DNA of 64,000 bases from positions 40,025 to 104,024 of the forward strand of contig JAHIYU010000177.1 of the NCBI GenBank assembly GCA_018814885.1, in the 5' to 3' direction. Shown here piece after piece: positions 1 through 64,000 of this stretch. The notes under the pieces were generated by a model. That model was not told where the DNA came from. It worked only from the letters and a program-made list of their open reading frames with translations, and searched no databases. The position numbers and the translations under genes were made by a program. How positions within the stretch are numbered: position 1 is the first letter of the stretch; every line of letters begins with the position of its first letter. The DNA comes from a bacterium (GTDB lineage Bacteria > Krumholzibacteriota > Krumholzibacteriia > LZORAL124-64-63).

Positions 1-753
<753 letters not shown>

Positions 754-767
<14 letters not shown>

Positions 768-1263
768 TAAGCTGAGTCACATCCTCTGTCTCCTGTTGCC
801 GTTGTTGAGCGGCTGCGGCGTGTATTCGTCATCTTCCGGACGCATCGACGAGTCGATCCGCAGGGTGACGGTGCCCTATCTGGAGAACCTTACCGCCGAG
901 CCCAACATCGAGGTGGAGTTGACAGAGAACATCATCTCGGCGCTGCAGGACGACAACACGCTGCGCGTGGTGGAATTCCCCGACGCAGCCACGGAACTGA
1001 CGGGCAAGGTGGTACGCTACAACCTGCGTGAAGCCTTCACCTCCAGCAATCTCCAGGTGGACGAGTACCAGGTTCAGATCATGGTGGAACTGACCATGCG
1101 CGTGATCGAGACGGGACAAGCCTTGTTCGAGAAGAAGCGCATCACCGGCACGGGGAACTTCGCCGTCGACGAGGCCGGCGGCAGCGCCGAGGCCGACGCG
1201 CGGGCGTTGGCGGCGGCCGAGATCGTGCGCGAGGTTCTGGCTGCAGTCGTGGAGGACTGGTGA
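754..1263 (+). CDS. Small lipoprotein, LptE-like (LPS assembly) candidate
   Basis: GTG start overlaps the upstream stop. Signal peptide with lipobox LLSGC. About 170 aa, immediately upstream of holA with a 4-nt overlap, matching the conserved lptE-holA pairing. Sequence family not verifiable by eye. Confidence 0.45.
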
Positions 1264-2294
1264 TGGCGTACGGCCGCGGTAGCAGATCCGGCCCCGATTT
1301 CCAGCAGCTGCGCGACGAGCTGGCACGAGAGGCGTATCGCCCAGTTTACCTGCTGGCGGGCGAGGATGCGCATCGCATGGCCGGGGTGGTCACCTACCTG
1401 AAGAAGAAGCTGCTGGGGGAGACAGATGCGGCGTTCAACTTCCATGCGTATGACGGGGACGACGCCGAGGTGGGCAACGTCGTCCAGCAGGCCCTCAGCT
1501 ATCCAATGATGTGCAGCCACCAGGTGATCTGCGTGAAGCGCGCCGAGAAGCTGGTGACCGACGCCGGCGCCGAGGCGGGTCTGATCAAATACGTCAAGAA
1601 GCCGGCTGCCGAGACGGTATTGATACTCATGTCCGATAAAGTAGATGGCCGGCACAAATGGGTAAAAGCCTGCAAATCGGCAGGATGTTTCTTCGATTTC
1701 TCACCACCGCGCGGTCGTGATCTCGTTGGCTGGGTCATGCGCACTGCCAGCAGCCAGGGCCTGAACATGGGACAGGAACTGGCCGAACTCCTCACGGAAC
1801 TCATCGGCGACGACCTGAACGTTCTCAGCGGCGAGATCGAGAAGCTCGCGCTGATCACCGCCGATTCGAAAACGCAGCTCGATGACGGGAAATTGCTCGA
1901 GGTCATCCTGGAGCAGCGCGCCGTCGATCCTTTCGAACTGGTCAGGCTGCTGGGTCCCGGTCAAGGCGCGGCCGGATTGCGCGTGTACCATCGCTATCTC
2001 GCCGATGGACGGTCACCCTACGAGCTGGCGCCGTTGTTGATCTGGCGGGTCAAGCAGGTGGCACAGGTGGCGTCCCTGCGGCGGGAAGGAGTGGACCCAG
2101 GTCAGATGCCCGGTGTCATCGGCGCGTCGCCGTATGCAGTGAAGCAGGCCCGTGAGACTGCAGATCGGTGGGGTGACGCCGGGGTGAGAAAGGCCCTGCG
2201 GGCCTGCATGCAGTGCGAATCCGCTCTCAAGAGCAGCCCGTTGGGACCGGAGAAGGTGTTGGAGAGGGCGATTCTGGATATCTGTACGAAATGA
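1260..2294 (+). CDS. holA: DNA polymerase III delta subunit
   Basis: 344 aa with typical HolA N-terminal layout (PVYLLAGED...; LILMSDKVDGRHKWVKA). Start overlaps the upstream stop (gtgATGa). Confidence 0.8.
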   Translation: MMAYGRGSRSGPDFQQLRDELAREAYRPVYLLAGEDAHRMAGVVTYLKKKLLGETDAAFNFHAYDGDDAEVGNVVQQALSYPMMCSHQVICVKRAEKLVTDAGAEAGLIKYVKKPAAETVLILMSDKVDGRHKWVKACKSAGCFFDFSPPRGRDLVGWVMRTASSQGLNMGQELAELLTELIGDDLNVLSGEIEKLALITADSKTQLDDGKLLEVILEQRAVDPFELVRLLGPGQGAAGLRVYHRYLADGRSPYELAPLLIWRVKQVAQVASLRREGVDPGQMPGVIGASPYAVKQARETADRWGDAGVRKALRACMQCESALKSSPLGPEKVLERAILDICTK

Positions 2295-2448
2295 AACGCT
2301 GACGCAATTACCCCGTAAAGGATAATGTAAAAATGAATTAAGAAAAATGTAGAATCTCGACCGGCAATGACTTAACATAATATACATTATGCGCAATACT
2401 TTAAGTCTGTGACCCTATCGATTCCGGCACAACAGCTTGCTCCTTCTC

Positions 2449-2841
2449 TCAGGTAATGGGAACGCGATCCGCGAATTCATCGATGATCGGCAGACGGCAC
2501 ACCTCACCCGACAGCGCCTTGACGAAACCGATCACCGACAGCGTCAGGCAGACGATCATGGCGACCAGATGCAGGACGATGGTCAACAGCAGTCCGATCA
2601 GGGGCAATCGCCCCAGTGTGGCGTCGATGATGTTCAGCACGACATACAGCACGACCTCGGCGAAGAAGAGCGCGAAGCCCTGGCGGCAGTGGCCGGCCAG
2701 GAACGCACCCTTCTCCTTGACGGCCAGGATGGGGACGAAGACGAAGAAGCTGAGGTAGCACACGGCACCCAGCCAACGGTCGTTGTTCGTGGTCTCGGGC
2801 ATGATCCTCTCCCCCGCATTCCGGTTTGTTGCCGCCATCAT
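2449..2841 (-). CDS. DUF4870-family small integral membrane protein
   Basis: 130 aa with three or four TM helices. Characteristic WLGAVCYLSFF...PILAV...GHCRQGFALFF pattern of DUF4870 proteins. Confidence 0.6.
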   Translation of the reverse strand: MMAATNRNAGERIMPETTNNDRWLGAVCYLSFFVFVPILAVKEKGAFLAGHCRQGFALFFAEVVLYVVLNIIDATLGRLPLIGLLLTIVLHLVAMIVCLTLSVIGFVKALSGEVCRLPIIDEFADRVPIT

Positions 2842-2955
2842 ATGCCACCCGCCCGCATAAATCCACTACGTCCGACCGGACTTGTCCGGTCGCTGCGAAG
2901 CTGCTACGGTGCGCCCATCGAGCATGTACGCGGATGGACAGGAAGGTGGCCGCCT

Positions 2956-3345
2956 TTGTTCGGGTTCAAGAAAACGCCGAAGCCGGACCGCTGGAAGGGG
3001 CGGAATGTCCTGGAACTGGTACCCGTGCAACTGGTCGCCCACGAGGCCTCCGGCACGGATGGGCTTGTCCGGTTGCTGGAGCCGCGCTTCAGGGATCGTC
3101 TGCTGGGTAGGATCCTGCAGCCGCGGTTGCCTCGGGAGCGCGCCCACGTGAAGGTGGAGCTGGACGCGCGGGGCAGCGACATCTGGCGCGCCATCGACGG
3201 CCGGACCAGCGTCGCGGAGTTGGTCGGGCTCTTCGTCGCACGCCATCCAGACGATTCGCAGCAGGCGCCGGAAAGGGTCTGGCGCTTCCTCGCGGTCATG
3301 GAGCACCACGGCTTCATCGAGCTCGAGCCTACCACCGAGGCCTGA
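2956..3345 (+). CDS. PqqD-like (RiPP-recognition-element type) small protein
   Basis: C-terminal 90 aa match the PqqD pattern (ELDARGSDIWRAIDGRTSVAELVGLFVARHP...ERVWRFLAVMEHHGFIEL). Proposed TTG start at 2956 is preceded by GGAAGGTGG. The ATG at 2842 is in frame but abuts the divergent gene start. Confidence 0.45.
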   Translation: MFGFKKTPKPDRWKGRNVLELVPVQLVAHEASGTDGLVRLLEPRFRDRLLGRILQPRLPRERAHVKVELDARGSDIWRAIDGRTSVAELVGLFVARHPDDSQQAPERVWRFLAVMEHHGFIELEPTTEA

Positions 3346-3360
3346 GCCGTGTTCCCCCCG

Positions 3361-3390
3361 AAGACAAAGCCGCGTTCCTGAGAACGCGGC
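3361..3390 (-). terminator. Intrinsic terminator downstream of tRNA-Arg
   Basis: Perfect 9-bp stem GCCGCGTTC / GAACGCGGC with a 4-nt loop, followed on the minus strand by CUUUGUCUU. Confidence 0.5.
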
Positions 3391-3412
3391 CGTATCCAGG
3401 CGAGTCTCTGGA

Positions 3413-3489
3413 TGGTACCCCAGACAGGGCTCGAACCTGCGACCCCTGGTTTAGGAAACCAGTGCTCTATCCAGCTGAGCTACTGGGGC
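3413..3489 (-). tRNA. tRNA-Arg (anticodon CCT)
   Basis: Reverse complement is GCCCCAGTAGCTCAGCTGGATAGAGCACTGGTTTCCTAAACCAGGGGTCGCAGGTTCGAGCCCTGTCTGGGGTACCA. Cloverleaf fits, anticodon loop is TTCCTAA, CCA is encoded. Confidence 0.9.
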
Positions 3490-3575
3490 CCTGAACTCTC
3501 TGCCTCGCGTGACATCATAGCCACGCGGTGCGGACTCCGCAGCCCGCGGCACCGGTGAAGGCCGGGAATCGGAAG

Positions 3576-4100
3576 CTAGCCGTCTCCGGAATATTTGACA
3601 AGTGAAAATACTGGTGTGCCCGCCAGGCGCGATCTGCCCTCCAGATCCTCCAGTTCGACCAGGAAGAGCTGCGCGGCGACCGTGGCGCCGAGTCGCGTCA
3701 CGAGTAGCTGCGCGGCGGCGGCCGTCCCGCCGGTGGCGAGCAAGTCGTCCACGATCAACACCTTGTCGCCGGCGGACAGGGAATCGTCGTGAGCCTCGAG
3801 GGCGGCCGAGCCGTATTCCAGATCGTACGCGACAGAGACCGTCCGGCCCGGCAGCTTGCCCGGCTTGCGCAGGATGATCAGCGGCTTGCCCAGCTGGCGG
3901 GCCAGGGGTGCGGCGAAGATGAAGCCGCGCGATTCCAGCGCGGCGATCTTGTCGAAGGCCGTGGCAGAGATCAGGTCCGCGAGGCCGTCCAGGGCGGCGC
4001 GAAAGGCGTCGGGTCTCTCCAGCACGGGTGTGATGTCCCGGAACAGGATGCCCGGCTGCGGGAAGTCGGGCACGTCGCGGATCACGGTCTTCAGGTCCAT
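3576..4100 (-). CDS. apt: Adenine phosphoribosyltransferase
   Basis: MDLKTVIRDVPDFPQPGILFRDITPVL...VLIVDDLLATGGTA PRPP-binding motif. ATG at 4100 preferred over the upstream GTG. Confidence 0.9.
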   Translation of the reverse strand: MDLKTVIRDVPDFPQPGILFRDITPVLERPDAFRAALDGLADLISATAFDKIAALESRGFIFAAPLARQLGKPLIILRKPGKLPGRTVSVAYDLEYGSAALEAHDDSLSAGDKVLIVDDLLATGGTAAAAQLLVTRLGATVAAQLFLVELEDLEGRSRLAGTPVFSLVKYSGDG

Positions 4101-4117
4101 GGTGGCTCCTCGCACGG

Positions 4118-4897
4118 TCAGCGCAGCAAACGAGCCGGATCGACGGCCTCGTTGTCCCGGCGCAGCTCGATGTGCAGATAGGGCTGGTTCCCCTCCGCCG
4201 GCGCGCCGGTCAGGCCCAGGCCGTCGCCGCGCAGCACGATCCGGCCGGTCTCGACGTAGACGTCATCGGAGGAGAAGGGTCCGAGTACCGTGGCGAATCC
4301 TCCCCCGTGCTCGATGATCATCAGCCGGCCGTAGCCGTCCTGCTCGCCCACGTAGCGGACGACGCCGTGGGCGGGAGCGACCACGTGTGCGCCCCGAGCA
4401 TAGGCCATGTCCACCCCGGTGTGGCGGGTGGTGATCCGGCCCTGGCGCTGGTCGCCGAAGGAACGCAGCTCGGCGCCCGCGGTCCCGGCGAAGGGGCGGC
4501 GCCAGCGGGTGCCGGCGGCGCGCGTGAGTCCGAACGGGCGGGTCACGCGCAGCCTCTGCGCCGGGTGGATGAGATCGCTCCTGAGGCCGTTGTCCCGCTT
4601 GAGTGCGGAAACGGTGGTGCCCGTCAGCTCGGCGATGCGGCCCAGGTAGTCGCCCGGGCGCACCACGTACCAGCCGTCCTCGGAGGCGGCGAGAACCGGC
4701 GCACCGGCCATGGCCAGCACGAGCGTGATCAGCGAGGCGGCGAGAAATACGACGCGGTCATTCGCGAATCCTGGCAGACCGCGAATGCGTTTGCCCGACG
4801 GTGATCCAGGACGGTTGTCGATCATGGTGATCATGGCGTCACTATTCCCGTTCGCGGCTGATGCGAGCTCGGAGATGGCTTCTTGCGAGCCAGGCAC
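4118..4897 (-). CDS. LysM domain / M23 family metallopeptidase (NlpD-like)
   Basis: N-terminal signal-anchor, LysM motif (YVVRPGDYLGRIAELTGTTVSALKRDNGL) and M23 core (HTGVDMAYARGAHVVAPAHGVV...GRLMIIEHGGGFATV). Start codon uncertain. Confidence 0.8.
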   Translation of the reverse strand: MPGSQEAISELASAANGNSDAMITMIDNRPGSPSGKRIRGLPGFANDRVVFLAASLITLVLAMAGAPVLAASEDGWYVVRPGDYLGRIAELTGTTVSALKRDNGLRSDLIHPAQRLRVTRPFGLTRAAGTRWRRPFAGTAGAELRSFGDQRQGRITTRHTGVDMAYARGAHVVAPAHGVVRYVGEQDGYGRLMIIEHGGGFATVLGPFSSDDVYVETGRIVLRGDGLGLTGAPAEGNQPYLHIELRRDNEAVDPARLLR

Positions 4898-5161
4898 GAG
4901 AGATAGCGACTACCTCGGGACCTGTCAAGGCCTCTCCTGTGCGATTGCCGGGTTTGCCAAGGGATGCCCGCCGGAAGTGCGACTGACTGGCTGTCGGCAG
5001 GTTTGCACGTGAAACCGTCCACCAAGTGGCACGCTCCCTTCGGGACGCTTCGGTGAACGCGGCCGTCCCTTGCGCCGTCTACCTTTTCCGGTCTGACGGC
5101 CATGGTGGCAAAGAGAAACGGGCCGCTTCATCGGCAACCCGTTCCCCATCTATAAGTTCTG

Positions 5162-5239
<78 letters not shown>

Positions 5240-5283
5240 ACCGATTACCAGACCGTGGAGGGCTCTCCAGCGAAGCCCAATAT

Positions 5284-5793
5284 CTACACGTTGGACCAGA
5301 GGTGCAAGACCCCCATCGAAACGAGCGTCACCAGGATTCCGGCGACGCAGATGCCAAGGATGATACACGGGATCGAAAAACGCAAGGGCAGCCTGAAGAG
5401 GTAGGCGGCCACCGAGCCGGTCCAGGCGCCGGTCATGGGCAGAGGGATGGCTACGAACAGGATCAGGCCGATGGCCTGGTAGCGGCGTATGAGTCCGCTG
5501 CGGCGTTCGGTGCGCGCGAAGAGCCAGGTGAAGAAGCGGTCGGCGCGGGCGAAGCGGCGCAGACGGCGCTCGGCCGGGCCCAGCAGGGTCAGGATCGGCA
5601 GCACCGGCACGAAGTTGCCCGCCGCCGCGATCAGGAACGTGAGCACCGGATGCGCGCTGCCGAAGCTGGCGGCCAGGGGCGTATAGGCGTAGGGGATGGC
5701 GCCGCGCAGCTCGAAGATCGGCAGCGTGGCGATCGCGAAGATCGCCAACGGCGGCGGCAGGTGCTCGGCCCATTCGAGTATCTGTTCACGCAT
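5284..5793 (-). CDS. Small polytopic membrane protein (small multidrug export-like, PF06695-type)
   Basis: 169 aa with 4 TM helices and an ELRGAIPYA motif near the N-terminus. Overlaps the pcm stop by 8 nt. Confidence 0.5.
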   Translation of the reverse strand: MREQILEWAEHLPPPLAIFAIATLPIFELRGAIPYAYTPLAASFGSAHPVLTFLIAAAGNFVPVLPILTLLGPAERRLRRFARADRFFTWLFARTERRSGLIRRYQAIGLILFVAIPLPMTGAWTGSVAAYLFRLPLRFSIPCIILGICVAGILVTLVSMGVLHLWSNV

Positions 5794-6457
5794 CGGCTGC
5801 GCTCCCCGTCAAACCCGACAGCATCGGCACGAACCGGCAGGGAACCGAACGTTCGACCCGCGCCTCTCCCCCGTGCTTGCGGTAGCGGTATAGGGTCTGC
5901 TCCTCGCCCGCGCCGATGGGCAGGACCAGCGTGCCGCCTTCGCGCAGCTGGTGGAAAAGCAGGGACGGCAGGCGGGCCGGACAGGCCGTGACGACGACCG
6001 CGTCGTAGGGACCGCGTTCGGGCACCCCGTCGCCGCCGTCGGCGGCGTAGATCTCCACGTTGTCGTAGCCCAGCTCGTCGAGCCTGCGCGCCGAACGCAG
6101 CGCCAGGGGTTCGATGCGCTCCACGCTCACCACCGAGCGGCACAGGTGCGAGAGCACGGCCGCCTGGTAGCCCGATCCCGTGCCGACCTCCAGCACGTGC
6201 GCGTCGCCGCGCAGTTCCAGCAGGGCGGTCATCAGGCCCACGATGAAGGGCTGGCTGATGGTCTGACCGTAGCCGATGGGCAGGGCGCAGCCGTGATAGG
6301 CGCGGTGGCGCAGCAGGGTGGGCACGAACAGGTGGCGCGGCACCTTGTACATGGCCGCCAGCACCTGCGGGTCGGCGACGCCTGCGCCTGCGAGCTGGTC
6401 GGAGACCATGCGTCGGCGGGCCACGGCGTAGTCGGTCGCTGCGGCGCGGCTCCTCAT
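5786..6457 (-). CDS. pcm: Protein-L-isoaspartate O-methyltransferase
   Basis: GYGQTISQPFIVGLM and VLEVGTGSGYQAAVL SAM motifs. 4-nt overlap with surE. Confidence 0.9.
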   Translation of the reverse strand: MRSRAAATDYAVARRRMVSDQLAGAGVADPQVLAAMYKVPRHLFVPTLLRHRAYHGCALPIGYGQTISQPFIVGLMTALLELRGDAHVLEVGTGSGYQAAVLSHLCRSVVSVERIEPLALRSARRLDELGYDNVEIYAADGGDGVPERGPYDAVVVTACPARLPSLLFHQLREGGTLVLPIGAGEEQTLYRYRKHGGEARVERSVPCRFVPMLSGLTGSAADA

Positions 6458-7227
6458 GGTTTCAACGGTCCCTCGTGGTTGAGCCCGGACAGCCGGGCGA
6501 GCATGATCTCGTGGGTCAGGTCCACGCGCAGGGGCGTGACGACCACGTAGCCCGCCTGGCTGAGGGTGGCGTCCGTGTCGGGCACTTCATCCCAGGTGGG
6601 GCCGTTGCCGCCGATCCACAGGTACGGCTTGCCGCGGGGATCGAGCTGCTCGGTGATGACGTCGCTGTATTGCCGGCTGCCCAGGGGGGCGACGCGCACG
6701 CCGCGGATCTCGTCCGCCGGCAGGTCGGGTATGTTGACGTTGAGCAGGGTGTTGCGGGGCAGCTCCTGGTCGAGCAGCGCGTCGAGGTGGCCGCGCAGAT
6801 AAGCCTCCACGGTATCCCAGTGTTCGGGCCGCCAGCTGGTGCAGGAGACGGCGTAGCTGGGCAGGCCCAGGATGGCTCCCTCCAGCGCCGCCGCCACGGT
6901 GCCGGAATAGGTGACGTCCTCCCCCATGTTCGAGCCGTGGTTGACGCCGCTGATCACCGCGTCGGGGGGGTCGTCCTTGAGGATGTGCTCCACGCCCACC
7001 AGCACGCTGTCGGTCGGCGTGCCGGTGACGGCGAAACGGCCGTCGCCGTAGTCGATCACACGCAACGGGACGCGCAGGGTGAGGCTGTGACTCGAGGCGC
7101 TCTGCTGGTCGGCCGGCGCCACGGTGGTCACCCGGATGTCGTCGCGTTCGGACAGCACCCGGGCCAGCAGGTTCAGGCCGTGGGCGTCGATGCCGTCGTC
7201 GTTGCTCAGCAGGATGTGCCGGATCAT
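6454..7227 (-). CDS. surE: 5'/3'-nucleotidase SurE
   Basis: N-terminal MIRHILLSNDDGIDAHGL signature. surE-pcm adjacency. Confidence 0.9.
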   Translation of the reverse strand: MIRHILLSNDDGIDAHGLNLLARVLSERDDIRVTTVAPADQQSASSHSLTLRVPLRVIDYGDGRFAVTGTPTDSVLVGVEHILKDDPPDAVISGVNHGSNMGEDVTYSGTVAAALEGAILGLPSYAVSCTSWRPEHWDTVEAYLRGHLDALLDQELPRNTLLNVNIPDLPADEIRGVRVAPLGSRQYSDVITEQLDPRGKPYLWIGGNGPTWDEVPDTDATLSQAGYVVVTPLRVDLTHEIMLARLSGLNHEGPLKP

Positions 7228-7913
7228 CGTCGATCTCCTCGTCTGGCCTCGCGGCGCAGGCGGTAAACGAGCCTGAAGAAGCGCACCGTGTCGCGCAGGG
7301 GCCTGATGGAGCTGCCCTGTTCGCCGTACACCGCCGCCGTCGGCACAGAGCCGATGCGGGCGCCGCGCCGCGCCAGTCGGACCAGCACCTCCGACTCGAA
7401 GTCGTAGTTGGCGGTGGTCGTCTCCAGGCCGTCCAGGACAGCTACGCGCAGCAGGCGGTAGCCGTTCTGCGAGTCCGGGATGGGACAGCCCGCCAGGCGG
7501 CTCACGACCCGGCTGGTGAAAACATTGGTTGCCTTGCGGATCCAGGGCATGTCCGCGGTCGCGTCCATGCGCGTCCCGACGACGATATCAAAGCTAGCAG
7601 ATAACGCGGCGTCCAGGAAGGACTGCATCTCAGCCGGCAGGTGCTGGCCGTCGGCGTCCATGGTGAAGGTCCAGTCCCAGCCCGCGGCCAGGGCGTGCTG
7701 GAAACCGGTCAGCAGGGCCGCACCCTTGCCGCGGTTCTGCGCGTGGGTGGCGATTTCGGCACCGTGGGCGCGGGCGACGTCGCCGGTGCCGTCGGTGCTG
7801 CCGTCGTCCACGACCAGCGCACGGATATCGGGCTGACGCTCGCGGATCTCGTCCAGCAGCGGCCCCACAAACGAGGCCGCGTTCAGGGCCGGGAGGATGA
7901 CGCCGACGTGCAT
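7224..7913 (-). CDS. Family 2 glycosyltransferase (polyprenyl-phosphate sugar transferase-like)
   Basis: VGVILPALNAASF...LVVDDGSTDGTGDVA...DADGQH GT-A/DxD motifs. Start taken at internal ATG (MHVGVIL). Overlaps the surE start by 4 nt. Confidence 0.8.
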   Translation of the reverse strand: MHVGVILPALNAASFVGPLLDEIRERQPDIRALVVDDGSTDGTGDVARAHGAEIATHAQNRGKGAALLTGFQHALAAGWDWTFTMDADGQHLPAEMQSFLDAALSASFDIVVGTRMDATADMPWIRKATNVFTSRVVSRLAGCPIPDSQNGYRLLRVAVLDGLETTTANYDFESEVLVRLARRGARIGSVPTAAVYGEQGSSIRPLRDTVRFFRLVYRLRREARRGDRR

Positions 7914-8039
7914 GGTGGGAGCACTCCGATAATCAATGATCACCCTACAAAGGGGCTGGTACTGGCGAGAAACCGACTGGAAGTCACAGTTCGAAGCATA
8001 GGCGCGAACGAGACCAGATCCAGATTCATCAATAGCCTG

Positions 8040-8492
8040 CTAGTCCCCGATCAGTTGGCGCACCCGACCCATGAAGGCTTCCGGATCGATCGGCTTGTCG
8101 ACGAACATCTCCGGCTTGACCAGCCCCTCCTCGCGCATGGCCGCGATCATATGGCGCAACGATTCGCGCAGGCAGTCAAATGGCCGCTCCTCGGTGTTGG
8201 CGGCGGCGGAGTCTAACTCTTCAAGGGAGGCGGCGACACCGGTCAGCATAAGCACCGGAATGTCCTTCAGTTTCTCGTCCCTTTTCAGCTGTTTGAAGAG
8301 GGTGAAGCCGGTCTTTTTTGGCATCATCACATCCAGGACGATCAGGTCGACTGCGTTCTCCTGGATTATTTGCCAGCCCTCACTGCCGTCATTGGCGGTC
8401 AGGGTCTCGATCCCCCCCTCCTCTAGCACCACCGAGAGGAACTTCACGGCGTTCACATCATCGTCGATGATCAGAACCTTCTTGTCGCTCAT
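8040..8492 (-). CDS. Response regulator, receiver domain only (CheY-like)
   Basis: KVLIIDDD...LIVLDVMMPKKTGF...PVLMLTG. 150 aa, no output domain. ATGA overlap with the upstream kinase. Confidence 0.85.
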   Translation of the reverse strand: MSDKKVLIIDDDVNAVKFLSVVLEEGGIETLTANDGSEGWQIIQENAVDLIVLDVMMPKKTGFTLFKQLKRDEKLKDIPVLMLTGVAASLEELDSAAANTEERPFDCLRESLRHMIAAMREEGLVKPEMFVDKPIDPEAFMGRVRQLIGD

Positions 8493-10393
8493 GTTCCACT
8501 CCTCGAATTGGGATGGGATAACGGCAGGATAACCCTGAAGAGGGCGCCCCTGTCCGGTTTGGACAAAATGATGATTTCACCGGCGTGTAACCGGATGATC
8601 CGGCTGGTGAGGGCAAGGCCGAGGCCGGTGCCCCACTTCTTCTTGGTGCTGAAGAATGGAGTGAGCACGTTCTTACGGACCTCCTCGGTCATCCCCACAC
8701 CGTTGTCCTGGATCTCGACCAGGACTTGACAACCCTGGCCGCAGGCTGTGCGGCAGACTATTTCCGGTGTTTCCCCCTCTTTGTACTCCTTCATGTCACA
8801 GGCGTCCAGTGCGTTCGTCAACAGGTCCATGAAAGTCATGTGGATGAGGCCGGGATCGCAGTGGATCGTCGGCAGGTCAGGGTCCAATTCGACCCGCAGC
8901 GCCACACCATTCTCGGCAGCCACCTGGCGAATGGCCCCGGCGGTTTCGTTGACCATGGCGTTCAGGTCGGTCGGCTCCGTTTCGATCTGCCAGTTCCGTG
9001 CGTACTTCAACATCTTCCGGGAGAGGTCGCTGATCCTCTGGAAGCCGTCTTCGATCATCTCGCACCCCTCGCGGATACGATCCCGCCGGTCCCTCTTCAG
9101 CCCGACCTGGACGATGTACAGCCCTCCCCGCAACGTGTTGAGCATGTTCTTGATCGCATGCTGGATGGCGGTGACGGCGCGCCCTATAGCGACGGCCTGT
9201 TCCGACTCGAACAGCTGCTGTTGCAGTTCCCTCTCGGTGGTGACGTCCTTGCTGATGCCGAGGGTGCCGATGGCCCGCCCCTCCTGGTCCCGCAATCGCG
9301 AGAGGGTCAACAGCACGTGGCGCTCAGCGCCGTCGCTTGTCTTGAACCGGGTCTCGATGTTGGCCACGTAGCCCTGCCCGGCCAACCGGCTGATGGCCTT
9401 GGCCCGTTCCTGTGGATCGGCGAAGAGGGTCTCCATCGGCAAGCCGATGACCTCGTCACGCCTGAATCCGAGCGCCTGCTCGGCCCCTCGGTTGAAGGTC
9501 TCGATTTGCCCGGCTGGGTTAACGGTGATGATCAGATCGGCGGAGTTCTCGACGATGCCCTCGAGGTATTTGAGGGTGCGACGCAGCTCGGTCTGATGGG
9601 CCTGCAGCTTGGTGGCCATCGAGTTGAAGGATTCCTGCACCAAGCCGATCTCGTCGTCTCGTCGCGAGTCGAACCGGTAATCGAGGTGGCCGGCCCCGAG
9701 AGCGCCGATGCCGTCGACCAGGCTCCGCAACGGCGCGACCAGCAGTCGGCGGAAGGCGATCAGCAGGCCGCCGATTCCCAACACCATGCCCAGTACGGCG
9801 GCCAGGGCCAGGAGTCCGTTCAGCTCCGCGATCTGGCGGTCGATGTCGGCAAGGGAGTACTCGGTGTGCAGAAAACCGAGCAGCGGACCTGAGTTCAGGT
9901 GGGCATGGCAGCCCGCGGTTCGACACCCGGGCTCGTTCAGGATCGGCGTGACCACCTGCAATACCCGGCCGCCGTCCACTCCAGGCAAGATCTGCTGGTG
10001 CTGGTCCAGGCTGGCGGTTGGCAGAGAATCGTCGGCGTGACACTGGGCGCAGGTCCGATCCTCGCGTGCCATTATGGTGCCGGGTTCCATCAGACGGGAG
10101 ACGGCCACCAGTCCATCCGGGTGAGACACGAGGCAGATCTCGCAATAGGTAGGACTCCAGCCGGCGATATCCTCGATGTATTCGCGGACCCCGCTGTTGT
10201 TGCGGCTCATCATCATCTCTTGGATGCCGCTGCGAATCGAGGTGGAGTTGAACTGCAGGACGTCGTAAGCCACTTCGTTGGCCGCCCGACGGCCGATGTA
10301 GCTGCCGAGAAAGCCAGTACCGAGTAGGATGACGAGAACCGCAATGACCACCACCGCGCTCATCCGCCAGGCCAGCTTGCTGCGTCGTTTCAT
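8489..10393 (-). CDS. Sensor histidine kinase with periplasmic c-type-haem-motif domain, HAMP, PAS, HisKA and HATPase_c
   Basis: Two TM helices flank an ~160-aa periplasmic domain carrying CAQCH and CRTAGCH. PAS domain (ENSADLIITVNPAGQIETFN), phospho-acceptor H box and ATPase G boxes (DNGVGM, GTGLGL). ATG at 10393 overlaps the SDR stop (ATGA). Confidence 0.85.
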   Translation of the reverse strand: MKRRSKLAWRMSAVVVIAVLVILLGTGFLGSYIGRRAANEVAYDVLQFNSTSIRSGIQEMMMSRNNSGVREYIEDIAGWSPTYCEICLVSHPDGLVAVSRLMEPGTIMAREDRTCAQCHADDSLPTASLDQHQQILPGVDGGRVLQVVTPILNEPGCRTAGCHAHLNSGPLLGFLHTEYSLADIDRQIAELNGLLALAAVLGMVLGIGGLLIAFRRLLVAPLRSLVDGIGALGAGHLDYRFDSRRDDEIGLVQESFNSMATKLQAHQTELRRTLKYLEGIVENSADLIITVNPAGQIETFNRGAEQALGFRRDEVIGLPMETLFADPQERAKAISRLAGQGYVANIETRFKTSDGAERHVLLTLSRLRDQEGRAIGTLGISKDVTTERELQQQLFESEQAVAIGRAVTAIQHAIKNMLNTLRGGLYIVQVGLKRDRRDRIREGCEMIEDGFQRISDLSRKMLKYARNWQIETEPTDLNAMVNETAGAIRQVAAENGVALRVELDPDLPTIHCDPGLIHMTFMDLLTNALDACDMKEYKEGETPEIVCRTACGQGCQVLVEIQDNGVGMTEEVRKNVLTPFFSTKKKWGTGLGLALTSRIIRLHAGEIIILSKPDRGALFRVILPLSHPNSRSGT

Positions 10394-12120
10394 GTTGCCG
10401 AGCTCGCCTTCCGGGGCAGGGGCCCGCAACGATTCTCGATCTGGCGGAGCAGGTTCTCGAAGATAACCCCGTGGAAAGGCAAGAGCACTAGCCAGTATAA
10501 CCGGCCGAAGAGCGACCGGGTGTCGAAGTAAGCAACGATGACCACGCGGCGCTCTTTCCCTACACGCCGCACGAGGAACTCGAGCCAGGCCCGGCCGGGC
10601 AATTTCATCTCCGACCGCAACAGGAGGCGGCGCCCCGGCCGCAGGTCCTCCACCCGCCAGAAATCGATGACGTCGTTGATCTGCAGGCTGCGCCGCGCCC
10701 GCCGGCCACGGGCCGTGCCGACCCCGAAGAACACGCGATCAATCATTCCCCTCAATCTCCACATCCAGTTGTTGTGGAACCAACCCTCCTGGCCGCCGAC
10801 CTGGCAGAAGGATTGGAACAGGTCGGCGGGCGATTGCTGCGTGGGCAATGAATACACTGCCCTGTAGCGCGGCCGCGGCGTTACCTCGTACAGCTTGAGC
10901 GCGAGCTCGTGCGCCGGCGGGTAGGCATCGGACCAGCGGGTGGCGACGTTGTCCTGCTCCTCGCGGCTGAATGCGAGCAGCAGCGCCTCGCGGTACCCGA
11001 GCGGGCAGAATTCGAGATGCTGCCGTATGTGGTCGTTCTCGCAAACGGTGTCGCTCTTCAATCCGTCCATCAGGCAGAACACGATCGGCCCGGGCACCGG
11101 GGTGATCAGGCTGAGGAAGTACGAATGCAACCGCAACGCGGACAGGGGGCTGCGAATGAACGAGCGCCGCACCCGCAGGAGATCGGCCAGGTTCCGCACC
11201 ATTTGCTCGTACGTGAGGATATCCCGCCCGCCGATGTCGAACGACCGACCGGCCGTTTCCGGTTTTTCGAGCACGCCGACCAGGTATTTGACCACGTCCC
11301 GGATACCGATCGGCTGGCACAGCCGATTCGACCACCGGGGAAACAGGATGATCGGCAGGTTCTGTACCAGGTGCTTGAGGATCTCGAAGGAGGCGCTGCC
11401 CGAGCCGATGATGATGGAGGCCCGCAGGATCGTCACCGGTACACGACCCTGCTGAAGGGCGCAGGCCACCGCCTGCCGGCTACGCAGATGTTCCGAGGGG
11501 GCGGTCTCGGCACAACCGACACCGCCGAGGTAGATGATGCGCTGGACGCCGGCTTTTTCGGCCGCCTGGCGGATGTTCACGGCCGCCTCCAGATCGGCTG
11601 CAGCGAAACGCGCCTGCCCCATCACCATCGAGTGGATCAGGTAGTAGAGGGTATGCACCCCTTGCAGTGCCGGCCCGAGTGTTCCCGGGCACATCGCATC
11701 GGCCGCCACGATCTCGGCCCGGGGCCACCGTTCCGCGAACCGCATGGCGTCGGCCCGGACCATGGCACGCACGCAATAGCCACGGGCGAGCAGTTCGGGG
11801 ACCAGCCGGCCCCCGATGTACCCGGAGGCGCCGGTGACGGCCACGAGCCCGTCGTCAGGCCGGGGTGTAGTGTCGAGATCGTGGCAGAAGAGTGGGTCGG
11901 GACAACCGGGACAGGCAGGCGATCCGGCCAGTTCGGGATCCCGCAGGATCCCAGCCTGTCCCCAGTTGGGAAGCCGGTCGGAGCTGAAACCCCTGTCCAG
12001 TCGGTGGGTGAAGTTCCGGATCTCCGTGCGGACGGCGGCCATGCCGGCCCCGGACTGGAGGCTGGCTTCCCCTGCGGCCAGTCCCGCCGTGGAGACGGCC
12101 TTGTCCGACGAATCCACCAT
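10390..12120 (-). CDS. NAD(P)-binding SDR-family protein fused to C-terminal DUF2867 domain
   Basis: Rossmann motif VAVTGASGYIGGRLV. C-terminal GWFHNNWMWRLRGMIDRVFFGVG...DFWRVE pattern of DUF2867. Preferred ATG at 12120 is preceded by GGAGCAGA. The ORF can extend to 12180. Confidence 0.7.
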   Translation of the reverse strand: MVDSSDKAVSTAGLAAGEASLQSGAGMAAVRTEIRNFTHRLDRGFSSDRLPNWGQAGILRDPELAGSPACPGCPDPLFCHDLDTTPRPDDGLVAVTGASGYIGGRLVPELLARGYCVRAMVRADAMRFAERWPRAEIVAADAMCPGTLGPALQGVHTLYYLIHSMVMGQARFAAADLEAAVNIRQAAEKAGVQRIIYLGGVGCAETAPSEHLRSRQAVACALQQGRVPVTILRASIIIGSGSASFEILKHLVQNLPIILFPRWSNRLCQPIGIRDVVKYLVGVLEKPETAGRSFDIGGRDILTYEQMVRNLADLLRVRRSFIRSPLSALRLHSYFLSLITPVPGPIVFCLMDGLKSDTVCENDHIRQHLEFCPLGYREALLLAFSREEQDNVATRWSDAYPPAHELALKLYEVTPRPRYRAVYSLPTQQSPADLFQSFCQVGGQEGWFHNNWMWRLRGMIDRVFFGVGTARGRRARRSLQINDVIDFWRVEDLRPGRRLLLRSEMKLPGRAWLEFLVRRVGKERRVVIVAYFDTRSLFGRLYWLVLLPFHGVIFENLLRQIENRCGPLPRKASSAT

Positions 12121-12180
12121 TCTGCTCCATTCACGGAATCTAGGCGAGGGAAGGTCAATCGAAGCGGGGTAAATCACCAC

Positions 12181-12491
12181 CGTCCAGGAATGGTTCCCCG
12201 CATCCGGATTATAGACCCATATATCCCACTGAACTAGTATATAATCTTAGCAACCGCCCATTCCTCGCCCTGTTGCCGGTCGGCGATAGATATCCGGCGA
12301 TGTGGGCATTCGTCGGTCACCCGGCGACCGGGCGGGCAATAGGAGGTTGATATTTCCAATAGCGGGCCTACGGTCTGGTCGGGCATCAGGTGCGCGAGCT
12401 TTCGAACGTATCTTTCCCGGCAGGATGGCATGTGGCAGTATAGAATGGACGGGGTTCTGAGGGTCAGGCATTTGATATCGGTTGATTTCAA
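12181..12491. promoter_or_regulatory. AT-rich divergent control region
   Basis: GC content drops sharply. A perfect TATAAT (plus-strand ATTATA near 12208-12213) lies upstream of the minus-strand SDR-HK-RR operon. A GGAAGGAG Shine-Dalgarno near 12525 lies in front of the plus-strand membrane-protein genes. Confidence 0.45.
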
Positions 12492-14984
12492 TTGTTACTC
12501 GATCGCGAGTATGATTGGCTCTATGGAAGGAGCGTAAGTACTAACGCCGCTTGCAAAGGTATTGCGTACCAAGTGACGAGGGGGGCTGCCATCAAATTCA
12601 TCACCTATTTCCTGATCCTGCTGGCGCTGGGACTCGGCGAACGTAGCCTAGGGCCCCACGGCACGCGACTGACCACGCTGCTGGCCCTCTGTGCTGTGCT
12701 TCCGCTCCTGTTGCGCGGTCTCTGGCTGATCGACTGGCGCATGTGGCGGGCCTCGCTCCCCGGTCTCGCCGCGATCGCGACTGCCGTCTGCTGGTACACG
12801 ACCGCGGACGCCGCGCAGTACTTCGCCCTGGGGGCGTCGCTGGCCTGCCTGTCTATCGCGGTGCGGCGCACCGTCCCCCGGGACGTCCTGGCCGACGCCT
12901 CACCGGCATCTACGGTCATCGCCTTCGCCCTTTTCGTGGCCGTCCGGGACCATCTCGACCTCTGGACCCAGCTGATCACTGCCTCCATACGGACAACGTT
13001 CTGGTTCTCGAATCTATGGGGGCAGTCGTTGCGTCTGGGGCCGACCTATTCCGGCCTCTGGCTGTTGGTCGCCTGCCTGCTGGCGCTGGTGATGATCGCC
13101 ACCGGAACGCGCCACCGGCCCTGGCGGCTGATCGCCGCCTTCGTGCTGCTGCCGCTGCTGGCCTTGGCCGCCATCCCCTTGCGCGGCCTGGTGCCGACCC
13201 ACTATCACGGCGCGCCGGCGACCGCCGTCCTCGCCTGGCGCCTGGTCCAGTTCATCCTGCTGCTGGCGCCGGTAGCTCTGCTGACCGCGACCCGCGGCCG
13301 GGACGAAGTGTTGGCGGCACAAGCCCCGCCGCACGCCGCCCCTTGGCGCGGGATCGCCACGGTTGCGTGTGCGGCCGCGGCTCTGGGCGGTCTCGTGCTG
13401 TTGAGCTGGAGCCGGCCCGTTCCTTGGCATCCCGGGCGGGTCTTGATCGACACCCGCGGGTCGTTCAACATGGAACCCTTCCGCTGGGGCGCCTACGCCC
13501 GCGATGTAGCCCAGGGCGCTTCTCTGGCCACGCTGCCACATGTGCTGGGCGCGTACGGTTTCGCGACGGCGGCATCTGACACCATGATCGACGCTGCCGC
13601 GCTGGCCGAGACAGACGTCCTGGTGGTCATGAATCCCGACACCTTCTACACCGAAGCCGAGCACGCGGCCGTCTGGGAGTTCGTCGACCGCGGAGGCGGC
13701 CTGCTGGTCCTGGGTGATCACACCAATATCATGGGTGTGATGGAGCCCTTCAACGCCCTGCTGCAGCCGGTGGGCATCGGACTGAATTTCGATTCAGTCA
13801 TTCCCAGGGTCGACCGCTGGTCTTGGTACGGCTGCATGCGTTTCCACCCCCATCCGCTGACACGGGGCCTGCGCGACGAGGCCGAGATCAAGCTCAGCGT
13901 GGGCGCCAGCCTGACGCTGGCAGCCGGGGCGATTACCTTGTTGAGCGGACGGGACGCCTACGCCGACGCCGGCAACTGGGACAACGCGCAGGGTGCCTAC
14001 CTGGGCAACATGGCCTTCGACCGGTCCGAGATCGAGGGTGATCTGCTCCTGGCTGCCGAGGCGCCCTACGGCCGGGGAAAGGTGATCGCCTTCGGGGATA
14101 CCTCGCCCTTCCAGCGCACCACCGTCAGCCTGTCGCACGAGCTGATGGCCAGGATCTTCAACTATCTCGGCACGCCCGGCGGCGCAGTGGCCGGGCGGCA
14201 GGTGCGCGGCGCCGGCGCGATACTGCTGGTCGTCGCCGGGACTCTGCTGCTGGCGCTCGGCAGGCGCCGCCCCATGGCGCCGGCGGTGTTCGCCATCCTG
14301 GCCTCGATCTGGCTGCTGGCGCTGGCAGGGCACGCGACATTCGCCCTGCCGCCGGCGCCGGTCGGCGAGAACGTGGCGTGGCTGGACCTGTCCCACGGCA
14401 ATCGTGTGGACCTGCATGCCGGCCGGGATGACGGTCTCGGCGGTCTGCAGAACCATCTGTGGCGCCACGGCTACGTGCCGCTGGCGATGCGCGCGTTCGA
14501 CCGCGACCGGCTGCTGGCCTCGGAGCTCTTCGTCACGGTGGCGCCGGCCTTCCCCTATTCTCGGCACGAGTGCGCCGCCCTGCGCGCCTTCGTCGAGAAC
14601 GGGGGCCTGCTGATCGTGTCCGCCGGCTACGAGGAGCGCAACGGTGCCGCGGACCTGCTGGCTGAATTCGGCTATGCTGTCGGTTCCACGCCCCTGGGCT
14701 CGGCGCACGTCGCCGAGACGCTGCTCACGGGACAGCGTGTCTACATGCACGAATCCTGGCCGGTGCTCCAGCCGGCCGGCCAGGGCGAGATCTGGGTCCG
14801 GTGCTGGGGGTACCCCATCGTGGTCTTCGAGACGTTCGGGGCGGGCGGTCTGCTGGTGATCGCCGATTCGATGTTCCTCAGCGAGAAGAGGCTGGAGAGC
14901 CCCGACGAATTCGTCGAGGAGAATATCGATTTCCTCCGCGCGGCGATCGAGACCGCACGGCAGCGGATGGGAGGTGAAAAGTGA
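12492..14984 (+). CDS. Large polytopic membrane protein, paralogue A (N-terminal multi-TM domain plus two repeated extracytoplasmic domains)
   Basis: 830 aa. Hydrophobic N-terminal ~300 aa, then two ~200-aa domains each with VLVV..P....E..AV..FV..GGGLLVLGDH-type motifs, separated by a TM hairpin. Clear paralogue of the next gene. Confidence 0.6.
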   Translation: MLLDREYDWLYGRSVSTNAACKGIAYQVTRGAAIKFITYFLILLALGLGERSLGPHGTRLTTLLALCAVLPLLLRGLWLIDWRMWRASLPGLAAIATAVCWYTTADAAQYFALGASLACLSIAVRRTVPRDVLADASPASTVIAFALFVAVRDHLDLWTQLITASIRTTFWFSNLWGQSLRLGPTYSGLWLLVACLLALVMIATGTRHRPWRLIAAFVLLPLLALAAIPLRGLVPTHYHGAPATAVLAWRLVQFILLLAPVALLTATRGRDEVLAAQAPPHAAPWRGIATVACAAAALGGLVLLSWSRPVPWHPGRVLIDTRGSFNMEPFRWGAYARDVAQGASLATLPHVLGAYGFATAASDTMIDAAALAETDVLVVMNPDTFYTEAEHAAVWEFVDRGGGLLVLGDHTNIMGVMEPFNALLQPVGIGLNFDSVIPRVDRWSWYGCMRFHPHPLTRGLRDEAEIKLSVGASLTLAAGAITLLSGRDAYADAGNWDNAQGAYLGNMAFDRSEIEGDLLLAAEAPYGRGKVIAFGDTSPFQRTTVSLSHELMARIFNYLGTPGGAVAGRQVRGAGAILLVVAGTLLLALGRRRPMAPAVFAILASIWLLALAGHATFALPPAPVGENVAWLDLSHGNRVDLHAGRDDGLGGLQNHLWRHGYVPLAMRAFDRDRLLASELFVTVAPAFPYSRHECAALRAFVENGGLLIVSAGYEERNGAADLLAEFGYAVGSTPLGSAHVAETLLTGQRVYMHESWPVLQPAGQGEIWVRCWGYPIVVFETFGAGGLLVIADSMFLSEKRLESPDEFVEENIDFLRAAIETARQRMGGEK

Positions 14985-17527
14985 TGCGCCGTTTCTGGCT
15001 CGCCCTCTGGCTGGCCGTTCTGGCTTGGGACGGTTTCTCCCCGCATATCGAATCCGCGGCGGCTCCCCCGCTGGCCTGGGCGGCCCTGATCGCCTGCGGC
15101 CTGCTGTTGATCTCGCGCCGGCGCGGCGACCAGCCCCTCTTCACCCGGTGGCCGTCCGTGGTGTGCGCGCTCGCCGCGTGCGGCGCCGGCTGCCTGCTGC
15201 CCTGGCCAGAAAGGGTGGGACCGCTGCTGGTCGCCGGTGGGCTGATACTCGGGCTGGTCCCCGTGCTGAACCGGTTGACCCGGGGCAACAACTGGCGGAT
15301 ACCGTCGGCCGCCGGCGGCCTGTTGTGGCTCAGCGCCGGCGTGTCACACGCTTACCGGGTATGGGAGGCGTCGTATCACGACCTGGACTTCATGGCCGGA
15401 CCGCTGGCTGCGTTTTACCGTCTGTTAGGCCTGCCGGCGGCCGCTGATCCGCCGCTGGTGCATCTGCAGGTGGTCGGCAACCTGCAGACGATCGATTGCA
15501 CCCTCGAGAAGCTGGTGGGCCATCCCCTGCCGGTGATCGTTGTGGCCGGCCTGGTCGCGATCTTCCTGCTGAACGGCCGGCGCGCCGGTTGGCGCCTGCC
15601 GTTGCTGCTGCTGTTGCTGGCGGCCGTCTACGCCTTCTTCAGGTCGGCGGCCCTGGGCCTGGCTCTCGAGCAGATGAACGAGGCCGGCATCTACTACCGG
15701 CGCATCTGGGTCTTTGGCAGCCTGCTGCCGCTGATCCTGTTGCTGACGTGGGTTGTGCCGCCGCTGCGGCATGAACGGGGCGCCGACCTTGCACCGGCAG
15801 GGCGCGTGTCGGTCGCCGCCACCGGACGCGGATGGACGGATCCGCTGCTGGCGGTCCTGCTGGGTGTCGGCCTGGCCGGTGCCCTCGGCTTCTACGATCC
15901 TGGCGATCCCAAGCCCGGCCGTGTGATGATCGACGAGAACCATTCCAACTGGGAGTGGTCGACCGTCGCGTTGAACACCGAGAGCTACGGCGTGCAGACC
16001 GTCTACAACTACTCCGAACTGGTGCGCTACCTGCGCCACTTTTACGCGGTGGACCAGAACTTCGCGGTGCTCGGCGACAGCCTGCTCGCGGCTGTGGACG
16101 TGTTGATTCTCAAGACGCCGACCAAACCCTATGCGGACGCGGAAGTGGACGCCGTCGTGCGCTTCGTCGAGCGGGGCGGCGGCCTCTGGCTGGTGGGCGA
16201 TCACACCAACGTCTTCGGCATGAGCACGAACCTGAACAGGGTGGGCCGGCATTTCGGCATGACCTACAACTACGACGCGGTCATAGACCTGCTGACCTAC
16301 GGTCGGCAGTACTACCGGCACCCGCGTCTGTTCGCCCACCCCTCGCTGCGCCACCTGCCGCCACTCTTGCTGGCCACTTCCTCCAGCATGGTCGGCCCGC
16401 TGCTCAGCCAGCCGGTCATGATCGGCCGTACCCTGCTCTCGGACCAGCTTGACTACTCCGTCAACGCGTTCTTCGGGGATTTCCGGCCGAGCGCCGGCGA
16501 ATCCTTCGGCGCGATGCTGCAATCCGTGGCCGTGCCCCGCGGCCGCGGTCGCGTGCTGGGCTTCAGCGACAGCACCATCTTCTCGAACTTCTTCATGTTC
16601 ATCCGCGGCAAGCCGGAGCTGGCCCTGGGCAGCGTGGCCTGGCTGATGTCGACCAACCGGTTCGGCTGGGTGCGTCACGCCCTGCTGGCGATGGCGGGGA
16701 TCGGCGCGCTGCTGCTTCTGGTGCGGTTGCCGCGACAGCACGGCGCGGCGCCCTTCGTCCTGCAGATGATCCTGGCCACTCTCTTCTTTGCCCTGACCGC
16801 GCGGGCGCTCGATCGCTGGACCGCGGCATGGTCCACGCTGCCGCGGCCGCACACTCCCCTGCCCACGGTGGCCTTCGACCGCGGCAAGACCGACTACGAC
16901 ATCCCGGACATCCGGGAGGTCGCCGATGAATCGCCCGCCAGCTTCCACACCTTCTACGTGTGGACCCAGCGTACGGGCTGGATCCCGACCACCGGGCTCT
17001 TCGAGGACTGCCTGGCCGCTGCGCGGGCGACCGTGCTGATCAGGCCCAGCGGCCACTACCATGCCACCGAACTGGCGGAACTGGAGGACCACGTGAGGCA
17101 GGGTGGCGGTCTGCTGGTGCTGGACTCGCCGCACAGCCGCCACTCGGCGGCGCAGTCGATCCTGCAGGCGTTCGGCATGGGCTTCAGCCCCGCGGAGATG
17201 GAGAGCGTCACGGTCAGCCCCGCCGCCGGCGGCCTCGAGACGACCGAACTGCACCACGTGCGCGGCGTGACCGGCGGCCGGCCGGTCCTGGTCGCGTCCG
17301 ACGGCACCGCCGTGCTCGCGTACACGGACTTCGGCCGCGGCAGGGTAGTGGCGATGTGCGCCGCGGACAACTTCACCGACGCGGTGATGGGTACCACCTC
17401 GGCCGTCCCCACGCCGGAGCAGCTGGCGCTCTATCGGATCGAGTACCTTATCTTCGAGGAACTGCTGGATACCGCTGGGGCCTGGCCCGCCCGCGACGGG
17501 GAACCGCCGGCAGGAGGTGGCGGCTAG
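14981..17527 (+). CDS. Large polytopic membrane protein, paralogue B (same architecture as 12492-14984)
   Basis: 848 aa, GTG/ATG start overlapping the upstream stop (GTGATG). Motifs VDVLILKTP...AEVDAVVRFVERGGGLWLVGDHTN and ATVLIRPSGHYHATELAELEDHVRQGGGLLVLDSP. Confidence 0.6.
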   Translation: MMRRFWLALWLAVLAWDGFSPHIESAAAPPLAWAALIACGLLLISRRRGDQPLFTRWPSVVCALAACGAGCLLPWPERVGPLLVAGGLILGLVPVLNRLTRGNNWRIPSAAGGLLWLSAGVSHAYRVWEASYHDLDFMAGPLAAFYRLLGLPAAADPPLVHLQVVGNLQTIDCTLEKLVGHPLPVIVVAGLVAIFLLNGRRAGWRLPLLLLLLAAVYAFFRSAALGLALEQMNEAGIYYRRIWVFGSLLPLILLLTWVVPPLRHERGADLAPAGRVSVAATGRGWTDPLLAVLLGVGLAGALGFYDPGDPKPGRVMIDENHSNWEWSTVALNTESYGVQTVYNYSELVRYLRHFYAVDQNFAVLGDSLLAAVDVLILKTPTKPYADAEVDAVVRFVERGGGLWLVGDHTNVFGMSTNLNRVGRHFGMTYNYDAVIDLLTYGRQYYRHPRLFAHPSLRHLPPLLLATSSSMVGPLLSQPVMIGRTLLSDQLDYSVNAFFGDFRPSAGESFGAMLQSVAVPRGRGRVLGFSDSTIFSNFFMFIRGKPELALGSVAWLMSTNRFGWVRHALLAMAGIGALLLLVRLPRQHGAAPFVLQMILATLFFALTARALDRWTAAWSTLPRPHTPLPTVAFDRGKTDYDIPDIREVADESPASFHTFYVWTQRTGWIPTTGLFEDCLAAARATVLIRPSGHYHATELAELEDHVRQGGGLLVLDSPHSRHSAAQSILQAFGMGFSPAEMESVTVSPAAGGLETTELHHVRGVTGGRPVLVASDGTAVLAYTDFGRGRVVAMCAADNFTDAVMGTTSAVPTPEQLALYRIEYLIFEELLDTAGAWPARDGEPPAGGGG

Positions 17528-18552
17528 TCTGCGTCGTGGCTCCGCAGCCAATCCCGCCACAGGACGAGTACGCTGTCCGGCACCTCCGGCAGGGGATCCC
17601 CGCGCCAGAGGCGCGCCCCCGCCTGCGCTTCCTCTTCCGGAAGCAGATGCTGCCCCTCGCGATCTAGGAACCGCGGCCGGCGGCGGATGTTGCCGTCGGT
17701 CCCCACGTAATCGGAGCAGACGCCGCCGGCGGCCCCGCCCTCGTTCTCCCAGACCTGGTTGCCGCGGAAGGTGGCGGGCGCGTCGTCGTCCAGCTGGAAG
17801 ACGGCGCTCTCGCCGCGGTTGTAGGCCAGGACGTTCTCCACGATCAGGGCCGGCGAGGAATCGCAGTAGATGCCGCCGCCCCCGCTGCTGGCGGCGTTGC
17901 CGACGATCGTGTTGGCGTAGATGACCGGGCAGGAGTTGAGGGCCAGGATCCCGCCGCCGCTGACGGCGCTGTTGTCGAAGATCAGGTTGTTGTAGACCAG
18001 CGGCGCACAGTCCTGGTAGGCGGAGATCGCCCCCCCCAGATAGCCTTCGTTGTCGCGGAAGACGTTGAAGGCGATCACCGGGCGGCAATCGTAGTTCGTG
18101 TAGACGCCCGGACCCAGGTAGCCCAGGTGGTCGCGGAAGACGTTGTTGATGATCAGCGGGCTGCTGCGGTGCAGGTAGATGCCGCCGCCGCCCGAGTTGG
18201 CATGGGGCCGGCGGCCGTTCTGGAGGGTGAGGCCGGCGATCGTGGTCGTGGAATCGATGCCGCGGCCGAAGAGGCAATAGCGATCGCCGGCGGCGTCGAT
18301 GATCGTCGAATCGGGCCCCGCGATACCGATCAGCGAGACGCCTGAACGCAGGGTGAAGCTGCCCCGGTAGGTGCCCGGGTTCAGCAGCAGGGTATCTCCC
18401 GGTGCGGCGGACTGCAGCCGTGCGGCCAGACCCTGGACGGAATCGGCCGGAGACGGGAACGTGTCGATCCGGGCGGCGGCGGCGGGACCGCCTGTCAGTC
18501 CGCAGGCGAGGCCCACGGCGAGAAACATCAGGATCGCGGCGCGGCGCGGCAT
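17524..18552 (-). CDS. Secreted right-handed parallel beta-helix (PbH1 / NosD-like) repeat protein
   Basis: Signal peptide (MPRRAAILMFLAVGLACGLTGGPAAAA). Repeated PbH1-like units (GGGGIYLHRSSPLIINNVF, GGAISAYQDCAPLVYNNLIF, GGGILALNSCPVIYANTIV, GGGGIYCDSSPALIVENVL). Start at 18552 (ATG). Confidence 0.7.
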   Translation of the reverse strand: MPRRAAILMFLAVGLACGLTGGPAAAARIDTFPSPADSVQGLAARLQSAAPGDTLLLNPGTYRGSFTLRSGVSLIGIAGPDSTIIDAAGDRYCLFGRGIDSTTTIAGLTLQNGRRPHANSGGGGIYLHRSSPLIINNVFRDHLGYLGPGVYTNYDCRPVIAFNVFRDNEGYLGGAISAYQDCAPLVYNNLIFDNSAVSGGGILALNSCPVIYANTIVGNAASSGGGGIYCDSSPALIVENVLAYNRGESAVFQLDDDAPATFRGNQVWENEGGAAGGVCSDYVGTDGNIRRRPRFLDREGQHLLPEEEAQAGARLWRGDPLPEVPDSVLVLWRDWLRSHDAD

Positions 18553-18637
18553 GCGACTCCCTCGCTGCTCGCGAAGGTGCCGGGGACCGGAGCCCCCGGC
18601 ACCTCGTGTTTGATCCGTTCTCCGCGGGGAGAGCGGA

Positions 18638-19609
18638 CTACTTGCGGTACTGGGTCTTGACTTCACCCCAGCTGCAATCGTCGTTGCTGACCTCGCAGGT
18701 CGGACCGATCGTACATGCGATACCATCGGTACAACCCGTAGTGCCGCTCGTGCACACGGTCGCTGCGGTGCAAGCGCCGGCTGCCGACGTACAGCTCTGG
18801 CCACCCGTACAGGTCGGACCGAACGTACAGGCATTGGCTGCGGAGGTGCAGTTGATGCCGGCCGTACAGCCGGTCGCGTCGAAGGTGCAGGCGTTGCCTC
18901 CGGTACAGCCGGGACCCGCGGTGCAGGTGCCGTCGGCGGAGGTACACGCCGTACCCAGAGTACAGGCGTCGGGACCGGTCGTGCAGTTCAGGCCACCGGT
19001 ACACTGCGTGCCGATGGTACAGGCGTTCGACCCGAAGGTGCAGTTCTCACCGAGCGTACAGTTGGTACAGTCGGTGCAGACATCCCACGTGCAACGCACG
19101 CCGGCCGTGCATGCGGCAGGCCCGAACGTACAGTTGGCACCCAGCGTGCACCAGGCGCCGGACGTACAGGTCTCGCCGGCCGTGCACCCGGAGATGCTGG
19201 TGCAGGTTCCACCGACCGTGCAACCGGAGCCCTGGGTACAGGATTCCGCGCCGGTGCACAGAGGCGTCTGTGTGCAGTCGAGTGCCGCCGTACATGTCTG
19301 GGCCGTACAGAGAGAACCCTGCGTACACCCTTCCTCTTGTGTGCAGAGTGCTGTCCCCCCACTGGTTGTTTCGTCGAACTTGTCGGGGTTGCCGGCGACG
19401 GTTTCCGCGGCGATGGCCGCGTCACCCACCCGCCAGACTTTCTGCTGCATCCCGTTTGCAGACAGGTCGGAGATGTGCTTGTACAAGGGCGATTCAACAT
19501 CAACCTCTCCTGCGATCCCCCGGGCGAATGCCGGCGTCGATCCCAGGACGACGGCGAGCACCAGCACGGTGCAAGCCATCAATAGCATTTTCTTCATCAT
19601 GATTATCAC
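18638..19609 (-). CDS. Secreted Cys-Thr hexapeptide-repeat protein (about 38 tandem CTxGxx units)
   Basis: Sec signal peptide. Good Shine-Dalgarno (AAGGGGGTG) 8 nt upstream of the ATG. Residues ~89-312 are built from C-T-x-[GAS]-x-x repeats. Ends ...CEVSNDDCSWGEVKTQYRK. Confidence 0.7.
   Translation of the reverse strand: MIIMMKKMLLMACTVLVLAVVLGSTPAFARGIAGEVDVESPLYKHISDLSANGMQQKVWRVGDAAIAAETVAGNPDKFDETTSGGTALCTQEEGCTQGSLCTAQTCTAALDCTQTPLCTGAESCTQGSGCTVGGTCTSISGCTAGETCTSGAWCTLGANCTFGPAACTAGVRCTWDVCTDCTNCTLGENCTFGSNACTIGTQCTGGLNCTTGPDACTLGTACTSADGTCTAGPGCTGGNACTFDATGCTAGINCTSAANACTFGPTCTGGQSCTSAAGACTAATVCTSGTTGCTDGIACTIGPTCEVSNDDCSWGEVKTQYRK
18676..19345. repeat. Coding tandem repeat, 18-nt (6-codon) period, about 37 copies
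   Basis: tgc-acN-NNN-ggN/gcN-NNN-NNN periodicity visible on the minus strand. The complementary strand yields the artefactual VQ-rich ORF 18402..19622. Confidence 0.8.
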
Positions 19610-19994
19610 CCCCCTTCAATAGATGCTGTTGTGGCGATCGCCCGCGAAGAGCGCCGCTGAGGCGGACCACAACATTCGTGCAGGGGAAAAGCCTAGCATA
19701 TCGGCGCACAGAATTTTCAAGAATCATGTGGGCAGTGGCTCTGCTTCTGTATGTAAATTCACCGGGGGTAAAAAATGACTTCTGCCTTCTGGAATTTGAC
19801 AGTCGCAATACCGATCTTCTTAACCTAACTTGTCGCGTGTTCAACCACTTGAGGACTCTTGACCAAGGGAGAATGACAGATCAACGTGGAACGGGGATAC
19901 GGATCGATCGAGCCGGAATCACCGCGAATCCCACCGGGAAGTTGAGGGGATGCCACGTAGGAGGGTGACCCGGAGGTGAATCGAGAAACTGCGG
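19610..19994 (-). promoter_or_regulatory. AT-rich upstream/leader region of the CT-repeat operon
   Basis: About 385 nt non-coding, with GC well below local average. Candidate -35/-10 (TTGAAA...TATGCT) about 60 nt upstream of the ATG. The remainder may be a leader or small RNA. Confidence 0.35.
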
Positions 19995-20028
19995 CGGGAA
20001 AAAGGAATCGGGCCACCGTCGGGCAACC
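19995..20028 (-). terminator. Intrinsic terminator downstream of tRNA-Pro(GGG)
   Basis: Minus-strand RNA folds GGGUUGCC-CGA-GGUGGCCC (G-C and G-U pairs), followed by GAUUCCUUUUUCCC. Confidence 0.4.
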
Positions 20029-20050
20029 CGTTTCAAGACTTGTGGTTCTC

Positions 20051-20127
<77 letters not shown>

Positions 20128-20214
20128 ACCGAGATGTCCCAGCACGGGCGATAACCCGCGCGGTTCGACAATCTAATACGCTCCCGTCGGCATCACAAGC
20201 GCGGAATGGTCTGG

Positions 20215-20601
20215 TCACTCCCCCTTGGCCTTCATCTCCTTGAGGAGATCCATGACCTCCTTCAGCTCGCGTCTGAGGTGGGCGATCCGCTTGCCGCGGT
20301 TCTGACCCTCGAAGAGCGATTCCTGCGGTTGTTCCTGTTCCTTGGCCGCGGCGCCGCGCTTGTGTTCGCGCAGGTGCTTGCGGGCGCCCTCGATGCGGTA
20401 GCCTTCCTCCTGCAACAGACTGCGGATCGTCAGGATCTCGTCGATATCCTTCTTGCGGTAGTTGCGCGCGCCGGAGCGGGCCCGCTTGGGCTTCAGGGTG
20501 GGGAACTCGCTCTCCCAGTAGCGTAGGACGTGCGGTTCCACGCCGGTATGCTCGGCGACTTCGCGTATGGAGTAGTAGAGCTTGTCGGGTAGTTCCGCCA
20601 C
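20215..20601 (-). CDS. MerR-family transcriptional regulator
   Basis: N-terminal MerR HTH (YSIREVAEHTGVEPHVLRYWESEF) plus C-terminal coiled-coil/basic tail. 128 aa. Confidence 0.75.
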   Translation of the reverse strand: MAELPDKLYYSIREVAEHTGVEPHVLRYWESEFPTLKPKRARSGARNYRKKDIDEILTIRSLLQEEGYRIEGARKHLREHKRGAAAKEQEQPQESLFEGQNRGKRIAHLRRELKEVMDLLKEMKAKGE

Positions 20602-20628
20602 GGGTCCTCTCCCATCAATCGACGATTC

Positions 20629-21642
20629 TCATTCGTGCTCCGAACGCAGGGCCCGTTCCATGAGATCCTGCATCGCCTTGGACGGAGCCTTGCCGGAGAA
20701 TAGCACATCGTGAACTTCTTGGGTAATGGGAAGTTCGATCGAGTGCTTCGCACTCAACTTCAAGGCTGCCTGCGTCATGACGGCTCCCTCGACCACCTGG
20801 CAGGCCTGTTTCAGGATGGATTGGGGGTCCTGCGCCGCACGCGCGACTGCCTCTCCGTAGTTGCGGTTGCGCGAATGGCGGCTCGTGCAGGTCGTGATCA
20901 TGTCGCCGATGCCCGACAAGCCGTAGAAGGTCTCGAACTGGCCGCCCAGGGCGATGCCCAGCCGGGCCAGTTCCTTCAGTCCCCTGGTCATGACGGCGCC
21001 GCGTGTGTTGTCGCCGTAACCCAGCCCGTCGGCCATGCCGACCGCGATGGCGATGACGTTCTTGAAGGCGGCGGCGATCTCGACCCCGACCAGATCGCGG
21101 TTGGTGTAGACCCGCACCGTCGGACCGCTCAGGTGCTGTTGCCAGTCGTGCCAGCTCTCGCCGCGTCCCGACAGGACCAGGGCCGTCGGCAGGCGCAGGA
21201 CGACCTCCTCGGCGTGGCTGGGGCCCAGCAGCACGCCTATGCGATGGGGATGGCCCGCGGCGTCGTGGAGCAGCTCCTCCTCCATCACCGTGCTCAGGCG
21301 CTTCAGAGTGCTCAGTTCCAGCCCCTTGCTCAGACAGATGACCGGCACTTCGGCCTTGAGGCGGCAGTCGCGCAGGGCGTGGGCCACGCCGCGCACGGTC
21401 TGACTCGGCAGGATGAAGAAGACGGCGTCGGCCCCGCCGACGGCTTCCTGCAGGTCCAGGGTGGCTGTCATGTTGGCGGGCAGGATCAGATCGGGAAAGA
21501 AGGCCGGATTGGTGTGCGTGTCCCGGATGGCCGAGATCTGGTCGGCCTCGATGCCCCAGAGCACCACGTCCCGCCACGACTCGGCGAGATGGCGACCGAA
21601 GGCCGTGCCCCAGCTGCCGGATCCCAGGATCGCTGCGCGCAT
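20629..21642 (-). CDS. gpsA: NAD(P)H-dependent glycerol-3-phosphate dehydrogenase
   Basis: MRAAILGSGSWGTAF Rossmann start. GpsA core conserved through ...TTCTSRHSRNRNYG. Start taken at internal ATG (21642). The upstream in-frame extension looks spurious. Confidence 0.9.
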   Translation of the reverse strand: MRAAILGSGSWGTAFGRHLAESWRDVVLWGIEADQISAIRDTHTNPAFFPDLILPANMTATLDLQEAVGGADAVFFILPSQTVRGVAHALRDCRLKAEVPVICLSKGLELSTLKRLSTVMEEELLHDAAGHPHRIGVLLGPSHAEEVVLRLPTALVLSGRGESWHDWQQHLSGPTVRVYTNRDLVGVEIAAAFKNVIAIAVGMADGLGYGDNTRGAVMTRGLKELARLGIALGGQFETFYGLSGIGDMITTCTSRHSRNRNYGEAVARAAQDPQSILKQACQVVEGAVMTQAALKLSAKHSIELPITQEVHDVLFSGKAPSKAMQDLMERALRSEHE

Positions 21643-21659
21643 TGTCCAGCCTTTCGCCG

Positions 21660-22334
21660 CTAGCCGGTCGTCCTGTCGTCCAGGCCGTTGGACTCGAGGG
21701 GTTTCTCCGTCCCCGCCTGCAGGCGCTTGATGTTGGTGCGGTGCTTGACCAGGACCCAGAGGCAGATGACAAGCGTGAACACGAAGATGGTCTTGGAGAA
21801 CTGCTCCGAACGCAACTCGAAATAGCCCACGGCGATGGGCAGCACGATGGCGGCGACGATGCTGCCCAGGGATACGATCCGGGTGATCGCCATCATGATC
21901 GCGAAGGCGCCCAGGGCGACGAGCGTGGGGTAAGGCGCCAGCACGAAGAAGGCGCCGCTGGTGGTCGCCACGCCCTTGCCGCCGTGGAAGCCCACGAACG
22001 GCGACAAGGTGTGGCCCAGGGCCGCCACGAAACCGGCGAAGATGCGCCACAGGTCGGGCGGCAGGTGCAAAGGTGTGGGCTGTCCCCCGGGCCAGGTCGC
22101 GGTCACCGCCGTCATGGCCAGCACGGCGACGGCGCCCTTGGCCATGTCCAGCAGCAGCACCAGCAGGCCCCACCAGGGGCCCAGGGTGCGGAAGACGTTG
22201 GTGGCGCCGAGATTGCCGCTACCATGCTCGCGCAGGTCGATGCCCCGCAGACGCTTGGCGACTATGAAGCTGAACGGTATGGCGCCGAGCAGGTAGGAGA
22301 GCAGAAGAACGAGTATCAGCAGCATGTGATGCAC
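21660..22334 (-). CDS. plsY: Glycerol-3-phosphate acyltransferase PlsY
   Basis: GSGNLGATNVFR and FHGGKGVAT motifs. About 5 TM helices. gpsA-plsY adjacency. Confidence 0.85.
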   Translation of the reverse strand: MHHMLLILVLLLSYLLGAIPFSFIVAKRLRGIDLREHGSGNLGATNVFRTLGPWWGLLVLLLDMAKGAVAVLAMTAVTATWPGGQPTPLHLPPDLWRIFAGFVAALGHTLSPFVGFHGGKGVATTSGAFFVLAPYPTLVALGAFAIMMAITRIVSLGSIVAAIVLPIAVGYFELRSEQFSKTIFVFTLVICLWVLVKHRTNIKRLQAGTEKPLESNGLDDRTTG

Positions 22335-22337
22335 CTC

Positions 22338-23648
22338 TCAATGCTTCTTGAGCTTCACGAAGATGCGACTTCCCTCGAAACCGAATCGCGCGCGTATCTT
22401 GTTGTTGATGAACCTCACGAAGCTGCGGTCGAACCACTGGGGATTGTTGACCGAGAGCATGAACACCGGTGGTGCCGTGTCGATCTGCGTCGCGTAGTAG
22501 ACCTTGCCCGTGCCGCCGCCGTGGAAGCGCGGGGGCTGCTTGTGGATCACGCCCTCCAGGTAGGCGTTGAGCACGCTGGTCTCGACCCTGCGCAGGCGCG
22601 CCTCGTGCACGGCCCAGACCGTTTCCAGGACACGCCCGCTGCGCTGGTGCGTGTGCGCCGACAGGGTGAACCACGGAGCGTAGGTCAGGAACGGGACCTC
22701 GCGGCAGAACGTCTCCCAGACCCCAAGATGCGTATTGTGGTCCTTCTCCACCAGGTCCCACTTGTTGAAGGCCACCACCACGCCCTTGCCGCTGTCGTGT
22801 ATCAGGCCGGCGATCTTGGCGTCCTGGCTGACGGTCCCGTCGCTGGCGTCCACCATCAGCACGGCCACGTCGCACTGTTCCAGGGCGAGAAATGTGCGCA
22901 TGTTGCTGAAGGCCTCGACGGCTTCCTGGACGCGCGACTTGCGGCGAAGGCCCGCCGTGTCGATCAAGCGCAGGGTGCGGCCATGCCAGCGCAGGTCGGT
23001 GTGGATGGCGTCGCGGGTAGTGCCCGCTATTTCGCTGACCAGGGCGTCCTGTCGGCCGGTGAGCAGGTTGAGCAGGCTCGACTTGCCCACGTTCGGACGG
23101 CCGAGGATCGCCACGCGAGAGTCGCAGGGGGCCTCGACGGTCTGCTTGGGGAAGTCCGCCGCGACCCGGTCGAGAAGGTCGCCGATGCCGTGGCCATGCA
23201 GGGCGCTGATGACGTGGGGCTCCCCCAGGCCGAGGGAGTAGAACTCCGCCGCGCTGAGACGCTGATGCTCCTTCTCCACCTTGTTCACGCAGAGGACCAC
23301 GGGCTTGCCGCTGCGTCGAAGATGCTGGGCGATGGCGTCGTCCCAGCTGGAAAGGCCGCCCGAGCCGTCGACCATGAAGAGCACCACGTCGGCCTCTTCG
23401 ATGGCGTCGTGGGCCACCTCTGTCACCAGGGCGTCGAAGCGCGAGACCTCGTCGCCGAAGGGAACGATGCCGCCGGTGTCCAGCAGCAGGAAGGCATGGC
23501 CGGCCCAGTCGGTCAACTCGGCGATGCGGTCGCGCGTCACGCCCGGTGTCTCGTGGACGACCGAGCGGCGCTGACCGATGATGCGGTTGAACAGCGTCGA
23601 CTTGCCCACGTTGGGGCGGCCGACGATCACCACCGTCCTGGTCGACAC
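22338..23648 (-). CDS. der: Ribosome-biogenesis GTPase Der (EngA), tandem GTP-binding domains
   Basis: Two G domains (GRPNVGKSTLFN and GRPNVGKSSLLN) plus a KH-like C-terminus. Confidence 0.9.
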   Translation of the reverse strand: MSTRTVVIVGRPNVGKSTLFNRIIGQRRSVVHETPGVTRDRIAELTDWAGHAFLLLDTGGIVPFGDEVSRFDALVTEVAHDAIEEADVVLFMVDGSGGLSSWDDAIAQHLRRSGKPVVLCVNKVEKEHQRLSAAEFYSLGLGEPHVISALHGHGIGDLLDRVAADFPKQTVEAPCDSRVAILGRPNVGKSSLLNLLTGRQDALVSEIAGTTRDAIHTDLRWHGRTLRLIDTAGLRRKSRVQEAVEAFSNMRTFLALEQCDVAVLMVDASDGTVSQDAKIAGLIHDSGKGVVVAFNKWDLVEKDHNTHLGVWETFCREVPFLTYAPWFTLSAHTHQRSGRVLETVWAVHEARLRRVETSVLNAYLEGVIHKQPPRFHGGGTGKVYYATQIDTAPPVFMLSVNNPQWFDRSFVRFINNKIRARFGFEGSRIFVKLKKH

Positions 23649-23741
23649 GTACCCTCCCGGCGACTTTAAGCGATAGCCGCAACTGGTTGATATTTAAGAT
23701 CATTAAGAGTCACGCGGTCGCTCACGCAAAGTCAGGAGACG

Positions 23742-25043
23742 TTAGCCCAAAACGGCCCAGAAGTCAATCAGGCCTTCTTCGTCCGGCACGTGGAGGCGGT
23801 GCGGCTGCCCGGCGGCGATGGCGTCCAGCGTCAGGTCGTCGAGTGCCAGGTCGTCGCTGTTGAACATGCGGGGCGGCAGCAGGACGTCGCGGATCGGAGC
23901 GACAGGCAGTGCGTCCAATGCGCGGCGCACGTCCCCCCCCGAGAGCAGGCCGGCCACGGTCACGCTGGCGCCATAGAAAAAGTTGTCCACACCGACCACC
24001 TCTATCTGCGGCAGATCCGGGCCGCTCAGCACGGGCGTCAGGCGCTGGTCGAAGGCGGACTTGCCCAGCCGACCGGTCAGGATGGTCAGCGGGCGACGCG
24101 GCAGCGCACCGGTCGCGCGGCGGCGGGTCAGGCCCGCGGACCAGCAATGTTCGAGGTTGCGGGTGATGCCGATGCCGTTGTCGAGCTGCGCGAGGTCGTC
24201 GTACTGGCCCAGCGGCGGGAAAGGACGGCCTGCCAGCAGGTAGAACTCGTCGCTGAGGTGCACGAAGGCCGGACCGCCGCCGGCGCGCAGCCGATCCTGC
24301 CAGGCGTGCACCTGATCGATCGTGGCCGCGGCCAGACCGGGGGGCACGGATTCCAGCTTCGTCAAGCCCTCGCGATGCGCAGACAGGCCCACCGGCACCA
24401 CGGCGAGCGTCTCGACGCCGGGCCGCAGGGCCGCCAGGTCGGCGATGGAGCGGTCGAGGATCCCGCCGTCGTTCCAGCCGGGGCAGAGCACGATCTGGGT
24501 GTGGACGGTGATGCCGCCGTCGGTCAGCCGCCGCAGGAGCGCCAGCACGTCGATGCGCCTCTTGATGCCCAGCATGCGGGTGCGGACGTCGATGTCGGTG
24601 GCGTGCACCGACACGTACAGCGGCGTCATCCTCTGCTCGATGATCCGCTCGATGCCGCGCCGTCCCATCGACGTGAGCGTGATGTAGTTGCCGTACAGGA
24701 AGCTGAGCCGGTAGTCCTCGTCCTTGACGTAGATGCTCGAGCGCATACCCGCGGGGTTCTGGTCGATGAAGCAGAAGACGCAGTCGCAGGCGCAGGTCTT
24801 GAACTCCATGGCGGCGAAGCATGACGTGACCTGGTCCAGGGCGTGGGGTGCCAGGCTCACCCGGGTCTCGTCGCCGTCGGCACGACGGATGGTCAGGACC
24901 ATCTCGTCGCCGCGCGGCATGTAGTAGTACAGGTCCAGCATGTCCTCGACCGGCCGGCCGTCGACCGCGGTCACGGCGTCGCCCTCGCGCCAGTCGTGCA
25001 GCTTGCTCAGCGGCGACGGGAAGGGCTGGATCAACCGGATCAT
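23742..25043 (-). CDS. PDZ-domain / radical-SAM-like DUF512 family protein
   Basis: N-terminal PDZ-like segment followed by a Cys cluster (CACDCVFC) and DUF512-type core. Start at internal ATG (MIRLIQPF). Confidence 0.7.
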   Translation of the reverse strand: MIRLIQPFPSPLSKLHDWREGDAVTAVDGRPVEDMLDLYYYMPRGDEMVLTIRRADGDETRVSLAPHALDQVTSCFAAMEFKTCACDCVFCFIDQNPAGMRSSIYVKDEDYRLSFLYGNYITLTSMGRRGIERIIEQRMTPLYVSVHATDIDVRTRMLGIKRRIDVLALLRRLTDGGITVHTQIVLCPGWNDGGILDRSIADLAALRPGVETLAVVPVGLSAHREGLTKLESVPPGLAAATIDQVHAWQDRLRAGGGPAFVHLSDEFYLLAGRPFPPLGQYDDLAQLDNGIGITRNLEHCWSAGLTRRRATGALPRRPLTILTGRLGKSAFDQRLTPVLSGPDLPQIEVVGVDNFFYGASVTVAGLLSGGDVRRALDALPVAPIRDVLLPPRMFNSDDLALDDLTLDAIAAGQPHRLHVPDEEGLIDFWAVLG

Positions 25044-25304
25044 CGTCAACCTCGGTGGCGAAGTGCACGGATGCCCGTCCGCGCACGGCGGGGGAGCTTC
25101 CCCCATGATAGAAAGACGGGTCGCGCCTGCGCAACCCGTGAGGACGCCGCGAGGCTGGCCCGGTCCCGCAGGGTTCGTGCCGAGGAAGACCTCGATGCGG
25201 GCTGAGAAAAATCGGCCAGACCTGGACCAGACCTGGACCGAACAGAGTTACACGAAACGCGGGGAGTCACCGATCTGGTAACTCCCCGCGCTGCTTAAGG
25301 TTGC

Positions 25305-25380
25305 TGGAGCGGGCTACGGGGCTCGAACCCGCGACCACCAGCTTGGGAAGCTGGTGCTCTACCAACTGAGCTAAGCCCGC
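25305..25380 (-). tRNA. tRNA-Gly (anticodon CCC)
   Basis: Reverse complement is GCGGGCTTAGCTCAGTTGGTAGAGCACCAGCTTCCCAAGCTGGTGGTCGCGGGTTCGAGCCCCGTAGCCCGCTCCA. Anticodon loop is TTCCCAA. Confidence 0.9.
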
Positions 25381-25435
25381 ACCGCAACCGAGAAGTTAAG
25401 CCGAGGCGGCGGGTCGTGTCAAGCCGCCGCGGCCG

Positions 25436-26380
25436 TCAACCCTTCGCGACGGCCCGACGCAGCAACGCCTCGATCGCCTCCAGGAGGCGGGGGTCGTCGG
25501 GATCGCCGTAGGCCTCCCGCGTCTGGGCCCTGAACCAGGTCCGCTGCCGCTTGGCGTAGCGCGCGGTGCTGGCGACGATGCGTTCCCGCGTGTCGGGCAG
25601 GGAGCGGTCCCCGACCAGGTGCAGGACCAGATCGTGGTAGCCTAGGGTTCTCAGCCCGGGGGCGTCTGGGCCGAACTCGCCCAGCAGCTCGCGCGTCTCC
25701 TCGAGCCAGCCCGCGGACAGCATCCCGGCGGTGCGCGCGGCGATGCGCGAGCGTAGCGCGCTGCGTTCGCGGTCCAGCAGGACCAGGGGGAAGGACAGGC
25801 CGAGTGCCGGATCGGCTTCGCGCGCGCTCATGATCTCGGTCATCGTCCGTCCTGTGAGCCGGTGGATCTCCAGCGCGCGCTGGCTGCGGTAGCGGTCGTG
25901 AGGATGGATGCGCGCGAAACTGGCCGCGTCCACCCTGCGCAGGCGCTCGCGCACGGCCGCGTCGTCCAGGGCGTCCAGGTCGGCCCGGACCCCGGTCAGA
26001 TGCGGCGCGGTCCGGGGCACGGCGAAGAAACCGTCCCGCACCGCCGTCAGGTACAGGCCGGCCCCCCCCACCAGGAGGGGCAGGCGGCCGCGGGAGCGGA
26101 TGTCGTCCACCGCGCGGCAGAAATCCTCGCGAAAGAGCTGCGCCGAATAGAGCTCGCGGGGAGACAGGAAGTCGACCAGGTGGTGCGGGCAGGCCGCTCT
26201 CTCCTCGGCAGTGGGCTGGGCCGTGCCGATGCGCAGGCCGCGGTAGATCTGCCGGCTGTCCAGGGAAACGATCTCGATGGGGTGGCGCCGCGCCAGCGAC
26301 ACGGTCAAGGCGGTCTTGCCCACGGCCGTGGGCCCCGCGATCACGGGACAGACGCCGCACGTGCCCGCCCGCGCGCCCAC
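25436..26380 (-). CDS. miaA: tRNA dimethylallyltransferase
   Basis: P-loop IAGPTAVGKT...SLDSRQIYRGL..IGTA MiaA signature. Directly downstream of mutL. Confidence 0.9.
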   Translation of the reverse strand: MGARAGTCGVCPVIAGPTAVGKTALTVSLARRHPIEIVSLDSRQIYRGLRIGTAQPTAEERAACPHHLVDFLSPRELYSAQLFREDFCRAVDDIRSRGRLPLLVGGAGLYLTAVRDGFFAVPRTAPHLTGVRADLDALDDAAVRERLRRVDAASFARIHPHDRYRSQRALEIHRLTGRTMTEIMSAREADPALGLSFPLVLLDRERSALRSRIAARTAGMLSAGWLEETRELLGEFGPDAPGLRTLGYHDLVLHLVGDRSLPDTRERIVASTARYAKRQRTWFRAQTREAYGDPDDPRLLEAIEALLRRAVAKG

Positions 26381-28183
26381 TCAACGTCTCCCGAATCTCT
26401 TCTCGAGCTCTTCACGCGTGAACTGGATGAGGGTCGGGCGCCCGTGAGGGCAAGAAAGGGGCTTGTCGGTGGCGAAGAGCCGGTCCAGCAGGTTCTGCAT
26501 CTCCGGTTGCGTCATCAGGGCACCGGCGCGCACCGCGCCGTGACAGGCATAGCTGGCGAGCAGATCGTCGTGGGAGGCGTTGTCGGCCCGGCCCGTCTCG
26601 GACAGGTCGTCAAGCACGTCGAGCAGGAGCTGACCCTCGCGCCAGTTCTTGAGTGACGAGGGGATGCCCTGGACCAGGATCGAGTGCCCCCCGAAGGGCT
26701 GGATGGCGAAGCCCAGCTTTCCCAGTTCGGCGGCGTGAGACTGGTAGGTCTGCACCTGCATGGGCGTGAGGTCGAGGTTGACGGGGAACAGGAGCTGCTG
26801 CACGGGCACGCGGGGGGATGTCTCGCCCAGGGTCTTGCGGGCCTCGTTGTAGAGGATCCGCTCGTGGCTGTTGTGCTGGTCGATGATCAGCAGCCCGCCC
26901 CGGGTCTGGGTGCAGATGTAGGTCCGGTGCAGTTGCCAGAACGGAGCCTGCCGCCCCGGCTCTCCCCCGCCGGTGCCCGGGAACGGGTCGGCAGCGATAA
27001 TCCGGGCCTCACGGCCGTCGGCGCCGTCGAAGAGCGACGGTTGCCCGTCGGCGGGCGCGCCGCCCGGAGACGTGAAATGCCTGCGCAGATAATCCTCCTG
27101 AGCTTCCGCGAGGCTCTGCAGGGGGCCGCGGTTGGACGATGGCGCATCGACGGGCGCCGTCCCGTCGTCCGGCGCGAAGGCGGGGTCGGCTCTCAGATCG
27201 AGACCTTCGCGCAGCGCGGTCATGACCATGCCGAAGATGTGGCGCTCCAGCACCAGGCGCACCTCGCTCTTGGTCGGATGTACGTTCACGTCCACGTCCC
27301 CGTGGGGGATGTCCAGAAAAAGCAGGACGACTGGATGCCGTCCCGGCGGGATGACGTCCTTGTATGCCAGCCGCACGGCCTGCGCCAGCGCGTTGCTCTC
27401 GACCGGCCGCCGGTTCACGTAGAAGAACTGCTGCGCGCGGCTGATCCGGGTCAGGGTGGGGCGCGAGGCGAGGCCTCCCACACCGATTCCCCCCTCCACG
27501 CGCTCGAAGCGGCCCAGGTGCTCCAGAATCTGGGCGCCGAGGAGATCGCGCACGCGCGACGGCAGCGAATCGGCGGGCAGGAGATCCAGCAGCGTCGTGC
27601 CGTCGGCCGTCAGGCGCCAGCGCACTTCGGGATAGGCCAGAGCGATGGTGGTGACGGTGTTCAGGACGGCTTTCTTCTCGGCCTGGGGCGTCTTGAGATA
27701 CTTGCGCCGGGCCGGCGTGTTGTAGAAGAGATCCTCGATGGTGACAGTGGTGCCGCGGTTGCGCGGAGACGGTTCGCGCCGTTCGACGACGCTGCCCGCC
27801 ACGCGGATCATGCCACCCACATCCTCGTCGGCGGTCCGGCTGACCACAGTGCACCGACTCACCGACGCGATGCTGGCGAGGGCCTCGCCGCGGAAGCCGA
27901 ATGATGCCACCTGCGTTATGTCGGCGGCCGAGATGATCTTCGAGGTGGCGTGGCGTTCGAGGGCCAGCGGGAGCTCGCGGTAGGGTATGCCTTCCCCGTC
28001 GTCTTCCACCACGATGGCGGCAGCGCCGCCGTCCGTGATGGAAATCCCGATGTTGCCGGCCCCGGCATCCAGCGCGTTCTCGGCCAGTTCCTTGACCACC
28101 GAGGCCGGACGCTCGATGACCTCGCCGGCGGCGATGCGGTCGACCGAGGCGCTGTCCAGTATCCTGATGGGATGGCGAGGCAT
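26381..28183 (-). CDS. mutL: DNA mismatch repair protein MutL
   Basis: GHKL ATPase motifs (VVKELAENALDAGA, VVEDDGEGI) plus C-terminal dimerisation domain. Start at ATG 28183 (MPRHPIRILD). Confidence 0.9.
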   Translation of the reverse strand: MPRHPIRILDSASVDRIAAGEVIERPASVVKELAENALDAGAGNIGISITDGGAAAIVVEDDGEGIPYRELPLALERHATSKIISAADITQVASFGFRGEALASIASVSRCTVVSRTADEDVGGMIRVAGSVVERREPSPRNRGTTVTIEDLFYNTPARRKYLKTPQAEKKAVLNTVTTIALAYPEVRWRLTADGTTLLDLLPADSLPSRVRDLLGAQILEHLGRFERVEGGIGVGGLASRPTLTRISRAQQFFYVNRRPVESNALAQAVRLAYKDVIPPGRHPVVLLFLDIPHGDVDVNVHPTKSEVRLVLERHIFGMVMTALREGLDLRADPAFAPDDGTAPVDAPSSNRGPLQSLAEAQEDYLRRHFTSPGGAPADGQPSLFDGADGREARIIAADPFPGTGGGEPGRQAPFWQLHRTYICTQTRGGLLIIDQHNSHERILYNEARKTLGETSPRVPVQQLLFPVNLDLTPMQVQTYQSHAAELGKLGFAIQPFGGHSILVQGIPSSLKNWREGQLLLDVLDDLSETGRADNASHDDLLASYACHGAVRAGALMTQPEMQNLLDRLFATDKPLSCPHGRPTLIQFTREELEKRFGRR

Positions 28184-28278
28184 CGCGTCGTCGGCTCCCG
28201 TGATCCGTGGTTTCGATGGGACGGCAGGCCGGATGCTGCCGAGCAGGAGCCTAAGATAACGGCAGGCTGCGAGAATCG

Positions 28279-30546
28279 TCAATCATCGTCGCGCGACCGG
28301 TTGGTCAACCTGTGCAGGGCGGTGTCCACGAGTTCCTCCGGGGAGGTATCACGGCCGGGATAGAGGGCGCGGCCGACGCGCACGACCAGCTCGGGGTCTC
28401 CCGCCACCTCGCGCAGCGCCAGGACGGCGCGTTGTTCGAGGTGGGCCACGGCGTGGGTCTCCTCCGGGGCGACGACGAACAGCTGTCCTTCGTCCCCGGC
28501 GAAGAGCAGGTCAGAGGTCCGCAAGCGGGCGGCCAGGGGTTCCAGGTGCGCGGCGGCGGATATGTCCTGTCGATCACAGACGAAAGCGGAGAGGGAAAAG
28601 GCCACGTGGTAGCGATCCGCCCGGTCGATCTCGCGCGCCAGCGTCAGCAGCAAGGTGCCGGGGACGGCGGTGGCGGGTGCCGCGTCCCGCACGGTGCTTC
28701 TCTGGGAGCGGGGCTCGCCGGCAACGGCCGGCAGATTGGCCAGGTGGCGCGCCAGGACGCCGTCGAAGGCCGTGAAGGACGAACTGTCGCCGGGGTGCAG
28801 CCGATCCTTGTCGATCAGGATGAAGCCGGAGACGGCGGCGTTGCCGGGACCGCGCACCGCCAGGCAGGACCGCGACGGGCCGTCCATGAAACCGGGCGCG
28901 GTGACGGTGATCAGCCACCCAGCGTCGCCGACACGATCGATCAGCTCGCGGGCCGCGGCCCGCCGGGGATCGATCCCGGGTGCGGGATCCCCGGGGAACA
29001 CCACGTCCCTGGCGCCGGTCAGCCTCCGCAGGAACTGGTCGAGCGTGGCCCGGCGCTGTGCCGTGTCGCCGTAGTCGCGACGGGATTCATCGCCGAGAAA
29101 GGCGGTCAGGGCGCGCAGCCGTTCACAGTGATCACGTTCCTCGCAGCGGCGCAGAAGGTCCGTCAGCCGGTGGTCGAGAAAAGCCGCCACGGAACCGGCG
29201 CGCGCCTGGAAACGATGGGCGTCGGCGGCGGCCCCGAAACGGATGGCCAGCACCGCCCGGACCGGGGCAGGGCCGATGGGCAGGAAGAAGATGGACAGAC
29301 CGTCGCCATCGCCGGCTGCGTCTGCATCAGCCTGACGGACCACCACCGGCTTTGCGCTCTGGAGGACGTCGTCCCAGGCGGGGTGCTGCTGCGGGATGGC
29401 GCCGGTGTGGGTCTCGCCGGCGGCGGTGCCCTCGGCAAGCAGCAGGGCGCCGTCATCGAGCACGATCCCCAGCGATGCATGATCGGCACCCAGGGCCATG
29501 GCGAGGGCCGCGGACCAGCCGGCCAGGACCGTCTCCAGCTTCTCCTCTCCGCCGGCCAGTTCACGGAATTCACGGCTCAGGTGCTTGCGCATGTGGCCGG
29601 TCCACATGTGGCGATCCCCGGTCGTGATGTGCAGGATGCCGGCGATGGCGTCGCCGACGGTGCCGAGATCGGCAAGATGCGAGGCGTCGAACACAGGTTC
29701 CCCATGCCCGACGTTCACGTTCAGAACGCCGAGCAGGTCGCCGTCGTGGACCAGTGGCACGCACAGGGCGGCGGCGAGCTGTCCACGCTCGGGGCGCGTG
29801 TCTCCGTGCTGCGGCTCGCGCACGAGCTCGGGGAGACGCGACCGGGCCACGCGACCCGCCACGCCCGTGTCCAGGGGCTGCCGCGTGTGGTACAGGGTGC
29901 GTGCGCTCAATCCCCTGGCCGCGGCGATGAACAAGGCCTCCGCACGCGAATCGTACAGCATGAGGGATCCGGAGGTACCGCCCACGGCGGCCATGGCCAA
30001 CGACAGCAGCCAGGGCAGCAATGCCTCCCGGTCGTGGGCGTCCCCGATGCGGCCCAGCGTCTTGAGGGCTGCGTCGAGATTGCCTGTCGCGTGGACGGGG
30101 CCGGGCGTGTCCGGCTCCTCTGTGTTGGCGGTGGGCAATGGAGCGCCGCCGCCGGCGAGCAACATCTCGAATTCCTCGGCGCCCACCGCGAGCAGGGATC
30201 CGGTCTCGGCCGCCCTGCGGAGGGCGTCTTCGGAGCGCCGCTCAGGCGGCGTCACGACGTGCGTCTTGGACGGGGGTGAGAAGCCGGAGAAATCCGGTCG
30301 GACAGGCAGCCCCATGATCTCGGCCAGGGGCGTGCCGAGTGCGGTACCGGGTGGATCGACCACGCCGAGCAGGCGCACGTCCGCGCGCCGCCGGCAAACA
30401 GCCAACAGCGGTATCTCCCCCTCGCCCGGCCTGTAGAAGATCACGTGCCACATGGCGGACCGATCCGTTGCAGGGTTCGACCCTCTCGCATCCAGTATAG
30501 CATCGGCGGCTGGAGGGACACCTGTAGATTCGAGGGCCGCGGCCAT
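28279..30546 (-). CDS. Multidomain signalling protein: GAF domain(s) plus degenerate GGDEF-like C-terminal domain
   Basis: 755 aa. GAF-like block (SLMLYDSRAEALFIAAARG...CVPLVHDGDLLGVLNV). C-terminal DLLFAGDEGQLFVVAPEET...VRVGRALYP...VDTALHRLTNRS resembles a GGDEF domain with the GG[DE]EF motif changed to AGDEG. Confidence 0.6.
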   Translation of the reverse strand: MAAALESTGVPPAADAILDARGSNPATDRSAMWHVIFYRPGEGEIPLLAVCRRRADVRLLGVVDPPGTALGTPLAEIMGLPVRPDFSGFSPPSKTHVVTPPERRSEDALRRAAETGSLLAVGAEEFEMLLAGGGAPLPTANTEEPDTPGPVHATGNLDAALKTLGRIGDAHDREALLPWLLSLAMAAVGGTSGSLMLYDSRAEALFIAAARGLSARTLYHTRQPLDTGVAGRVARSRLPELVREPQHGDTRPERGQLAAALCVPLVHDGDLLGVLNVNVGHGEPVFDASHLADLGTVGDAIAGILHITTGDRHMWTGHMRKHLSREFRELAGGEEKLETVLAGWSAALAMALGADHASLGIVLDDGALLLAEGTAAGETHTGAIPQQHPAWDDVLQSAKPVVVRQADADAAGDGDGLSIFFLPIGPAPVRAVLAIRFGAAADAHRFQARAGSVAAFLDHRLTDLLRRCEERDHCERLRALTAFLGDESRRDYGDTAQRRATLDQFLRRLTGARDVVFPGDPAPGIDPRRAAARELIDRVGDAGWLITVTAPGFMDGPSRSCLAVRGPGNAAVSGFILIDKDRLHPGDSSSFTAFDGVLARHLANLPAVAGEPRSQRSTVRDAAPATAVPGTLLLTLAREIDRADRYHVAFSLSAFVCDRQDISAAAHLEPLAARLRTSDLLFAGDEGQLFVVAPEETHAVAHLEQRAVLALREVAGDPELVVRVGRALYPGRDTSPEELVDTALHRLTNRSRDDD

Positions 30547-33201
30547 TTACCCGAGTTGCTTCTTGATGCGCGCGAGCCAGAGGAAGGCGTCGAGAGGGCT
30601 GAGGGACTCGAGATCCAGTTCGCGCAGGCCGTCCAGGGCGTCCCGTTCACCGTCGGTGAACAGCGAGAGCTGTCGGTCGGGAGCGGCGAAGCTGTCGGCC
30701 GCCACGGAGAAGGCGGCGCCGTCCGGCAGACGATCCGGCGCCAGGGCGCGGGCGTCCTCGGCCGTCATGGTCGCCAGCAAGGTCTCGGCGCGCCGCAGCA
30801 CCGGTTCAGGCACGCCGGCCAGGCGCGCCACGTGGATGCCGTAGCTCTTGTCGCTGCAGCCGGGTTTGACGGCGTGCAGGAAGATGATCCTGCCCTCCCA
30901 CTCCTTCACGTCCATGCGCAGGTTCACCAGGCGCGGCAGCCGTGATTCCAGCTCGGTGAGTTCGTGATAGTGGGTGGCGAAGATGGTGCGGGGACGGGGG
31001 CCGTCGTCGTGATGCAGGAACTCGGTGATGGCCCAGGCCAGGGACAGGCCGTCGTAGGTGGACGTGCCGCGGCCGACCTCGTCCAGGATCACCAGACTGC
31101 GCCGGGACATCTGGTGGAGGATGCGCGCCGACTCGCTCATCTCCGCGAAGAAGGTGGATTGGCCGCGGGCCAGGTTGTCGCTGGCGCCCACGCGCGTGAA
31201 GATGCGGTCCGCGAGGCCGATGACCGCGCGGGCGGCGGGCACGAAGCCGCCGGCCTGTGCCATGATCGTCAACAGCGCCACCTGGCGCAGGTAGGTGGAC
31301 TTGCCGCCCATGTTGGGGCCCGTCAACAGGAGCACCTGGCGCGAGCCGCTGTCCAGCAGGGTGTCGTTGGGTATGAAGTCGTGATCGAGCAGGCGCTCGA
31401 CCACGGGGTGGCGGCCGCCGTTGATGTCCAGCACGAGCGAGTCGTCGCAGACGGGGCGGCAGTAGCCGCGCTGCTCGGCGATCTCGGCGTAGGCGAACAT
31501 CAGGTCCACGGCGGCGAGCAGGCGCGAGCTGCGGCGGATCTCGTCCAGGCGCCCGGCGACGGCGCGGACCAGGCGGCCGAAGATCTCGCTCTCCCGGGCC
31601 TGGATGCGGTCCTCCGCTTCCAGGATGGTCTGCTCGGCCCGCTTGAGGTCCTCGGTATGGAAACGCGCCGAGTTGACCAGGGTCTGTTTCTGCTGGTAGT
31701 CGGGCGGCACCTTGTCGCGGTGCTTGTTGGTCACCTCGAAAAAATAGCCGAACACCTTGTTGAAGCCGACCTTCAGCGTGGGGATGCCCGTGCGTTCCCT
31801 CTCCCGGGTCTGGAGCGAGGCGAGATATCCCTTGGTGTCGCTGGCGACGGACTTGGCGGCGTCCAGTTCCGCATCCACGCCGGAGCGTATGATGTCGCCG
31901 GGTTTCAGCTGGGCCGGCGGCTGGTCGGAGAGGGTGGACATGATCTCGACCGACAGAGCGGCCAGATCGGGCATCGCCAAGGCCCACTCCCCCGCCGGGT
32001 GGCTCCCGTGGCCGAAGGCCAGCACCTGGACTGCCACCTCGTGCGCAGCCTGCAGTGAGTTGCCGAGTTGCCGCAAGCGAGCGGGGCCGATGCGGCCGGA
32101 AGCCGCGTGCACGGCCCAGCGGTCCAGATCGCCCACGTCGCGCAGCGCGCCGCGCACGTCGCGACGCCAGTCCCTGTCCGATACAGCGCCGTCCACGCCG
32201 GCGTGCCAGCGCGCCAGCTCCTGCAGATCGGTCCAGGGTTCGGCCAGCCGTCGTTCGAGCAGGCGTCTACCCATGGGTGTGAGGGTGGCGTCCAGGTGGT
32301 GGACGAGCGTGCCTTCGCCCCGTTCACCCCGGAACGTGCGAAACACCTCCAGATTGCGCAAGGTCTCCTCGTCGAGCAGCAGCCGGTCTGCGCGCGCTGT
32401 GAAGACCAGCGACGTGATCTGCTCTGGCTTGCGCAGGGCGAGCGAGGTCAGGTAACGCAGCAGCGCGCCGGCTGCGCCGACGGCGGGGGCGCGCGACTCG
32501 TCCTCCAGGCCGAAGGGATCCAGGCTCAGCACGCCGAAATGATCGAGCAGCGTCTCGCGGGCGAAGGACGGATGGTACCAGGCGGCGCTCACGGTGTTGA
32601 TCACGGTGCCCGGCATGGCGCGCCGCCAGGTCCGGCAGAGCTCGGCGTCGACTCCTTCGGAGAGGATCACCTCGCGGGCGTCGTAACGCTCGCACAGGGA
32701 CGCCAGGCTGGCGTCCTCCTGGCCGCAACGGAACTCGCCCGTGCTCGCGTCGAGAACCGCCCAGCCGGCATCGCCGCCGGTGCCGGGCGCATACGACAGG
32801 CAGAACACGCCGCCGGCACCCTCGACCAATTCGGGGGCCGTGGCGGTCCCGGGGCTGACCACCTTGACCACCGCGCGCTTGACCAGACCCTTGGCCTGCG
32901 CCGGATCCTCCACCTGGTCGCAGATGGCCACGGTCAGACCGGCGGCGAGCAGCCGCGCGAGATAGGTGTCCAGGGCATGGTGGGGTACGCCGGCCAGGGG
33001 TACCGGGTTTTCGCTGTTCTTGTCGCGCGTGGTGAGGGTGACGTTGCAGGTCTCGGACAGCACGCGGGCGTCGTCGAAGAAGGTCTCGTAGAAGTCACCC
33101 ATGCGGAACAGCAGCAGCGCGTCGGGATGCGCTCGCTTTATCTCCAGGTACTGGGCGAGCATGGGCGTCAACTTGGGAGACGAGGCCTGCCGGGAGCTCA
33201 T
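30547..33201 (-). CDS. mutS: DNA mismatch repair protein MutS
   Basis: 884 aa. Mismatch-binding N-terminus (TPMLAQYLEIKRAHPDALLLFRMGDFYETFFDDA) and Walker A (GPNMGGKST). Confidence 0.9.
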   Translation of the reverse strand: MSSRQASSPKLTPMLAQYLEIKRAHPDALLLFRMGDFYETFFDDARVLSETCNVTLTTRDKNSENPVPLAGVPHHALDTYLARLLAAGLTVAICDQVEDPAQAKGLVKRAVVKVVSPGTATAPELVEGAGGVFCLSYAPGTGGDAGWAVLDASTGEFRCGQEDASLASLCERYDAREVILSEGVDAELCRTWRRAMPGTVINTVSAAWYHPSFARETLLDHFGVLSLDPFGLEDESRAPAVGAAGALLRYLTSLALRKPEQITSLVFTARADRLLLDEETLRNLEVFRTFRGERGEGTLVHHLDATLTPMGRRLLERRLAEPWTDLQELARWHAGVDGAVSDRDWRRDVRGALRDVGDLDRWAVHAASGRIGPARLRQLGNSLQAAHEVAVQVLAFGHGSHPAGEWALAMPDLAALSVEIMSTLSDQPPAQLKPGDIIRSGVDAELDAAKSVASDTKGYLASLQTRERERTGIPTLKVGFNKVFGYFFEVTNKHRDKVPPDYQQKQTLVNSARFHTEDLKRAEQTILEAEDRIQARESEIFGRLVRAVAGRLDEIRRSSRLLAAVDLMFAYAEIAEQRGYCRPVCDDSLVLDINGGRHPVVERLLDHDFIPNDTLLDSGSRQVLLLTGPNMGGKSTYLRQVALLTIMAQAGGFVPAARAVIGLADRIFTRVGASDNLARGQSTFFAEMSESARILHQMSRRSLVILDEVGRGTSTYDGLSLAWAITEFLHHDDGPRPRTIFATHYHELTELESRLPRLVNLRMDVKEWEGRIIFLHAVKPGCSDKSYGIHVARLAGVPEPVLRRAETLLATMTAEDARALAPDRLPDGAAFSVAADSFAAPDRQLSLFTDGERDALDGLRELDLESLSPLDAFLWLARIKKQLG

Positions 33202-34271
33202 GGGGAATCGTCTGCCTTGACCGGCAACGGGTCGAGATCGTAGCTGGCGCGCAGGAGGGCGGCCTGGTCGCGCGCCTGGGACATGCCGGGGTACGAGCCG
33301 GCGCGCAGCTTGTAGAGGGTCAGCCCGCGCTCGTCGGTCACCTCGCTGATCAGCAGCCCGGGAAGGCGCTCGCGCCAGTCATCCAGGAATTTCAACGCGC
33401 GGGCCCTGTCGGCGAAAGCGGCGAACTGGAGGGCGTAGCGTCCGGAAGCCGTTGCCGGCGCCGGAGATTCTTCCCCGAACGGCGTGGAATCGTGCGCGCT
33501 CGCCGACGGAGCTTCGAGACTCCGCTGCAACTCCTCCAGACGCAGCTCCTGCTCGGCGACGAGGGCGGCGGGCAGGGAGCGCGAGAAGCGGTGTTCCAGT
33601 TCGCGGCGAAGGCGGATGGCGTACTGGGGGTCCGTCTCGGCCGCCAGCATCCAGTCCACCAGCAGGATCTCGGCGCGACACGGCGTATCCTCGGTCCGGC
33701 CTGCCATCTCGAGGTAGCGCCGGGCCAGCGCCGGCTCGCCGTCGGCCAGCGCGAGTCGGGCCAGCAGATAACGGGCCCGGTCGTAATCGGGATCGCCCGG
33801 GGGCACGGCGGCCAGGGCGCCCCGGCTGCGCGCGACATCTCCCCGGGCGCGCCAGGCCAGTCCGCCCAGCAGGGTCGTGGAGGCCGCGGTCTCGCCGTTC
33901 CCCAGGGCTATTTCCTCCAGCGAGGCGATCGCCGCCGCGTAATCGCCAGCTCCGAAAGCCTGCCAGGCGGCGTCTGCGAGGAGCAGGTTGCGCGCCGGGG
34001 AGCCGAGATCGGGGGCGTCGAGCAACTCGCGTCGCAGTTCAGCGGCCTCCGCCGGGGATTCCGCGAGACGGAAGCGCCAGTAGAGAGACTGCGGGGTGGC
34101 GGCGTCGTTGGCCGTTAGTGCGGCGGTGAGTTCGCGGGCGTCCGTGAAGCGGCCCACGGCGAACAGGGAGCGTACGTCGTGCCAGTCGCCGCTGGGCGGA
34201 TCCGTGCCGCTGGCGACGGTTGCCGAGGCAACGGCGACGAGCAGGGCCGACCTCAGCACCGCTCGCCTCAT
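33198..34271 (-). CDS. Periplasmic TPR-like repeat protein with C-terminal SPOR domain
   Basis: Signal peptide MRRAVLRSALLVAVASA. C-terminal SPOR-like YALQFAAFADRARALKFL...YKLRAGSY. ATGA overlap with lapB. Confidence 0.65.
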   Translation of the reverse strand: MRRAVLRSALLVAVASATVASGTDPPSGDWHDVRSLFAVGRFTDARELTAALTANDAATPQSLYWRFRLAESPAEAAELRRELLDAPDLGSPARNLLLADAAWQAFGAGDYAAAIASLEEIALGNGETAASTTLLGGLAWRARGDVARSRGALAAVPPGDPDYDRARYLLARLALADGEPALARRYLEMAGRTEDTPCRAEILLVDWMLAAETDPQYAIRLRRELEHRFSRSLPAALVAEQELRLEELQRSLEAPSASAHDSTPFGEESPAPATASGRYALQFAAFADRARALKFLDDWRERLPGLLISEVTDERGLTLYKLRAGSYPGMSQARDQAALLRASYDLDPLPVKADDSP

Positions 34272-35440
34272 GCCGGCTCCCCGTAGGACGCAGGAGGAGC
34301 GAACGACGCGAAACTGCCGCAGTCGCGGCAATACCAGCGCACGCCCCGGGACTGCGCCGCACAGACGCGGCAGGTCCAGCTCCGGGGGCCCTCGGGGATG
34401 AACAGGGTGGACCAGACGCGGGTGAAGTCGCTGTCGGGCAGATCGTTGACCAGGATGCGCAGATACCCCGCCGCCACGGCCGGGGTCAGGCGCGGATCGC
34501 CTCGCTTGCTCTCGAGCATGCTGACCGCCTGTTCGCGGTCGCCGATCTTCTCCTGCAGCAGGGCCAGGGCCAGCCACAGGGAGGGCGGGGCGTCATCGTC
34601 CTGGCAGGCGGACTCGAGGATCGGGATGGATCTCTCGAAGCGACCTGCCGCCAGAAGGGCTTTCCGCAGGACCGGCAGCAGCAAATCGGCGGCGGCGGGA
34701 GCCAGGAGCAAACCCTCGGTGGCCAGCTCGGCGGCGCGTTCGTGGTTCTGCTCGCCGAGATGCGAATAGGCGCGCACGTAGAGCGCGAGGTGTCCGCGAG
34801 ATCCCGTCTTGTCCACGGTCCTGGCCAGGCGGCGTGCTTCGCCGTGATGCCCCGCCTGAGCGGCGCGCACTGCGCGGTCCAGCTGGAACAGTTCGTACTG
34901 GTCGGCGAATTCGGCGGCCGCTTCCGCCGGGGCGCGCTTGGCGCCTTCCTTGAGGGCGCGCGCTGCACCGTCCTCCTGCCCCTGTCCCAGGAACTGCCGG
35001 AAGCGCGCCCGCCAGAAACGGGGAGCCGAAAGATTGTGACGCAAAAGGGAGTCCAGCAGATCGCCGGCCTCGTCCCACAGCTCCAGGGACAGGAGGTCCT
35101 CGGTGAGCGCCAGGGTCACGGAGATCCTCTTGTGGGGCGGCAGCCCCGGGCGGGCGTTCAACCCGCGGTGCAGGGCGGCGGCCCGGCGCGGATCCCCGGT
35201 CAGGCGCAGCAGGTTGCCGAGCTGCAGGTAGGGATCGACGGCTTGCGGTTCCTGGTCGATGGCTTCCCGCAGAGCCTCGATCGCGCCGGCGGTATCGCCG
35301 GCCAGCCAGAGTTCCAGGCCGTGCGTGTAGGCGTCCTCGGCCACGCCGTGGCCGACGCGCCGGCGTAGGAGCAGGAACAGTGCCGCCGCCGCCAGCAGCA
35401 CGGCCAGGGCGATGAACCACGCGGAAGAGAATGCCGCCAT
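34268..35440 (-). CDS. lapB: Lipopolysaccharide assembly protein B (LapB/YciM): TPR repeats plus C-terminal rubredoxin-like zinc ribbon
   Basis: N-terminal TM helix, TPR repeats and C-terminal CRVCAAQ...WYCRDCG metal-binding motif. Located next to lapA. Confidence 0.8.
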   Translation of the reverse strand: MAAFSSAWFIALAVLLAAAALFLLLRRRVGHGVAEDAYTHGLELWLAGDTAGAIEALREAIDQEPQAVDPYLQLGNLLRLTGDPRRAAALHRGLNARPGLPPHKRISVTLALTEDLLSLELWDEAGDLLDSLLRHNLSAPRFWRARFRQFLGQGQEDGAARALKEGAKRAPAEAAAEFADQYELFQLDRAVRAAQAGHHGEARRLARTVDKTGSRGHLALYVRAYSHLGEQNHERAAELATEGLLLAPAAADLLLPVLRKALLAAGRFERSIPILESACQDDDAPPSLWLALALLQEKIGDREQAVSMLESKRGDPRLTPAVAAGYLRILVNDLPDSDFTRVWSTLFIPEGPRSWTCRVCAAQSRGVRWYCRDCGSFASFAPPASYGEPA

Positions 35441-35458
35441 CTGCTTGTCCTCCGTGGC

Positions 35459-35755
35459 TTAGTCCAGTTCGCGCAACGGCAGCGAACGCAACTCGGCGAT
35501 CTCGTTGTCACGGTCCCTCAGATCGCGCCCCAGGGCGCGGAGTCGGTTGCGCAGCTTGACTTCGCGAATGCCGCCGACGACCAGGCTGACGAATATGCCG
35601 GCGAGGAACCCGCCCAGCATCACGTAGTAGAGGGGGATGGCCAGGAACTTCCACCACAACAGGTCCAGGTCAACGGATTGATCGCTGTTCTGGGTGAAGA
35701 ACATGGCCATGGCGATCAAGACGAGCAGATAGAAGATTCCCTTGATGACCCACAC
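35459..35755 (-). CDS. lapA: Lipopolysaccharide assembly protein A (LapA/YciS, DUF1049)
   Basis: 98 aa with two TM helices and a C-terminal charged coiled segment. Immediately upstream of lapB. Confidence 0.7.
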   Translation of the reverse strand: MWVIKGIFYLLVLIAMAMFFTQNSDQSVDLDLLWWKFLAIPLYYVMLGGFLAGIFVSLVVGGIREVKLRNRLRALGRDLRDRDNEIAELRSLPLRELD

Positions 35756-35785
35756 GATTACACCTCGCGGCTGGTTCGAGTCGAT

Positions 35786-37120
35786 TCAAGCCAATTCGGC
35801 GAAAAAGGTCGTCGCCTCGCAACCGGTGATGCGGATGTCGAGCACGTCGCCGACGGCGGCGTTGCAGTCCTTCAACAGTACCTTGCGGTTGTTCGGCGTT
35901 CGTGCCTTCAGCGCCCCCTCCGGCCGGCGGGCTCTCCCCTCCACGGCTGCTCTTCTGCAGTGCCCGATCTCCTGCGCGGCGAGTTCCTGCCAGATCTCGT
36001 CCTGGAGACGCATCACCTCGGCCAGGCGTTCCTTCTTGACCGCGATGTCGACATCGTCATCCAGCCTGGCCGCGGGGGTCCCCGGCCGCGCCGAGTACTT
36101 GAAGTTGAAGGTCTGATCGTAGCGGACCTCCCTCACCAACTCAAGCGTCAGTCGGAAATCGTCGTCGGTTTCCCCCGGGAAGCCCACGATGAAATCGCCC
36201 GAAAAGGTCGCGTCCCGGACCAGACGTCGCGCCGTCTCGATCAGGGAGAGGTACTGGTCGCGGGTGTAGAAGCGCTTCATGCGCCGCAGGATGCGGTCGC
36301 TGCCGCTCTGCGCCGGCAGGTGCAGCCAGGGGCAGACCTTGTCCAGCGAGCCGATCGTGCCGATCAACCGCTCGTCCATGTCGCAGGGGTGCCCCGTCAG
36401 GAATCGGATGCGCGCCAGGCCGTCGATCCCGGCCACCTGGCGCAGCAGGCCGGCGAAATCCAGACCGGGCGCCCGATAGGCGGTGACGTTCTGGCCGAGC
36501 AGGGTGACCTCGTCCCCTCCCGCCGCGACGATGCCGCGGATCTCGTCCAGGATGGCGGATGGAGCCTTCTCGCGCTGGGGACCGCGCGTGGCCGGGACGA
36601 TGCAGTAGGTGCAGCGGTAGTCGCAGCCCTTGTGGATGGTCACCAGGTGAGAGTTGTTGGCGGGATAGGCCGCCGGCGGAGCCACGTAGTGCATTTCCGC
36701 GAGATGGCCCGTGGCCAGCGGCGGGGTGCGGGCGGCGCCCGACAGGAGCCGCGCCAGCATCCGGGGCAGCTGGGCGTACTGGTCGACGCCCGCCACGAGA
36801 TCCGCGTGCCCCTCTCCCGTGGCCAGCGCGCCGGAGAGACGCTCGGCCATGCAACCGCAGACGCCGATGATGTCGGCCCGGATCTGCCCACGGCGCCGCA
36901 GGCTGCGCAGCTCGCCGATGCGGCTGAAGACCTTGTGCTCGGCCAGTTCCCGGACCGAGCAGGTATTGAGAAGGATGATGTCGGCCGCGGCCGGGTCGCT
37001 GGCCAAGGCATAGCCGCTGCGCGTCAGGATGCCGCCGATGGCGGACGAGTCGTAGGTGTTCATCTGACACCCGTAGGTCTCGATGTAGACCCTGCGGCTC
37101 GCGGCTTCCGAAGAGGACAT
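35786..37120 (-). CDS. miaB: tRNA-i6A37 methylthiotransferase MiaB
   Basis: MTTase N-terminal Cys triad (YGCQMN, NTCSVRE, GCMAE), radical SAM CDYRCTYC and TRAM domain. Confidence 0.9.
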   Translation of the reverse strand: MSSSEAASRRVYIETYGCQMNTYDSSAIGGILTRSGYALASDPAAADIILLNTCSVRELAEHKVFSRIGELRSLRRRGQIRADIIGVCGCMAERLSGALATGEGHADLVAGVDQYAQLPRMLARLLSGAARTPPLATGHLAEMHYVAPPAAYPANNSHLVTIHKGCDYRCTYCIVPATRGPQREKAPSAILDEIRGIVAAGGDEVTLLGQNVTAYRAPGLDFAGLLRQVAGIDGLARIRFLTGHPCDMDERLIGTIGSLDKVCPWLHLPAQSGSDRILRRMKRFYTRDQYLSLIETARRLVRDATFSGDFIVGFPGETDDDFRLTLELVREVRYDQTFNFKYSARPGTPAARLDDDVDIAVKKERLAEVMRLQDEIWQELAAQEIGHCRRAAVEGRARRPEGALKARTPNNRKVLLKDCNAAVGDVLDIRITGCEATTFFAELA

Positions 37121-37135
37121 GTCTGCTCCGTGTAC

Positions 37136-38473
37136 TCAGTCGCCGGGCGCCGGCGCCACCTCGTCGGCGTACAGGGTGTCGTCGCGGAAGCCGGCCGGTT
37201 TCAGGACGACCATGGCGCCTGGCTCCCAGGTGTCGGGAACCGACACGGCAGCGTAGTTGCCGGTGGTGGCCTGACGCCGATCCGGCGCCGGTCGGTCGGT
37301 CTCCACCGTGGCTTCGTGCCAGTGGCCGATCAATCGCGTCTCGAACGCGCGGCGCTTGCGGCGGCTCAAGCCCCTCAGGACACGCGAGCGCTCGGTGACG
37401 GTCTCCGTGTGGACGGGCCGCATCTCGGCCGCCGGCGTGCCCGGACGCGGCGAAAAGCGGAACACGTGCAGATAAGATAGGGCCGACCGTTCGATAAAGC
37501 TGCGCGTGGCGGCGAATTCGTCGTCCGTTTCGCCCGGGAAGCCCACGATCACGTCCGCGCCGATGCCGAAATGGGGCGAAAGCCCCGCGGCCGCCTCGAT
37601 CGCCCGGCCGGCGCTGGCCACGTCGTACGGCCGACGCATCCGGCGCAGAACCGTGTCTGAGCCACTCTGGAGCGAGATATGAAGATACGGTCTCAGGTTC
37701 GTGCATGTCTCGAAGAGTTCCAGCAGGGGCGGGCGAATCTCCGTCGGGTGGATGCTGCTCAGGCGGAAACGCATGGACGGAAAGCGCTGCAGAACCTGCG
37801 CGAGCATCGTCACGAGCGCCTTGCCCAGTTCCAGATCCTGGCCGTAGCCGCCGAGATGCACGCCCGCCAGGACGATTTCGCCGAAGCCGCTGCCGCGCAG
37901 CACCTCGATCTGGCGGCAGATTTCGGCGACGGGCCGGGACCGGTTCGGCCCCCGGGCCCGCTGGATCAGGCAATAGCTGCAGTTCAGATCGCAGCCGTCC
38001 TGGACCTTGACGAAGGCGCGGGTGCGGCCGTCGAAGTCGGTGATGTCGTGGGACCGGAAGACGGCGTGAGGCTGGAAGTCCGCCACCTCGATCAGGCGCG
38101 CGTCGGCCGCGAGCAGACGCGGCAGCCATTCGGCGATGTCCTCGCGTTCGTCGAGCCCGAATACGCCGTCGAGCTCGGGCATGGCGGCCAGGGCGGCGTG
38201 CTGGGTCTGGGCGTAGCAGCCGGTCACGACCACCTTGGCGTCGGGCCGGCGCCGTTTCACGGCGCGCGAGAGCTGACGGCACTTCTGATCGGCCTTGAGG
38301 GTGACCGTGCAGCTGTTCAGCACGTAGACATCAGCGTCCGCGTCCCAGGGCACGGTTACGTAGTGCAGCCCGGATGGCAAGCGCGCCTTCATGACCTCCG
38401 TGTCGTACTGGTTCAGACGACAGCCCAGGGTCTGGAAGGCTATGCGCACGGTTCGTGTGTTCTCGTTCGTCAT
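37136..38473 (-). CDS. mtaB: Radical-SAM methylthiotransferase, MtaB-like (second MTTase paralogue)
   Basis: LGCRLNQYDTE...NSCTV...TGCYAQ N-terminal Cys triad plus CDLNCSYC radical SAM motif. Start at internal ATG (MTNENTRT). Confidence 0.75.
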   Translation of the reverse strand: MTNENTRTVRIAFQTLGCRLNQYDTEVMKARLPSGLHYVTVPWDADADVYVLNSCTVTLKADQKCRQLSRAVKRRRPDAKVVVTGCYAQTQHAALAAMPELDGVFGLDEREDIAEWLPRLLAADARLIEVADFQPHAVFRSHDITDFDGRTRAFVKVQDGCDLNCSYCLIQRARGPNRSRPVAEICRQIEVLRGSGFGEIVLAGVHLGGYGQDLELGKALVTMLAQVLQRFPSMRFRLSSIHPTEIRPPLLELFETCTNLRPYLHISLQSGSDTVLRRMRRPYDVASAGRAIEAAAGLSPHFGIGADVIVGFPGETDDEFAATRSFIERSALSYLHVFRFSPRPGTPAAEMRPVHTETVTERSRVLRGLSRRKRRAFETRLIGHWHEATVETDRPAPDRRQATTGNYAAVSVPDTWEPGAMVVLKPAGFRDDTLYADEVAPAPGD

Positions 38474-38555
38474 CACATCCGGTCCGGGACACACGGCGGG
38501 GGTGGAATCGGCTTCCACCCCCGCAGTTCAGGGACGACCCGGTTCCGCGAGGGAA

Positions 38556-40769
38556 CTAGGAATCCTGTTTCTCGTCCTCGGTGGTCGCGTTTTCCTCTGC
38601 CGCCACCTCGACGGGCCGATCGGTCGGCGTCTCCTCGGCCGCTACCGCCTCGATCGACATCTCCTCGGCCGGCGCGGCCGCGGTCGATGCTTCCTCGGTC
38701 TCCGTCTCCTCGGTCGGAGCGGTCTCCGTCTCCTCGGTCGGAGCGACCGCGGCCGATGCTTCCTCGGTCTCCGTCTCCTCGGTCGCTTGCGCCTCGAGTG
38801 CGAGGGCCGCCACCTCGGGCACGTCGTCCACGGACAGGTAGTCGTCGTCGATAGACGCGGGGTAATCGTCGTCACCATGCTCGGCGTTGGCGCGGGCTGC
38901 GGCGTTGTCTTCCTTCTCGGCCGCGCGTTCGGCCGCCACGACGTCCTCGAGCAGCGGATGTTCGGCGACGAACTTGTCCAGCTCCTCGCGCGGCTGGTCC
39001 TTGAAGTACTCGGCCACCGACAGGACGATACGGCGGTTCTCCGCGTCCATCTTGATCACGTGCAAGGGCAGGGCCTCCCCCTCCTTGAAGTGATACTGCG
39101 GCTTCTGGATCTTGGGGATCACCAGGTGGCCGACGGGCACGAAGCCTTCCAGCTCGTTGGAGATCTCCACGACCATGCCATGGTCCAGCATGCGGATGAC
39201 CTTGCCCTCGACCTGGCGCCCCACGGGGTAGTCCTCGGCGAGCGTCGGCCAGGGGTTCTCCTGGAGCTGCTTGATGCCGAGGCTGATGCGCCGCTTGTCG
39301 GCGTCGATGTCCAGGATCTGGACGTGTACCGAATCGCCCTTGCGTACGATCTCCTTGGGATGGCGTACGCGCTTGGTCCACGACATGTCCGAGATGTGCA
39401 CCAGGCCGTCGATGCCCTCCTCCACCTCGACGAAGGCGCCGAAGTCCGTGAGGTTGCGCACGCGGCCCTCGATGATGGTGCCGACGGGGAAGCGGTCGCT
39501 CAGGGACAGCCAGGGATCCGACTCGGTCTGCTTGAGTCCGAGCGAGATCTTCTCGTTGTCCTTGTCTATCTTCAGGACCATGACCTCGACGACGTCGCCG
39601 ATGGACAGGATCTTGCTCGGATGCTTGATATGGCGCGTCCAGGACATCTCGCTGATGTGGATGAGCCCCTCGATGCCCTCTTCCAGCTCCACGAAGGCGC
39701 CGTAATTGGTGATCGAGACGACCTTGCCCTGCACGACGGACTTCTCCGGATACTTCGCCTCGACGTTCTCCCAGGGGTAGGACTGGAGCTGTTTCAGACC
39801 CAGGGAGATCCGTTCGCGTTCGCGGTCGAAGTCAAGGATCTTGACCTCGATCTCGTCGCCGATGTTGACGACCTCGCTCGGATGCTTCACGCGGCCCCAG
39901 GAAAGGTCCGTGATGTGCAGCAGCCCGTCGATGCCGCCCAGGTCCACGAAGGCGCCGAAGTCGGTGATGTTCTTCACCACGCCGGTGCGCACCTGGTCCT
40001 TGTCGAGATCCCGCATCAGCGTCTTCTTCTTCTCCTCGCGCTCGCGCTCGAGCACGATGCGGCGGCTGACCACCACGTTGCGGCGGCGCTTGTTCTTCTT
40101 GATGATCTGGCACTCGATCTCCTGGCCGATCATCTGGTCCAGATCGGGGACCTGGCGCAGCGCGACCTGCGAGCCGGGCAGGAAAGTGTCGACTTCCCAG
40201 AGCTTTACGACCAGGCCGCCCTTGATGCGGCGGTCGACGATGCCCTTGACCACGTCGCCGGCCTCGTGGGCTATCTTGATCTTGTCCCAGACCTTCAGGA
40301 AGTCGGCGCGTTCCTTGGACAGGACCACCAGACCGTCCTGGTCCTCCAGATGCTCCAGGAAGACGTCGAACTCGTCGCCCTCGTTGATCTCCGTCGCGCC
40401 GAATTCGTCGAGAGCGATGATGCCCTCGCTCTTGAAGCCGATGTTGAGCAGGACCTCGTTCTCGCGGACCTCCACCACGATACCCTTGAGGATCTGCCCC
40501 TCCTGGATCTCGTTGAGAGTCTCCTCGTACTGGTTCAGCAGCGCCAGCATGGCGTCGTCGTCCAGCATCTCGTCCTCGGCGTAGTCGCGGTTGACGATCG
40601 CGGTCTCGTCGAAGGTGGTGGTCAGCTTGGGCGCGACAGGACCGGTCGCTTCATAACCGTCGTTGTCGTAGGTATCCCGCGCAGACTTGGCGTGATGCAG
40701 TCGGTTCTCGGGGACTGAAGGAGTCCGCTCCAGCGGAGCTTCATCCCCCGTGTTGGGGTTGGGATTCAT
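38556..40769 (-). CDS. rpsA: 30S ribosomal protein S1 with N-terminal extension and acidic Glu/Thr-rich C-terminal tail
   Basis: Six S1 repeats (e.g. GQILKGIVVEV, GDVVKGIVDRRIKGGLVV, VRTGVVKNITDFGAFVDL). 737 aa, against a typical ~560. Confidence 0.9.
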   Translation of the reverse strand: MNPNPNTGDEAPLERTPSVPENRLHHAKSARDTYDNDGYEATGPVAPKLTTTFDETAIVNRDYAEDEMLDDDAMLALLNQYEETLNEIQEGQILKGIVVEVRENEVLLNIGFKSEGIIALDEFGATEINEGDEFDVFLEHLEDQDGLVVLSKERADFLKVWDKIKIAHEAGDVVKGIVDRRIKGGLVVKLWEVDTFLPGSQVALRQVPDLDQMIGQEIECQIIKKNKRRRNVVVSRRIVLEREREEKKKTLMRDLDKDQVRTGVVKNITDFGAFVDLGGIDGLLHITDLSWGRVKHPSEVVNIGDEIEVKILDFDRERERISLGLKQLQSYPWENVEAKYPEKSVVQGKVVSITNYGAFVELEEGIEGLIHISEMSWTRHIKHPSKILSIGDVVEVMVLKIDKDNEKISLGLKQTESDPWLSLSDRFPVGTIIEGRVRNLTDFGAFVEVEEGIDGLVHISDMSWTKRVRHPKEIVRKGDSVHVQILDIDADKRRISLGIKQLQENPWPTLAEDYPVGRQVEGKVIRMLDHGMVVEISNELEGFVPVGHLVIPKIQKPQYHFKEGEALPLHVIKMDAENRRIVLSVAEYFKDQPREELDKFVAEHPLLEDVVAAERAAEKEDNAAARANAEHGDDDYPASIDDDYLSVDDVPEVAALALEAQATEETETEEASAAVAPTEETETAPTEETETEEASTAAAPAEEMSIEAVAAEETPTDRPVEVAAEENATTEDEKQDS

Positions 40770-40886
40770 TTGTGGTTCCTCCTAAAAGACGTATTTACCC
40801 GACTGGGCAGCCGGGCATCGACAGAATATACACCAGCCTCCCGGCGCATGCAAGCATTTAAGGGAGTGGAGCGGAAGGACGTGCCG

Positions 40887-42335
40887 TCACGCGCGGGACG
40901 CCGGCGACGACTTGCCGAAAACGCGCAGCTCCTTGCGGCGGACGGTGTCCTGCTGGCGGTTGGCGGCTTCGCGCTCCCAGGCCGAGACGGGGACGCGGGC
41001 GCTGGAGCGCGACAGCATCTCCCGGTAGATGTTTTCGAAGAGACGGGCCACGGCGCGGTTGACGTCCTTCTCTGACATGCGCGTCCGCAGAACCCCCAGG
41101 GCATAGAGCCGCACCGGCGGTGCGATCCAGATCTCGAGGGGCGACCTGGGCGAGCCGCCGGGTTCGGGGGACAGTGTGCCGCGGCAGAAGATAGGCAAGG
41201 CGGGCGCGCCGGTCCGCTGCATGATCATGCCCAGCCCGTTGCGCACCGGCCCCGGCTGACCGAAGACGCGACGCGTGCCCTCGGGGAAGAACAGGATGTT
41301 CGCGCCCTGCGCGAGGAACGAGGCCGCCAGGTCGAAGGCCGAGGCGTCGTAGATGGATCTCTTGATGGGCACGGCATCGATGAAGCGGTACACCAGGCGC
41401 GAGGGCCAGAAGCGGAAGAGCTCCGCCTTGGCGATCGCGCGCAGGGGATAGACGTCTTCCACCGCAGCCCCCAGGAACGGAGGGTCCCAGCTGCTGATGT
41501 GGTTGGGAGCCAGGATGGAACCCTGCACGCCTCTGACGTGCTCGCGGCCGTATACGCGCAGGCCGAAGAATCTGCCCAGCGCGCCGAAGATGGCGTAGGC
41601 CAGGCGGTACTTCCAGTGCACCCGGGACCGTCTCGGCATGACGTCGTCGGGCAGGGGCCGCTTTTCGGCGAGTATGTGCAGAACGGCCTCGGTCGTGACC
41701 TCCAGCTGTTCGTGGAGCAACATGTCGCTGTTGTCGATCAACATGGCGTCCGGTGAAACGGCCAGCGGGCTCTCATCCCGCTGGCTATCGAGGCGGTCGC
41801 GCTCCGCCAATTCGCGCAGCACCTCTTGTCGGTCGATCGAGACGCCCCGGCGATGATGCTGCCGCAGACGACGGTCGGCGCGCGCCTCGAGCGTCGCCTC
41901 CAGGAAGATCTTGGCCGACGCCAGGGGGAAGACGACCGAGCCTATGTCGCGACCCTCCATGACCACGCCCCGGGCGCGCCCCAGCGCCCGCTGCCGTTCG
42001 ACCATGCACCGGCGGACCTCGGCATGAGCGGAGACGGCGGAGACGCGGGATTCCACGGCGGGAGTGCGGATCGCCGTGGAGATGTCGCGCCCGTTCCAGG
42101 TGACCTGGGTATCGCCGCGCGCGGTCTCGAGGCGCAGATCGGCGGCGTCGAGCAGCGCGGCGAGACCTGTCGCGTCGCCGGCGGCGATACCGCGCTCGGC
42201 AGAGGCCCAGGTCAGCGCCCGGTACATGGCGCCGCTGTCGACGTAGAGCAGATCTAGTTTGTCCGCGAGCGCACGCGCGGTCGTGGACTTGCCCGATCCG
42301 GCCGGACCGTCGATGGCGATGACGGTGTCCGGCGG
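40887..42335 (-). CDS. cmk: Apparent in-frame fusion: cytidylate kinase (N-terminal) plus 1-acyl-sn-glycerol-3-phosphate acyltransferase PlsC (C-terminal)
   Basis: Cmk P-loop VIAIDGPAGSGKST and lid region, continuing without a stop into an LPLAT domain (ILAPNHISSWDPPFL ... FFPEGTR). Proposed GTG start at 42335, just downstream of the hisC stop. Confidence 0.7.
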   Translation of the reverse strand, partial: PPDTVIAIDGPAGSGKSTTARALADKLDLLYVDSGAMYRALTWASAERGIAAGDATGLAALLDAADLRLETARGDTQVTWNGRDISTAIRTPAVESRVSAVSAHAEVRRCMVERQRALGRARGVVMEGRDIGSVVFPLASAKIFLEATLEARADRRLRQHHRRGVSIDRQEVLRELAERDRLDSQRDESPLAVSPDAMLIDNSDMLLHEQLEVTTEAVLHILAEKRPLPDDVMPRRSRVHWKYRLAYAIFGALGRFFGLRVYGREHVRGVQGSILAPNHISSWDPPFLGAAVEDVYPLRAIAKAELFRFWPSRLVYRFIDAVPIKRSIYDASAFDLAASFLAQGANILFFPEGTRRVFGQPGPVRNGLGMIMQRTGAPALPIFCRGTLSPEPGGSPRSPLEIWIAPPVRLYALGVLRTRMSEKDVNRAVARLFENIYREMLSRSSARVPVSAWEREAANRQQDTVRRKELRVFGKSSPASRA

Positions 42336-42385
42336 CACCAGCCGCGCCGACGCGCCACGAGGGGGACGTCTGAGTGGTTCGCCGC

Positions 42386-43486
42386 TCAAGCCAGTATCTC
42401 CCTCAGCGCCCCGATGCAGCGCCGGTTCTCCTCGGGCAGCCCCACGCTGATGCGAATGGCTCCGTCGCCCAGCCCGAAGGCGTTCATGGGTCGCACGATC
42501 ACGCCACGGGCCAGGAGCTTTCGCGTGAGCGCGTCGGCGTTGCCGGGACAGCGCACGAGGATGAAGTTGGTCTGCGACGGCGTGATCCCCAGCCCCAGTC
42601 CCGTCAGCTCGCGCGCGAGATCCTCCAGCCATAAGCGGTTGTGGGCGGCGCGCGCCCGGGTCGCCTCCTTCTCCTTCAGGACCGCCAGCGCGGCCGCCTG
42701 CGACAGGGCGTTGACGTTGAAAGGCTCGCGTGTCTTTTGCAGCTCGGTGATGAGATCGCGATGGGCCACCGCATAGCCGACCCGCAGTCCCGCCAGGGAG
42801 TGTATCTTGGAGAACGTGCGGGTGACCACCAGGTTGGGGTGCTCCCCCAGCAGGGACAGCGTCTGGGGGTAGTCCGCGGCGGCGACGTACTCGTAGTAGG
42901 CCTCGTCCACCAGGACGATCACGCGCTCGGGCACGTCGTTCAGGAAGGCGTCGAACTCCGCGGCCGTGTTGTAGGTGCCGGTGGGATTGTTGGGATTGCA
43001 GACGATCGCCAGCTTGGTGGCGTCGTCCATGGCCGCCGCCATCGCGTGCAGGTCGTGGCGATCCCCCGCGTCCAGGGGAACGGCCCGGCCGCATTCGAAA
43101 TGCACGCCGCAGGTCAGCGGATAGACGATGAAGCTGGGATGGCCGAACACCACGTTCTCCCCCGGCGAGACGAGGGCCCGGATGAACATGTCGATGACCT
43201 CGTTCGAGCCGTTGCCAAAGATGAGGTTTCCGGGAGCGACTCCCAGATCGTCGGCCACGGCGTGCGTCAGCTCGTAGCACGCCGCATCGGGGTAGCGGTT
43301 CAGGTCGAGGGCGGCACGGCTCACGGCTTCCAGCACGGACGGCAGCGGTCCTTCCGGATTCTCGTTGCTGGCCAGTTTCACGACGCTGTCCAGCCCCAGT
43401 TCGCGCTGCACTTCGCTGATGGGCTTGCCCGGAGAGTAGGGGCGGGTGGCGACGATCCCCGGCCGGAAGAGTTGCTTGAAGTCCAT
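42386..43486 (-). CDS. hisC: Histidinol-phosphate aminotransferase
   Basis: Class-II aminotransferase with PLP-lysine region (TFSKIHSLAGLRVGYAV). Confidence 0.85.
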   Translation of the reverse strand: MDFKQLFRPGIVATRPYSPGKPISEVQRELGLDSVVKLASNENPEGPLPSVLEAVSRAALDLNRYPDAACYELTHAVADDLGVAPGNLIFGNGSNEVIDMFIRALVSPGENVVFGHPSFIVYPLTCGVHFECGRAVPLDAGDRHDLHAMAAAMDDATKLAIVCNPNNPTGTYNTAAEFDAFLNDVPERVIVLVDEAYYEYVAAADYPQTLSLLGEHPNLVVTRTFSKIHSLAGLRVGYAVAHRDLITELQKTREPFNVNALSQAAALAVLKEKEATRARAAHNRLWLEDLARELTGLGLGITPSQTNFILVRCPGNADALTRKLLARGVIVRPMNAFGLGDGAIRISVGLPEENRRCIGALREILA

Positions 43487-43516
43487 GAGGCCTCCTTGCT
43501 GTTTAACTGGCTGCGC

Positions 43517-44269
43517 TCAGTCCCGCAAACCGGCGCAGATCATGAGGGAAGCCGTTTCGTCCCGGTCCAGTTCGCGGAATTCGCCCACCGGCAGGTCGGC
43601 CAATTCGATATCGCCGACGCCCGTGCGGTGCAGGGCTTCGACCTCGGCGCCCACGGCCCTGAACATGCGCCTCACCTGGCGGTTGCGCCCCTCGCGCAGG
43701 AACATGCGCCAGCGACGGCCGTCGTGCCCCACGGGCGTCAATCTCGCCGGCAGGCAGGGCCGTCCGTCCAGGCAGACGCCGCCTTCGCGCAGCAGGGGCA
43801 ACGCCCTTTCGTCGAGCGGTCCGGCCAGCACGATCTCGTAGGTCTTCCAGACCTCGCTGCGGGGACGGCAGAGCGCCTGGTGCAGATCCCCGTCGTCCGT
43901 CCAAATGAGCAAGCCGCTGGTGTCCGCGTCAAGGCGCCCCACGGGGACCGCGCCGTCCGGCAGGCCGTGGCGGGCCGCGTAGACGTCGAGGCACGGCTGG
44001 CGCCCCTGCGGGCGCAGCGAGGAGATCACGCCGACGGGCTTGTGGAAGGCGAAGACCCGCCACCGCGCGGGCCATGACACCGGGCGGCCGTCCACCGTTA
44101 CCGCGTCGCTTGTCGGATCGATGCGCCGGCCCAGCTCTGCAATCACCACGCCGTCCACGCAGACGCGCCCCGCGCGTATCAAGCTCTCGACTGCGCGCCG
44201 GGAGCCGAGGCCGGCGCGCGCCAGGAATCTGTTGAGGCGCGGCAATGCGGGCTCAGACCGCCGGTTCAT
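43517..44269 (-). CDS. RsuA/RluB-family rRNA pseudouridine synthase
   Basis: S4 domain (LNRFLARAGLGSRRAVESLI) and catalytic VGRLDADTSGLLIWT motif. Start at ATG 44269. Confidence 0.8.
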   Translation of the reverse strand: MNRRSEPALPRLNRFLARAGLGSRRAVESLIRAGRVCVDGVVIAELGRRIDPTSDAVTVDGRPVSWPARWRVFAFHKPVGVISSLRPQGRQPCLDVYAARHGLPDGAVPVGRLDADTSGLLIWTDDGDLHQALCRPRSEVWKTYEIVLAGPLDERALPLLREGGVCLDGRPCLPARLTPVGHDGRRWRMFLREGRNRQVRRMFRAVGAEVEALHRTGVGDIELADLPVGEFRELDRDETASLMICAGLRD

Positions 44270-44969
44270 CCGACAGCTCGTCGTCGCGGGCAACCTGGCC
44301 GGTGTCCACCGCCGGGTCAGTCTCCGACTCGCCCGCCGCGGCTTCCTCGTGGCGCACGACCACGATCTCGTCGCCATGAACGGCCACCGTCTCGAAATCC
44401 TCGTCCGAAACGTCCTCGCCCATTTGCGCGGCGAACCTCTTGATCTCCTCGCGGTCGTTGATGATGCCCTCCAGCTCGGGCAGAGCGGGCAACTGGTGGA
44501 GACCCTTCAGACCCATGTAGTTGAGAAACTCGCGGGTGGTCCCGTAGAGGATGGGATTGCCGACGGTCTCGCTGCGGCCGGCGACGGTGATCAGGCTGCG
44601 CTCGGTCAGGGTCGAGAGCACACCGCTGACCTGCACGCCCCGGATGTCCTCGATCTCCATGCGCGTGACCGGCTGCCGATAGGCGATGATGGCCAGCACC
44701 TCGAGGGCCGCCTGGGACAGGCGGACGTAGCGGCGGCCGCGGTAGAGCTTCTGGATCAGAGGGGCGTACTCCGGCCGCGAGGCGAGTTGCCAGCCGCCGC
44801 CGAACTCGACAATGGTGAAGGCGCGGCCCTGCGCCTCGTAGTCGGCGTTGAGCTCGTCTACGGCCTCGCGGAGGATCTTGGCGTCGCCGTCGCCGAAGAT
44901 GGCCCGGAGGCGGATCGGGGTGAGCGGCGTGTCGGTCGCGAACAAGAGGGCTTCGAGGTCCTGCTTCAC
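44253..44969 (-). CDS. scpB: Segregation and condensation protein B
   Basis: LEALLFATDTPL...ILREAVDELNADY winged-helix ScpB pattern. GTG start at 44969, overlapping the scpA stop. Confidence 0.8.
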   Translation of the reverse strand: MKQDLEALLFATDTPLTPIRLRAIFGDGDAKILREAVDELNADYEAQGRAFTIVEFGGGWQLASRPEYAPLIQKLYRGRRYVRLSQAALEVLAIIAYRQPVTRMEIEDIRGVQVSGVLSTLTERSLITVAGRSETVGNPILYGTTREFLNYMGLKGLHQLPALPELEGIINDREEIKRFAAQMGEDVSDEDFETVAVHGDEIVVVRHEEAAAGESETDPAVDTGQVARDDELSDEPAV

Positions 44970-45817
44970 GAGTCCACCCCCCCCCCGGACGCGGCGGCGG
45001 CCTGCTTGCCGGCGCCGCTCACCCAGATGGGTCCGTTGGTCTCGGTCTGGAGGATGCGCAGCACGCCGCGCTTGGCCAGCTCGAGGATGGCCATGAAGGT
45101 GACGACGACTTCCATCTTGATGTGATCGTCCTTGAAGAGCTCGTCGAAGCGGAGCGTGGCCCCGCCGGCCAGGCGCGACCGGATGAGCTTGACCTTCTCG
45201 GTGACGGTGTAGACTTCGCGCGTGACGTTGTGCACCGCCTCCTTGGTCACCCGTTCGAATACCTGCGAGAGCGCGAGCAGCAGCTCGTACATGTTCAAGC
45301 GAAGTGCCGGCGGTTCGGTGTTCTCCCCGAGGAAGGGGTAGCGCTGCTCGCGCACGTGGAGGCGGCCGCGCTCCCGTTCCCGTTCCTGCAGGTGCCGGGA
45401 CATCTCCTTGAATCGTTTGTACTCGAGCAGACGGCGCACCAGCTCGGCGCGCGGATCCTCGTCGTCGAGCTCCTCGTCGTGGGGCTGGGACGGGAGCAGC
45501 AGGCGCGACTTGATGCGCACCAGAGTGGCGGCCATGACGATGAAATCGCCGGCCAGGTCCAACGACAGCGCCGTGATGACCTCGAGATAGCCGAGGTACT
45601 GCGCGGTGATGTCGGCTATCGGTATGTCGTAGATGTCGATCTCGTCCTTCTGGATCAGAAAGAGCAGCAGATCGAGCGGTCCCTGGAAATCGGGCAGGGC
45701 GATGTCGTAGGCCTCGCTGGTGTGGAAGTACTCCAGCTCGGGCGGCAGTTCCCAGGAAATGACGCGTTCGCCGTCGGCAGCGGGTGCGGGCGTGTTGTCT
45801 CTCGCGGACTCGTTCAA
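44966..45817 (-). CDS. scpA: Segregation and condensation protein A
   Basis: FQGPLDLLLFLIQKDEIDIYDIPIADIT kleisin motif. scpA-scpB-pseudouridine synthase order. Confidence 0.85.
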   Translation of the reverse strand: MNESARDNTPAPAADGERVISWELPPELEYFHTSEAYDIALPDFQGPLDLLLFLIQKDEIDIYDIPIADITAQYLGYLEVITALSLDLAGDFIVMAATLVRIKSRLLLPSQPHDEELDDEDPRAELVRRLLEYKRFKEMSRHLQERERERGRLHVREQRYPFLGENTEPPALRLNMYELLLALSQVFERVTKEAVHNVTREVYTVTEKVKLIRSRLAGGATLRFDELFKDDHIKMEVVVTFMAILELAKRGVLRILQTETNGPIWVSGAGKQAAAASGGGVDS

Positions 45818-45829
45818 GACGGCTCCTTG

Positions 45830-46813
45830 TCAACCGACCTGCATGGTGTCGTGTATCCGGGCCATGGTGTCGCGGGCCTTGGCGCGGGCTCGCTCGCAGC
45901 CGGAGGCGATGATCTCGTCGACGTGCGCGCTGTCGGCGGCGAAGGCGGCGCGGCGCTCCCGCAGGGGCGCGAAATAGGTGATGACGCCCTCGGCCAGCTT
46001 CGACTTGCAGTCCACGCAGCCGCGAGCGGCGCTGCGGCATTCACGCGCGGTCACGTCGGCCTGCTCGGGCAGGAACTTCGTGTAATAGGTGTAGATGGCG
46101 CATACGTCGGGGTTGCCGGGATCGCTGCGGCGCAGGCGCTGCGGATCGGTGAAGGCCGTCTTGAGGGAGGTGCGGATCTCGTCCGCCGAGGCGGCCAGCT
46201 CCACCGTGTTGCCCAGGGACTTGCTCATGCGCTTGCCGTCGGTGCCGGGGAAGCGCCCGAACCTGGTGACGAGCGCTGCGGGCTCGGGGAAGAAGTCGCC
46301 GAAGTGGTGGTTGAATCGCCGGGCGATCTCGCGCGTCAGCTCCAGATGCGGCAGCTGGTCCTCGCCCACCGGCACGGCGTCGGCCCGGTAGGCCAGGATG
46401 TCTGCGGCCTGCAGCACCGGATAGCCCAGGTGTCCGAAGCTGATCTCCCCCGAGAGGTTCAGGTCGCGCACCTGCTCCTTGAAGGTGGGGTTGCGCTCCA
46501 GCCGGCCCAGGGAGATGAGCATGCAGAACAGCAGGTAGAGCTCGGCGTGCTCCTTCACGGCGGACTGGACGAAGATGACCGAGCGTTCCGGATCCAGGCC
46601 GGCGGCCAGCCAGTCCAGCACCATCTCGCGCGTGTTCGAGCGGATCTCCCCCGCCTTGTCCAGGGCTGTGGTCAGCACGTGCCAGTCGGCGACCATGAAA
46701 TGGCAGTCGTACTGGTCCTGGAGCCCGATCCAGTTCTCCAGGGCGCCGGTGTAGTTGCCCCAGTGCAGGCGGCCGGTCGGACGGTTTCCGCTGAGGATGA
46801 TCTTCTTGGCCAA
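45830..46813 (-). CDS. trpS: Tryptophan--tRNA ligase
   Basis: Class I motifs GNRPTGRLHWGNY (HIGH-like) and KMSKS (GKRMSKSLGN). TTG start at ~46813 is preceded by AGGAAC. The ORF can extend to 46909. Confidence 0.85.
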   Translation of the reverse strand: MAKKIILSGNRPTGRLHWGNYTGALENWIGLQDQYDCHFMVADWHVLTTALDKAGEIRSNTREMVLDWLAAGLDPERSVIFVQSAVKEHAELYLLFCMLISLGRLERNPTFKEQVRDLNLSGEISFGHLGYPVLQAADILAYRADAVPVGEDQLPHLELTREIARRFNHHFGDFFPEPAALVTRFGRFPGTDGKRMSKSLGNTVELAASADEIRTSLKTAFTDPQRLRRSDPGNPDVCAIYTYYTKFLPEQADVTARECRSAARGCVDCKSKLAEGVITYFAPLRERRAAFAADSAHVDEIIASGCERARAKARDTMARIHDTMQVG

Positions 46814-46912
46814 GTGAGACGTTCCTTTGCAAGTCGTGAGAGGCCTCGAGCCGAGTCCAGGGCGTGCGCGACGAGCGCCAACGTTACCATCGGTGCCGAC
46901 ATCTGTCAAAGC

Positions 46913-47818
46913 TCAGCGACGGCGGGCCCGGGGATGGGCGTTGCGATAGGCCTCGGCCAGGAAGGCGCGGTCCACGTGGGTGTAGATCTCCGTGGTGGTG
47001 ATGGCCGCGTGCCCCAGCAGCTCCTGCACGACGCGCAGATCGGCGCCGCCCTCGAGCAGATGCGTGGCGTAGGTATGGCGCATGGTGTGCGGCGTCACCT
47101 CGACGGCCACGCCGGCGGCGAGGGACGCCTTCCTGACGATGGACCACACCGAGACACGGGAAAGACGGCCGCCGCGCCGGTTCACGAAGAGAGCCGGAGA
47201 GGTACGCCTGCCCAGGAGCCGGGGGCGCCCCGCGGCCAGGTAGTCGCCCACCGCGCGGAGAGCCGGCGCACCCACGGGGATGATGCGCTCCTTGCCGCCC
47301 TTGCCGCGCACGCGCAGTGATGCGTCACGCTGATCTAGATCCGGCGGATCCACGCCGCACAGTTCGCTCACGCGCAGGCCGCATCCATACAGCACCTCGA
47401 GAATCGCCCGGTCGCGCGAGCCCGCCGGCCGGGCGGGGTCGGGAACGCCGAGCAGGCGTCCGATCTGGTCAGTGGACAGCACTACCGGAAGTTTTCGCCC
47501 GATCCGAGGCGAGAGCAGGGTGAGGGTCGGGTCGTGCTCGGACAGTCCCTCCACGGTGAGGAAACGATGGAAGGAGCGCAGCGTGGAGACGAGCCTGGCC
47601 CGCGAGCGCGATCCCAGGCGGTCGGCGCTGGAGAGCAGGTAGGCACGCAATTCCTGCGGCCCGGTGGACGCCGGATCCGTCAGGGCGTGCGATTCCGCCC
47701 AGCCGCGCCAGCCCTGGAGGTCATGGGCGTAGGCCTCCAGACTGTTGGCGGCCAGCCCCTTCTCGGCGGCGGCGTGCGACAGGTAGGCGCCGATGGCCTC
47801 GTCCCAGCCCCCGCTCAT
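46913..47818 (-). CDS. xerD: Tyrosine recombinase XerD-like
   Basis: R..HxxR..Y catalytic residues (HTMRHTYATHLLEGGADLRVVQELLGHAAITTTEIYTHV). ATGA overlap with uvrC. Confidence 0.8.
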   Translation of the reverse strand: MSGGWDEAIGAYLSHAAAEKGLAANSLEAYAHDLQGWRGWAESHALTDPASTGPQELRAYLLSSADRLGSRSRARLVSTLRSFHRFLTVEGLSEHDPTLTLLSPRIGRKLPVVLSTDQIGRLLGVPDPARPAGSRDRAILEVLYGCGLRVSELCGVDPPDLDQRDASLRVRGKGGKERIIPVGAPALRAVGDYLAAGRPRLLGRRTSPALFVNRRGGRLSRVSVWSIVRKASLAAGVAVEVTPHTMRHTYATHLLEGGADLRVVQELLGHAAITTTEIYTHVDRAFLAEAYRNAHPRARRR

Positions 47819-49677
47819 CGATGGTGCTCCTGCTCGAGGGCGAAGAAGGCGATGATGCGCTCCACGTCGCCGCGGTGAAGACCCCGGACGGCGCCGAGTT
47901 CCTCGGCTCCGGCGGCGCGAATGGCGTCCAGCGAATCGAAATGATGCAGGAGCGACAGCTTCTTGACCCGGCCGATGCCTGGGATACGGTCCAGGGCCGA
48001 GTCCGTCACGGCGCGGGAACGCAACAGGCGGTGGTAGGTTATGGCGAAGCGGTGCGCCTCGTCGCGAATCCGCTGCAGCAGATGCAGGGCGGGGCTGGAG
48101 CGGGGCAGGCGGACCGGCGGCAGTCCCCGCTCCCGGTGGATGACCTCTTCCCGTTTCGCCAGTCCCACCAGCTCCACTTCGTGCAGGCCGAGGGCGGCCA
48201 GCGCTTCACGCGCGGCCGAAAGCTGACCGGCGCCCCCGTCGACCACGACCAGGTCGGCCGGCGCGCGTTTCTTGTCCAGCAGCCGGCGGTAATAACGCGT
48301 CAGGACCTCGCGCATGGAAGCGAAGTCGTCGCCGCCCCGGACCGTGCGGATCCGGAAGCGCCGGTAACGCGACTTGAGAGGGCGCCCCCCCCTGAAGAAC
48401 ACGAGGGAAGCCACCGTTTCCCGTCCCTGCAGGTTGGAGATGTCGAAGCACTCGATGGTTTCCGGCACCTTGCGCAGGTCGAGCGCGTCCTGCAGGGCCA
48501 GGGCGCGGCCGGGGGCGACGCGCCGGACCCGCGTCTGGTCCCGGAGCCTGTGCTCGTTCAACTTGTGGGCCGCGTTGGCCAGCGCCATGTCCACGGACTC
48601 CTTGCGCGGCCCGCGTCGCGGCCTCACGATCGCCACGCGCCGCCCGCACAGACCGCTCAGCCTCTCGCGCCACTGCTCCTTGTCGGGCAGGACGTGCGAT
48701 ACCAGCACGACGGACGGCAGATCGCCGGCGCGCGGATAGTATTCGCGGCACAGCTGCGCCAGGAAGGCGGGGGTGTCGCTGGCGAGCCGATCCTCGAGCA
48801 GGAAGTGGTGGCTCGTCATGATCTTCCCCCCCCGGATGCGCAACACCACGCCACAACCGGTGGTCCCGTCACGGACGACTCCGCACGCGTCCAGATCTCC
48901 GGTCAGCCCGTAGACGCGGCCGACGCCGTCGAGGGCGGCTTCCAGCAGGGCGAGCCGGTCGCGGACCTTGGCCGCCTCCTCGTAGCGTCGTGCGCTGGAC
49001 AGGGCGGACATCTCGGCGCGCAGTTCGTCCAGCAGGCCCCGCTCCTGGCCTGCGAGATAACGGATCAGCGCGAGGACCCTGCGTCCGTAGGCGACCTGCG
49101 TGTCGTAGTCGACGCAGGGGGCGCTGCACCGCCCGATCTGCCAGTCGAGGCAGGGGCGCGGGACGGTCTGCTCGGGCAGATCGAGGTGACAGGTGCGAAC
49201 CTGGAAGACGCGCGAGACGTGCTTGAGAGTCTCGCGCATGGCGCGGACATTGGTGTAGGGTCCGAAGTAGCGGGCGCCGTCGTCGACGATCCGTCGCACC
49301 ACCTCCACGCGGGGATAGGGTTCCTGCAAGGTCACGCGCAGGTACGGATAGCGCTTGTCGTCCTTGAGCCTGATGTTGTAGCGGGGGCGGTACTCCTTGA
49401 TCAGCTGGTCTTCCAGGACCAGCGCCTCCGCCTCGTTGGCCGTCGCGATGTAATCCACGTCGGCGATGTTCCCGACGAGTTGCTCGGTCTTGGGATCGTG
49501 TTCGCCGGAGCGCTGGAAGTAGGAGGCGACGCGCGGGCGCAGCCGCGCCGCCTTGCCCACGTATATGACCTTGCCGCGCTTGTCCTTGTGCAGGTAGACG
49601 CCCGGTGCGTTCGGGAGCAGGCGCAGCTTGCGCTCCAGGGCGGAACGGCCGTTTTTCTGCCGGTTGCGACTTGACAT
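47815..49677 (-). CDS. uvrC: Excinuclease ABC subunit C
   Basis: GIY-YIG N-terminus (PGVYLHKDKRGKVIYVGKA), UvrBC-interaction region, RNase H-like and HhH C-terminus. Confidence 0.9.
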   Translation of the reverse strand: MSSRNRQKNGRSALERKLRLLPNAPGVYLHKDKRGKVIYVGKAARLRPRVASYFQRSGEHDPKTEQLVGNIADVDYIATANEAEALVLEDQLIKEYRPRYNIRLKDDKRYPYLRVTLQEPYPRVEVVRRIVDDGARYFGPYTNVRAMRETLKHVSRVFQVRTCHLDLPEQTVPRPCLDWQIGRCSAPCVDYDTQVAYGRRVLALIRYLAGQERGLLDELRAEMSALSSARRYEEAAKVRDRLALLEAALDGVGRVYGLTGDLDACGVVRDGTTGCGVVLRIRGGKIMTSHHFLLEDRLASDTPAFLAQLCREYYPRAGDLPSVVLVSHVLPDKEQWRERLSGLCGRRVAIVRPRRGPRKESVDMALANAAHKLNEHRLRDQTRVRRVAPGRALALQDALDLRKVPETIECFDISNLQGRETVASLVFFRGGRPLKSRYRRFRIRTVRGGDDFASMREVLTRYYRRLLDKKRAPADLVVVDGGAGQLSAAREALAALGLHEVELVGLAKREEVIHRERGLPPVRLPRSSPALHLLQRIRDEAHRFAITYHRLLRSRAVTDSALDRIPGIGRVKKLSLLHHFDSLDAIRAAGAEELGAVRGLHRGDVERIIAFFALEQEHHR

Positions 49678-49728
49678 CCCGATGTACCCCTGCTAGTTTG
49701 CCTCGGTTGCACTGAAGGAGGTCACGAC

Positions 49729-49980
49729 GTGCCGCACCACAAGAGTTGTAAGAAACGCATGAAGACCAGCGGCGAGCGTCGCCTGTCCAACCGCGAGAAC
49801 CGCACCGAGATGCGCACCGCCCTCAAGCGATTCAAGGTTCTCGCCGGGACCGAGGAGAGAACGCCAGAGGCGTTGAGCGGCATATACCGTATGCTCGACA
49901 CCCAGGCGCGCAAGGGGGTCATCCCCAAGTCGCGCGCGGCCCGCCTCAAGTCGCGCATGGCAGCGCTCTACACCAAGTAG
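49729..49980 (+). CDS. rpsT: 30S ribosomal protein S20
   Basis: 83 aa. GTG start preceded by GAAGGAGG. Basic helical protein with bS20 pattern (KSCKKRMKTSGERRLSNR). Confidence 0.9.
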   Translation: MPHHKSCKKRMKTSGERRLSNRENRTEMRTALKRFKVLAGTEERTPEALSGIYRMLDTQARKGVIPKSRAARLKSRMAALYTK

Positions 49981-50025
49981 GGCGCCGCAGGCCGGATCGA
50001 TCGCGGCTTCCGACAAGCCCAGGCA

Positions 50026-50062
50026 CCAGGGGTCGCCCACGAGGCGACCCTTCTGTTTGTTC
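50026..50062 (+). terminator. Intrinsic terminator after rpsT
   Basis: GGGGTCGCC-cacgag-GGCGACCC hairpin followed by TTCTGTTTGTT. Confidence 0.55.
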
Positions 50063-50063
50063 C

Positions 50064-50798
50064 TCAGGCGCCACCCGCCAGGATGTCCTCCAAGGTGTAC
50101 AGCCCGGGTGTCCCCCGGGCGGCGAAGCGCACGGCCGGGACGATGCCGCGCAGGAAGGCCCGACGCGAATGCGCGCGGTGGGTCACCACCAAGGTCTCCT
50201 CGTCGTCGCTGATGATCCAGCTGTGCTCCCCGGTCACGCCGCCCACCCGCACGCTGTGCGTGGGCACCTTGCCTCCCCCGCGCTTCGCCTCCCAGGCCAG
50301 GGCGAGACTCCGGGCCGTACCGCTGGGCCTGTCGATCTTGTGGCGATGATGCGTTTCGATCTGCTCGGGCATGAAGCCCTCGGGCAAAAGGGTGGCGAGC
50401 TGTTCCAGCACCAGTTTCAGGACGGGGATGCCGATGCTGAAGTTGGTGACGAGCACCACCACCCGCTCGTCGGCGTAGCGGCGCAGCATCTCCATCTGCG
50501 ACTCGTCGTGGCCGGTGGTGCCGATCACCAGCGGGGCGTCGGCGGCCGCGCCCCCCGCCAGCAGTCCCGCCAGGGCCGTCGGCAGGGAGAAGTCGACGAT
50601 CACGCCTCCCCGCGGATGGATTTCGGGCAGCCGGTCCTGGGGCGTCAGGGGCAGGCGGGGATGGAAGTCGCCCGCGGGACTGTCGTGGCCCACCTCCGTC
50701 ACCAGGCCGCACAGCGCGAGATCGCCGGTCGCCTCGATCAGCTCGGTGACCAGTCGGCCCATGCGTCCTTCGGCGCCGTGTACGGTGACCGCGATCAT
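50064..50798 (-). CDS. dapB: 4-hydroxy-tetrahydrodipicolinate reductase
   Basis: MIAVTVHGAEGRMGR...GTTG...ETHHRHKIDRPSGTA signature. Start at internal ATG 50798. Confidence 0.9.
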   Translation of the reverse strand: MIAVTVHGAEGRMGRLVTELIEATGDLALCGLVTEVGHDSPAGDFHPRLPLTPQDRLPEIHPRGGVIVDFSLPTALAGLLAGGAAADAPLVIGTTGHDESQMEMLRRYADERVVVLVTNFSIGIPVLKLVLEQLATLLPEGFMPEQIETHHRHKIDRPSGTARSLALAWEAKRGGGKVPTHSVRVGGVTGEHSWIISDDEETLVVTHRAHSRRAFLRGIVPAVRFAARGTPGLYTLEDILAGGA

Positions 50799-50799
50799 C

Positions 50800-51705
50800 T
50801 CACGCCTCCGCCTGCAGCAGGCCGGCCAGGGGGCCGTCGTGGAAATCACGCAGCCAGGCGCGGCTCTCCGCGGTGGCCGTCGCCAGGGGCAGCCGGGGAT
50901 CGGGCCGGCAGTAGCCCATGAGGCTGAGCAGCTCCTTCGCGGGAACGGGATTGGTCTCGCGGAAACAGGCCTCGACCGCCGGGGCCACCGCAGCGGCGAT
51001 TGCCGCGGCCCGCGCCTCGTCCCCCGCGCACCAGGCTTTCCACATGTCCACCAGGGTGCGCGGCAAAAGGTTGCCCAGCACCGAAACGGCACCCTGGCCG
51101 CCGAGTCGGAAGATCTCGAGGTTGAGGCCGTCGTCGCCGGAGAACACCTGCAGGCCGGAGGTCCGACAGATGGCGTCGATCTGACGGAGATCGCCGCTGG
51201 CCTCCTTGACCGCGACCACGTTGGGGTACCCGGCAATGGCGCGCACGGTCTCGGGCAGGATGTTGACGGCGGTGCGTCCGGGCACGTTGTAGATCACCAG
51301 CGGTATGTCCACAGCGTCCGCGACGCTCGCGTAATGGGCGATCAGGCCGTGCTGCTGGGGCTTGTTGTAGTACGGCGCGATGAGCATCGCCGCGTCGATG
51401 CCCCAGCCGGCCGCCTCCCGCGTCAACTCGAGCGTGCTCGCGGTCGCGTTGGTCCCCGTGCCGGCGACGACCGCACAGCGGCCGGCGGCCAGCTCGACGC
51501 ACTTGCGCACCAGCCATTCCCTCTCCGCGACCGACAGCGTAGCGGCTTCCCCCGTGCAACCGACGGGCACCAGCCCGGCCACACCGGAGCGCACCTGCCG
51601 GTCCACCAGCCGCTCCCAGGCCGCCCGGTCGATCGCGCCGTCCGCGAAGGGCGTCACGAGCGCCGTGTAGATGCCCGGCGGCAACGTGTAGCGCGACTCA
51701 GTCAT
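50800..51705 (-). CDS. dapA: 4-hydroxy-tetrahydrodipicolinate synthase
   Basis: TALVTPF...GLVPVGCTGE...active-site lysine region NVVAVKEASGD. Confidence 0.9.
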   Translation of the reverse strand: MTESRYTLPPGIYTALVTPFADGAIDRAAWERLVDRQVRSGVAGLVPVGCTGEAATLSVAEREWLVRKCVELAAGRCAVVAGTGTNATASTLELTREAAGWGIDAAMLIAPYYNKPQQHGLIAHYASVADAVDIPLVIYNVPGRTAVNILPETVRAIAGYPNVVAVKEASGDLRQIDAICRTSGLQVFSGDDGLNLEIFRLGGQGAVSVLGNLLPRTLVDMWKAWCAGDEARAAAIAAAVAPAVEACFRETNPVPAKELLSLMGYCRPDPRLPLATATAESRAWLRDFHDGPLAGLLQAEA

Positions 51706-52525
51706 GGATGATCACTTCCCCGCTGAAGACGGCGACCGCAGGTCCGATCAGTCGCAGGCGCGTCTCGCCCCGCACCCTCTGGATTTCGATCGTCAACCTA
51801 TCGCCACCGCGTGTCAATAGATCGACGGGGGATGCGGCCAGGCCGAGCGTCGCGAGAACCAGGGCGACGGCCGAGGCGCCCGTGCCGCAGGCGAGGGTCT
51901 CGGCTTCCACCCCGCGCTCGTAGGTGCGGACCAGCCAGGCTTCCCCGTGCGCCTCCCTGGCGACCCAGTCGACATTCGTCCCGGCCGGCGCGAAGGCCGG
52001 ATCCTCCCGGAGTATCCGCCCCCAGTGCGATACCGCGACGGCTTCGAGATCGTCGACCGGAATGACCAGGTGGGGCACGCCGGTGTTCACGCTGTGCAGC
52101 CTGTCGAAGGGATGGGCGGCCGCGACCGAGGCGTCGAGGACCAGGTCGCGGGGCGGCGGCAGAGCCACGGCGACCGCGTCGCCTGGGAAGCCGCCGCCAA
52201 CGGGGCCGGAGGCCGTGGCGCAGACGCCGCCGCCCTCCCCTACCAGTCCCAGCTCCCTGGCGAACGCGAAGGCGCAGCGGGCGCCGTTGCCGCACATCTC
52301 GGCCTCGCCCCCGTCGCGGTTGTAGTAGCTCATGGCGAAGTCGGCGGTCCCGTGCGGGCCGATCACGATCAGGCCGTCGGCCCCGACACCCCGGCGCCTG
52401 TCGCAGAGACGCGCCACCAGCGGGGCGTCCACCGCGAGTGCGCAACGATCCAGGTCGTCCCGCGCGACCATCAGGAAATCGTTGCCGGCGCCGTGCATCT
52501 TCACGAAGGGCAAGGCTCGGGTCAT
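51698..52525 (-). CDS. dapF: Diaminopimelate epimerase
   Basis: FVKMHGAGNDF N-terminal motif plus second catalytic Cys region (ACGTGASA). Start at ATG 52525. Confidence 0.85.
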   Translation of the reverse strand: MTRALPFVKMHGAGNDFLMVARDDLDRCALAVDAPLVARLCDRRRGVGADGLIVIGPHGTADFAMSYYNRDGGEAEMCGNGARCAFAFARELGLVGEGGGVCATASGPVGGGFPGDAVAVALPPPRDLVLDASVAAAHPFDRLHSVNTGVPHLVIPVDDLEAVAVSHWGRILREDPAFAPAGTNVDWVAREAHGEAWLVRTYERGVEAETLACGTGASAVALVLATLGLAASPVDLLTRGGDRLTIEIQRVRGETRLRLIGPAVAVFSGEVIIHD

Positions 52526-53754
52526 TCGTCGGCCCCTTCCGCCGGTCGGGTCGTATCGGGCGGCGCCGGCGCCGGCGACAGGGTATCGGTCGCCACGGGC
52601 GAGGGCGTCGGCGGCGTAAGGCAAGGTCGCAGCGAATCGGACACGGCCGGCAGCCGGAGGAAGAGGTCGAGGCCGGGCTCGATCTCCAGCGGTTCGGCCG
52701 TGACATAGGGTTCCCACCGCCAGAGCACCGTGTCGGGCGTGGCCACCGAATCGGGCAGGGCGCTCAACAGGCTGTCGCCGTCCAGGTCCGCGAACAGGAT
52801 CGCGCGCACCGGCCCCGGTCCCGCCGGCGTGAAGACCGTGGTGTCGCCCGGAAGCACCGCCGTCCGGCCCGGGGGCGGCGACTGCGCCGGAAGGGGCACG
52901 AAACCCGTGTCGCTGTCGGCGATCTTGTGTGTCCAGCCGAAGAGAGCCCGATCGCCCGCGGCTAGGCTGTCCATGATACCCAGCAGCCGGCCCGGCGTCC
53001 GCTGGTCGAAGAGCGTGTGGGCGCCCGCCTCGGCCGCCGGCACCTTGGCCGAGAGGCTGATCTCGACGGGCAGCAGGCGCTGGGGCTCGTTGTCGGACGG
53101 GCGCTGGTCGCCGTTGTGGTCGAGGAAAGCGCGCAGGAGGTACGGTCCGCCGGGAACGGCCAGCCAGGGCAGGACGAAGCGCCCGGTGCTGTCGGCCTCG
53201 GTCCGCCGCAGGATGTCCTGCCGGAAGTACTCGAGCGTGTCCGGGGGCACCGCGTACAGCTCGACCACGGCGCCGACGGCCGGCCCGTCCTCGAAAGACA
53301 AACGGCCGCTGATCGTACCCGAAGGCACACTGTCGGCGGTGGCCAGGGGATAGCGGCGCGACCGTGCGCTCTTGACGCGGTGGACGTCGGCGAAGCCCCG
53401 CGGTATCTCGACGACGATCACCGTGTCGGGCGGCAGCGGATCCCTGAATTCGATGGTGGCGCGGCGGCGGCCGCGCCACTTGGTGCCCTTGATCTCCAGG
53501 GGCGGGTAGAAATGGACGAAGCGCGGCGCGGGCAATGGATCCACCTTCTCGGAGAAGGAGATCTCGATCTCGTGCAGGCCGGCCAGGCCAACCGTTCCCG
53601 AATCGGGATGCACGCGCACGACCGCGGGGGGTGTCAGGTCGGCTGGTCCGCCGCCCGGCGGTTCGATGGTCGCGCAGGCGGCCGCCAGGCAGATCGCCAG
53701 GGCGAGAGCCGCGGCGGCGGCCCTGTCCCTGCGGATGCGGCGGCCGGCAGCCAC
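52522..53754 (-). CDS. Lipoprotein with Ig-like / carboxypeptidase-regulatory-like beta-sandwich domains (hypothetical)
   Basis: Signal peptide with lipobox LAAAC. GRLSFEDGPAVGAVVELY segment resembles CarboxypepD_reg. Pro/Thr-rich C-terminus. Confidence 0.5.
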   Translation of the reverse strand: MAAGRRIRRDRAAAAALALAICLAAACATIEPPGGGPADLTPPAVVRVHPDSGTVGLAGLHEIEISFSEKVDPLPAPRFVHFYPPLEIKGTKWRGRRRATIEFRDPLPPDTVIVVEIPRGFADVHRVKSARSRRYPLATADSVPSGTISGRLSFEDGPAVGAVVELYAVPPDTLEYFRQDILRRTEADSTGRFVLPWLAVPGGPYLLRAFLDHNGDQRPSDNEPQRLLPVEISLSAKVPAAEAGAHTLFDQRTPGRLLGIMDSLAAGDRALFGWTHKIADSDTGFVPLPAQSPPPGRTAVLPGDTTVFTPAGPGPVRAILFADLDGDSLLSALPDSVATPDTVLWRWEPYVTAEPLEIEPGLDLFLRLPAVSDSLRPCLTPPTPSPVATDTLSPAPAPPDTTRPAEGADE

Positions 53755-53757
53755 GGC

Positions 53758-54675
53758 CTATGGCACCAGCAGGGCGATGATGGCCCGCTGGATGTGCAAG
53801 CGGTTCTCGGCCTCGTCGAAGACCGCCGAATGGGGGCCGTCCATGACCTCGTCCGTGATCTCCTCGCCCCGGTGGGCAGGCAGGCAGTGCAGGACGATAT
53901 GGTCGTCGCCGGCCGCCGCGAGCAGGCCGGAGGTGATCTGGAAGGGCGCGAAGTCCCGGCGACGCTGCACGGCCTCGTCCTCCTGGCCCATGCTGTAGAA
54001 GGCGTCGCTGTAGATGACATCGGCCCCCGCCACGGCGGCCTGTGGATCGTGCATGATGCAGTAGGAAGCGCCATCGCGCTCGGCCGCGTCCATGATCGCC
54101 GGGTCGGGATCGTAGCCCTCGGGGCAGGCCAGCACGAAGTTGAAGGGGAAGCGGCGCGCGGCGTTGAGCCAGCTGTTGGCCAGGTTGTTGCCGTCGCCCA
54201 GCATCACCACCGTCTTGTTCTCGATGGTACCCAGATGCTCCTCGATGGTCAGGATGTCGCCCATGACCTGGCAGGGATGGAGCAGATCGGTCAGCCCGTT
54301 GATCACCGGCACCGTGGCGTGCGCCGCCAGCGCATCGACTTCGGCCTGGTCGAACCAGCGGATCATGATGCCGTCGACGAAGCGGCTGAGCACCTTGGCC
54401 ACGTCGTACACGGATTCGCGCGTGCCCATGCCGATCTCCTTGTCCGTGATGAACAGGGAGCTGCCGCCGAGCTGGCGCATGGCCAGCTCGAAGCTGACGC
54501 GCGTGCGCAGGCTAGGCTTGGCGAAGACGCAGGCCAGGGACCGGTTGGGATGGGTGTGCGGCAGTTCGTGCCGGCGGGCCAACGGCTTCTGCTCCTTGGC
54601 CAGGTCGAGAATAGCGCGCAACTCCTCCGACGTGAACCTGTCGATCGACAGGAAGTCCTTCTGACCCAGCTTCAT
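53758..54675 (-). CDS. argF: Ornithine carbamoyltransferase
   Basis: STRTR carbamoyl-phosphate motif (KPSLRTRVSFE) and HCLPA ornithine-binding motif. Confidence 0.85.
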   Translation of the reverse strand: MKLGQKDFLSIDRFTSEELRAILDLAKEQKPLARRHELPHTHPNRSLACVFAKPSLRTRVSFELAMRQLGGSSLFITDKEIGMGTRESVYDVAKVLSRFVDGIMIRWFDQAEVDALAAHATVPVINGLTDLLHPCQVMGDILTIEEHLGTIENKTVVMLGDGNNLANSWLNAARRFPFNFVLACPEGYDPDPAIMDAAERDGASYCIMHDPQAAVAGADVIYSDAFYSMGQEDEAVQRRRDFAPFQITSGLLAAAGDDHIVLHCLPAHRGEEITDEVMDGPHSAVFDEAENRLHIQRAIIALLVP

Positions 54676-54721
54676 CTTGCCTCCTCGCGGGACTCCGTCC
54701 CGCCGCCGCCCCGGGGGCGGA

Positions 54722-56065
<1,344 letters not shown>

Positions 56066-56070
56066 GATGC

Positions 56071-56625
56071 TCAATTTGGTTTCTCCTCGCCGCCGAGCGT
56101 CAGCAGGGTAACATGGTCGTTGGTGTAGATGCATATCTCGCCGGCCAACCCCATGGCTTCGCGGCACACGGCATCGGCCGCGAGGTCCGTATGGCGCAGG
56201 AGTGCGCGCGAAGCCGCGAGGGCGTAGGGCGCTCCCGACCCGACGGCCGCTGAACCCTCTTCCCCTTCGATGACGTCGCCGTTGCCCGAAACGGTGAAGA
56301 TCGCCTCGCTGTCCATCACGAGCAGCATGGCCTCGAGACGGCGCAGGATGCGGTCGCTGCGCCACTCGCGCGCCATCTCCACCGTAGCCCGGCGCAGGTT
56401 GCCGCGGTACCGCTCCAGGTGGCCTTCGAACTTCTCGAAGAGGGTCAGGGCGTCGGCGGCGCCGCCCGCGAAGCCGACCAGCACCTTCCCCGCGAAGAGG
56501 GTGCGCACCTTTACCGCGCCGCGTTTGGCCACGGTGTTGCCCATGGTCACCTGGCCGTCGCTGGCCATGGCGCCCTTGCCGTCCCGCAGGATGGCCAGGA
56601 CCGTCGTGGATCGGAGTCTCTTCAT
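56071..56625 (-). CDS. hslV: ATP-dependent protease subunit HslV (CodW-like with short N-terminal propeptide)
   Basis: MKRLRS-TTVLAILRDGKGAMASDGQVT...GSGAPYA. The catalytic Thr is preceded by a 6-aa extension, as in Bacillus CodW. Confidence 0.85.
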   Translation of the reverse strand: MKRLRSTTVLAILRDGKGAMASDGQVTMGNTVAKRGAVKVRTLFAGKVLVGFAGGAADALTLFEKFEGHLERYRGNLRRATVEMAREWRSDRILRRLEAMLLVMDSEAIFTVSGNGDVIEGEEGSAAVGSGAPYALAASRALLRHTDLAADAVCREAMGLAGEICIYTNDHVTLLTLGGEEKPN

Positions 56626-56653
56626 CTCGCTCCTTCTGCGGATCCTTGCGCGC

Positions 56654-57604
56654 TCACTCCGCGCGTGGATGGGCCTTGCGGAATTCCTCCCGCAGTCTGG
56701 CCCGGGAGAGATGCGTGTAGATCTGGGTCGTGGACAGGTGCTCGTGCCCGAGCAGTTCCTGCACGACCCGGATGCCGGCGCCGCCGTCGAGCAGATGCGT
56801 GGCGAAACTGTGTCGCAGCGCATGGGGCGAGATGCCTCTCAGCCCGGCCAGCTTCCCGGCGTGATGAGCGACCCGCTGCTGCACCGTGCGGGGAGCGATG
56901 CGCCGTCCCCGCCGGCCCTCGAAGACCGGCCTTCGGGCGGCCGCGGCCGTCAGGGTGCCGTCCAGCAGGGACAGGGTGACGCCGGGGTCGAGCAGGCCCT
57001 CGAGATGTTCGCGCAACCGGCGCGCCGTGATGCCGAGCAGGGGCAGGATGCGCTCCTTGTCGCCCTTGCCAAGCACGCGTATGCGTTCGCACGGAAAATC
57101 GAGATCCGACAGATCGAGTCCCACGACTTCGGCCAGGCGCAGGCCGAGTCCGTAGAGTACCTCCAAGATGGCGCGGTCGCGGCGGCCGCGGGGCGTCGAC
57201 GCGTCGGGCTGCTCGAGCAGGGCTTCGATCATCTCCTCCGTCAGGTCGCGCGGAAGTCTACGCGCTCGGCCCGCGGAGGTTCCCCGGGCGAGGCTCTCGG
57301 GCACGGCCGCCAGGACACCGGCCAGGTGGAGGTAACGGGCGAAGGCCCGGATCGCGGCGATCTGTCGGGCGACCGTGGCCTGGGCGCGGCCGCGGCGGTG
57401 CAACATGGCCAGGTGATCGCGCACGGCGGTCCGCTCGGTGAAAAGGACACGCCAGTCGTCGTCCCCGGCGGCGGCGGGCAGGTGGCCGCAAGCGCGGCAG
57501 GTGGCCATGAACTGGGAAAGATCGCGCAGGTAGGCCTCGACCGTGCGTGCGCTCGCTCCCCGCTCGATATCGATGTGCCGAGCAAATGCCGCGACGTGAT
57601 CCAT
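56654..57604 (-). CDS. xerC: Tyrosine recombinase XerC-like (CodV-type position upstream of hslVU)
   Basis: Phage-integrase catalytic motifs (HALRHSFATHLLDGGAGIRVVQELLGHEHLSTTQIYTHL). Confidence 0.8.
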   Translation of the reverse strand: MDHVAAFARHIDIERGASARTVEAYLRDLSQFMATCRACGHLPAAAGDDDWRVLFTERTAVRDHLAMLHRRGRAQATVARQIAAIRAFARYLHLAGVLAAVPESLARGTSAGRARRLPRDLTEEMIEALLEQPDASTPRGRRDRAILEVLYGLGLRLAEVVGLDLSDLDFPCERIRVLGKGDKERILPLLGITARRLREHLEGLLDPGVTLSLLDGTLTAAAARRPVFEGRRGRRIAPRTVQQRVAHHAGKLAGLRGISPHALRHSFATHLLDGGAGIRVVQELLGHEHLSTTQIYTHLSRARLREEFRKAHPRAE

Positions 57605-57628
57605 GCGCTTCCTCCCGGCGAGAATCTA

Positions 57629-58993
57629 TCACCGGGTCGAGTCGGCGGCAAGCAGACGCTGCAGCGACGGCGAACGCAGGTGGCGCGTCAGGCTCTCCCG
57701 GCTGCGCGCGGACAGGGCTTCCCGGCGTTGCCGCCTCGCGCCGCGTCCGCGTGGCGGCTGAGCCAGCGGCGGCAAGAGGCCGAAGTTGACGTTCATGGGG
57801 GTCAGCCTACCGCCGGTTCCGTCGAAGAGGAAGCCGTGCAAGAGTGCGCCGAGCAACGTGTCCGACGGCCAGGGCGGGAGCCGCATGCCGCGCAGTTCCG
57901 CCGCGAGGCTCCAGGCGGTCGTCAAGCCCGAAGCGATGGATTCCACGTACCCCTCAACCCCGGTTATCTGTCCCGCGAAACGCAGGCGGGGCCGTGCGGC
58001 CAGCGCGAAGGCGCGGTCCAGGACGCGGGGCGTGTCCAGGTAGAAATTGCGGTGCAACTGGCCGTAGCGGACGAATTCCGCCCGCCCGAGACCGGGGATC
58101 ATGCGAAAGACGCGCCGCTGCTCCGCGCGTTTCAGCCGCGTCTGGAAACCGACCAGGCCGTACAGGGTGCCAGCCCTGTTCTCCTGGCGCAGCTGCACCA
58201 CGGCATGGGGCCGCTTCCCGGTGCGGGGGTCCGCGAGACCGACCGGACGGAGGGGGCCGAAAGCCATGGTCTCGAGCCCGCTGTCCGCGATCTCCTCGAT
58301 GGGTTGGCAGCCGGCGAACAGGTGCGACCTGTCGAAGTCGCGGACTCCGGCCCGCGCGGCCCCCGTCAGTGCGGCGTGGAATGCCTCGTATTCCGGCCGC
58401 GTCAGCGGTGCGTTCAGGTAGTCGGCCTCCCCCTTGCCGTAGCGGGCCGCGCGGAAGAGCGCGTCCAGGTCGAGGGAGTCCAGGGTGACGGTGGGAGCGA
58501 TGGCGTCGAAGAAATACAGGCCCGCCCCACCTGTAAGCGCCTCGAGGCGGAGCCGCAGGTCCGCCGAGGTCAGGGGCCCGGTGGCGATGATCCAGAACGC
58601 GTCCCCGGCAACGTCCGGCGCGGTCACCTCGTCGCGCACGATCTCGATCAGGGGATCGCCGGCGAGCAGGGCTTCGATTCGAGACGAGAACAGCTCCTTG
58701 TCCACCGCCAAGGCGGCGCCCGCGGGCACCGCGCATGCGCGCGCGACCGCGAGCAGGCGGCACCCCGCCGACGCCAGCTCCGCCTTGAAAAGACCGGATG
58801 CGGCAGTGGGGTCGACGCTCTTGAGGGAGTTGCTGCAGACGATCTGGGCCAGCGCCTCGCCCTGGTGGGCGGGCGTCTCGCGCGCGGGGCGCATCTCGTG
58901 CAGGACGACCGGGATCCCGAAGCGCGCGAGCTGCAGGGCCGCCTCGCAACCGGCCAGACCGCCGCCGGCGACGTGCACGGGGCGGATCGACAT
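57629..58993 (-). CDS. trmFO: Methylenetetrahydrofolate--tRNA-(uracil54-C5)-methyltransferase TrmFO (Gid)
   Basis: FAD-binding VAGGGLAGCEAA N-terminus plus TrmFO core (QITGVEGYVESIASG). Confidence 0.85.
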   Translation of the reverse strand: MSIRPVHVAGGGLAGCEAALQLARFGIPVVLHEMRPARETPAHQGEALAQIVCSNSLKSVDPTAASGLFKAELASAGCRLLAVARACAVPAGAALAVDKELFSSRIEALLAGDPLIEIVRDEVTAPDVAGDAFWIIATGPLTSADLRLRLEALTGGAGLYFFDAIAPTVTLDSLDLDALFRAARYGKGEADYLNAPLTRPEYEAFHAALTGAARAGVRDFDRSHLFAGCQPIEEIADSGLETMAFGPLRPVGLADPRTGKRPHAVVQLRQENRAGTLYGLVGFQTRLKRAEQRRVFRMIPGLGRAEFVRYGQLHRNFYLDTPRVLDRAFALAARPRLRFAGQITGVEGYVESIASGLTTAWSLAAELRGMRLPPWPSDTLLGALLHGFLFDGTGGRLTPMNVNFGLLPPLAQPPRGRGARRQRREALSARSRESLTRHLRSPSLQRLLAADSTR

Positions 58994-61689
58994 CAGGACG
59001 TCTTCTTCCGCGGCGCTTTCCTGGCCGTCTTCCTGGCCGTCATCTTCAAGGTTTTCTTCGCGGTCTTCTTGCGGGTCGTCTTCTTGCGCTTGGCCGCGGA
59101 AGCCAGCAGCGCGAGCGCCTCGTCCACCGTCAGATCCTCCGGATCATCTCCCTTCGGCAACGAGGCGTTGAGCTTGCCGTCGGTCACGTAGGGACCGTAC
59201 CGTCCCTTGAGGACCTGCAGGGCGACTCCGGTGGCGGGATGAGGACCGACTTCCTTGAGGACCGGGCGGCGGTTCTTGTTCCGGATGCGCTCGAGAGCCT
59301 CGTCGAGGGTGACGGTGAAGAGCGTCTCCATCGACTCGACGCTGGCGAAGACCCGGTCGCACTCCACGTAGGCCCCGTAGCGTCCGAGCCCGGCACGGAC
59401 GCGTTTTCCCGATTCCGGATCGACGCCGATCTCGCGCGGCAGGGACAGGAGCCGCAGGGCGAGTTCCAGATCTACCCGGGACGGGTCCGTGCCGCGGCCG
59501 AGACTGACGCGCTTCGGCTTGGGGCCGCCATCGACGACTTCGCCGAGCTGCAGGTAGGGGCCGTAGGGCCCGATCAACACGAAGATGGGCAGGCCGGATT
59601 CCGGATCGCTGCCGATGGGTACACGGGACCTGTCCCGGGCCTCCAGGAGGTCCGCCGCGCGTTCCGGCGTCAACTCGTCGATCAAGAGGTCCACGGGCAG
59701 GGTGGCACGCTGCGCCTCATCGCCATCGCCGCATTGCACGTAGACGTAGTTGCGCCCGATGCGCACGCGCAGCTCCTTGCCGGTCCGGGAATCAACGCCC
59801 AGGGGGATGTCGGGATACTCGATGCCGGGCAGTTCACGCTCGATGGCCCGGCTGAGACCTTCTTCCCCCGCGTCGTCCCCCTTGTAGAAGCTGTCCAGGA
59901 ATGCGCGGCGGTCCAGCTTTCCGGCGGCTATGTCGTCGAGGCCCTCCTCCATGCGGGCGGTGAACTTCAGATCGATGTAATGCGAGAAATGCCGGCGCAG
60001 GAGATGGATCACTGCCATGCCGACGTACGTGGGCAGCAAGGCTCCCTTCTTCTTCACGGCGTATTCACGCTGCTGGATGGTGGAAATGGTCGGGGCATAC
60101 GTGGAGGGGCGACCGATCCCCTCCTCCTCCAGCCGCTTGATGAGGGAGGCCTCGGTGAAGCGCGCGGGCGGCGCGGTGACGTGGCGCTGGGGCTTCACGC
60201 CGGCCAGGGAGATCTCGCTGGCGTCGTCCCCGATCTCCTCGCCCTCGCCGATCTCGGGAAGCAGGCTGTCCTGTGCCGAAGAGCCGGCGACGCGATAGAA
60301 GCCGGGGAAGCGCACGACCGAGCCGGTGGCGCGGAAGACGAGGTCCCGTCCCCCCGTCGACGCCTGGAGATCTATCGTCGTGCGATCGAGGATCGCATCG
60401 GCCATCTGAGACGCGATGGCCCGCTGCCAGATGAGGCGGTAGAGCGCGAGTTCGTCCTTGCCGAGATACCGCGACATCGCGTCGGGCGTGCGCAGCATGT
60501 TGGTGGGCCTGATGGCCTCGTGGGCCTCCTGGGCCGACTTCGCCTGCGTGCGGTAGCGGCGCGGACCGGCGGTGTACTCGGTGCCGAACTCGGCCCGGAT
60601 GAACTCCGCCGCCGCCGCGAGCGACTCCTCGCTCATGTTCAGGGAGTCGGTGCGCATGTAGGTGATCAGACCCTCGCGGGAACCGCCCAGATCGACGCCC
60701 TCGTAGAGACGCTGAGCCACCTGCATGGCACGCCGCGGCGACATGCCCAGGCGGGAGCTTGCGGCCTGCTGCAGGGTGGAAGTGATGAAGGGCGGCGAAG
60801 GACGCTTGCGCGTCTCCTTGCGCGTGACGGAACCCACGCGCCAGGGGAGCGACGATGCGCTGTCGCGCGCGAGGGCGGTGGCCGTCGCCTCGTCCAGGTG
60901 AGCCAACGAGGCCTTGAGCAGCCGGCCGGTGTCGGGATCGAAATCCTTGCCCGCGGCCACGCGGTTGCCGTCGAGCTCGGTCAGGCGGGCGACGAAAGGA
61001 TTGCCGCCGGCGCTCAGCGTCGCCTCCAGGTCCCAGTACTCGGCCTCCCGGAAGCGCAGGCGCGCCTCCTCGAGTTCCACGATGAGCCGGAGAGCGACGC
61101 TCTGGACGCGTCCGGCGCTGAGCTTGGTCCGCACCTTCTTCCAGAGCACCGGCGAGAGTGAGTAGCCGAAGAGCCGGTCGAGGATGCGGCGCCCTTCCTG
61201 GGCGCTGACGACCGACAGGTTCACGTCGCGGGGCGTTTCGAGCGCCTTGGCGATGGCGGTGCGCGTGATCTCGTGGAAGGTGATGCGCTTGACCGGAACC
61301 TTGGGCTTGAGAACCTCGAGCACGTGCCAGCTGATGGCCTCGCCTTCGCGGTCCTCGTCGGTGGCGAGCAGAAGCTCGTCCGCAGCCCGCATCTGCTTGC
61401 GCAGGGACGCGACGTGCTGCTTGCTCTCGCGGCCGATCACGTAGATGGGGCCGTAGTCCTCGTCGACGTTGACGCCGAGCCGAGCCCAGCTGCGCTTGCG
61501 CAGCGCGGCCGGGATCTCCGCCGCCGAACTGGGCAGGTCGCGGATATGACCGTAACTCGCCTCAACGCTGTATTCGTCTCCCAGGAATTTCTCTATGGTG
61601 CGGGCCTTGGCCGGGGATTCGACGATGATCAGCTTCAAACCGGCTCCTCTTCCCGTCGGATTCAATGCGGACGCGGAACGTGGCTGCAA
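58993..61689 (-). CDS. topA: DNA topoisomerase I (type IA), zinc-ribbon-less with Lys-rich C-terminal tail
   Basis: Toprim start (LIIVESPAKARTIEKFLG), catalytic Tyr region, C-terminal GRYGPYV repeats and KRKKTTRKKTAKK tail. True start probably internal to the ORF (~61630-61665), because the ORF overlaps the smg stop. Confidence 0.85.
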   Translation of the reverse strand: MQPRSASALNPTGRGAGLKLIIVESPAKARTIEKFLGDEYSVEASYGHIRDLPSSAAEIPAALRKRSWARLGVNVDEDYGPIYVIGRESKQHVASLRKQMRAADELLLATDEDREGEAISWHVLEVLKPKVPVKRITFHEITRTAIAKALETPRDVNLSVVSAQEGRRILDRLFGYSLSPVLWKKVRTKLSAGRVQSVALRLIVELEEARLRFREAEYWDLEATLSAGGNPFVARLTELDGNRVAAGKDFDPDTGRLLKASLAHLDEATATALARDSASSLPWRVGSVTRKETRKRPSPPFITSTLQQAASSRLGMSPRRAMQVAQRLYEGVDLGGSREGLITYMRTDSLNMSEESLAAAAEFIRAEFGTEYTAGPRRYRTQAKSAQEAHEAIRPTNMLRTPDAMSRYLGKDELALYRLIWQRAIASQMADAILDRTTIDLQASTGGRDLVFRATGSVVRFPGFYRVAGSSAQDSLLPEIGEGEEIGDDASEISLAGVKPQRHVTAPPARFTEASLIKRLEEEGIGRPSTYAPTISTIQQREYAVKKKGALLPTYVGMAVIHLLRRHFSHYIDLKFTARMEEGLDDIAAGKLDRRAFLDSFYKGDDAGEEGLSRAIERELPGIEYPDIPLGVDSRTGKELRVRIGRNYVYVQCGDGDEAQRATLPVDLLIDELTPERAADLLEARDRSRVPIGSDPESGLPIFVLIGPYGPYLQLGEVVDGGPKPKRVSLGRGTDPSRVDLELALRLLSLPREIGVDPESGKRVRAGLGRYGAYVECDRVFASVESMETLFTVTLDEALERIRNKNRRPVLKEVGPHPATGVALQVLKGRYGPYVTDGKLNASLPKGDDPEDLTVDEALALLASAAKRKKTTRKKTAKKTLKMTARKTARKAPRKKTS

Positions 61690-62096
61690 CCCGGCGAATC
61701 TTCCTCGTCGGGGAAGGCGAAGATGAGATGGTCCAGGAGTTCCTCGACGTCCACCCGCTCGAGGGGCGCGCCGCCCAGCTGCGAGGCGTAGTGGATGATC
61801 AGCTCCCTCTGCTCGTTGGGTATCTCGCCGCGACGGCTCAATTCCAGCAGGTAGCCGCGCGCCTCCGAGGACAGCGCCTGCTGCTCCAAAGCGTCGAAGT
61901 GCCGAATGCCGCCGTTGCCGCCGTACAGGTGCATGGCCGGTTCGTCGTCATGGAGCATGTGGATCAACAGTTGTCGAACCTTGTCGCTGAATCTGTTCAA
62001 AGCGTCCTCCGCAACGTGGGCACACTCGCCGAGCAGGGCGGAAACGCTAGCACAGGGGAAGCCGCGCCGCAAGTATGGCGGATATTCAGAGGCCAC
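61662..62096 (-). CDS. smg: Smg-like protein (DUF494)
   Basis: [39 protein letters not shown]...[10 protein letters not shown] parallels the E. coli Smg pattern. Located between secA and topA. Confidence 0.55.
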
Positions 62097-64000
62097 AGCA
62101 CTTCTTGTACTTCTTGCCGCTTCCGCATGGGCAAGGTTCGTTGCGCGACACCTTGGGCTGCTTGCGCACCGTCTGTTGCGGTCGTCCCGGCACGGGAGCC
62201 GCGGCGCCGGCGGGCGGCGGGACTCCCGGCGTCTCCCCGGCGGGAGGTTGCCCGCCGAGGTAGCCCATCTCGGCCTTCTTGGCCTCCAGCTGCTGGGTAT
62301 GAGCGGCGGGCGGCTCGGGACGCTGGACGAGTTCGGCCCGCATCAACAGGCGCACGCTGTCGTGCTCGATGGTGTCCATCAGATCCTGGAACATGTGGAA
62401 CGACTCCGCCTTGTATTCCACCAGCGGATCCTTCTGTGCGTAGGAACGCAGACCGATGCCGCTGCGGAGCATCACGAGCTGGTTGAGGTGGTCCTTCCAG
62501 TGCTCGTCGATGACCTGCAGCTTGACGAAACGCTCCAGCTGGCGCATCACGTCGGGAGTGAGGCGGGTCTCCTTCTCGCGGTACTTGTCGAGGGCGGCTT
62601 CCGACAGACTCTCCCGCAGCGCCGTGTGCCCGATGTGCAGGCGCTCCTCGCCGGTGATGGGCAGGGGCGTGAGGAAGAGGCTCTGGAATTCCTGCGCGAG
62701 CTCGTCGAATTCCCAGTAATCGTTGGCCTGGTTCGGATCGGCGCGTTTTTCCGCCAGGGCGTGCACGACGCTCAGGACATCCTCCTGCACCAGATCGGAA
62801 ATGTCGTCGCCGAGCAGGATCTCGCGCCGCAGGGCGTAGATGACTTCGCGTTGCTTGTTGACGACGTCGTCGTATTCGATGAGGTGCTTGCGGATGCCGA
62901 AGTTGTGGCCCTCGACGCGCTGGGCGGCGCGCTCGATGGCCTTGGTGACCATCGGGTGCGTGATGACTTCGCCCTCCCCGACGCCCAGGCGGTCCATGAT
63001 CTTGATCAGCTGCTCCGAGTTGAACAGCCGCATCAGGTCGTCCTCGAGCGACAGGAAGAAGACGGAAGCGCCGGGATCGCCCTGGCGGCCCGCGCGGCCG
63101 CGCAGCTGGCGGTCGATGCGACGGCTCTCGTGCCTCTCGGTGCCGATGATGTGCAGGCCGGCGGGCTCTCCCGCCACCTCCGCGGTCTCCTTGTCGTAGC
63201 CGCTGCCGGGTGGCAAGCCGAGCAGGCTGGCCATGGCGATCTTGATGTCGGTGCCGCGGCCCGCCATGTTGGTGGCGATGGTCACGGCGCCCTTGCGTCC
63301 CGCTTCGGCGACCACCTCTGCCTCGCTCTTGTGGTGCTTGGCGTTCAGGACGTTGTGGTTGATGCCGCGTCGCTTGAGCAGGCGGCTGATCAGCTCGCTG
63401 ACCTCCACCGTGGTGGTTCCCACCAGCACCGGCAGCCCCAGCGCGTGCAGCCGCTCGACCTCCTCCACGATGGCGTTGTACTTCTCCTTCTTGGAGCGGA
63501 ACACCACGTCTTCCTGGTCCTGGCGGCGCACGGGTTCGTTGGTGGGGATCTCCACGACCTCCAGGTCGTAGATCTGTCCGAACTCGGCCTCCTCGGTGAC
63601 GGCCGTGCCTGTCATGCCGGCCAGCTTCTCGTACATGCGGAAGAAGTTCTGCAGCGTGACGGTGGCCAGCGTCTGGGTCTCCTTCTCGACCTTGACGCCC
63701 TCCTTGGCCTCCAGGGCCTGGTGCAGGCCCTCGCTGAAGCGCCGTCCCGGCATCAGGCGGCCGGTGAACTCGTCGACGATCTGGATCTTGCCGTCCATGA
63801 CGACGTACTCGTCGTCCTTCTCGTACAGGGTGTAGGCGCGCAGGAGCTGGTCCACGTTGCTGATCAACTCGTTCTTGGTCGCGTAGGCCCGCTCCACCTT
63901 CTCGATGGCCTCCGTCTTCTCCGCTGCGGACAGGCTGTTGTTCTCCTGGATCTCCCCCACGTTCACGGCCAGGTCGGGCAGGACGAAGAAATCTGGTTCT
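62086..64000 (-). CDS. secA: Preprotein translocase ATPase SecA, C-terminal ~640 aa (N-terminus beyond window end)
   Basis: Helical scaffold and wing domains. C-terminal zinc-binding tail [21 protein letters not shown]. Reading frame open to position 64000. Confidence 0.9.

Follow-up and report, generated by a model that had tools for sequence, protein, structure and literature searches.

The closest described systems each resemble one part of the locus. TmAFP, the antifreeze protein of the beetle Tenebrio molitor (also called thermal hysteresis protein YL-1; PDB 1EZG; PF02420), is a secreted repeat protein rich in small residues. It carries a cysteine every six residues, CT dipeptides and an irregular cluster of short-spaced cysteines, and is built from a 12-residue unit in which TCTxSx alternates with CxxAxx and TCT forms the ice-binding face. 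The Dicty_CTDC proteins (PF00526) of the Dictyostelium extracellular matrix and spore coat contain extracellular, Cys-periodic, CT-containing repeats with a 24-residue unit. GldG, of the GldA-GldF-GldG gliding-motility ABC transporter (TIGR03521; ABC_transp_aux/DUF4350), contains GIFT/DUF4350/ABC_transp_aux domains, and NosD, of NosDFY (TIGR04247; PF05048), is a periplasmic right-handed β-helix protein whose gene lies beside those of membrane proteins. In addition, intercistronic hairpins fix how much of a major structural subunit is made relative to the products of accessory genes, as in pufBA-hairpin-LMX of Rhodobacter and in the papA and fimA operons.

The locus described here lies within a 64-kb stretch of bacterial DNA, referred to as the window, and comprises four genes:

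12492..14984, plus strand: GIFT1, a GldG-like polytopic membrane protein of 830 aa (Pfam DUF4350, IFT52_GIFT and ABC_transp_aux), present in all long CT loci
14981..17527, plus strand: GIFT2, a GldG-like polytopic membrane protein of 848 aa, paralogue of GIFT1
17524..18552, minus strand: PbH1, a secreted right-handed parallel β-helix protein of 342 aa with GGxI/FxxN (Pmp-like) repeats
18638..19600, minus strand: CT, the CT-repeat protein of 320 aa, stop included in the span (open reading frame and three public records with a 320-aa product)

Judged from conserved gene neighbourhood, CT and PbH1 are the minus-strand half of a conserved, previously undescribed four-gene envelope module. The architecture of the cluster is well supported; its function is what we infer. 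The reading we favour, with about even confidence, is that an exported Cys-braced, solenoid-like rod and a β-helix accessory are co-transcribed over a leaky terminator and act with the membrane-protein pair.

CT and PbH1 form an adjacent, co-directional pair in all seven informative CT-PbH1 loci (L004, L005, L012, L013, L016, L017 and L018). Wherever enough flanking sequence is available, PbH1 orthologues at 48-70% identity have a CT gene as their same-strand neighbour. The order is CT then PbH1 in five loci and PbH1 then CT in two, and survival of the adjacency through swapped order argues for functional linkage. The sequence-only reading had proposed such a functional pair, to be given up if the pairing were not conserved in related genomes; the co-occurrence supports the proposal. 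Its two-gene unit is too small. The GIFT pair is found in every CT locus with enough flank and is also linked to CT-family genes without PbH1. In the more distant CT loci L006 and L008, unrelated proteins occupy the place of PbH1, which is thus not a core component. Distant relatives of the GIFT pair occur in Planctomycetota and Verrucomicrobiota MAGs (Pirellulales, Verrucomicrobiae) and in other MAGs, where they adjoin other secreted periodic Cys+Thr repeat proteins with a period of 4, 6, 7 or 10. The motifs at GIFT-pair loci include CTxGxx, STCDGx, CPxxETR, CxTNPxYxPx and TCNT, always with Cys and Thr close together. A GIFT2 relative in Zixibacteria (L026) is single and has no Cys-repeat neighbour. 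No periodic Cys+Thr open reading frame was found elsewhere in 424 kb scanned.

In both GIFT1 and GIFT2, a polytopic membrane domain at the N-terminus is predicted to be followed by two GIFT/GATase1-like domains in the periplasm. The GIFT1 stop overlaps the GIFT2 start, and the GIFT2 stop overlaps that of the convergent PbH1 gene in a CTAG palindrome. The predicted GIFT2 model has a pLDDT of 92, and its GIFT domain matches IFT52, OST48 and ThuA. Invariant polar residues of the first GIFT domain are E319, H321, S322, E388, D407, H408, T409, N410, D530, S531 and T532. Since neither an ATPase nor an ABC permease is encoded near the pair, a GldAFG-like transporter is not reconstituted. The exported CT and PbH1 products would work with these two convergently encoded proteins, which may provide a platform in the inner membrane for anchoring, assembling or processing the repeat protein; the conserved neighbourhood shows that they are linked, and the role is a proposal.

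The PbH1 frame, from 18552 to 17524 as first read, encodes a β-helix protein (Pfam Beta_helix, E=7.9e-14, 52 bits; NosD, 26.9 bits; Chlam_PMP, 23.8 bits). A 100% match carries the name "right-handed parallel beta-helix repeat-containing protein", and about 55 orthologues are found at 49-86% identity. PbH1 looks like a non-catalytic β-helix of the Pmp-type GGxI/FxxN class, and the earlier suggestion of an enzyme plus scaffold or substrate finds no support. It would be a secreted, probably non-catalytic, lineage-specific partner or adaptor.

In order, the CT product consists of the following elements:

19523..19600, minus strand: Sec-type signal peptide MMKKMLLMACTVLVLAVVLGSTPAFA/RG, read from the translation, with AFA/R kept in orthologues
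19448..19492, minus strand: conserved N-terminal motif SPLYKHISDLSANGM, residues 37-51, from the family alignment
18698..19345, minus strand: Cys-Thr repeats spanning residues 86-301; CTxGxx hexads predominate among the 36 units, interspersed with units of 7, 5 and 3 residues
18641..18673, minus strand: C-terminal tag SWGEVKTQYRK, consensus [ST]W[GS]x[IV]Kxx[YF][RK][DK] at the C-terminus

The minus-strand frame and the stop at 18638 agree with the sequence-only reading, but its GTG start at 19609 is a less likely one than ATG 19600, because the Shine-Dalgarno sequence GGGGGGTG stops 7 nt short of that ATG and the product in public records has 320 aa. A Shine-Dalgarno sequence and a signal peptide are present in CT homologues at 37-59% identity; the open reading frames, Shine-Dalgarno sequences and AxA signal peptides are kept in seven orthologues, supporting coding and export. 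The putative Sec-type N-termini of CT and PbH1, as read from the sequence, end in AFA/R and AAA/R, respectively. The N-terminal motif has the form SPLYxHIxxLSxxGM, in which H42, L46, S47, G50 and M51 are invariant or nearly so across the family, and AlphaFold2 places a low-confidence helix at residues 38-48. All close orthologues end in the tag (WGxIKxxYR in short form), as do two unrelated open reading frames in locus L016.

Past its signal peptide, the CT protein contains 36 CT units and 38 cysteines, the latter making up 12% of the protein in a regular array. The unit number and the irregular cysteine spacing are kept in orthologues at 42-59% identity, with the pattern 665666666666765336766767667... 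shared by seven orthologues, and no DNA-level tandem repeat was found in the repeat region. This argues for a defined fold rather than low complexity. The fold itself is most likely solenoid-like: it would be a narrow Cys-braced rod of the Tenebrio antifreeze-protein type, with a cysteine every six residues, about 18 coils of two hexads each and threonines pointing outward. A solenoid is unproven because the AlphaFold2 model is unusable (pLDDT 43). The protein matched no curated family. The family profile has a sole match in the PDB, 1EZG (E=2.2e-4), with cysteines in register over all 84 residues, a match that is weak and composition-biased (23.6 bits, bias 61.8). Mature cysteine counts in 25 family members are a mixture of odd and even, which gives no support to every cysteine being in an intramolecular disulfide.

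This mixed parity fits cysteines that are not simply disulfide-paired, and it is one of several observations that would suit a different role for the repeats. The Cys-Thr dyads may be modified after translation, for example by O-glycosylation of Thr, by cross-links through S or O, or by attached lipids or sugars. The GIFT pair would then modify or handle the repeat protein in the periplasm, and that protein would be the pair's dedicated substrate, not a passive structural rod. Period (4, 6, 7 or 10) and motif vary among GIFT-pair loci while Cys-Thr closeness is constant, so the selected feature would be the dyad and not one fold. The many invariant polar residues of the first GIFT domain and the presence of GIFT domains in the OST48/Wbp1 subunits of oligosaccharyltransferase point the same way. 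However, the cluster has no conserved enzyme of the glycosyltransferase, radical-SAM, YcaO or lanthipeptide type, and the GIFT/GATase1-like domains of IFT52, OST48 and GH42 are non-catalytic scaffolds. An energy source for periplasmic modification is not evident, and the conserved cysteine spacing favours a fold. We regard this explanation as unlikely.

The gap between CT and PbH1 is 85 nt, as first stated, and contains two inverted repeats and a ribosome-binding site:

18615..18636, minus strand: weak imperfect inverted repeat flagged by the sequence-only reading, -14.2 kcal/mol
18575..18604, minus strand: strong conserved GC hairpin, core GCCGGGGG / CCCCCGGC, UCCG loop, -31.5 kcal/mol
18557..18563, minus strand: PbH1 Shine-Dalgarno sequence GAGGGAG, read from the sequence, ending 4 nt before the PbH1 ATG

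The flagged repeat had been proposed as an attenuator, but it is ordinary for GC-rich DNA: 12.6% of 36-nt windows in the 64 kb fold at least as well. The hairpin at 18575-18604, which had been missed, is the most stable of 42,644 such windows on both strands, and the whole gap folds with z = -5.4. Each related locus has a single copy, which always lies immediately 3′ of CT, whichever gene comes first. It also follows CT where CT is the last gene (L013 and L016), and thus belongs to the CT 3′ end rather than to the CT-PbH1 junction. Its alignment shows a 13-bp helix with compensatory changes in 7 of 13 pairs, values reached by none of 500 shuffles; the helix is 89% paired versus 36-60% when the pairing is slid. 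Most loci (the window, L004, L005, L012 and L017) have a UNCG or GNRA tetraloop. The coding-strand tail, UUCGCG, is no canonical U-tract but a weak one, and a terminator scan scored the hairpin only on the opposite strand. This hairpin, not the flagged repeat, is a plausible attenuator candidate; it may also serve the CT transcript as a leaky terminator or by stabilising its 3′ end. It would leak or stabilise so that CT mRNA exceeds read-through CT-PbH1 mRNA, as its anatomy and conservation suggest.

Only 22 nt, Shine-Dalgarno sequence included, separate the hairpin from the PbH1 ATG, leaving no room for a separate PbH1 promoter downstream of it. Co-transcription of CT and PbH1 is likely. The two genes could instead be transcribed independently, with the hairpin as a full CT terminator and a PbH1 promoter inside the end of the CT gene. 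The position of the hairpin after a terminal CT gene, like a 3′ element of its own, and the gap of about 195 nt in L018, roomy enough for a promoter, would fit such an arrangement. It appears distinctly improbable given the 22-nt distance in the window, the weak U-tract, the lack of any promoter-like site found across 17000-20700, and the same-strand adjacency in 7/7 informative loci, two of them with PbH1 first.

Co-transcription would place the promoter of both genes in the low-GC spacer downstream of a tRNA gene:

19601..20050, minus strand: low-GC non-coding spacer, 450 nt, GC 0.53, which should hold the CT promoter and 5′ UTR
20009-20030, minus strand: terminator-like hairpin of tRNA-Pro, forming a boundary with the tRNA (20009..20127)
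20051-20127, minus strand: tRNA-Pro(GGG), co-directional, the upstream boundary of the spacer

The spacer had been described as about 385 nt of AT-rich DNA. Its low GC content is confirmed (0.53 over 19601-20050, with dips to 0.40-0.46, versus 0.67 for the whole window); its length is 450 nt. A sigma-70-like promoter and an Rfam family were not found in the spacer, its fold is not significant (z = +0.73), and no sequence conservation was found across loci; the label of a transcript "leader" is therefore unverified. An att-like repeat of the tRNA-Pro gene was found nowhere except in a second tRNA-Pro gene. A MerR-family regulator is encoded 0.6 kb upstream of CT.

That regulator, together with the 12% Cys in a regular array, the odd and even Cys counts across the family and the SCO1/SenC and cytochrome c oxidase genes flanking the L004 homologue, would be in keeping with cysteines as free thiols for soft metals or for sulfur or redox equivalents, the protein acting as a metal sponge or a thiol buffer in the periplasm or at the surface. 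However, a tRNA and a terminator-like hairpin stand between the MerR gene and CT, and the MerR gene is part of a plsY-gpsA-MerR block and is not kept beside CT in other loci. The protein lacks the motifs usual at metal sites (CxxC, CxC or His-rich), and disulfides are normally expected for an exported protein in the oxidising periplasm. We consider this role very unlikely.

Highly improbable is a TmAFP-type ice-binding protein (antifreeze or ice adhesion) in a cold-adaptation module: 1EZG is the sole solved match with cysteines in register, homologue P0003 has a precomputed PF02420 (insect antifreeze repeat) annotation and the many threonines are possibly surface-exposed, but scanning family members directly against Pfam at E<=1 gave no PF02420 match, the heptad- and decapeptide-repeat relatives are unlike any antifreeze protein, known antifreeze proteins lack linkage to a membrane-protein pair, and the T-C-T motif is so scarce (5/36 units here, 0-9 in relatives) that at most one Thr rank per face is expected, which also weakens an earlier hint at cold tolerance.

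The favoured rod-and-platform reading can be set against the known systems part by part. The CT protein shares with TmAFP the six-residue cysteine period, the CT dipeptides, secretion and richness in small residues, and its central CTDCTNCT recalls the short-spaced cysteine cluster. It differs in its CTxGxx hexads with TCT in 5/36 only, in being four times longer with interleaved 7-residue units, an N-terminal motif and a C-terminal tag, and in being bacterial and linked to membrane proteins with no PF02420 match; the likeness of fold is at the sequence level. Many giant Dicty_CTDC proteins match the family profile through their repeats. These lack the N-terminal motif and the GIFT-pair linkage, their unit has 24 residues, and PF00526 was found in 0/10 family members scanned, window protein included, at E<=1.

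GIFT1 and GIFT2 share the domains of GldG, and the NCBI name of a 100% match is "GldG family protein"; in predicted structure, the GIFT-domain fold matches IFT52 and OST48. Unlike GldG, they do not reach TIGR03521, have no GldA ATPase or GldF permease nearby, begin with a polytopic membrane domain, about 300 residues long, that has no structural match, and form a paralogous pair with two GIFT-like domains each. Also comparable is archaeal arCOG01314, for which a part in secretion or membrane remodelling has been predicted (PMC5898192). PbH1 is, like NosD, a periplasmic or secreted right-handed β-helix encoded beside membrane proteins, and its N-terminal 90 residues resemble NosD (E=4.7e-11). 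It scores 41.9 bits versus a cutoff of 300, its repeats are of the Pmp GGxI/FxxN type, no nosZ/F/Y/L genes lie near it, and it has no sequence match in the PDB. The CT hairpin differs from a plain terminator in that its core sequence CCGGGGG is itself conserved, which is unusual, and resembles the puf, pap and fim elements in being very stable, in standing directly after the gene of a presumed abundant product and in being followed at once by the next Shine-Dalgarno sequence.

Comparison of related loci reveals that the genes for CT, the secreted Cys-Thr repeat protein, and PbH1, a beta-helix protein, are conserved neighbors. The loci were drawn from PbH1 orthologues of 48-70% identity, found by a metagenome scan, and from CT homologues. 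As the sequence-only reading had proposed, the two genes are paired: wherever the flanking sequence suffices, they are neighbors on one strand. The order is CT then PbH1 in five loci and PbH1 then CT in two. Two short contigs show no CT upstream, but both stop right past PbH1. Wherever a locus reaches far enough, a pair of large paralogous genes encoding GldG-like polytopic membrane proteins, GIFT1 and GIFT2, converges on the CT-PbH1 pair. The features of the window are as follows.

12492-14984, plus strand: GIFT1, membrane protein
14981-17527, plus strand: GIFT2, membrane protein paralogous to GIFT1
18552 to 17524, minus strand: PbH1 open reading frame (ORF), 342 aa; Pfam Beta_helix (E=7.9e-14), also NosD and Chlam_PMP
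18575-18604: hairpin in the gap between CT and PbH1
Stop at 18638, minus strand: CT ORF, encoding a product with 36 Cys-Thr dipeptides behind a hydrophobic N-terminus
19601-20050: non-coding spacer
20009-20030, minus strand: terminator-like hairpin on the tRNA side of the spacer
20051-20127, co-directional with CT: tRNA-Pro(GGG), the upstream boundary of the spacer

GIFT1 and GIFT2 overlap at their junction. Both stop codons, of PbH1 and of GIFT2, fall in one CTAG palindrome (17524-17527), leaving no room for a terminator between the convergent units, and the two transcripts would overlap. The same 4-nt stop overlap is present in locus L005, and gaps of 70-90 nt occur in the other loci.

Two distant CT-family genes, P0006 and P0008, have no PbH1 neighbor. 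An unrelated protein of 660-803 aa takes its place, and these CT-family genes still have the same two membrane-protein genes after them, here co-directional. The unit is thus not confined to the two genes first described. The absence of PbH1 from loci that keep the membrane pair indicates, at the level of gene content, that PbH1 is a lineage-specific accessory and that CT and the membrane pair are the core.

The likelier start of CT is the ATG at 19600, and a Shine-Dalgarno sequence, GGGGGGTG, ends 7 nt before it. Three public records of this DNA call the 320-aa product. Among 5.8 billion proteins, a search recovered nine CT relatives, and a family profile gave 125 matches at E<1e-10 among 1.84 billion representatives; a genome scan with a four-sequence CT alignment returned three loci only. 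Family members share a signal peptide and the motif SPL[YF]xH[IV]xxLSxxGM. An optional spacer domain precedes the repeats. The C-terminal element takes one of three forms: a basic-tailed hydrophobic helix, a T9SS sorting domain (in P0004) or the tag [ST]W[GS]x[IV]Kxx[YF][RK][DK], which closes the proteins of the clade of the window.

The number and spacing of the repeats are fixed. Thirty-six units are kept in orthologues of 42-59% identity (n=7; one with 39), and the irregular Cys spacing 665666666666765336766767667... is the same in all seven. No tandem repeat was detected at the DNA level in the CT gene, and its Cys codons are balanced (19 TGT to 20 TGC, versus 5 to 41 in neighboring genes). 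Because unit number and irregular spacing are kept under these circumstances, the repeats are best read as a defined fold under long-term selection rather than as slippage or low complexity. Selection against repetitiveness of the DNA, or a relaxed codon bias, could account for the codon pattern. The GC3 of the gene is 0.75, versus 0.85-0.90 in neighboring genes.

At least about 25 cluster representatives of the CT family were examined. Neither CT nor its family matches a Pfam or NCBIfam model (ten members were included in the Pfam scan), and no literature on the family was found. An AlphaFold2 model of CT from a 10-sequence alignment has a pLDDT of 43, too low for a fold search, and phmmer against the PDB returned nothing meaningful. 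A profile search of the PDB aligned CT residues 34-51 (19448-19501, minus strand), (d)SPLYKHIsDLS, with residues 112-144 of yeast enolase (dvPLYKHLADLS) at an E value of about 1; this likeness is probably due to chance.

A 406-aa stop-free antisense ORF with 'VQ' repeats (18402-19622, plus strand) was rejected as the mirror of the TGY-ACN codons of CT. The minus-strand product is preferred because it has homologues and conserved motifs outside the repeats, along with a Shine-Dalgarno sequence and a signal peptide. ORFs of this kind, antisense or in another frame, recur across most related loci and are a potential trap for gene callers.

Several relatives display features of their own. P0001, the closest database homologue (L004:5782-7092), carries a CHRD domain between the N-terminal motif and the repeats, and its gene is flanked by genes for SCO1/SenC, cytochrome c and cytochrome c oxidase. 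In a Gemmatimonadales MAG (L005/L009:852-2271), a frameshift near locus position 1510 splits the CT gene, which tblastn recovers at full length in two frames; the gene is either misassembled within the repeat or a pseudogene. In L013:759-3203, PbH1 and CT share one stop-free frame of 814 codons, in which CT still has a Shine-Dalgarno sequence, an ATG and a signal peptide of its own. The shared frame probably arose by chance in GC-rich DNA, a fusion product being the less likely alternative. Every CT orthologue has the tag [ST]WGxIKxx[YF]R (18641-18673, minus strand, in the window) at its extreme C-terminus. Two unrelated ORFs of secreted appearance, a short way upstream of PbH1 in another locus (L016:1-816 and L016:820-1434, plus strand), carry it as well and terminate in SWGTIKALYR and SWGGIKALFR, each directly before the stop. 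The tag looks like a lineage-wide sorting or recognition tag, without a match to a known system.

Bacterial GIFT/DUF4350 proteins are unexplained even in the gliding-motility system in which GldG got its name, and the linkage to CT provides a first genomic handle on their function. GIFT1 and GIFT2 match Pfam IFT52_GIFT and DUF4350 above the gathering score, and also ABC_transp_aux; both are assigned a GATase1-like fold. The AlphaFold2 model of GIFT2 (56 homologues; pLDDT 92, pTM 0.92) predicts, from the N-terminus, some nine membrane helices accompanied by a small beta-sheet, then a GIFT domain, two further helices and a second GIFT-like domain. Invariant polar residues cluster in the first GIFT domain, and no match was found for the membrane domain. 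NCBI names the identical protein 'GldG family'. Assignment to GldG was rejected: there is no match to the equivalog TIGR03521. No ABC ATPase or permease (GldA, GldF) was found near the pair in 6-32 kb of the window. On this evidence, GIFT domains are present in the membrane proteins, which are nevertheless distinct from GldG. Archaeal DUF4350 proteins have been predicted to be part of a secretion or membrane-remodelling complex (PMC5898192).

The association with Cys-rich repeats extends to distant relatives of GIFT2. Seven were looked up blind, with long contigs as the sole selection criterion. A Cys-repeat neighbor was found under a strict definition at five loci and in a weak form at one, and was absent from one.

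Neighbors of seven distant GIFT2 relatives
L027, Pirellulales MAG, L027:5943-7202: secreted protein, 57 heptads CPxxETR, immediately before the pair
L028, Verrucomicrobiae MAG, L028:3369-5879: secreted protein, 97 heptads CPxxETR, immediately before the pair
L029, metagenome contig, L029:2208-5018: 936 aa, STCDGx hexads, two genes upstream
L032, metagenome contig, L032:2439-6671, minus strand: 1410 aa, 104 decapeptides CxTNPxYxPx
L030, metagenome contig, L030:12889-14484: TCNT/TCAGNY repeats at the protein start, immediately after the pair
L031, metagenome contig: small TTCAPx-repeat ORF, 3 kb away
L026, Zixibacteria MAG: no Cys+Thr neighbor; single GIFT gene

The repeat gene of L032 lies about 1.4 kb upstream of the pair on the opposite strand, with one called gene of 312 aa in between. 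The 424 kb of fetched DNA were scanned for ORFs with 12 or more Cys at a dominant spacing. In loci long enough to include the pair, all such ORFs either adjoin a GIFT pair or represent another frame of a gene that does. The repeat period differs across loci (4, 6, 7 and 10), with Cys and Thr always near each other, and several flavors have an SPL[FYD] motif ahead of the repeats. The repeat regions of the three proteins scanned (L027, L028 and L029) have no Pfam match, and assignment of the heptad proteins to YTV or planctomycete cell-wall proteins was rejected for want of one. Since distant relatives of the membrane pair adjoin quite different periodic Cys/Thr proteins, a general substrate-machine relationship between the two is suggested.

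Taken together, the cluster contains two side-by-side exported proteins, a conserved structured RNA at the 3' end of CT, a linkage to the GIFT pair and a fixed repeat architecture. In the reading we favor, the CT repeats would form a Cys-braced solenoid rod of about 18 coils, resembling TmAFP, and the hairpin would keep CT mRNA in excess over the read-through message that encodes PbH1. The membrane pair would anchor, assemble or process the repeat protein, and PbH1 would act as a Pmp-like adaptor. We give this composite an even chance. The main rival takes the Cys-Thr dyads to be modification or cross-linking sites and the GIFT pair to be the machinery. It explains better why the dyad outlives changes of period, and we consider it unlikely overall; for CT itself, the pattern of Cys spacing implies a precise fold.

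A broader proposal is made tentatively, as possible rather than probable. GldG-like membrane pairs, with two GIFT domains each, and a dedicated secreted Cys+Thr repeat protein may constitute a previously undescribed envelope system, in which the Cys-Thr dyad, not one fold, would be the functional unit and CT-PbH1 would be the version of one lineage. Its repeat flavors would comprise CTxGxx, STCDGx, CPxxETR, CxTNPxYxPx and TCNT. The arrangement is seen in MAGs of Gemmatimonadales, Pirellulales (Planctomycetota) and Verrucomicrobiae, in unclassified metagenome contigs, and in a truncated fragment from a Krumholzibacteriia MAG. If the proposal is correct, the dyad might serve periplasmic cross-linking or modification, or an ordered surface chemistry.

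The 3' end of CT carries a strong hairpin. The inverted repeat initially flagged as a stem-loop (18615-18636) is ordinary, with a folding energy of -14.2 kcal/mol that about one in eight 36-nt windows equals. The hairpin beside it has about 13-14 bp and an energy of -31.5 kcal/mol, a stability that no other of the 42,644 windows on the two strands reaches. The motif CCGGGG-N(4-12)-CCCCGG is single-copy in the window. Seven distinct related loci that include the CT 3' end also have one copy apiece, and an eighth locus, L018, has a variant hairpin. The position is always 30-50 nt past the CT stop. The hairpin is present where PbH1 comes next (the window, L004, L005, L012, L017 and L018) and also where CT is the last gene (L013 and L016). 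Alignment of eight distinct versions gives a 13-bp helix with 89% of cells paired, versus 36-60% with slid pairing. Seven pairs are changed on both sides, including CCGGAGG/CCUCCGG in L018, and none of 500 shuffles matched the observed values. Most loops are UNCG or GNRA tetraloops (the window, L004, L005, L012 and L017). The 3' tail is weakly U-rich, with minus-strand UUCGCG in the window and UUUCG or UUCUUC in relatives, and a terminator scan scored the hairpin on the plus strand only.

In the window, only 22 nt, including GAGGGAG, separate the hairpin from the ATG of PbH1, an arrangement that would make PbH1 expression almost certainly dependent on read-through. We infer that the hairpin is a leaky terminator and/or a 3' stabiliser belonging to the CT gene. 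The attenuator idea survives for this hairpin, which is not the structure originally named. Independent transcription of CT and PbH1 is quite improbable, the two genes showing the same strand, a short gap of 85 nt, no internal promoter-like site and conserved adjacency.

The spacer upstream of CT is 450 nt long and has a GC content of 0.53, versus 0.67 for the window. The sequence-only reading had described about 385 nt of AT-rich DNA here; its low GC and non-coding nature hold, and its length is that of the spacer minus the tRNA terminator. A scan of 17000-20700 found no sigma-70-like site. Rfam searches of the gap and spacer, at gathering and at E<=1, gave tRNAs and sub-threshold noise only. 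The fold of the spacer is not significant (z=+0.73), and an alignment of eight loci contains no conserved block. A local GC dip is present in several related loci. Judging from the layout, the CT promoter must lie within the spacer, or transcription must read through from the tRNA. The spacer as a long transcribed leader is an unproven candidate.

The two tRNA-Pro genes, 5162-5239 (CGG) and 20051-20127 (GGG), both on the minus strand, are identical over at least 32 bases counted from the 3' end. A genomic island was rejected for lack of an att site, since the tRNA-Pro sequence recurs only in its sister tRNA-Pro gene. A gene for a MerR-family regulator, part of a der-plsY-gpsA-MerR housekeeping block (20215-23648, minus strand), is the immediate upstream neighbor of tRNA-Pro(GGG). 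It is not conserved beside CT genes in other loci and is for that reason probably not the regulator of the cluster.

PbH1 matches the right-handed parallel beta-helix model PF13229 over residues 102-267 (52 bits versus a gathering score of 25.9). For the Chlamydia Pmp-type model PF02415, the whole-protein score is 23.8 bits versus 20.6, with no single stretch above the cutoff alone. GGGGI, GGAI, GGGIL and NNVF/FNVF/NNLIF motifs are readable in its sequence, the Pmp repeat being GGxI/FxxN. Identity as NosD was rejected on score (TIGR04247, 41.9 bits versus 300) and on context, the neighbors being GIFT proteins, a histidine kinase and an epimerase-like gene, not nosZ/F/Y/L. By its domain matches, PbH1 is an ordinary right-handed beta-helix superfamily protein, not NosD.

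Full intramolecular disulfide pairing would call for an even number of Cys. Mature CT of the window contains 38, but odd and even counts are mixed across 25 family members, the boundaries of signal peptide and tail being approximate. A role as metal or thiol buffer is very improbable beside the solenoid reading.

The only solved relative reached with the CT family profile is the Tenebrio antifreeze protein 1EZG, a weak match (E=2.2e-4) with high composition bias. The Cys residues of profile and 1EZG align in register, and 24 of the 37 Cys intervals in window CT are of 6 residues. In contrast, TmAFP has a Thr-Cys-Thr ice-binding motif in each 12-residue coil, and TCT is present in 5 of the 36 CT units and in 0-9 units among 24 relatives. 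The insect antifreeze repeat PF02420 is not matched by window CT at E<=0.1 or by any of ten members at E<=1; precomputed annotation lists it for P0003 only. CT thus shares the Cys register of TmAFP, yet lacks what defines that family, the Pfam match and the TCT motif, and its identity as an ice-binding protein is the most improbable reading considered.

The giant proteins matched by the CT profile are Dicty_CTDC proteins, which do match PF00526, a 24-residue repeat; window CT and the scanned family members do not, and the likeness is at the profile level only. For the bacterial transferase hexapeptide of left-handed beta-helices (PF00132), window CT scores 13.8 bits (E=0.047), below the 27-bit gathering score, and three of ten family members give sub-threshold matches. 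No description of the module was found in literature on GIFT/DUF4350, GldG, cysteine-rich repeats and beta-solenoids. Abstracts and a term search on the eukaryotic 'CysRRep' gave no repeat consensus for comparison. The whole module is without a described counterpart in the curated libraries and papers searched, and each of its parts resembles a known kind of protein. If CT is a disulfide-braced solenoid of 18 coils, it would be of interest for the design of beta-solenoid scaffolds and antifreeze mimics.

Follow-up and report, generated by a model that had tools for sequence, protein, structure and literature searches.

When a gene of signalling type lies between mutS and mutL, does its product regulate mismatch repair, or is it a receptor carried along in a block of housekeeping genes? 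The question is raised by a minus-strand open reading frame (ORF; 28279..30546) in the window, which is a 64,000-nucleotide stretch of a Krumholzibacteriota contig. As the original prediction stated, the ORF lies between mutS and mutL, and both flanking genes are bona fide by Pfam and NCBIfam. The mutS gene (30547..33201, minus strand) encodes 884 aa with Pfam MutS_I-V domains and an NCBIfam MutS equivalog match of 926.6 bits, and a QLSLF clamp-binding-like motif occurs near the C terminus of its product. The mutL gene (26381..28183, minus strand; start as annotated in L059) encodes 600 aa matching Pfam MutL_C, DNA_mis_repair, and HATPase_c_3 as well as NCBIfam MutL, and its DQHNSHERILY and CPHGRP motifs identify an endonuclease-type MutL. 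The gene abutting the mutL stop is miaA (25436..26380, minus strand; 314 aa; Pfam IPPT); a 321-aa ORF downstream of mutL was rejected as being in the wrong frame.

The gene between them, here called X, spans 28279..30453 (minus strand) and encodes a 724-aa soluble protein with no predicted transmembrane segment, which is 100% identical to an NCBI entry of 724 aa named "GAF domain-containing protein [bacterium]." Residue numbers used here follow the 755-codon ORF. The start was placed at M32 (ATG at 30453), which is common to all 24 homologues compared and to the NCBI annotation, and in about 30 of 52 related loci the extension upstream of M32 is closed by an in-frame stop. Because X starts at M32, the gap between mutS and X is 93 nt (30454..30546, minus strand). 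The original prediction had described a 755-aa protein beginning 1 nt after mutS, since the longest ORF starts at 30546 and the spacer was counted as coding.

From the N to the C terminus, X has a Rossmann-like domain, a single clear GAF domain, a pair of divergent GAF-like domains, and a GGDEF fold; no DNA-binding or enzymatic output domain is present in the protein. The N-terminal domain (30115..30453, minus strand; aa 32 to 144) has a Rossmann-like beta-alpha-beta fold, like the NAD(P)-binding domains of the Gfo/Idh/MocA and DapB type or the MurC N-domain, but the GxGxxG dinucleotide-binding loop is replaced by x-P-G-E-x-E (Y-R-P-G-E-G-E in X), in which P40 never varies and G41 and E44 hardly do. 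By sequence, it reaches Gfo/Idh/MocA proteins only at an E value of 0.09. The domain is restricted to the X family: an exhaustive HMM search of 1.84 billion protein representatives returned only 72 matches, and a word-indexed search of proteins with an alignment of this domain found none. GAF domain 1 (29632..30036, minus strand; aa 171 to 305) is significant in Pfam (GAF_2, E value of 4.6e-14, 53.2 bits against a cutoff of 28.6; GAF, E value of 6.1e-10) and matches the GAF domain of PDB entry 5w10 (E value of 5e-4); it is missing from the short orthologues L049 to L053. Domain 2 (29131..29610, minus strand; aa 313 to 472) is a divergent GAF-like domain that matches GAF_2 in 10 of 18 orthologues (best E value of 4.6e-7) and only at 0.013 in the X of the window, and it aligns to GAF2 of a Myxococcota sister family. 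The third alpha/beta domain (28672..29130, minus strand; aa 473 to 625) is probably GAF-like, as it pairs with the third GAF region in the sister family within the full-length hhalign match between the two families (probability of 99.9). Its residues K580, D587, and D595 are invariant among orthologues, and GAF_3 was matched in only 1 of 20 (E value of 0.004). Profile searches of PDB with domains 2 and 3 gave nothing meaningful, the third having no match at all, and an hhalign comparison of GAF domain 1 with both found no similarity; the two domains are thus assigned solely through per-orthologue Pfam scans and the sister family.

When the whole of X was searched, Pfam and NCBIfam reported GAF only and missed the GGDEF domain, PF00990 giving no match even at an E value of ≤1; a family profile and a structural model were therefore needed to identify the domain. 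A profile of the C-terminal domain (28282..28671, minus strand; aa 626 to 755) searched against PDB had only GGDEF structures at the top of its list, led by 6d9m (E value of 1.5e-3). The AlphaFold2 (AF2) model of this domain has a pLDDT of 88.9, and in a Foldseek search against PDB its top 49 consecutive matches are all GGDEF domains (E values of 1.1e-6 to 7e-3; TMq of 0.63 to 0.78), the best of them at an E value of 1.1e-6 and a TMq of 0.73 to 0.78. The profile and the model together show that the C-terminal domain has a GGDEF fold. The architecture originally predicted, GAF domains followed by a GGDEF-like domain, holds for the degenerate GGDEF domain and for GAF, with the reservation that a single GAF domain is Pfam-significant here; likewise, the domain HMM search proposed as its check confirmed GAF and was silent on GGDEF, which the family profile and the model supplied.

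The equivalent of the GGDEF motif, aligned to the GGDEF/GGEEF of 6d9m and 5llw and checked by translation, is D685-E-G-Q-L689 (28480..28494, minus strand). It has the family consensus x-D-G-x-L and lies two residues past the "AGDEG" that the original prediction had taken for the active-site replacement. The motif positions vary among 51 orthologues, with G at the third position in 43 of them and T at the fourth in 30, so that the family has G and Q/T where active diguanylate cyclases have the acidic D/E-E. In addition, the DxDxFKxxNDxxGHxxGD segment, which holds the metal-binding Asp and the guanine-binding Asn/Asp, is about 12 to 14 residues shorter in X than in 6d9m and 5llw, and the position of the metal-binding Asp, which we take from our own alignment to PleD to be residue 655, is F/L/Y in the orthologues.

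The inhibitory-site (I-site) motif was retained. R676-T-S-D679 (28510..28521, minus strand; translation checked) aligns to the RxxD of 6d9m and 5llw and lies five residues before the GGDEF-motif position, the spacing of canonical I-sites. R676, S678, and D679 are invariant in 51 of 51 orthologues, as is the downstream R706, and RxxD is also invariant in the sister family (123 of 123). R706 may correspond to the additional Arg that contributes to c-di-GMP binding in PleD (R390) and SgmT (R794): in a comparison by sequence alignment alone, it aligns to the Arg of "AERIR" in 6d9m, and the sister-family Arg is one column off. The active-site positions drift, whereas RxxD and the downstream Arg never vary; the best reading of the domain is therefore a c-di-GMP-binding or inactive sensor, as originally proposed. 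The rule that a degenerate A-site combined with an intact I-site marks a c-di-GMP receptor has been stated and tested for SgmT and PopA (PMC3509222), and PopA and PelD, the latter with GAF and GGDEF domains and a Kd of 0.5 to 1.9 µM, are listed as c-di-GMP receptors (PMC10519070). X shows the pattern of these receptors, with RxxD five residues upstream of a degenerate motif.

It is from this pattern match to PopA, SgmT, and PelD that we infer a receptor role, X being an uncharacterised variant of a known receptor type. X would be a soluble protein of the GGDEF signalling superfamily without enzymatic activity. It would be unable to make c-di-GMP but may bind it, or a related nucleotide, at the I-site that it has kept, in the manner of PopA, SgmT, and PelD, and may integrate this binding with ligands of its GAF domains. 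Because X has no DNA-binding or enzymatic output domain, it would act through protein-protein contacts or localisation.

The check for conservation of the insertion in relatives, proposed with the original prediction, gave a positive answer: the position of X is strictly conserved. The mutS-X-mutL order is kept in all 58 related loci from metagenome-assembled genomes of Krumholzibacteriota and relatives, at MutS identities down to about 60%: mutL follows X in all 55 loci where the contig reaches, and mutS precedes it in 48 of 51, the three misses being alignment (HSP) artefacts in short variants. Further, miaA is adjacent in 50 of 50 loci. No insertion splitting the trio was found in the related loci, while insertions do occur just downstream of miaA, and no X was found outside this position in the lineage. 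The same fixity extends to a collinear block of about 15 same-strand housekeeping genes covering about 20 kb, in the order rpsA, two tandem miaB/rimO-like radical-SAM genes, lapA, TPR, SPOR, mutS, X, mutL, miaA, DUF512, der, plsY, gpsA, and merR (MiaB, 39/39; TPR, 43/43; MutS, 45/45; MutL, 45/45; MiaA, 40/40; DUF512, 29/33; Der, 27/31). X is thus adjacent to mutS and mutL on the same strand, as an operon partner would be, but its unrelated neighbours are equally fixed and both of its spacers contain promoter-like motifs. The original premise that mutS and mutL usually adjoin is too general: they do so in Bacillus, but in Escherichia coli they are far apart, mutL being part of the amiB-mutL-miaA-hfq operon.

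Spacers of at least 70 nt flank X on both sides in every locus. That between mutS and X is 71 to 243 nt long (median of 117 in 51 loci), and that between X and mutL is 95 nt in the window, in agreement with the <100 nt first given; mutL and miaA, by comparison, overlap or abut (median gap of -2 nt in 52 loci). The mutS-X spacers share a bipartite motif, TACAG-N14-GCCGAT followed by GC-TATACT (30494..30526, minus strand), which is a candidate promoter or operator for X. GCCGA occurs in 46 of 52 mutS-X spacers, against a mean of 10 and a maximum of 18 in shuffled sequences and 16 of 58 X-mutL spacers, with T[CA][AC]A[GC] 14 nt upstream of it. The motif matches the 64-kb window only twice, against 1.9 matches expected; the promoter of an ECF-sigma regulon was considered as a reading of it, but it does not recur elsewhere in the window. 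Upstream of mutL, a sigma70-like promoter motif, TTGACG-N18-TATCTT (28253..28282, minus strand), overlaps the TGA stop of X with its -35 element and is the only promoter-like site between 24 and 36 kb of the window. The pattern TTGACG-N17/18-TA[ACT][ACT][CT]T is present in 54 of 58 X-mutL spacers (shuffle mean of 0.01) and has only 68 matches in 977 kb of locus plus-strand. Neither spacer gave an Rfam match, such as a c-di-GMP riboswitch, or folded better than shuffled sequences. These motifs suggest that a conserved promoter-like element of its own precedes each of X and mutL. Read-through across mutS, X, and mutL is possible in the window because no terminator-like site was found there between the three genes; a hairpin with a T-run follows X directly in a few relatives. 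The co-transcription with mismatch-repair genes that the original prediction drew from closely packed genes is not borne out by the spacers of at least 70 nt, the promoter-like motifs, this hairpin, and the block-wide collinearity.

Two other readings of the C-terminal domain have to be weighed against a c-di-GMP receptor. The idea that X works as an active diguanylate cyclase despite an unusual motif has the GGDEF fold in its favour, and some sister-family proteins are named "diguanylate cyclase (GGDEF)-like protein" by JGI, but we regard it as barely credible: G and Q/T occupy motif positions three and four, F/L the position of the metal-binding Asp, a stretch of about 12 residues that includes the guanine-binding ones is missing, orthologues do not conserve the motif positions, and Pfam GGDEF is silent. 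An unlikely but more serious reading is that the RxxD...R patch is no c-di-GMP site and X is a ligand-sensing scaffold, in which the degenerate GGDEF domain dimerises or binds, for example, (p)ppGpp or GTP, and the N-terminal or GAF domains are the true sensors. Conservation of the I-site could indeed reflect a different ligand or a contact surface. The structural neighbours include PleD with (p)ppGpp and with c-di-GMP (9g85 and 9g86), and the helix-alpha0 motif R-E-x-D-R-x-D-R-Y-H is invariant in X and not in the sister family, which suggests lineage-specific surfaces. No diguanylate cyclase, phosphodiesterase, or PilZ genes were found among the long ORFs of the window or in 1.1 Mb of related DNA, where canonical GGDEF genes were sought by tblastn; the latter is a tiny and redundant sample, uninformative on this point, that represents one 22-kb neighbourhood in 58 genomes. 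Against this reading stand the placement of RxxD exactly five residues before the GGDEF position, its invariance in both families, and the binding of c-di-GMP by the same pattern in characterised proteins (PMC3509222).

The conserved locus allows a further alternative, in which X is a dedicated mismatch-repair regulator whose binding of c-di-GMP or another ligand alters its interaction with MutS or MutL, for example by gating the MutL endonuclease or the loading of MutS, so that a second messenger or metabolic signal tunes fidelity. The strict order down to about 60% MutS identity, the confinement of X to this place in the lineage, a trio that is never split although insertions follow miaA, and the absence of terminator-like sites between the genes in the window all speak for it; since X occurs only between mutS and mutL and the trio stays whole, there is room for real functional coupling. 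We nevertheless consider a dedicated regulator doubtful. Unrelated neighbours (miaB, TPR, and miaA) are equally invariant in position, X and mutL have their own conserved promoter-like motifs in spacers of at least 70 nt, MutS and MutL look complete and ordinary here, and the full-length Myxococcota sister family is coupled to an Arf-like GTPase operon instead of repair genes. The literature yielded no example of a c-di-GMP receptor that acts on MutS or MutL: searches for c-di-GMP with MutS/MutL, and for Krumholzibacteriota with diguanylate cyclase or mismatch repair, returned only Pseudomonas hypermutator papers, none of them relevant. Because the whole 15-gene neighbourhood is equally conserved and the spacers carry their own promoter-like motifs, the position of X does not establish a link to DNA repair, and its functional coupling to mismatch repair is possible but unsupported. 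Quite improbable is the broadest version, in which c-di-GMP or a GAF ligand would switch MutS-MutL up or down through X, giving a signal-dependent mutation rate phylum-wide, with the motif upstream of X making its expression stress-responsive. On balance, we favour the reading of X as a conserved receptor for a second messenger, carried as a passenger in a housekeeping supercluster, over its being a demonstrated mismatch-repair regulator.

If X did act on MutS or MutL, it would be the first link between c-di-GMP and replication fidelity, as far as our literature search showed, and would offer a natural system for regulated mutation rates. Even without a repair link, X represents an uncharacterised, sharply delimited family and, with its invariant I-site and dead active site, is a clean candidate for a c-di-GMP receptor in two phyla that have been little studied. 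The locus also illustrates that a perfectly conserved gene order may stem from a frozen block of housekeeping genes and not from a functional module.

Among the known proteins closest to X is the Myxococcota sister family (P0027 to P0152; about 760 aa), whose members are uncharacterised and annotated as "GAF domain-containing protein" or as GGDEF-like cyclases. They are full-length homologues with the same five-domain order (hhalign E value of 6.8e-36 over 682 columns), an invariant RxxD, and a degenerate GGDEF motif ([GAD][ED]xEF). They differ from X in that their GGDEF domain is still recognised by Pfam and does not have the deletion of about 12 residues, and in their alpha0 motif. They are encoded after an EF-G paralogue, a gene of unknown function, and the Arf-like GTPase in a nadC-birA-coaX cluster, the same operon in all six places looked up, and never beside mutS or mutL. 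The closest solved sequence relatives of the C-terminal domain are a Geobacter GAF-containing GGDEF enzyme (6d9m; E value as above) and an Idiomarina phytochrome-GGDEF protein (5llw and 6et7; E value of 9.7e-3), which have an alpha0 helix of the REIxRAxRY type and the RxxD spacing in common with X but are active cyclases in which the GGDEF/GGEEF motifs and the segments for substrate binding are intact.

PelD of Pseudomonas aeruginosa, like X, has a GAF(-like) domain followed by a catalytically dead GGDEF-type domain, and it binds c-di-GMP at its RxxD I-site without enzymatic output (PMC10519070). The likeness noted here is one of architecture. PelD is membrane-anchored and belongs to the Pel polysaccharide operon, whereas X, a soluble protein encoded between mutS and mutL, combines three GAF(-like) domains with a Rossmann-like N-terminal domain. 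PopA and SgmT share with X the degenerate A-site and intact RxxD; a secondary Arg contributes to c-di-GMP binding in SgmT, and binding by these proteins drives localisation or partner recruitment, not catalysis (PMC3509222). In SgmT, too, a GAF sensor is present. Unlike SgmT, X is not a histidine kinase, and unlike PopA it has no receiver domains.

The housekeeping supercluster around X is comparable to the E. coli amiB-mutL-miaA-hfq superoperon. There, mutL is followed directly by miaA among functionally unrelated housekeeping genes with internal promoters; at the X locus, mutL and miaA likewise abut, and a septal SPOR-domain gene lies upstream of mutS. Unlike the X locus, E. coli has its mutS elsewhere and no signalling gene adjoining mutL.

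The window has a G+C content of about 68%, and on its minus strand the ORFs of mutS (30547..33201, 884 amino acids [aa]), X (28279..30546, 755 codons) and mutL (26381..28282, 633 codons) run head to tail. Judging from its Pfam domains (MutS_I to V) and its match to the NCBIfam MutS equivalog (926.6 bits), the product of 30547..33201 is a complete MutS. MutL carries the HATPase_c_3, DNA_mis_repair and MutL_C domains (TIGR00585, 487.9 bits), and its translation contains the endonuclease-type motifs DQHNSHERILY and CPHGRP, so the original prediction placed X correctly between the two mismatch-repair genes. The true mutL start is the Met of MPRHPIRIL at 28183, in agreement with the public annotation. 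A search of 5.8 billion proteins recovered 25 full-length relatives of X, all metagenomic, with identities of 32 to 100%; the identical entry is an NCBI "GAF domain-containing protein [bacterium]" of 724 aa. The start of X was assigned to M32 (30453), because all homologues begin at this position (MWHVIFY) and an in-frame stop separates mutS from M32 in about 30 of 52 related loci. The 1-nt gap after mutS claimed previously is thus an artefact of choosing the longest ORF. The true gap is 93 nt, and the 95 nt between X and mutL fall under the predicted 100 nt. Across relatives, the mutS-X spacer measures 71 to 243 nt (median, 117; n = 51) and that between X and mutL 70 to 291 nt (median, 127; n = 57), and mutL abuts or overlaps miaA (median gap, -2 nt). 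In the window, miaA (25436..26380, minus strand, 314 aa, GTG start) begins directly past the mutL stop; a 321-aa ORF at 25419..26384 (minus strand) was rejected as a gene, being in the wrong frame and without a Pfam match. A tRNA-Gly(CCC) gene (25305..25380, minus strand) lies just downstream of miaA, and terminator-like hairpins occur past it at 25236..25216 and 25139..25116.

The domains of X were delimited by splitting the family alignment, with residue numbers following the 755-codon ORF. Pfam detected only a GAF domain in the whole protein (GAF_2, E value of 4.6e-14, aa 171 to 305) and no GGDEF domain even at an E value of ≤1, and NCBIfam gave no match. The predicted GAF and degenerate GGDEF domains are both present, the latter being missed by Pfam alone and recovered by profile and Foldseek searches. 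With a profile of 20 sequences covering aa 626 to 755, GGDEF structures ranked first in the PDB (6d9m, E value of 1.5e-3; 5llw and 6et7, 9.7e-3; then 6zxm and 3ign), and the AlphaFold2 model of this domain (pLDDT of 88.9) matched 49 consecutive GGDEF domains in Foldseek (best E value, 1.1e-6; TMq, 0.73 to 0.78). The N-terminal domain (aa 32 to 144; model pLDDT of 88.2) has x-P-G-E-x-E in place of a dinucleotide-binding glycine loop. When 1.84 billion representatives were searched exhaustively with an HMM of this domain, just 72 matches were returned, 44 of them at E values of ≤1e-10 and all N-terminal in proteins of 550 to 790 aa or their fragments; by sequence, it is confined to the protein family of X. 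GAF_2 was matched by the middle domain (aa 313 to 472) in 10 of 18 orthologues (best E value, 4.6e-7), and GAF_3 by the third domain (aa 473 to 625) in 1 of 20. The third domain had no PDB match in a profile search and is probably GAF-like, judging from its resemblance to a sister family. No transmembrane segment was found in X.

Residue-level structure alignments place the equivalent of the GGDEF/GGEEF motif at D685-E-G-Q-L689, two residues downstream of the AGDEG previously proposed. The five motif positions vary among 51 orthologues (the third is G in 43, the fourth T in 30), and the segment matching DxDxFKxxNDxxGHxxGD of active cyclases is about 12 to 14 residues shorter. From the sequence, catalysis would therefore be lost. 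Exactly five residues ahead of the motif position lies R676-x-x-D679, which matches the RxxD of 6d9m and 5llw in the alignments and corresponds to the allosteric inhibitory site, or I-site. R706 pairs with the Arg of the next helix. Among the 51 near-complete orthologues aligned, out of X sequences extracted from 58 related loci, the invariant residues are R638, E639, R642, D644, R645, Y646 and H647 in the first helix of the GGDEF domain, R676, S678 and D679 in the I-site region, P694, R706, Y729 and P730 in the rest of the C-terminal domain, and K580, D587 and D595 in the third domain. The degenerate motif, the shortened segment and the invariant RxxD support and sharpen the reading of X as an inactive GGDEF-type sensor, and its conserved I-site suggests that X probably binds c-di-GMP. 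The protein ends in an acidic tail (…NRSRDDD; 28282..28299, minus strand), kept in the window's clade only (RDDD, RDED, GDED and DDDD), with …AHGD in short variants; this tail could serve in interactions.

The 58 related loci were obtained by scanning one genome per species of the GTDB set with the motif RE[ILM]DR[AC]DRY. Most are labelled Candidatus Krumholzibacteriia, and others "uncultured Fibrobacteraceae," "Latescibacterota," "Gemmatimonas" or plain "bacterium." Identities to the window are 60 to 90% for MutS, 57 to 88% for MutL and 30 to 72% for X. One clade (L049 to L053), whose MutS proteins, including those of L054 and L055, are 72 to 73% identical to that of the window, has a short X of about 550 to 565 aa (at about 10016..11710) without aa 150 to 311. 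This deletion takes away the only Pfam-significant GAF domain and leaves the N-terminal domain, two GAF-like domains and the degenerate GGDEF domain. L054 and L055 probably belong to this clade with a broken X reading frame. In these two loci and L046, the N- and C-terminal parts of X align in different frames, which may reflect an assembly-error frameshift or a pseudogene; L046 and L055 may be long-read assemblies.

The mutS-X-mutL arrangement is real and conserved: X adjoins mutL on the same strand in all 55 loci with enough contig and mutS in 48 of 51, the three misses being short variants scored on the C-terminal alignment segment only. The positions of unrelated neighbours were used as a control for phylogenetic inertia. 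A housekeeping block of about 15 genes is kept almost everywhere (window, about 20050..40450, minus strand; equivalent to 1..20404 of locus L059), with rpsA, two tandem miaB/rimO-like radical-SAM genes, lapA, TPR, SPOR, mutS, X, mutL, miaA, DUF512, der, plsY, gpsA and merR collinear on one strand. MiaB (39/39 loci), TPR (43/43), MutS and MutL (45/45 each) and MiaA (40/40) are always in place, followed by DUF512 (29/33), Der (27/31), PlsY (26/31) and GpsA (19/24). Several loci have insertions between miaA and DUF512, the main insertion place, and the core of the block is therefore steadier than its downstream edge. The mutS-X-mutL adjacency is no more conserved than miaB-lapA-TPR or mutL-miaA, and since unrelated neighbours are equally fixed, gene order alone cannot tie X to mismatch repair. 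The E. coli amiB-mutL-miaA-hfq superoperon is a precedent for mutL among unrelated housekeeping genes.

Transcription signals bear on the proposed co-transcription of X with the mismatch-repair genes. A sigma70-like site, TTGACG-N18-TATCTT (28282..28253, minus strand), is the only one in the window between 24 and 36 kb, and its -35 hexamer shares bases with the TGA stop of X (T-TGA-CG) in the window's clade. TTGACG-N17/18-TA[ACT][ACT][CT]T occurs in 54 of 58 X-mutL spacers, 32 to 142 nt ahead of mutL (shuffled spacers average 0.01 matches), with one-mismatch versions seen by eye in the other four and only 68 plus-strand matches in all 977 kb of the loci. This is strong comparative evidence for a putative promoter serving mutL-miaA. 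The mutS-X spacer has a different bipartite motif, T[CA][AC]A[GC]-N14-GCCGA[TA] (30526..30502, minus strand), followed in the window's clade by TATACT or TATAAT (TATACT to 30494 in the window). GCCGA is found in 46 of 52 mutS-X spacers (shuffle mean, 10; maximum, 18) and 16 of 58 X-mutL spacers; elsewhere in the window the motif recurs no more than by chance (2 hits versus 1.9 expected). It resembles an alternative-sigma promoter or operator. Directly past X, about five relatives (L018, L033, L038, L056 and L057) have a terminator-like hairpin, CCGGGGTTATCCCCGG, with a T-run, lying between the X stop and the promoter motif of mutL; L041 to L043, L046 and L058 have related TTATCCCC sequences but no T-run. 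The window has no terminator-like site between mutS, X and mutL, neither spacer matches an Rfam family, and both fold no better than shuffles. Read-through across the three genes is possible, but they do not make up a simple, tightly coupled operon; comparative evidence lends co-transcription no support, a conserved promoter-like motif standing ahead of mutL.

X has a sister family outside this block. Four weak matches of the first search (P0027 to P0030, 756 to 771 aa) are full-length homologues, aligning with X over 682 columns from the N-terminal domain to the C terminus (hhalign probability of 99.9; E value, 6.8e-36). Their family, for which a profile search found at least 163 clusters of about 760 aa each, with Myxococcota and Deltaproteobacteria among the source names, has the same five domains in the same order. 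GAF similarity is clearer in its second and third domains than in those of X, and its GGDEF domain is recognised by Pfam, whereas that of X is not; the motif is [GAD][ED]xEF and RxxD is invariant (123/123). The six loci inspected (L061 to L066, contigs of Myxococcota type) all have the gene in a nadC-birA-coaX cluster, after genes for an EF-G paralogue, a 360-aa protein and an Arf-like GTPase, often with overlapping stops and starts; in one of them (L062), an RNase HII gene intervenes directly upstream. None has it close to mutS or mutL, and this kind of protein therefore predates its placement between those two genes. Overall, functional coupling of X to mismatch repair is possible but finds no support in the comparative evidence, and literature searches turned up no paper that connects a c-di-GMP receptor with MutS or MutL.

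The long ORFs of the window encode holA, a PAS-HAMP kinase, cmk-plsC, scpB, uvrC, dapF, topA and secA, and none has a GGDEF, EAL or PilZ domain. Tblastn found no such genes in the related-locus DNA, a sample made up of the same neighbourhood from 58 genomes. In addition to mutS and mutL, the window has many DNA-metabolism genes, with scpB, uvrC and topA at 44253..46040, 47815..49677 and 58993..61689 (minus strand) and holA at 1260..2294 (plus strand). The ScpB, Cmk and DapF domains are confined to the C-terminal parts of very long ORFs, whose true starts are therefore probably internal. Two tandem overlapping paralogues of 830 and 848 aa (12492..14984 and 14981..17527, plus strand) have DUF4350/GIFT-like (ABC_transp_aux) domains.

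In published work, receptors for c-di-GMP, PopA and SgmT among them, are recognised by a degenerate catalytic site (A-site) combined with an intact I-site, and mutating the I-site of SgmT abolishes c-di-GMP binding (PMC3509222). PelD is a further receptor of this kind, combining GAF and GGDEF domains (PMC10519070). X resembles PopA and SgmT in its A-site and I-site and PelD in its GAF-plus-GGDEF composition, and it is best classed among the degenerate-GGDEF receptors as a variant with a new architecture, located within a frozen housekeeping block.

Follow-up and report, generated by a model that had tools for sequence, protein, structure and literature searches.

Whether a single open reading frame that begins as a cytidylate kinase (Cmk) and ends as a lysophosphatidate acyltransferase (PlsC) represents one gene or two genes merged by error, and what the two activities could gain from being joined, are the questions raised by a minus-strand locus in a 64,000-nucleotide stretch of bacterial DNA (hereafter the window). 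The first-pass annotation of the sequence had proposed a cmk-plsC fusion with both domains intact, and this is borne out: the fusion is genuine, both its domains are intact, and the architecture is common in uncultured bacteria and under-annotated.

Reading frame and gene neighbourhood

The gene and its immediate neighbours are as follows.

42386..43486, minus strand: hisC (histidinol-phosphate transaminase), upstream neighbour; TIGR01141, 343.8 bits against a cutoff of 276.55; its stop codon overlaps the TTG of the fusion
40887..42389, minus strand: cmk-plsC fusion CDS; single frame, stop codon TGA at 40887-40889
38556..40769, minus strand: rpsA (ribosomal protein S1), downstream neighbour; NF004952, 724 bits against a cutoff of 524

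The frame ending at this TGA holds VIAIDGPAGSGKST, LHILAEKRP, NHISSWDPPF and FPEGTR, all the motifs that had been quoted for the locus, in one and the same polypeptide, in which Pfam recognises both Cytidylate_kin (residues 6-216, E 1.2e-63) and PF01553 (residues 259-384, E 3.6e-20). Neither a stop codon nor a frameshift, either of which the first-pass annotation had named as evidence against a fusion, was found between the Cmk and PlsC domains when the frame was read through the junction. The third-position GC content is 0.84-0.94 in nine of the ten 150-nt blocks of the frame, including the block that spans the junction, and 0.76 in the first block, which contains the disputed leader. A chance high-GC open reading frame and a hidden frameshift are ruled out by this evenness of the third-position GC in one frame.

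The translation start is probably TTG 42389, which yields a 500-aa form matching NCBI MBU0743368.1, is preceded by a Shine-Dalgarno-like GAGGGAG motif 8 nt 5' and overlaps the hisC stop codon within the sequence TTGA. From the alternative start, GTG 42338, a protein of 483 aa results, as in the JGI gene call (P0001), and the residue numbers used here for the fusion protein are those of this form. The upper coordinate of the first-pass annotation, 42335, lies one codon inside GTG 42338. The mechanically predicted open reading frame extends as far as 43280, overlapping hisC, because stop codons are few in high-GC DNA; this extension lies outside the gene. Possible internal starts for a separate PlsC, M235 and V240, are in frame, but were rejected as unconserved in the homologues and lacking a clear ribosome-binding site.

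The beginning of rpsA lies 116 bp after the stop codon of the fusion, so the earlier suggestion that cmk had been displaced from its place next to rpsA was mistaken: the fused gene is directly upstream of rpsA, a position common to stand-alone cmk and the fusion, and the order cmk-plsC-rpsA is common in its own right. A tblastn search of the 64-kb window found no second cmk or plsC, an intact copy of which nearby, with the fused one degraded, would have counted against the fusion. Neither a promoter nor a terminator separating the fusion from the adjacent genes came out of a consensus scan, and an Rfam scan of the window returned four tRNAs alone, all away from the fusion.

Conservation of the architecture

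Among the matches listed, PF02224 and PF01553 are both present in 120 of 120 homologues (50-100% identity), most of them 474-520 aa in length with a query coverage of 94-100% and three being truncated fragments; residue conservation was computed over an alignment of 81 homologues. The search for the fusion in related genomes that the first-pass annotation had proposed thus found it in all the listed homologues, and also in an 80%-identical relative, where eight contigs share the gene order scpA-scpB-rluB-hisC-fusion-rpsA. The identical protein is held by NCBI under the name "(d)CMP kinase [bacterium]", with three NCBI MAG records. Protein clustering at 90% identity gives well over 100 clusters with this architecture, and at 50% identity many divergent ones have it, so that the rarity implied earlier does not hold, the exact protein having already been deposited. 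Of the 150 representatives (clusters at 50% identity) nearest to the acyltransferase half, 24 have a Cmk at the N-terminus, and both domains were confirmed in all six of these 24 that were scanned against Pfam. The taxonomic range was read from database source labels, according to which the fusion-carrying MAGs belong to Krumholzibacteria, Gemmatimonadales and unclassified "bacterium". A scan of contigs employed two peptide patterns, both lying in the Cmk half, and its matches are mostly ordinary cmk genes; one genome of the same clade (L001) was the only such genome among the matches listed.

These observations bear directly on the possibility that a sequencing or assembly error, by removing a stop codon or through a compensated frameshift, has merged separate cmk and plsC genes. 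A single error could achieve this, as many genomes have the two genes split by one stop codon or a few bases. Such an error would nevertheless have to be reconciled with an identical protein in independent NCBI, JGI and ENA assemblies, with a single frame kept in every listed homologue down to 50% identity and on the eight contigs of the 80%-identical relative, and with a third-position GC that is uniform through the junction. The artefact reading is rejected because the architecture is conserved and the third-position GC uniform, and its probability is considered negligible. The first-pass view that an annotation artefact was unlikely is further upheld by the gene order common to the relative and by the structure model and fold matches described below.

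The kinase and acyltransferase halves

An AlphaFold2 model of the fusion has a pLDDT of 91.4 and a pTM of 0.90, with confidence dipping at the linker and the extreme C-terminus only. The features of the N-terminal half and the linker are given below.

41661..42323, minus strand: cytidylate kinase domain, residues 6-226 (last helix 208-226); PF02224, TIGR00017 and fold
42282..42308, minus strand: P-loop GPAGSGKST, residues 11-19; conservation across 81 homologues
41616..41660, minus strand: inter-domain linker, residues 227-241 (EKRPLPDDVMPRRSRVH); sequence and length both variable, sole internal low-confidence stretch of the model

The Cmk half scores 215.1 bits against the Pfam PF02224 model (cutoff 26) and clears the curated equivalog cutoff of TIGR00017 (219.7 against 135.55 bits). 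Its P-loop satisfies the consensus GxxGxGK[ST], with G11, P12, G14, G16, K17 and S18 invariant in the 81 homologues and A13, S15 and T19 at least 90% conserved. Alignment of the first 226 residues to E. coli Cmk is gap-free, with the numbering shifted by one and an identity of 35-36%, and brings S35, R40, S100, R109, R130, D131, R180, D184 and R187 into register with E. coli S36, R41, S101, R110, R131, D132, R181, D185 and R188; S35 is Ser or Thr in the 81 homologues and the other eight are invariant. We take the E. coli residues S36, R41, R110, R131, D132, R181, D185 and R188 to be those of CMP binding and the lid. The fold, including the insert of the NMP-binding domain, matches 1KDO and 2CMK in Foldseek with target-normalised TM scores of 0.88-0.91 and an rmsd of 1.9-2.3 Å. 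The fusion and E. coli Cmk (1KDO/2CMK; TIGR00017, PF02224) therefore have the P-loop, the CMP-binding and lid residues and the fold in common, and differ in that a stand-alone Cmk comprises about 225 aa whereas the Cmk of the fusion continues into the acyltransferase. From these features the N-terminal half would be a complete bacterial CMP kinase, predicted to convert CMP or dCMP and ATP into CDP or dCDP and ADP.

A Cmk half without kinase function that senses nucleotides or regulates the acyltransferase, with CMP kinase activity supplied by another enzyme, would fit the fixed domain arrangement hinted at by the pTM, which is compatible with allosteric coupling. It is very improbable, as the P-loop and most of the aligned CMP-binding and lid residues are invariant and the equivalog cutoff is passed, the window contains no other cmk, and the gene occupies the canonical cmk site upstream of rpsA.

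The C-terminal half, which is preferred here as a PlsC, comprises the following features.

41568..41615, minus strand: amphipathic helix, residues 242-257 (WKYRLAYAIFGALGRF); predicted by the model, matches the N-terminal helix of stand-alone cmk-adjacent PlsCs
41187..41564, minus strand: acyltransferase (LPLAT/PlsC) core, residues 259-384; PF01553, and 5KYM by sequence and fold
41484..41501, minus strand: HX4D catalytic motif, H280-I-S-S-W-D285; aligns to NHQSLMD of T. maritima PlsC
41271..41288, minus strand: motif III, FPEGTR, residues 351-356; identical to FPEGTR of 5KYM
40917..41099, minus strand: C-terminal helical region, residues 414-474 (helices 414-420, 423-448 and 453-474); model and conservation

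This half scores 72.6 bits against Pfam PF01553 (cutoff 23), and its best non-kinase PDB match, by sequence (E 2e-5, 9e-6) as well as by fold (E 8e-7), is T. maritima PlsC (5KYM), although the identity is only about 20% and the fold match is moderate (target-normalised TM 0.59). The motifs HX4D, IAKxEL, FPEGTR and PxxP(I/V) are common to the two proteins, IAKAEL (motif II) of the fusion aligning to IAKEEL of 5KYM and GAPALPI (motif IV) to GVPVLPV. In the 81 homologues H280, D285, E306, L307, P352, E353, G354 and R356 are invariant, with conservation of 90% or more at K304 and P382.

The flanks of the core differ between the two proteins. About 60 residues precede the aligned core in T. maritima PlsC, presumably containing its two-helix membrane motif, whereas the fusion has about 30 with one helix (242-257), in which Y244 and R245 reach 90% conservation or more in the 81 homologues; this is presumed to be a membrane-interface helix. 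No transmembrane segment was found in the fusion, the top 19-residue Kyte-Doolittle mean being 1.48 and located in the kinase core. The helical region 414-474 at the C-terminus is conserved within the clade of the fusion and is missing from T. maritima PlsC and from the stand-alone PlsCs of about 200 aa.

Among the acyltransferase family models, AGP_acyltrn is the best (E 5e-17), ahead of Aas (E 9e-11) and OlsA (E 3e-3). The TIGR00530 AGP_acyltrn score is below its cutoff (61.8 against 102.95 bits), and the assignment to PlsC accordingly rests on motifs, fold and synteny. As to synteny, in C. difficile R20291 cmk (CDR20291_1711) lies directly 5' of an essential plsC (CDR20291_1712) (PMC12548448, supplementary file 4); the authors equate CDR20291_1712 with B. 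subtilis plsC, and the second C. difficile 'plsC' is dispensable (PMC12548448). By these sequence and model comparisons the C-terminal half would be a PlsC-type lysophospholipid acyltransferase, most probably a 1-acyl-glycerol-3-phosphate acyltransferase making phosphatidic acid, and acylation of lysophosphatidate at the sn-2 position would follow from synteny, the plsC next to cmk in C. difficile being the essential one. The missed TIGR00530 cutoff, the weaker matches to the Aas-type and OlsA-type models and the additional C-terminal helical region that the short PlsCs do not have would also suit a different LPLAT enzyme, acting in lysophospholipid re-acylation or on aminolipids or other acylated lipids, with phosphatidic acid made by a separate plsC at another locus; C. 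difficile has two 'plsC' genes, so genomes can hold two. Such an enzyme is nonetheless unlikely here, given that AGP_acyltrn is matched well above Aas and OlsA, that a PlsC is the best solved structure by both sequence and fold, and that the position after cmk is that of the essential plsC of C. difficile.

Origin and possible meaning of the fusion

Stand-alone cmk is followed immediately by a plsC of 195-210 aa in 27 of the 80 genome loci examined among the matches listed, these representing several phyla, and rpsA lies downstream in most of those of the 80 loci in which plsC is adjacent or fused. The pair, usually followed by rpsA, was seen among the matches listed in Bacilli, Clostridia, Negativicutes, Elusimicrobia, Verrucomicrobiota and Latescibacterota. 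The order and orientation of the cmk-plsC(-rpsA/ispH) genes of Firmicutes and other phyla, as in C. difficile R20291, are those of the fusion, and the short PlsC of the pair opens with a helix equivalent to the one that follows the linker in the fusion. The difference is that the pair encodes separate proteins of about 220 and 200 aa, whereas in the fusion and in scattered lineages the stop codon is gone. At one locus (L002) a single in-frame stop codon separates cmk from plsC, and its PlsC starts with LRLHYRL, comparable to VHWKYRL in the fusion. A full-text literature search found no paper on a Cmk-PlsC fusion or on the cmk-plsC pair.

In a neighbour-joining tree of the acyltransferase cores fused and unfused sequences are intermixed, the 25 fused sequences falling into 21 separate all-fused groups, a count that is inflated by truncated fragments in what is a rough tree; the pattern suggests that fusion or fission may have happened repeatedly. 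The length of the linker also varies between the fusion lineages. It is likely that the gene is a maintained bifunctional one, born by loss of the stop codon between the co-oriented neighbours cmk and a short plsC of the housekeeping type.

What such a gene might contribute can be outlined from its parts. With one amphipathic helix (242-257) and no transmembrane segment, the protein is proposed to sit on the cytoplasmic face of the membrane, where the kinase would be tethered together with the acyltransferase. The benefit is likely to be that two enzymes serving the CdsA step are co-expressed at equal dose and kept in one place: CMP freed by the synthases that consume CDP-diacylglycerol would be re-phosphorylated toward CTP, and phosphatidic acid would be made alongside. 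The Cmk and PlsC reactions are non-consecutive pathway steps, and direct substrate channelling is therefore not expected. CDP is no substrate of PlsC and phosphatidic acid none of Cmk, and since neither product is the substrate of the partner, the kinetic advantage of the fusion is possibly nil. A link between the kinase and acyltransferase activities by way of CMP/CTP and CDP-diacylglycerol, in line with the biochemical rationale offered by the first-pass annotation, is plausible but indirect.

Alternatively, the fusion may be a selectively neutral by-product of tightly packed, co-transcribed genes, with no coupling past co-expression, an explanation that has a substantial chance of being correct and that the interspersion of fused and unfused sequences in the rough tree, the unlike linker lengths and the non-consecutive reactions would favour. 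The retention of the cmk-plsC pair across distant phyla and of the fusion within the clade down to 50% identity speaks against neutrality, as does the confident model, which suggests a defined arrangement between the domains; these points are not decisive. At the other extreme, a membrane unit can tentatively be envisaged in which the tethered Cmk would locally re-phosphorylate CMP released by PgsA or Pss, or would serve as a CMP/CTP sensor and match, via a fixed contact with the acyltransferase, the synthesis of phosphatidic acid to the CTP available for CdsA; the cmk-plsC pair would then mark an unrecognised coupling of pyrimidine salvage and phospholipid synthesis, possibly within a CdsA-containing complex. 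This reading is speculative and rather doubtful.

The curated PanC/Cmk (NF010004), AroA/Cmk (NF008816) and Cmk/Der (NF007071) models likewise describe Cmk combined in one polypeptide with the protein of an adjacent gene, but the partner differs: these match the Cmk part of the fusion only, with scores far under their cutoffs (224 against 524, 170 against 943 and 160 against 953 bits, respectively). No curated bifunctional Cmk/PlsC model was among the profile matches, and the NCBI name mentions the kinase alone. The fusion reveals no new kind of enzyme or system, and its main value is a correction of annotation. Together with the broad occurrence of the cmk-plsC(-rpsA) pair, it provides a Rosetta-stone hint at co-regulation of phospholipid synthesis with CMP recycling. 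Hundreds of proteins named only "(d)CMP kinase" also carry the probable PlsC of the organism, and as a consequence of this naming, reconstructions of these uncultured lineages could wrongly report the phosphatidic acid step as missing.

Reading frame and domain assignment

The motifs cited in the first-pass annotation for an apparent cmk-plsC fusion all lie in one minus-strand frame ending at 40887, as judged from the ORF listing and the DNA, with a TGA stop codon at 40887-40889. Its claim that both domains are intact is borne out by the single frame, by both Pfam domains and by invariant catalytic positions. A single polypeptide thus carries two complete, conserved catalytic domains (residues numbered in the 483-aa form):

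Residues 6-216, minus strand: Cytidylate_kin (PF02224), Pfam E-value 1.2e-63
Residues 259-384, minus strand: Acyltransferase (PF01553), Pfam E-value 3.6e-20

A stop codon between the domains was looked for and is absent. Third-position GC is 0.84-0.94 in nine of the ten 150-nt blocks of the frame, including the junction block, and 0.76 in the first block, which holds the disputed leader; such uniformity in a single frame indicates no hidden frameshift. No other copy of either half, and hence no second intact cmk or plsC, was found in the 64-kb window by tblastn with each half as query.

Two start codons have been called. The JGI call is the 483-aa form (P0001, identical to the window), with GTG at 42338 directly preceding PPDTVIAIDGPAGSGKST, and the NCBI call is the 500-aa form (P0121; MBU0743368.1, MBU1073136.1 and MBU1674363.1, named "(d)CMP kinase [bacterium]"), identical to the window translation from TTG 42389. 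The TTG is preceded by GAGGGAG at a distance of 8 nt, no comparable motif precedes the GTG, and the homologues carry N-terminal leaders of 10-40 residues; the sequence favours TTG 42389 over GTG 42338 as the putative start. The choice does not affect the fusion. The TTG shares bases with the upstream gene's TGA in the sequence TTGA (42386-42389, the hisC stop with the favoured start), which suggests translational coupling of the two genes. The part of a 797-codon mechanical ORF upstream of 42389, overlapping hisC in another frame, was rejected as a high-GC artefact.

The protein belongs to the Cmk family by every test applied. The kinase half exceeds the curated cmk equivalog cutoff (219.7 vs 135.55 bits), and its alignment to E. 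coli Cmk is gapless with a one-residue offset, S35, R40, S100, R109 and R130 corresponding to S36, R41, S101, R110 and R131, and D131, R180, D184 and R187 to D132, R181, D185 and R188; these E. coli residues function in CMP binding and the lid. The curated models for the bifunctional PanC/Cmk, AroA/Cmk and Cmk/Der proteins match the Cmk part only, and the fusion is none of these, their partner domains being unmatched; no bifunctional Cmk/PlsC model appeared among the curated models compared.

The acyltransferase half is an LPLAT superfamily member, judged by both the cutoff and its motifs. Its best model is AGP_acyltrn (TIGR00530, E-value 5e-17), whose own cutoff is not reached (61.8 vs 102.95 bits), and the Aas-type and OlsA-type models are weaker. 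The only solved relative by sequence is Thermotoga maritima PlsC (PDB 5KYM), with corresponding motifs (fusion/5KYM) NHISSWD/NHQSLMD, IAKAEL/IAKEEL, FPEGTR/FPEGTR and GAPALPI/GVPVLPV.

Conservation and predicted structure

Among 5.8 billion clustered proteins, 1867 matched at E <= 1e-10. Both PF02224 and PF01553 are present in all of the best 120, down to 50% identity; these are mostly of 474-520 aa with query coverage of 94-100%, and three are truncated fragments. A relative at 80% identity (P0002) was found on eight contigs. Across 81 aligned homologues the invariant positions comprise G11, P12, G14, G16, K17 and S18 of the P-loop; Y39, R40, R109, G129, R130, D131, R180, D184 and R187 elsewhere in the kinase; and H280, D285, E306, L307, P324, I325, R327, P352, E353, G354 and R356 in the acyltransferase. 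The architecture kept across the listed homologues, the synteny of P0002 and the invariant residues rule out an artefact, in line with the first-pass annotation, which considered a simple annotation artefact unlikely. Near the junction, positions 41705-41745 within the C-terminal portion of the Cmk domain form an imperfect tandem repeat of a 21-nt unit (1.9 copies, 85% match); since the encoded sequence is ordinary conserved Cmk, the repeat is probably due to chance.

The depositors' name covers the first domain only; named homologues are likewise labelled "(d)CMP kinase", from metagenome-assembled genomes (MAGs) assigned to bacterium, Candidatus Krumholzibacteria/Krumholzibacteriota and Gemmatimonadales. 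The fusion is already abundant in databases and under-annotated, and the main value of the finding lies in annotation correction and in the possible metabolic link described below. Full-text literature searches found no paper on a Cmk-PlsC fusion or a cmk-plsC pair.

The AlphaFold2 model, for which the 81-sequence alignment served as input, has high confidence (pLDDT 91.4, pTM 0.90), dipping only at the linker block 231-240 (mean 68) and the extreme C-terminus; a pTM this high may reflect a fixed arrangement of the two domains. The first Foldseek match in the PDB is E. coli Cmk (target-normalised TM 0.88-0.91); outside the kinases 5KYM ranks best (E-value 8e-7, TM 0.59), ahead of LpxM and PatA, and no solved chain in the PDB spans both halves. 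Between the halves lie a variable linker of 15 residues and a moderately hydrophobic, amphipathic helix (242-257, WKYRLAYAIFGALGRF). This is the only helix ahead of the acyltransferase core, where 5KYM has about 60 residues. Prediction gave no transmembrane segment.

Neighbouring genes and probable roles

The displacement of cmk from rpsA proposed earlier does not hold, the fused gene lying 116 bp upstream of rpsA. Upstream of the fusion are hisC, an rluB-like gene, scpB and scpA, and downstream are:

38556-40769, minus strand: rpsA
37136-38518, minus strand: MtaB radical-SAM methylthiotransferase
35786-37120, minus strand: MiaB radical-SAM methylthiotransferase, in tandem with MtaB
35459-35755, minus strand: LapA-domain protein
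34268-35440, minus strand: LapB-like TPR protein

In the 80%-identical relative P0002, locus L081 has the fusion in the same order (scpA, scpB, pseudouridine synthase, hisC, fusion, rpsA, two radical-SAM methylthiotransferases), which also keeps the MtaB-MiaB-LapA-LapB order of 34268-38518. RpsA has 737 aa (771 aa in the 80%-identical relative), of which S1 models span only approximately residues 64-615. It is extended by about 65 aa at the N-terminus and ends in an acidic tail of about 120 aa, rich in Thr, Glu and Ala, that includes a perfect 24-nt tandem repeat (38696-38745). Rfam found nothing in the whole window beyond four tRNA genes:

3413-3489, minus strand: tRNA-Arg (CCT)
5162-5239, minus strand: tRNA-Pro (CGG)
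20051-20127, minus strand: tRNA-Pro (GGG)
25305-25380, minus strand: tRNA-Gly (CCC)

Judged from its sequence, the protein would work as Cmk plus PlsC, the kinase half converting CMP to CDP and the acyltransferase half synthesising phosphatidic acid, probably at the inner membrane face. CdsA forms CDP-diacylglycerol from CTP and phosphatidic acid, so that both halves would feed one step, and CMP is set free from CDP-diacylglycerol by PgsA and Pss; the fusion raises the possibility that CMP recycling and phospholipid synthesis are linked. The two reactions are non-consecutive because Ndk and CdsA intervene, and co-expression and co-localisation are therefore more likely than channelling.

In Clostridioides difficile R20291, cmk (CDR20291_1711) is immediately followed by plsC (CDR20291_1712, 597 bp), with ispH next (PMC12548448, supplementary file 4). 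CDR20291_1712 is essential in Tn-seq and CRISPRi and is equated by the authors with Bacillus subtilis plsC (BSU09540), while a second "plsC", CDR20291_1620, is non-essential (PMC12548448). The window acyltransferase domain shares 25-30% identity with Clostridia proteins, and by synteny with C. difficile alone it is probably the housekeeping PlsC.

Split and fused cmk-plsC loci

A scan of genome contigs matched mostly ordinary cmk genes, and 80 loci were compared. Fusions occur in three: L001 (the clade of the window protein), L007 (Ruminococcus sp.) and L016 (an uncultured Clostridia MAG). A separate plsC of 195-210 aa directly follows cmk in 27 of the 80, overlapping it or separated from it by no more than a few codons, in Bacilli (Thalassobacillus, Sporosarcina, Paenibacillus, Cohnella and others), Clostridia (Oscillospiraceae, Tepidibacter, Intestinibacter, Anaerosalibacter), Negativicutes, Elusimicrobia, Verrucomicrobiota and Latescibacterota; the Bacteroidota, Ignavibacteriota and Acidobacteriota loci of the set have cmk without a plsC partner. 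Most loci with plsC adjacent or fused have rpsA downstream. The fusion is real and well conserved, yet ordinary: in Rosetta-stone fashion it joins two genes that commonly occur as a pair.

Stand-alone PlsCs start about 40 residues before the HX4D motif, with a single hydrophobic helix. At locus L002 the cmk stop is followed immediately in frame by LRLHYRL..., the counterpart of VHWKYRL (residues 240-246) in the window, so that loss of one stop codon would suffice for fusion. L002 (6730-6735) and about a dozen Firmicutes loci have cmk and plsC in the same frame with one stop between, an arrangement that may represent a pre-fusion state and may be over-represented here, as such pairs could rank higher in a tblastn-based selection.

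An exhaustive HMMER search with the acyltransferase half against 1.84 billion 50%-identity representatives gave 8415 matches at E <= 1e-3, only nine of them at E <= 1e-30. Among the best 150 of the 8415, 24 carry an N-terminal Cmk, 17 of these being full length (413-521 aa, with a Cmk part 34-60% identical to the query), and the remainder of the 150 are mostly stand-alone proteins of 190-240 aa. All six Cmk-bearing representatives scanned against Pfam have both domains. Fused and unfused acyltransferase cores are interspersed in a rough, weak neighbour-joining tree, in which fragments inflate the count, and this scatter suggests repeated fusion or fission. Relatives of the acyltransferase half also include P0219 (485 aa), in which a glycosyltransferase family 2 domain is fused to an acyltransferase, and two proteins with two acyltransferase domains each (P0148, P0171).
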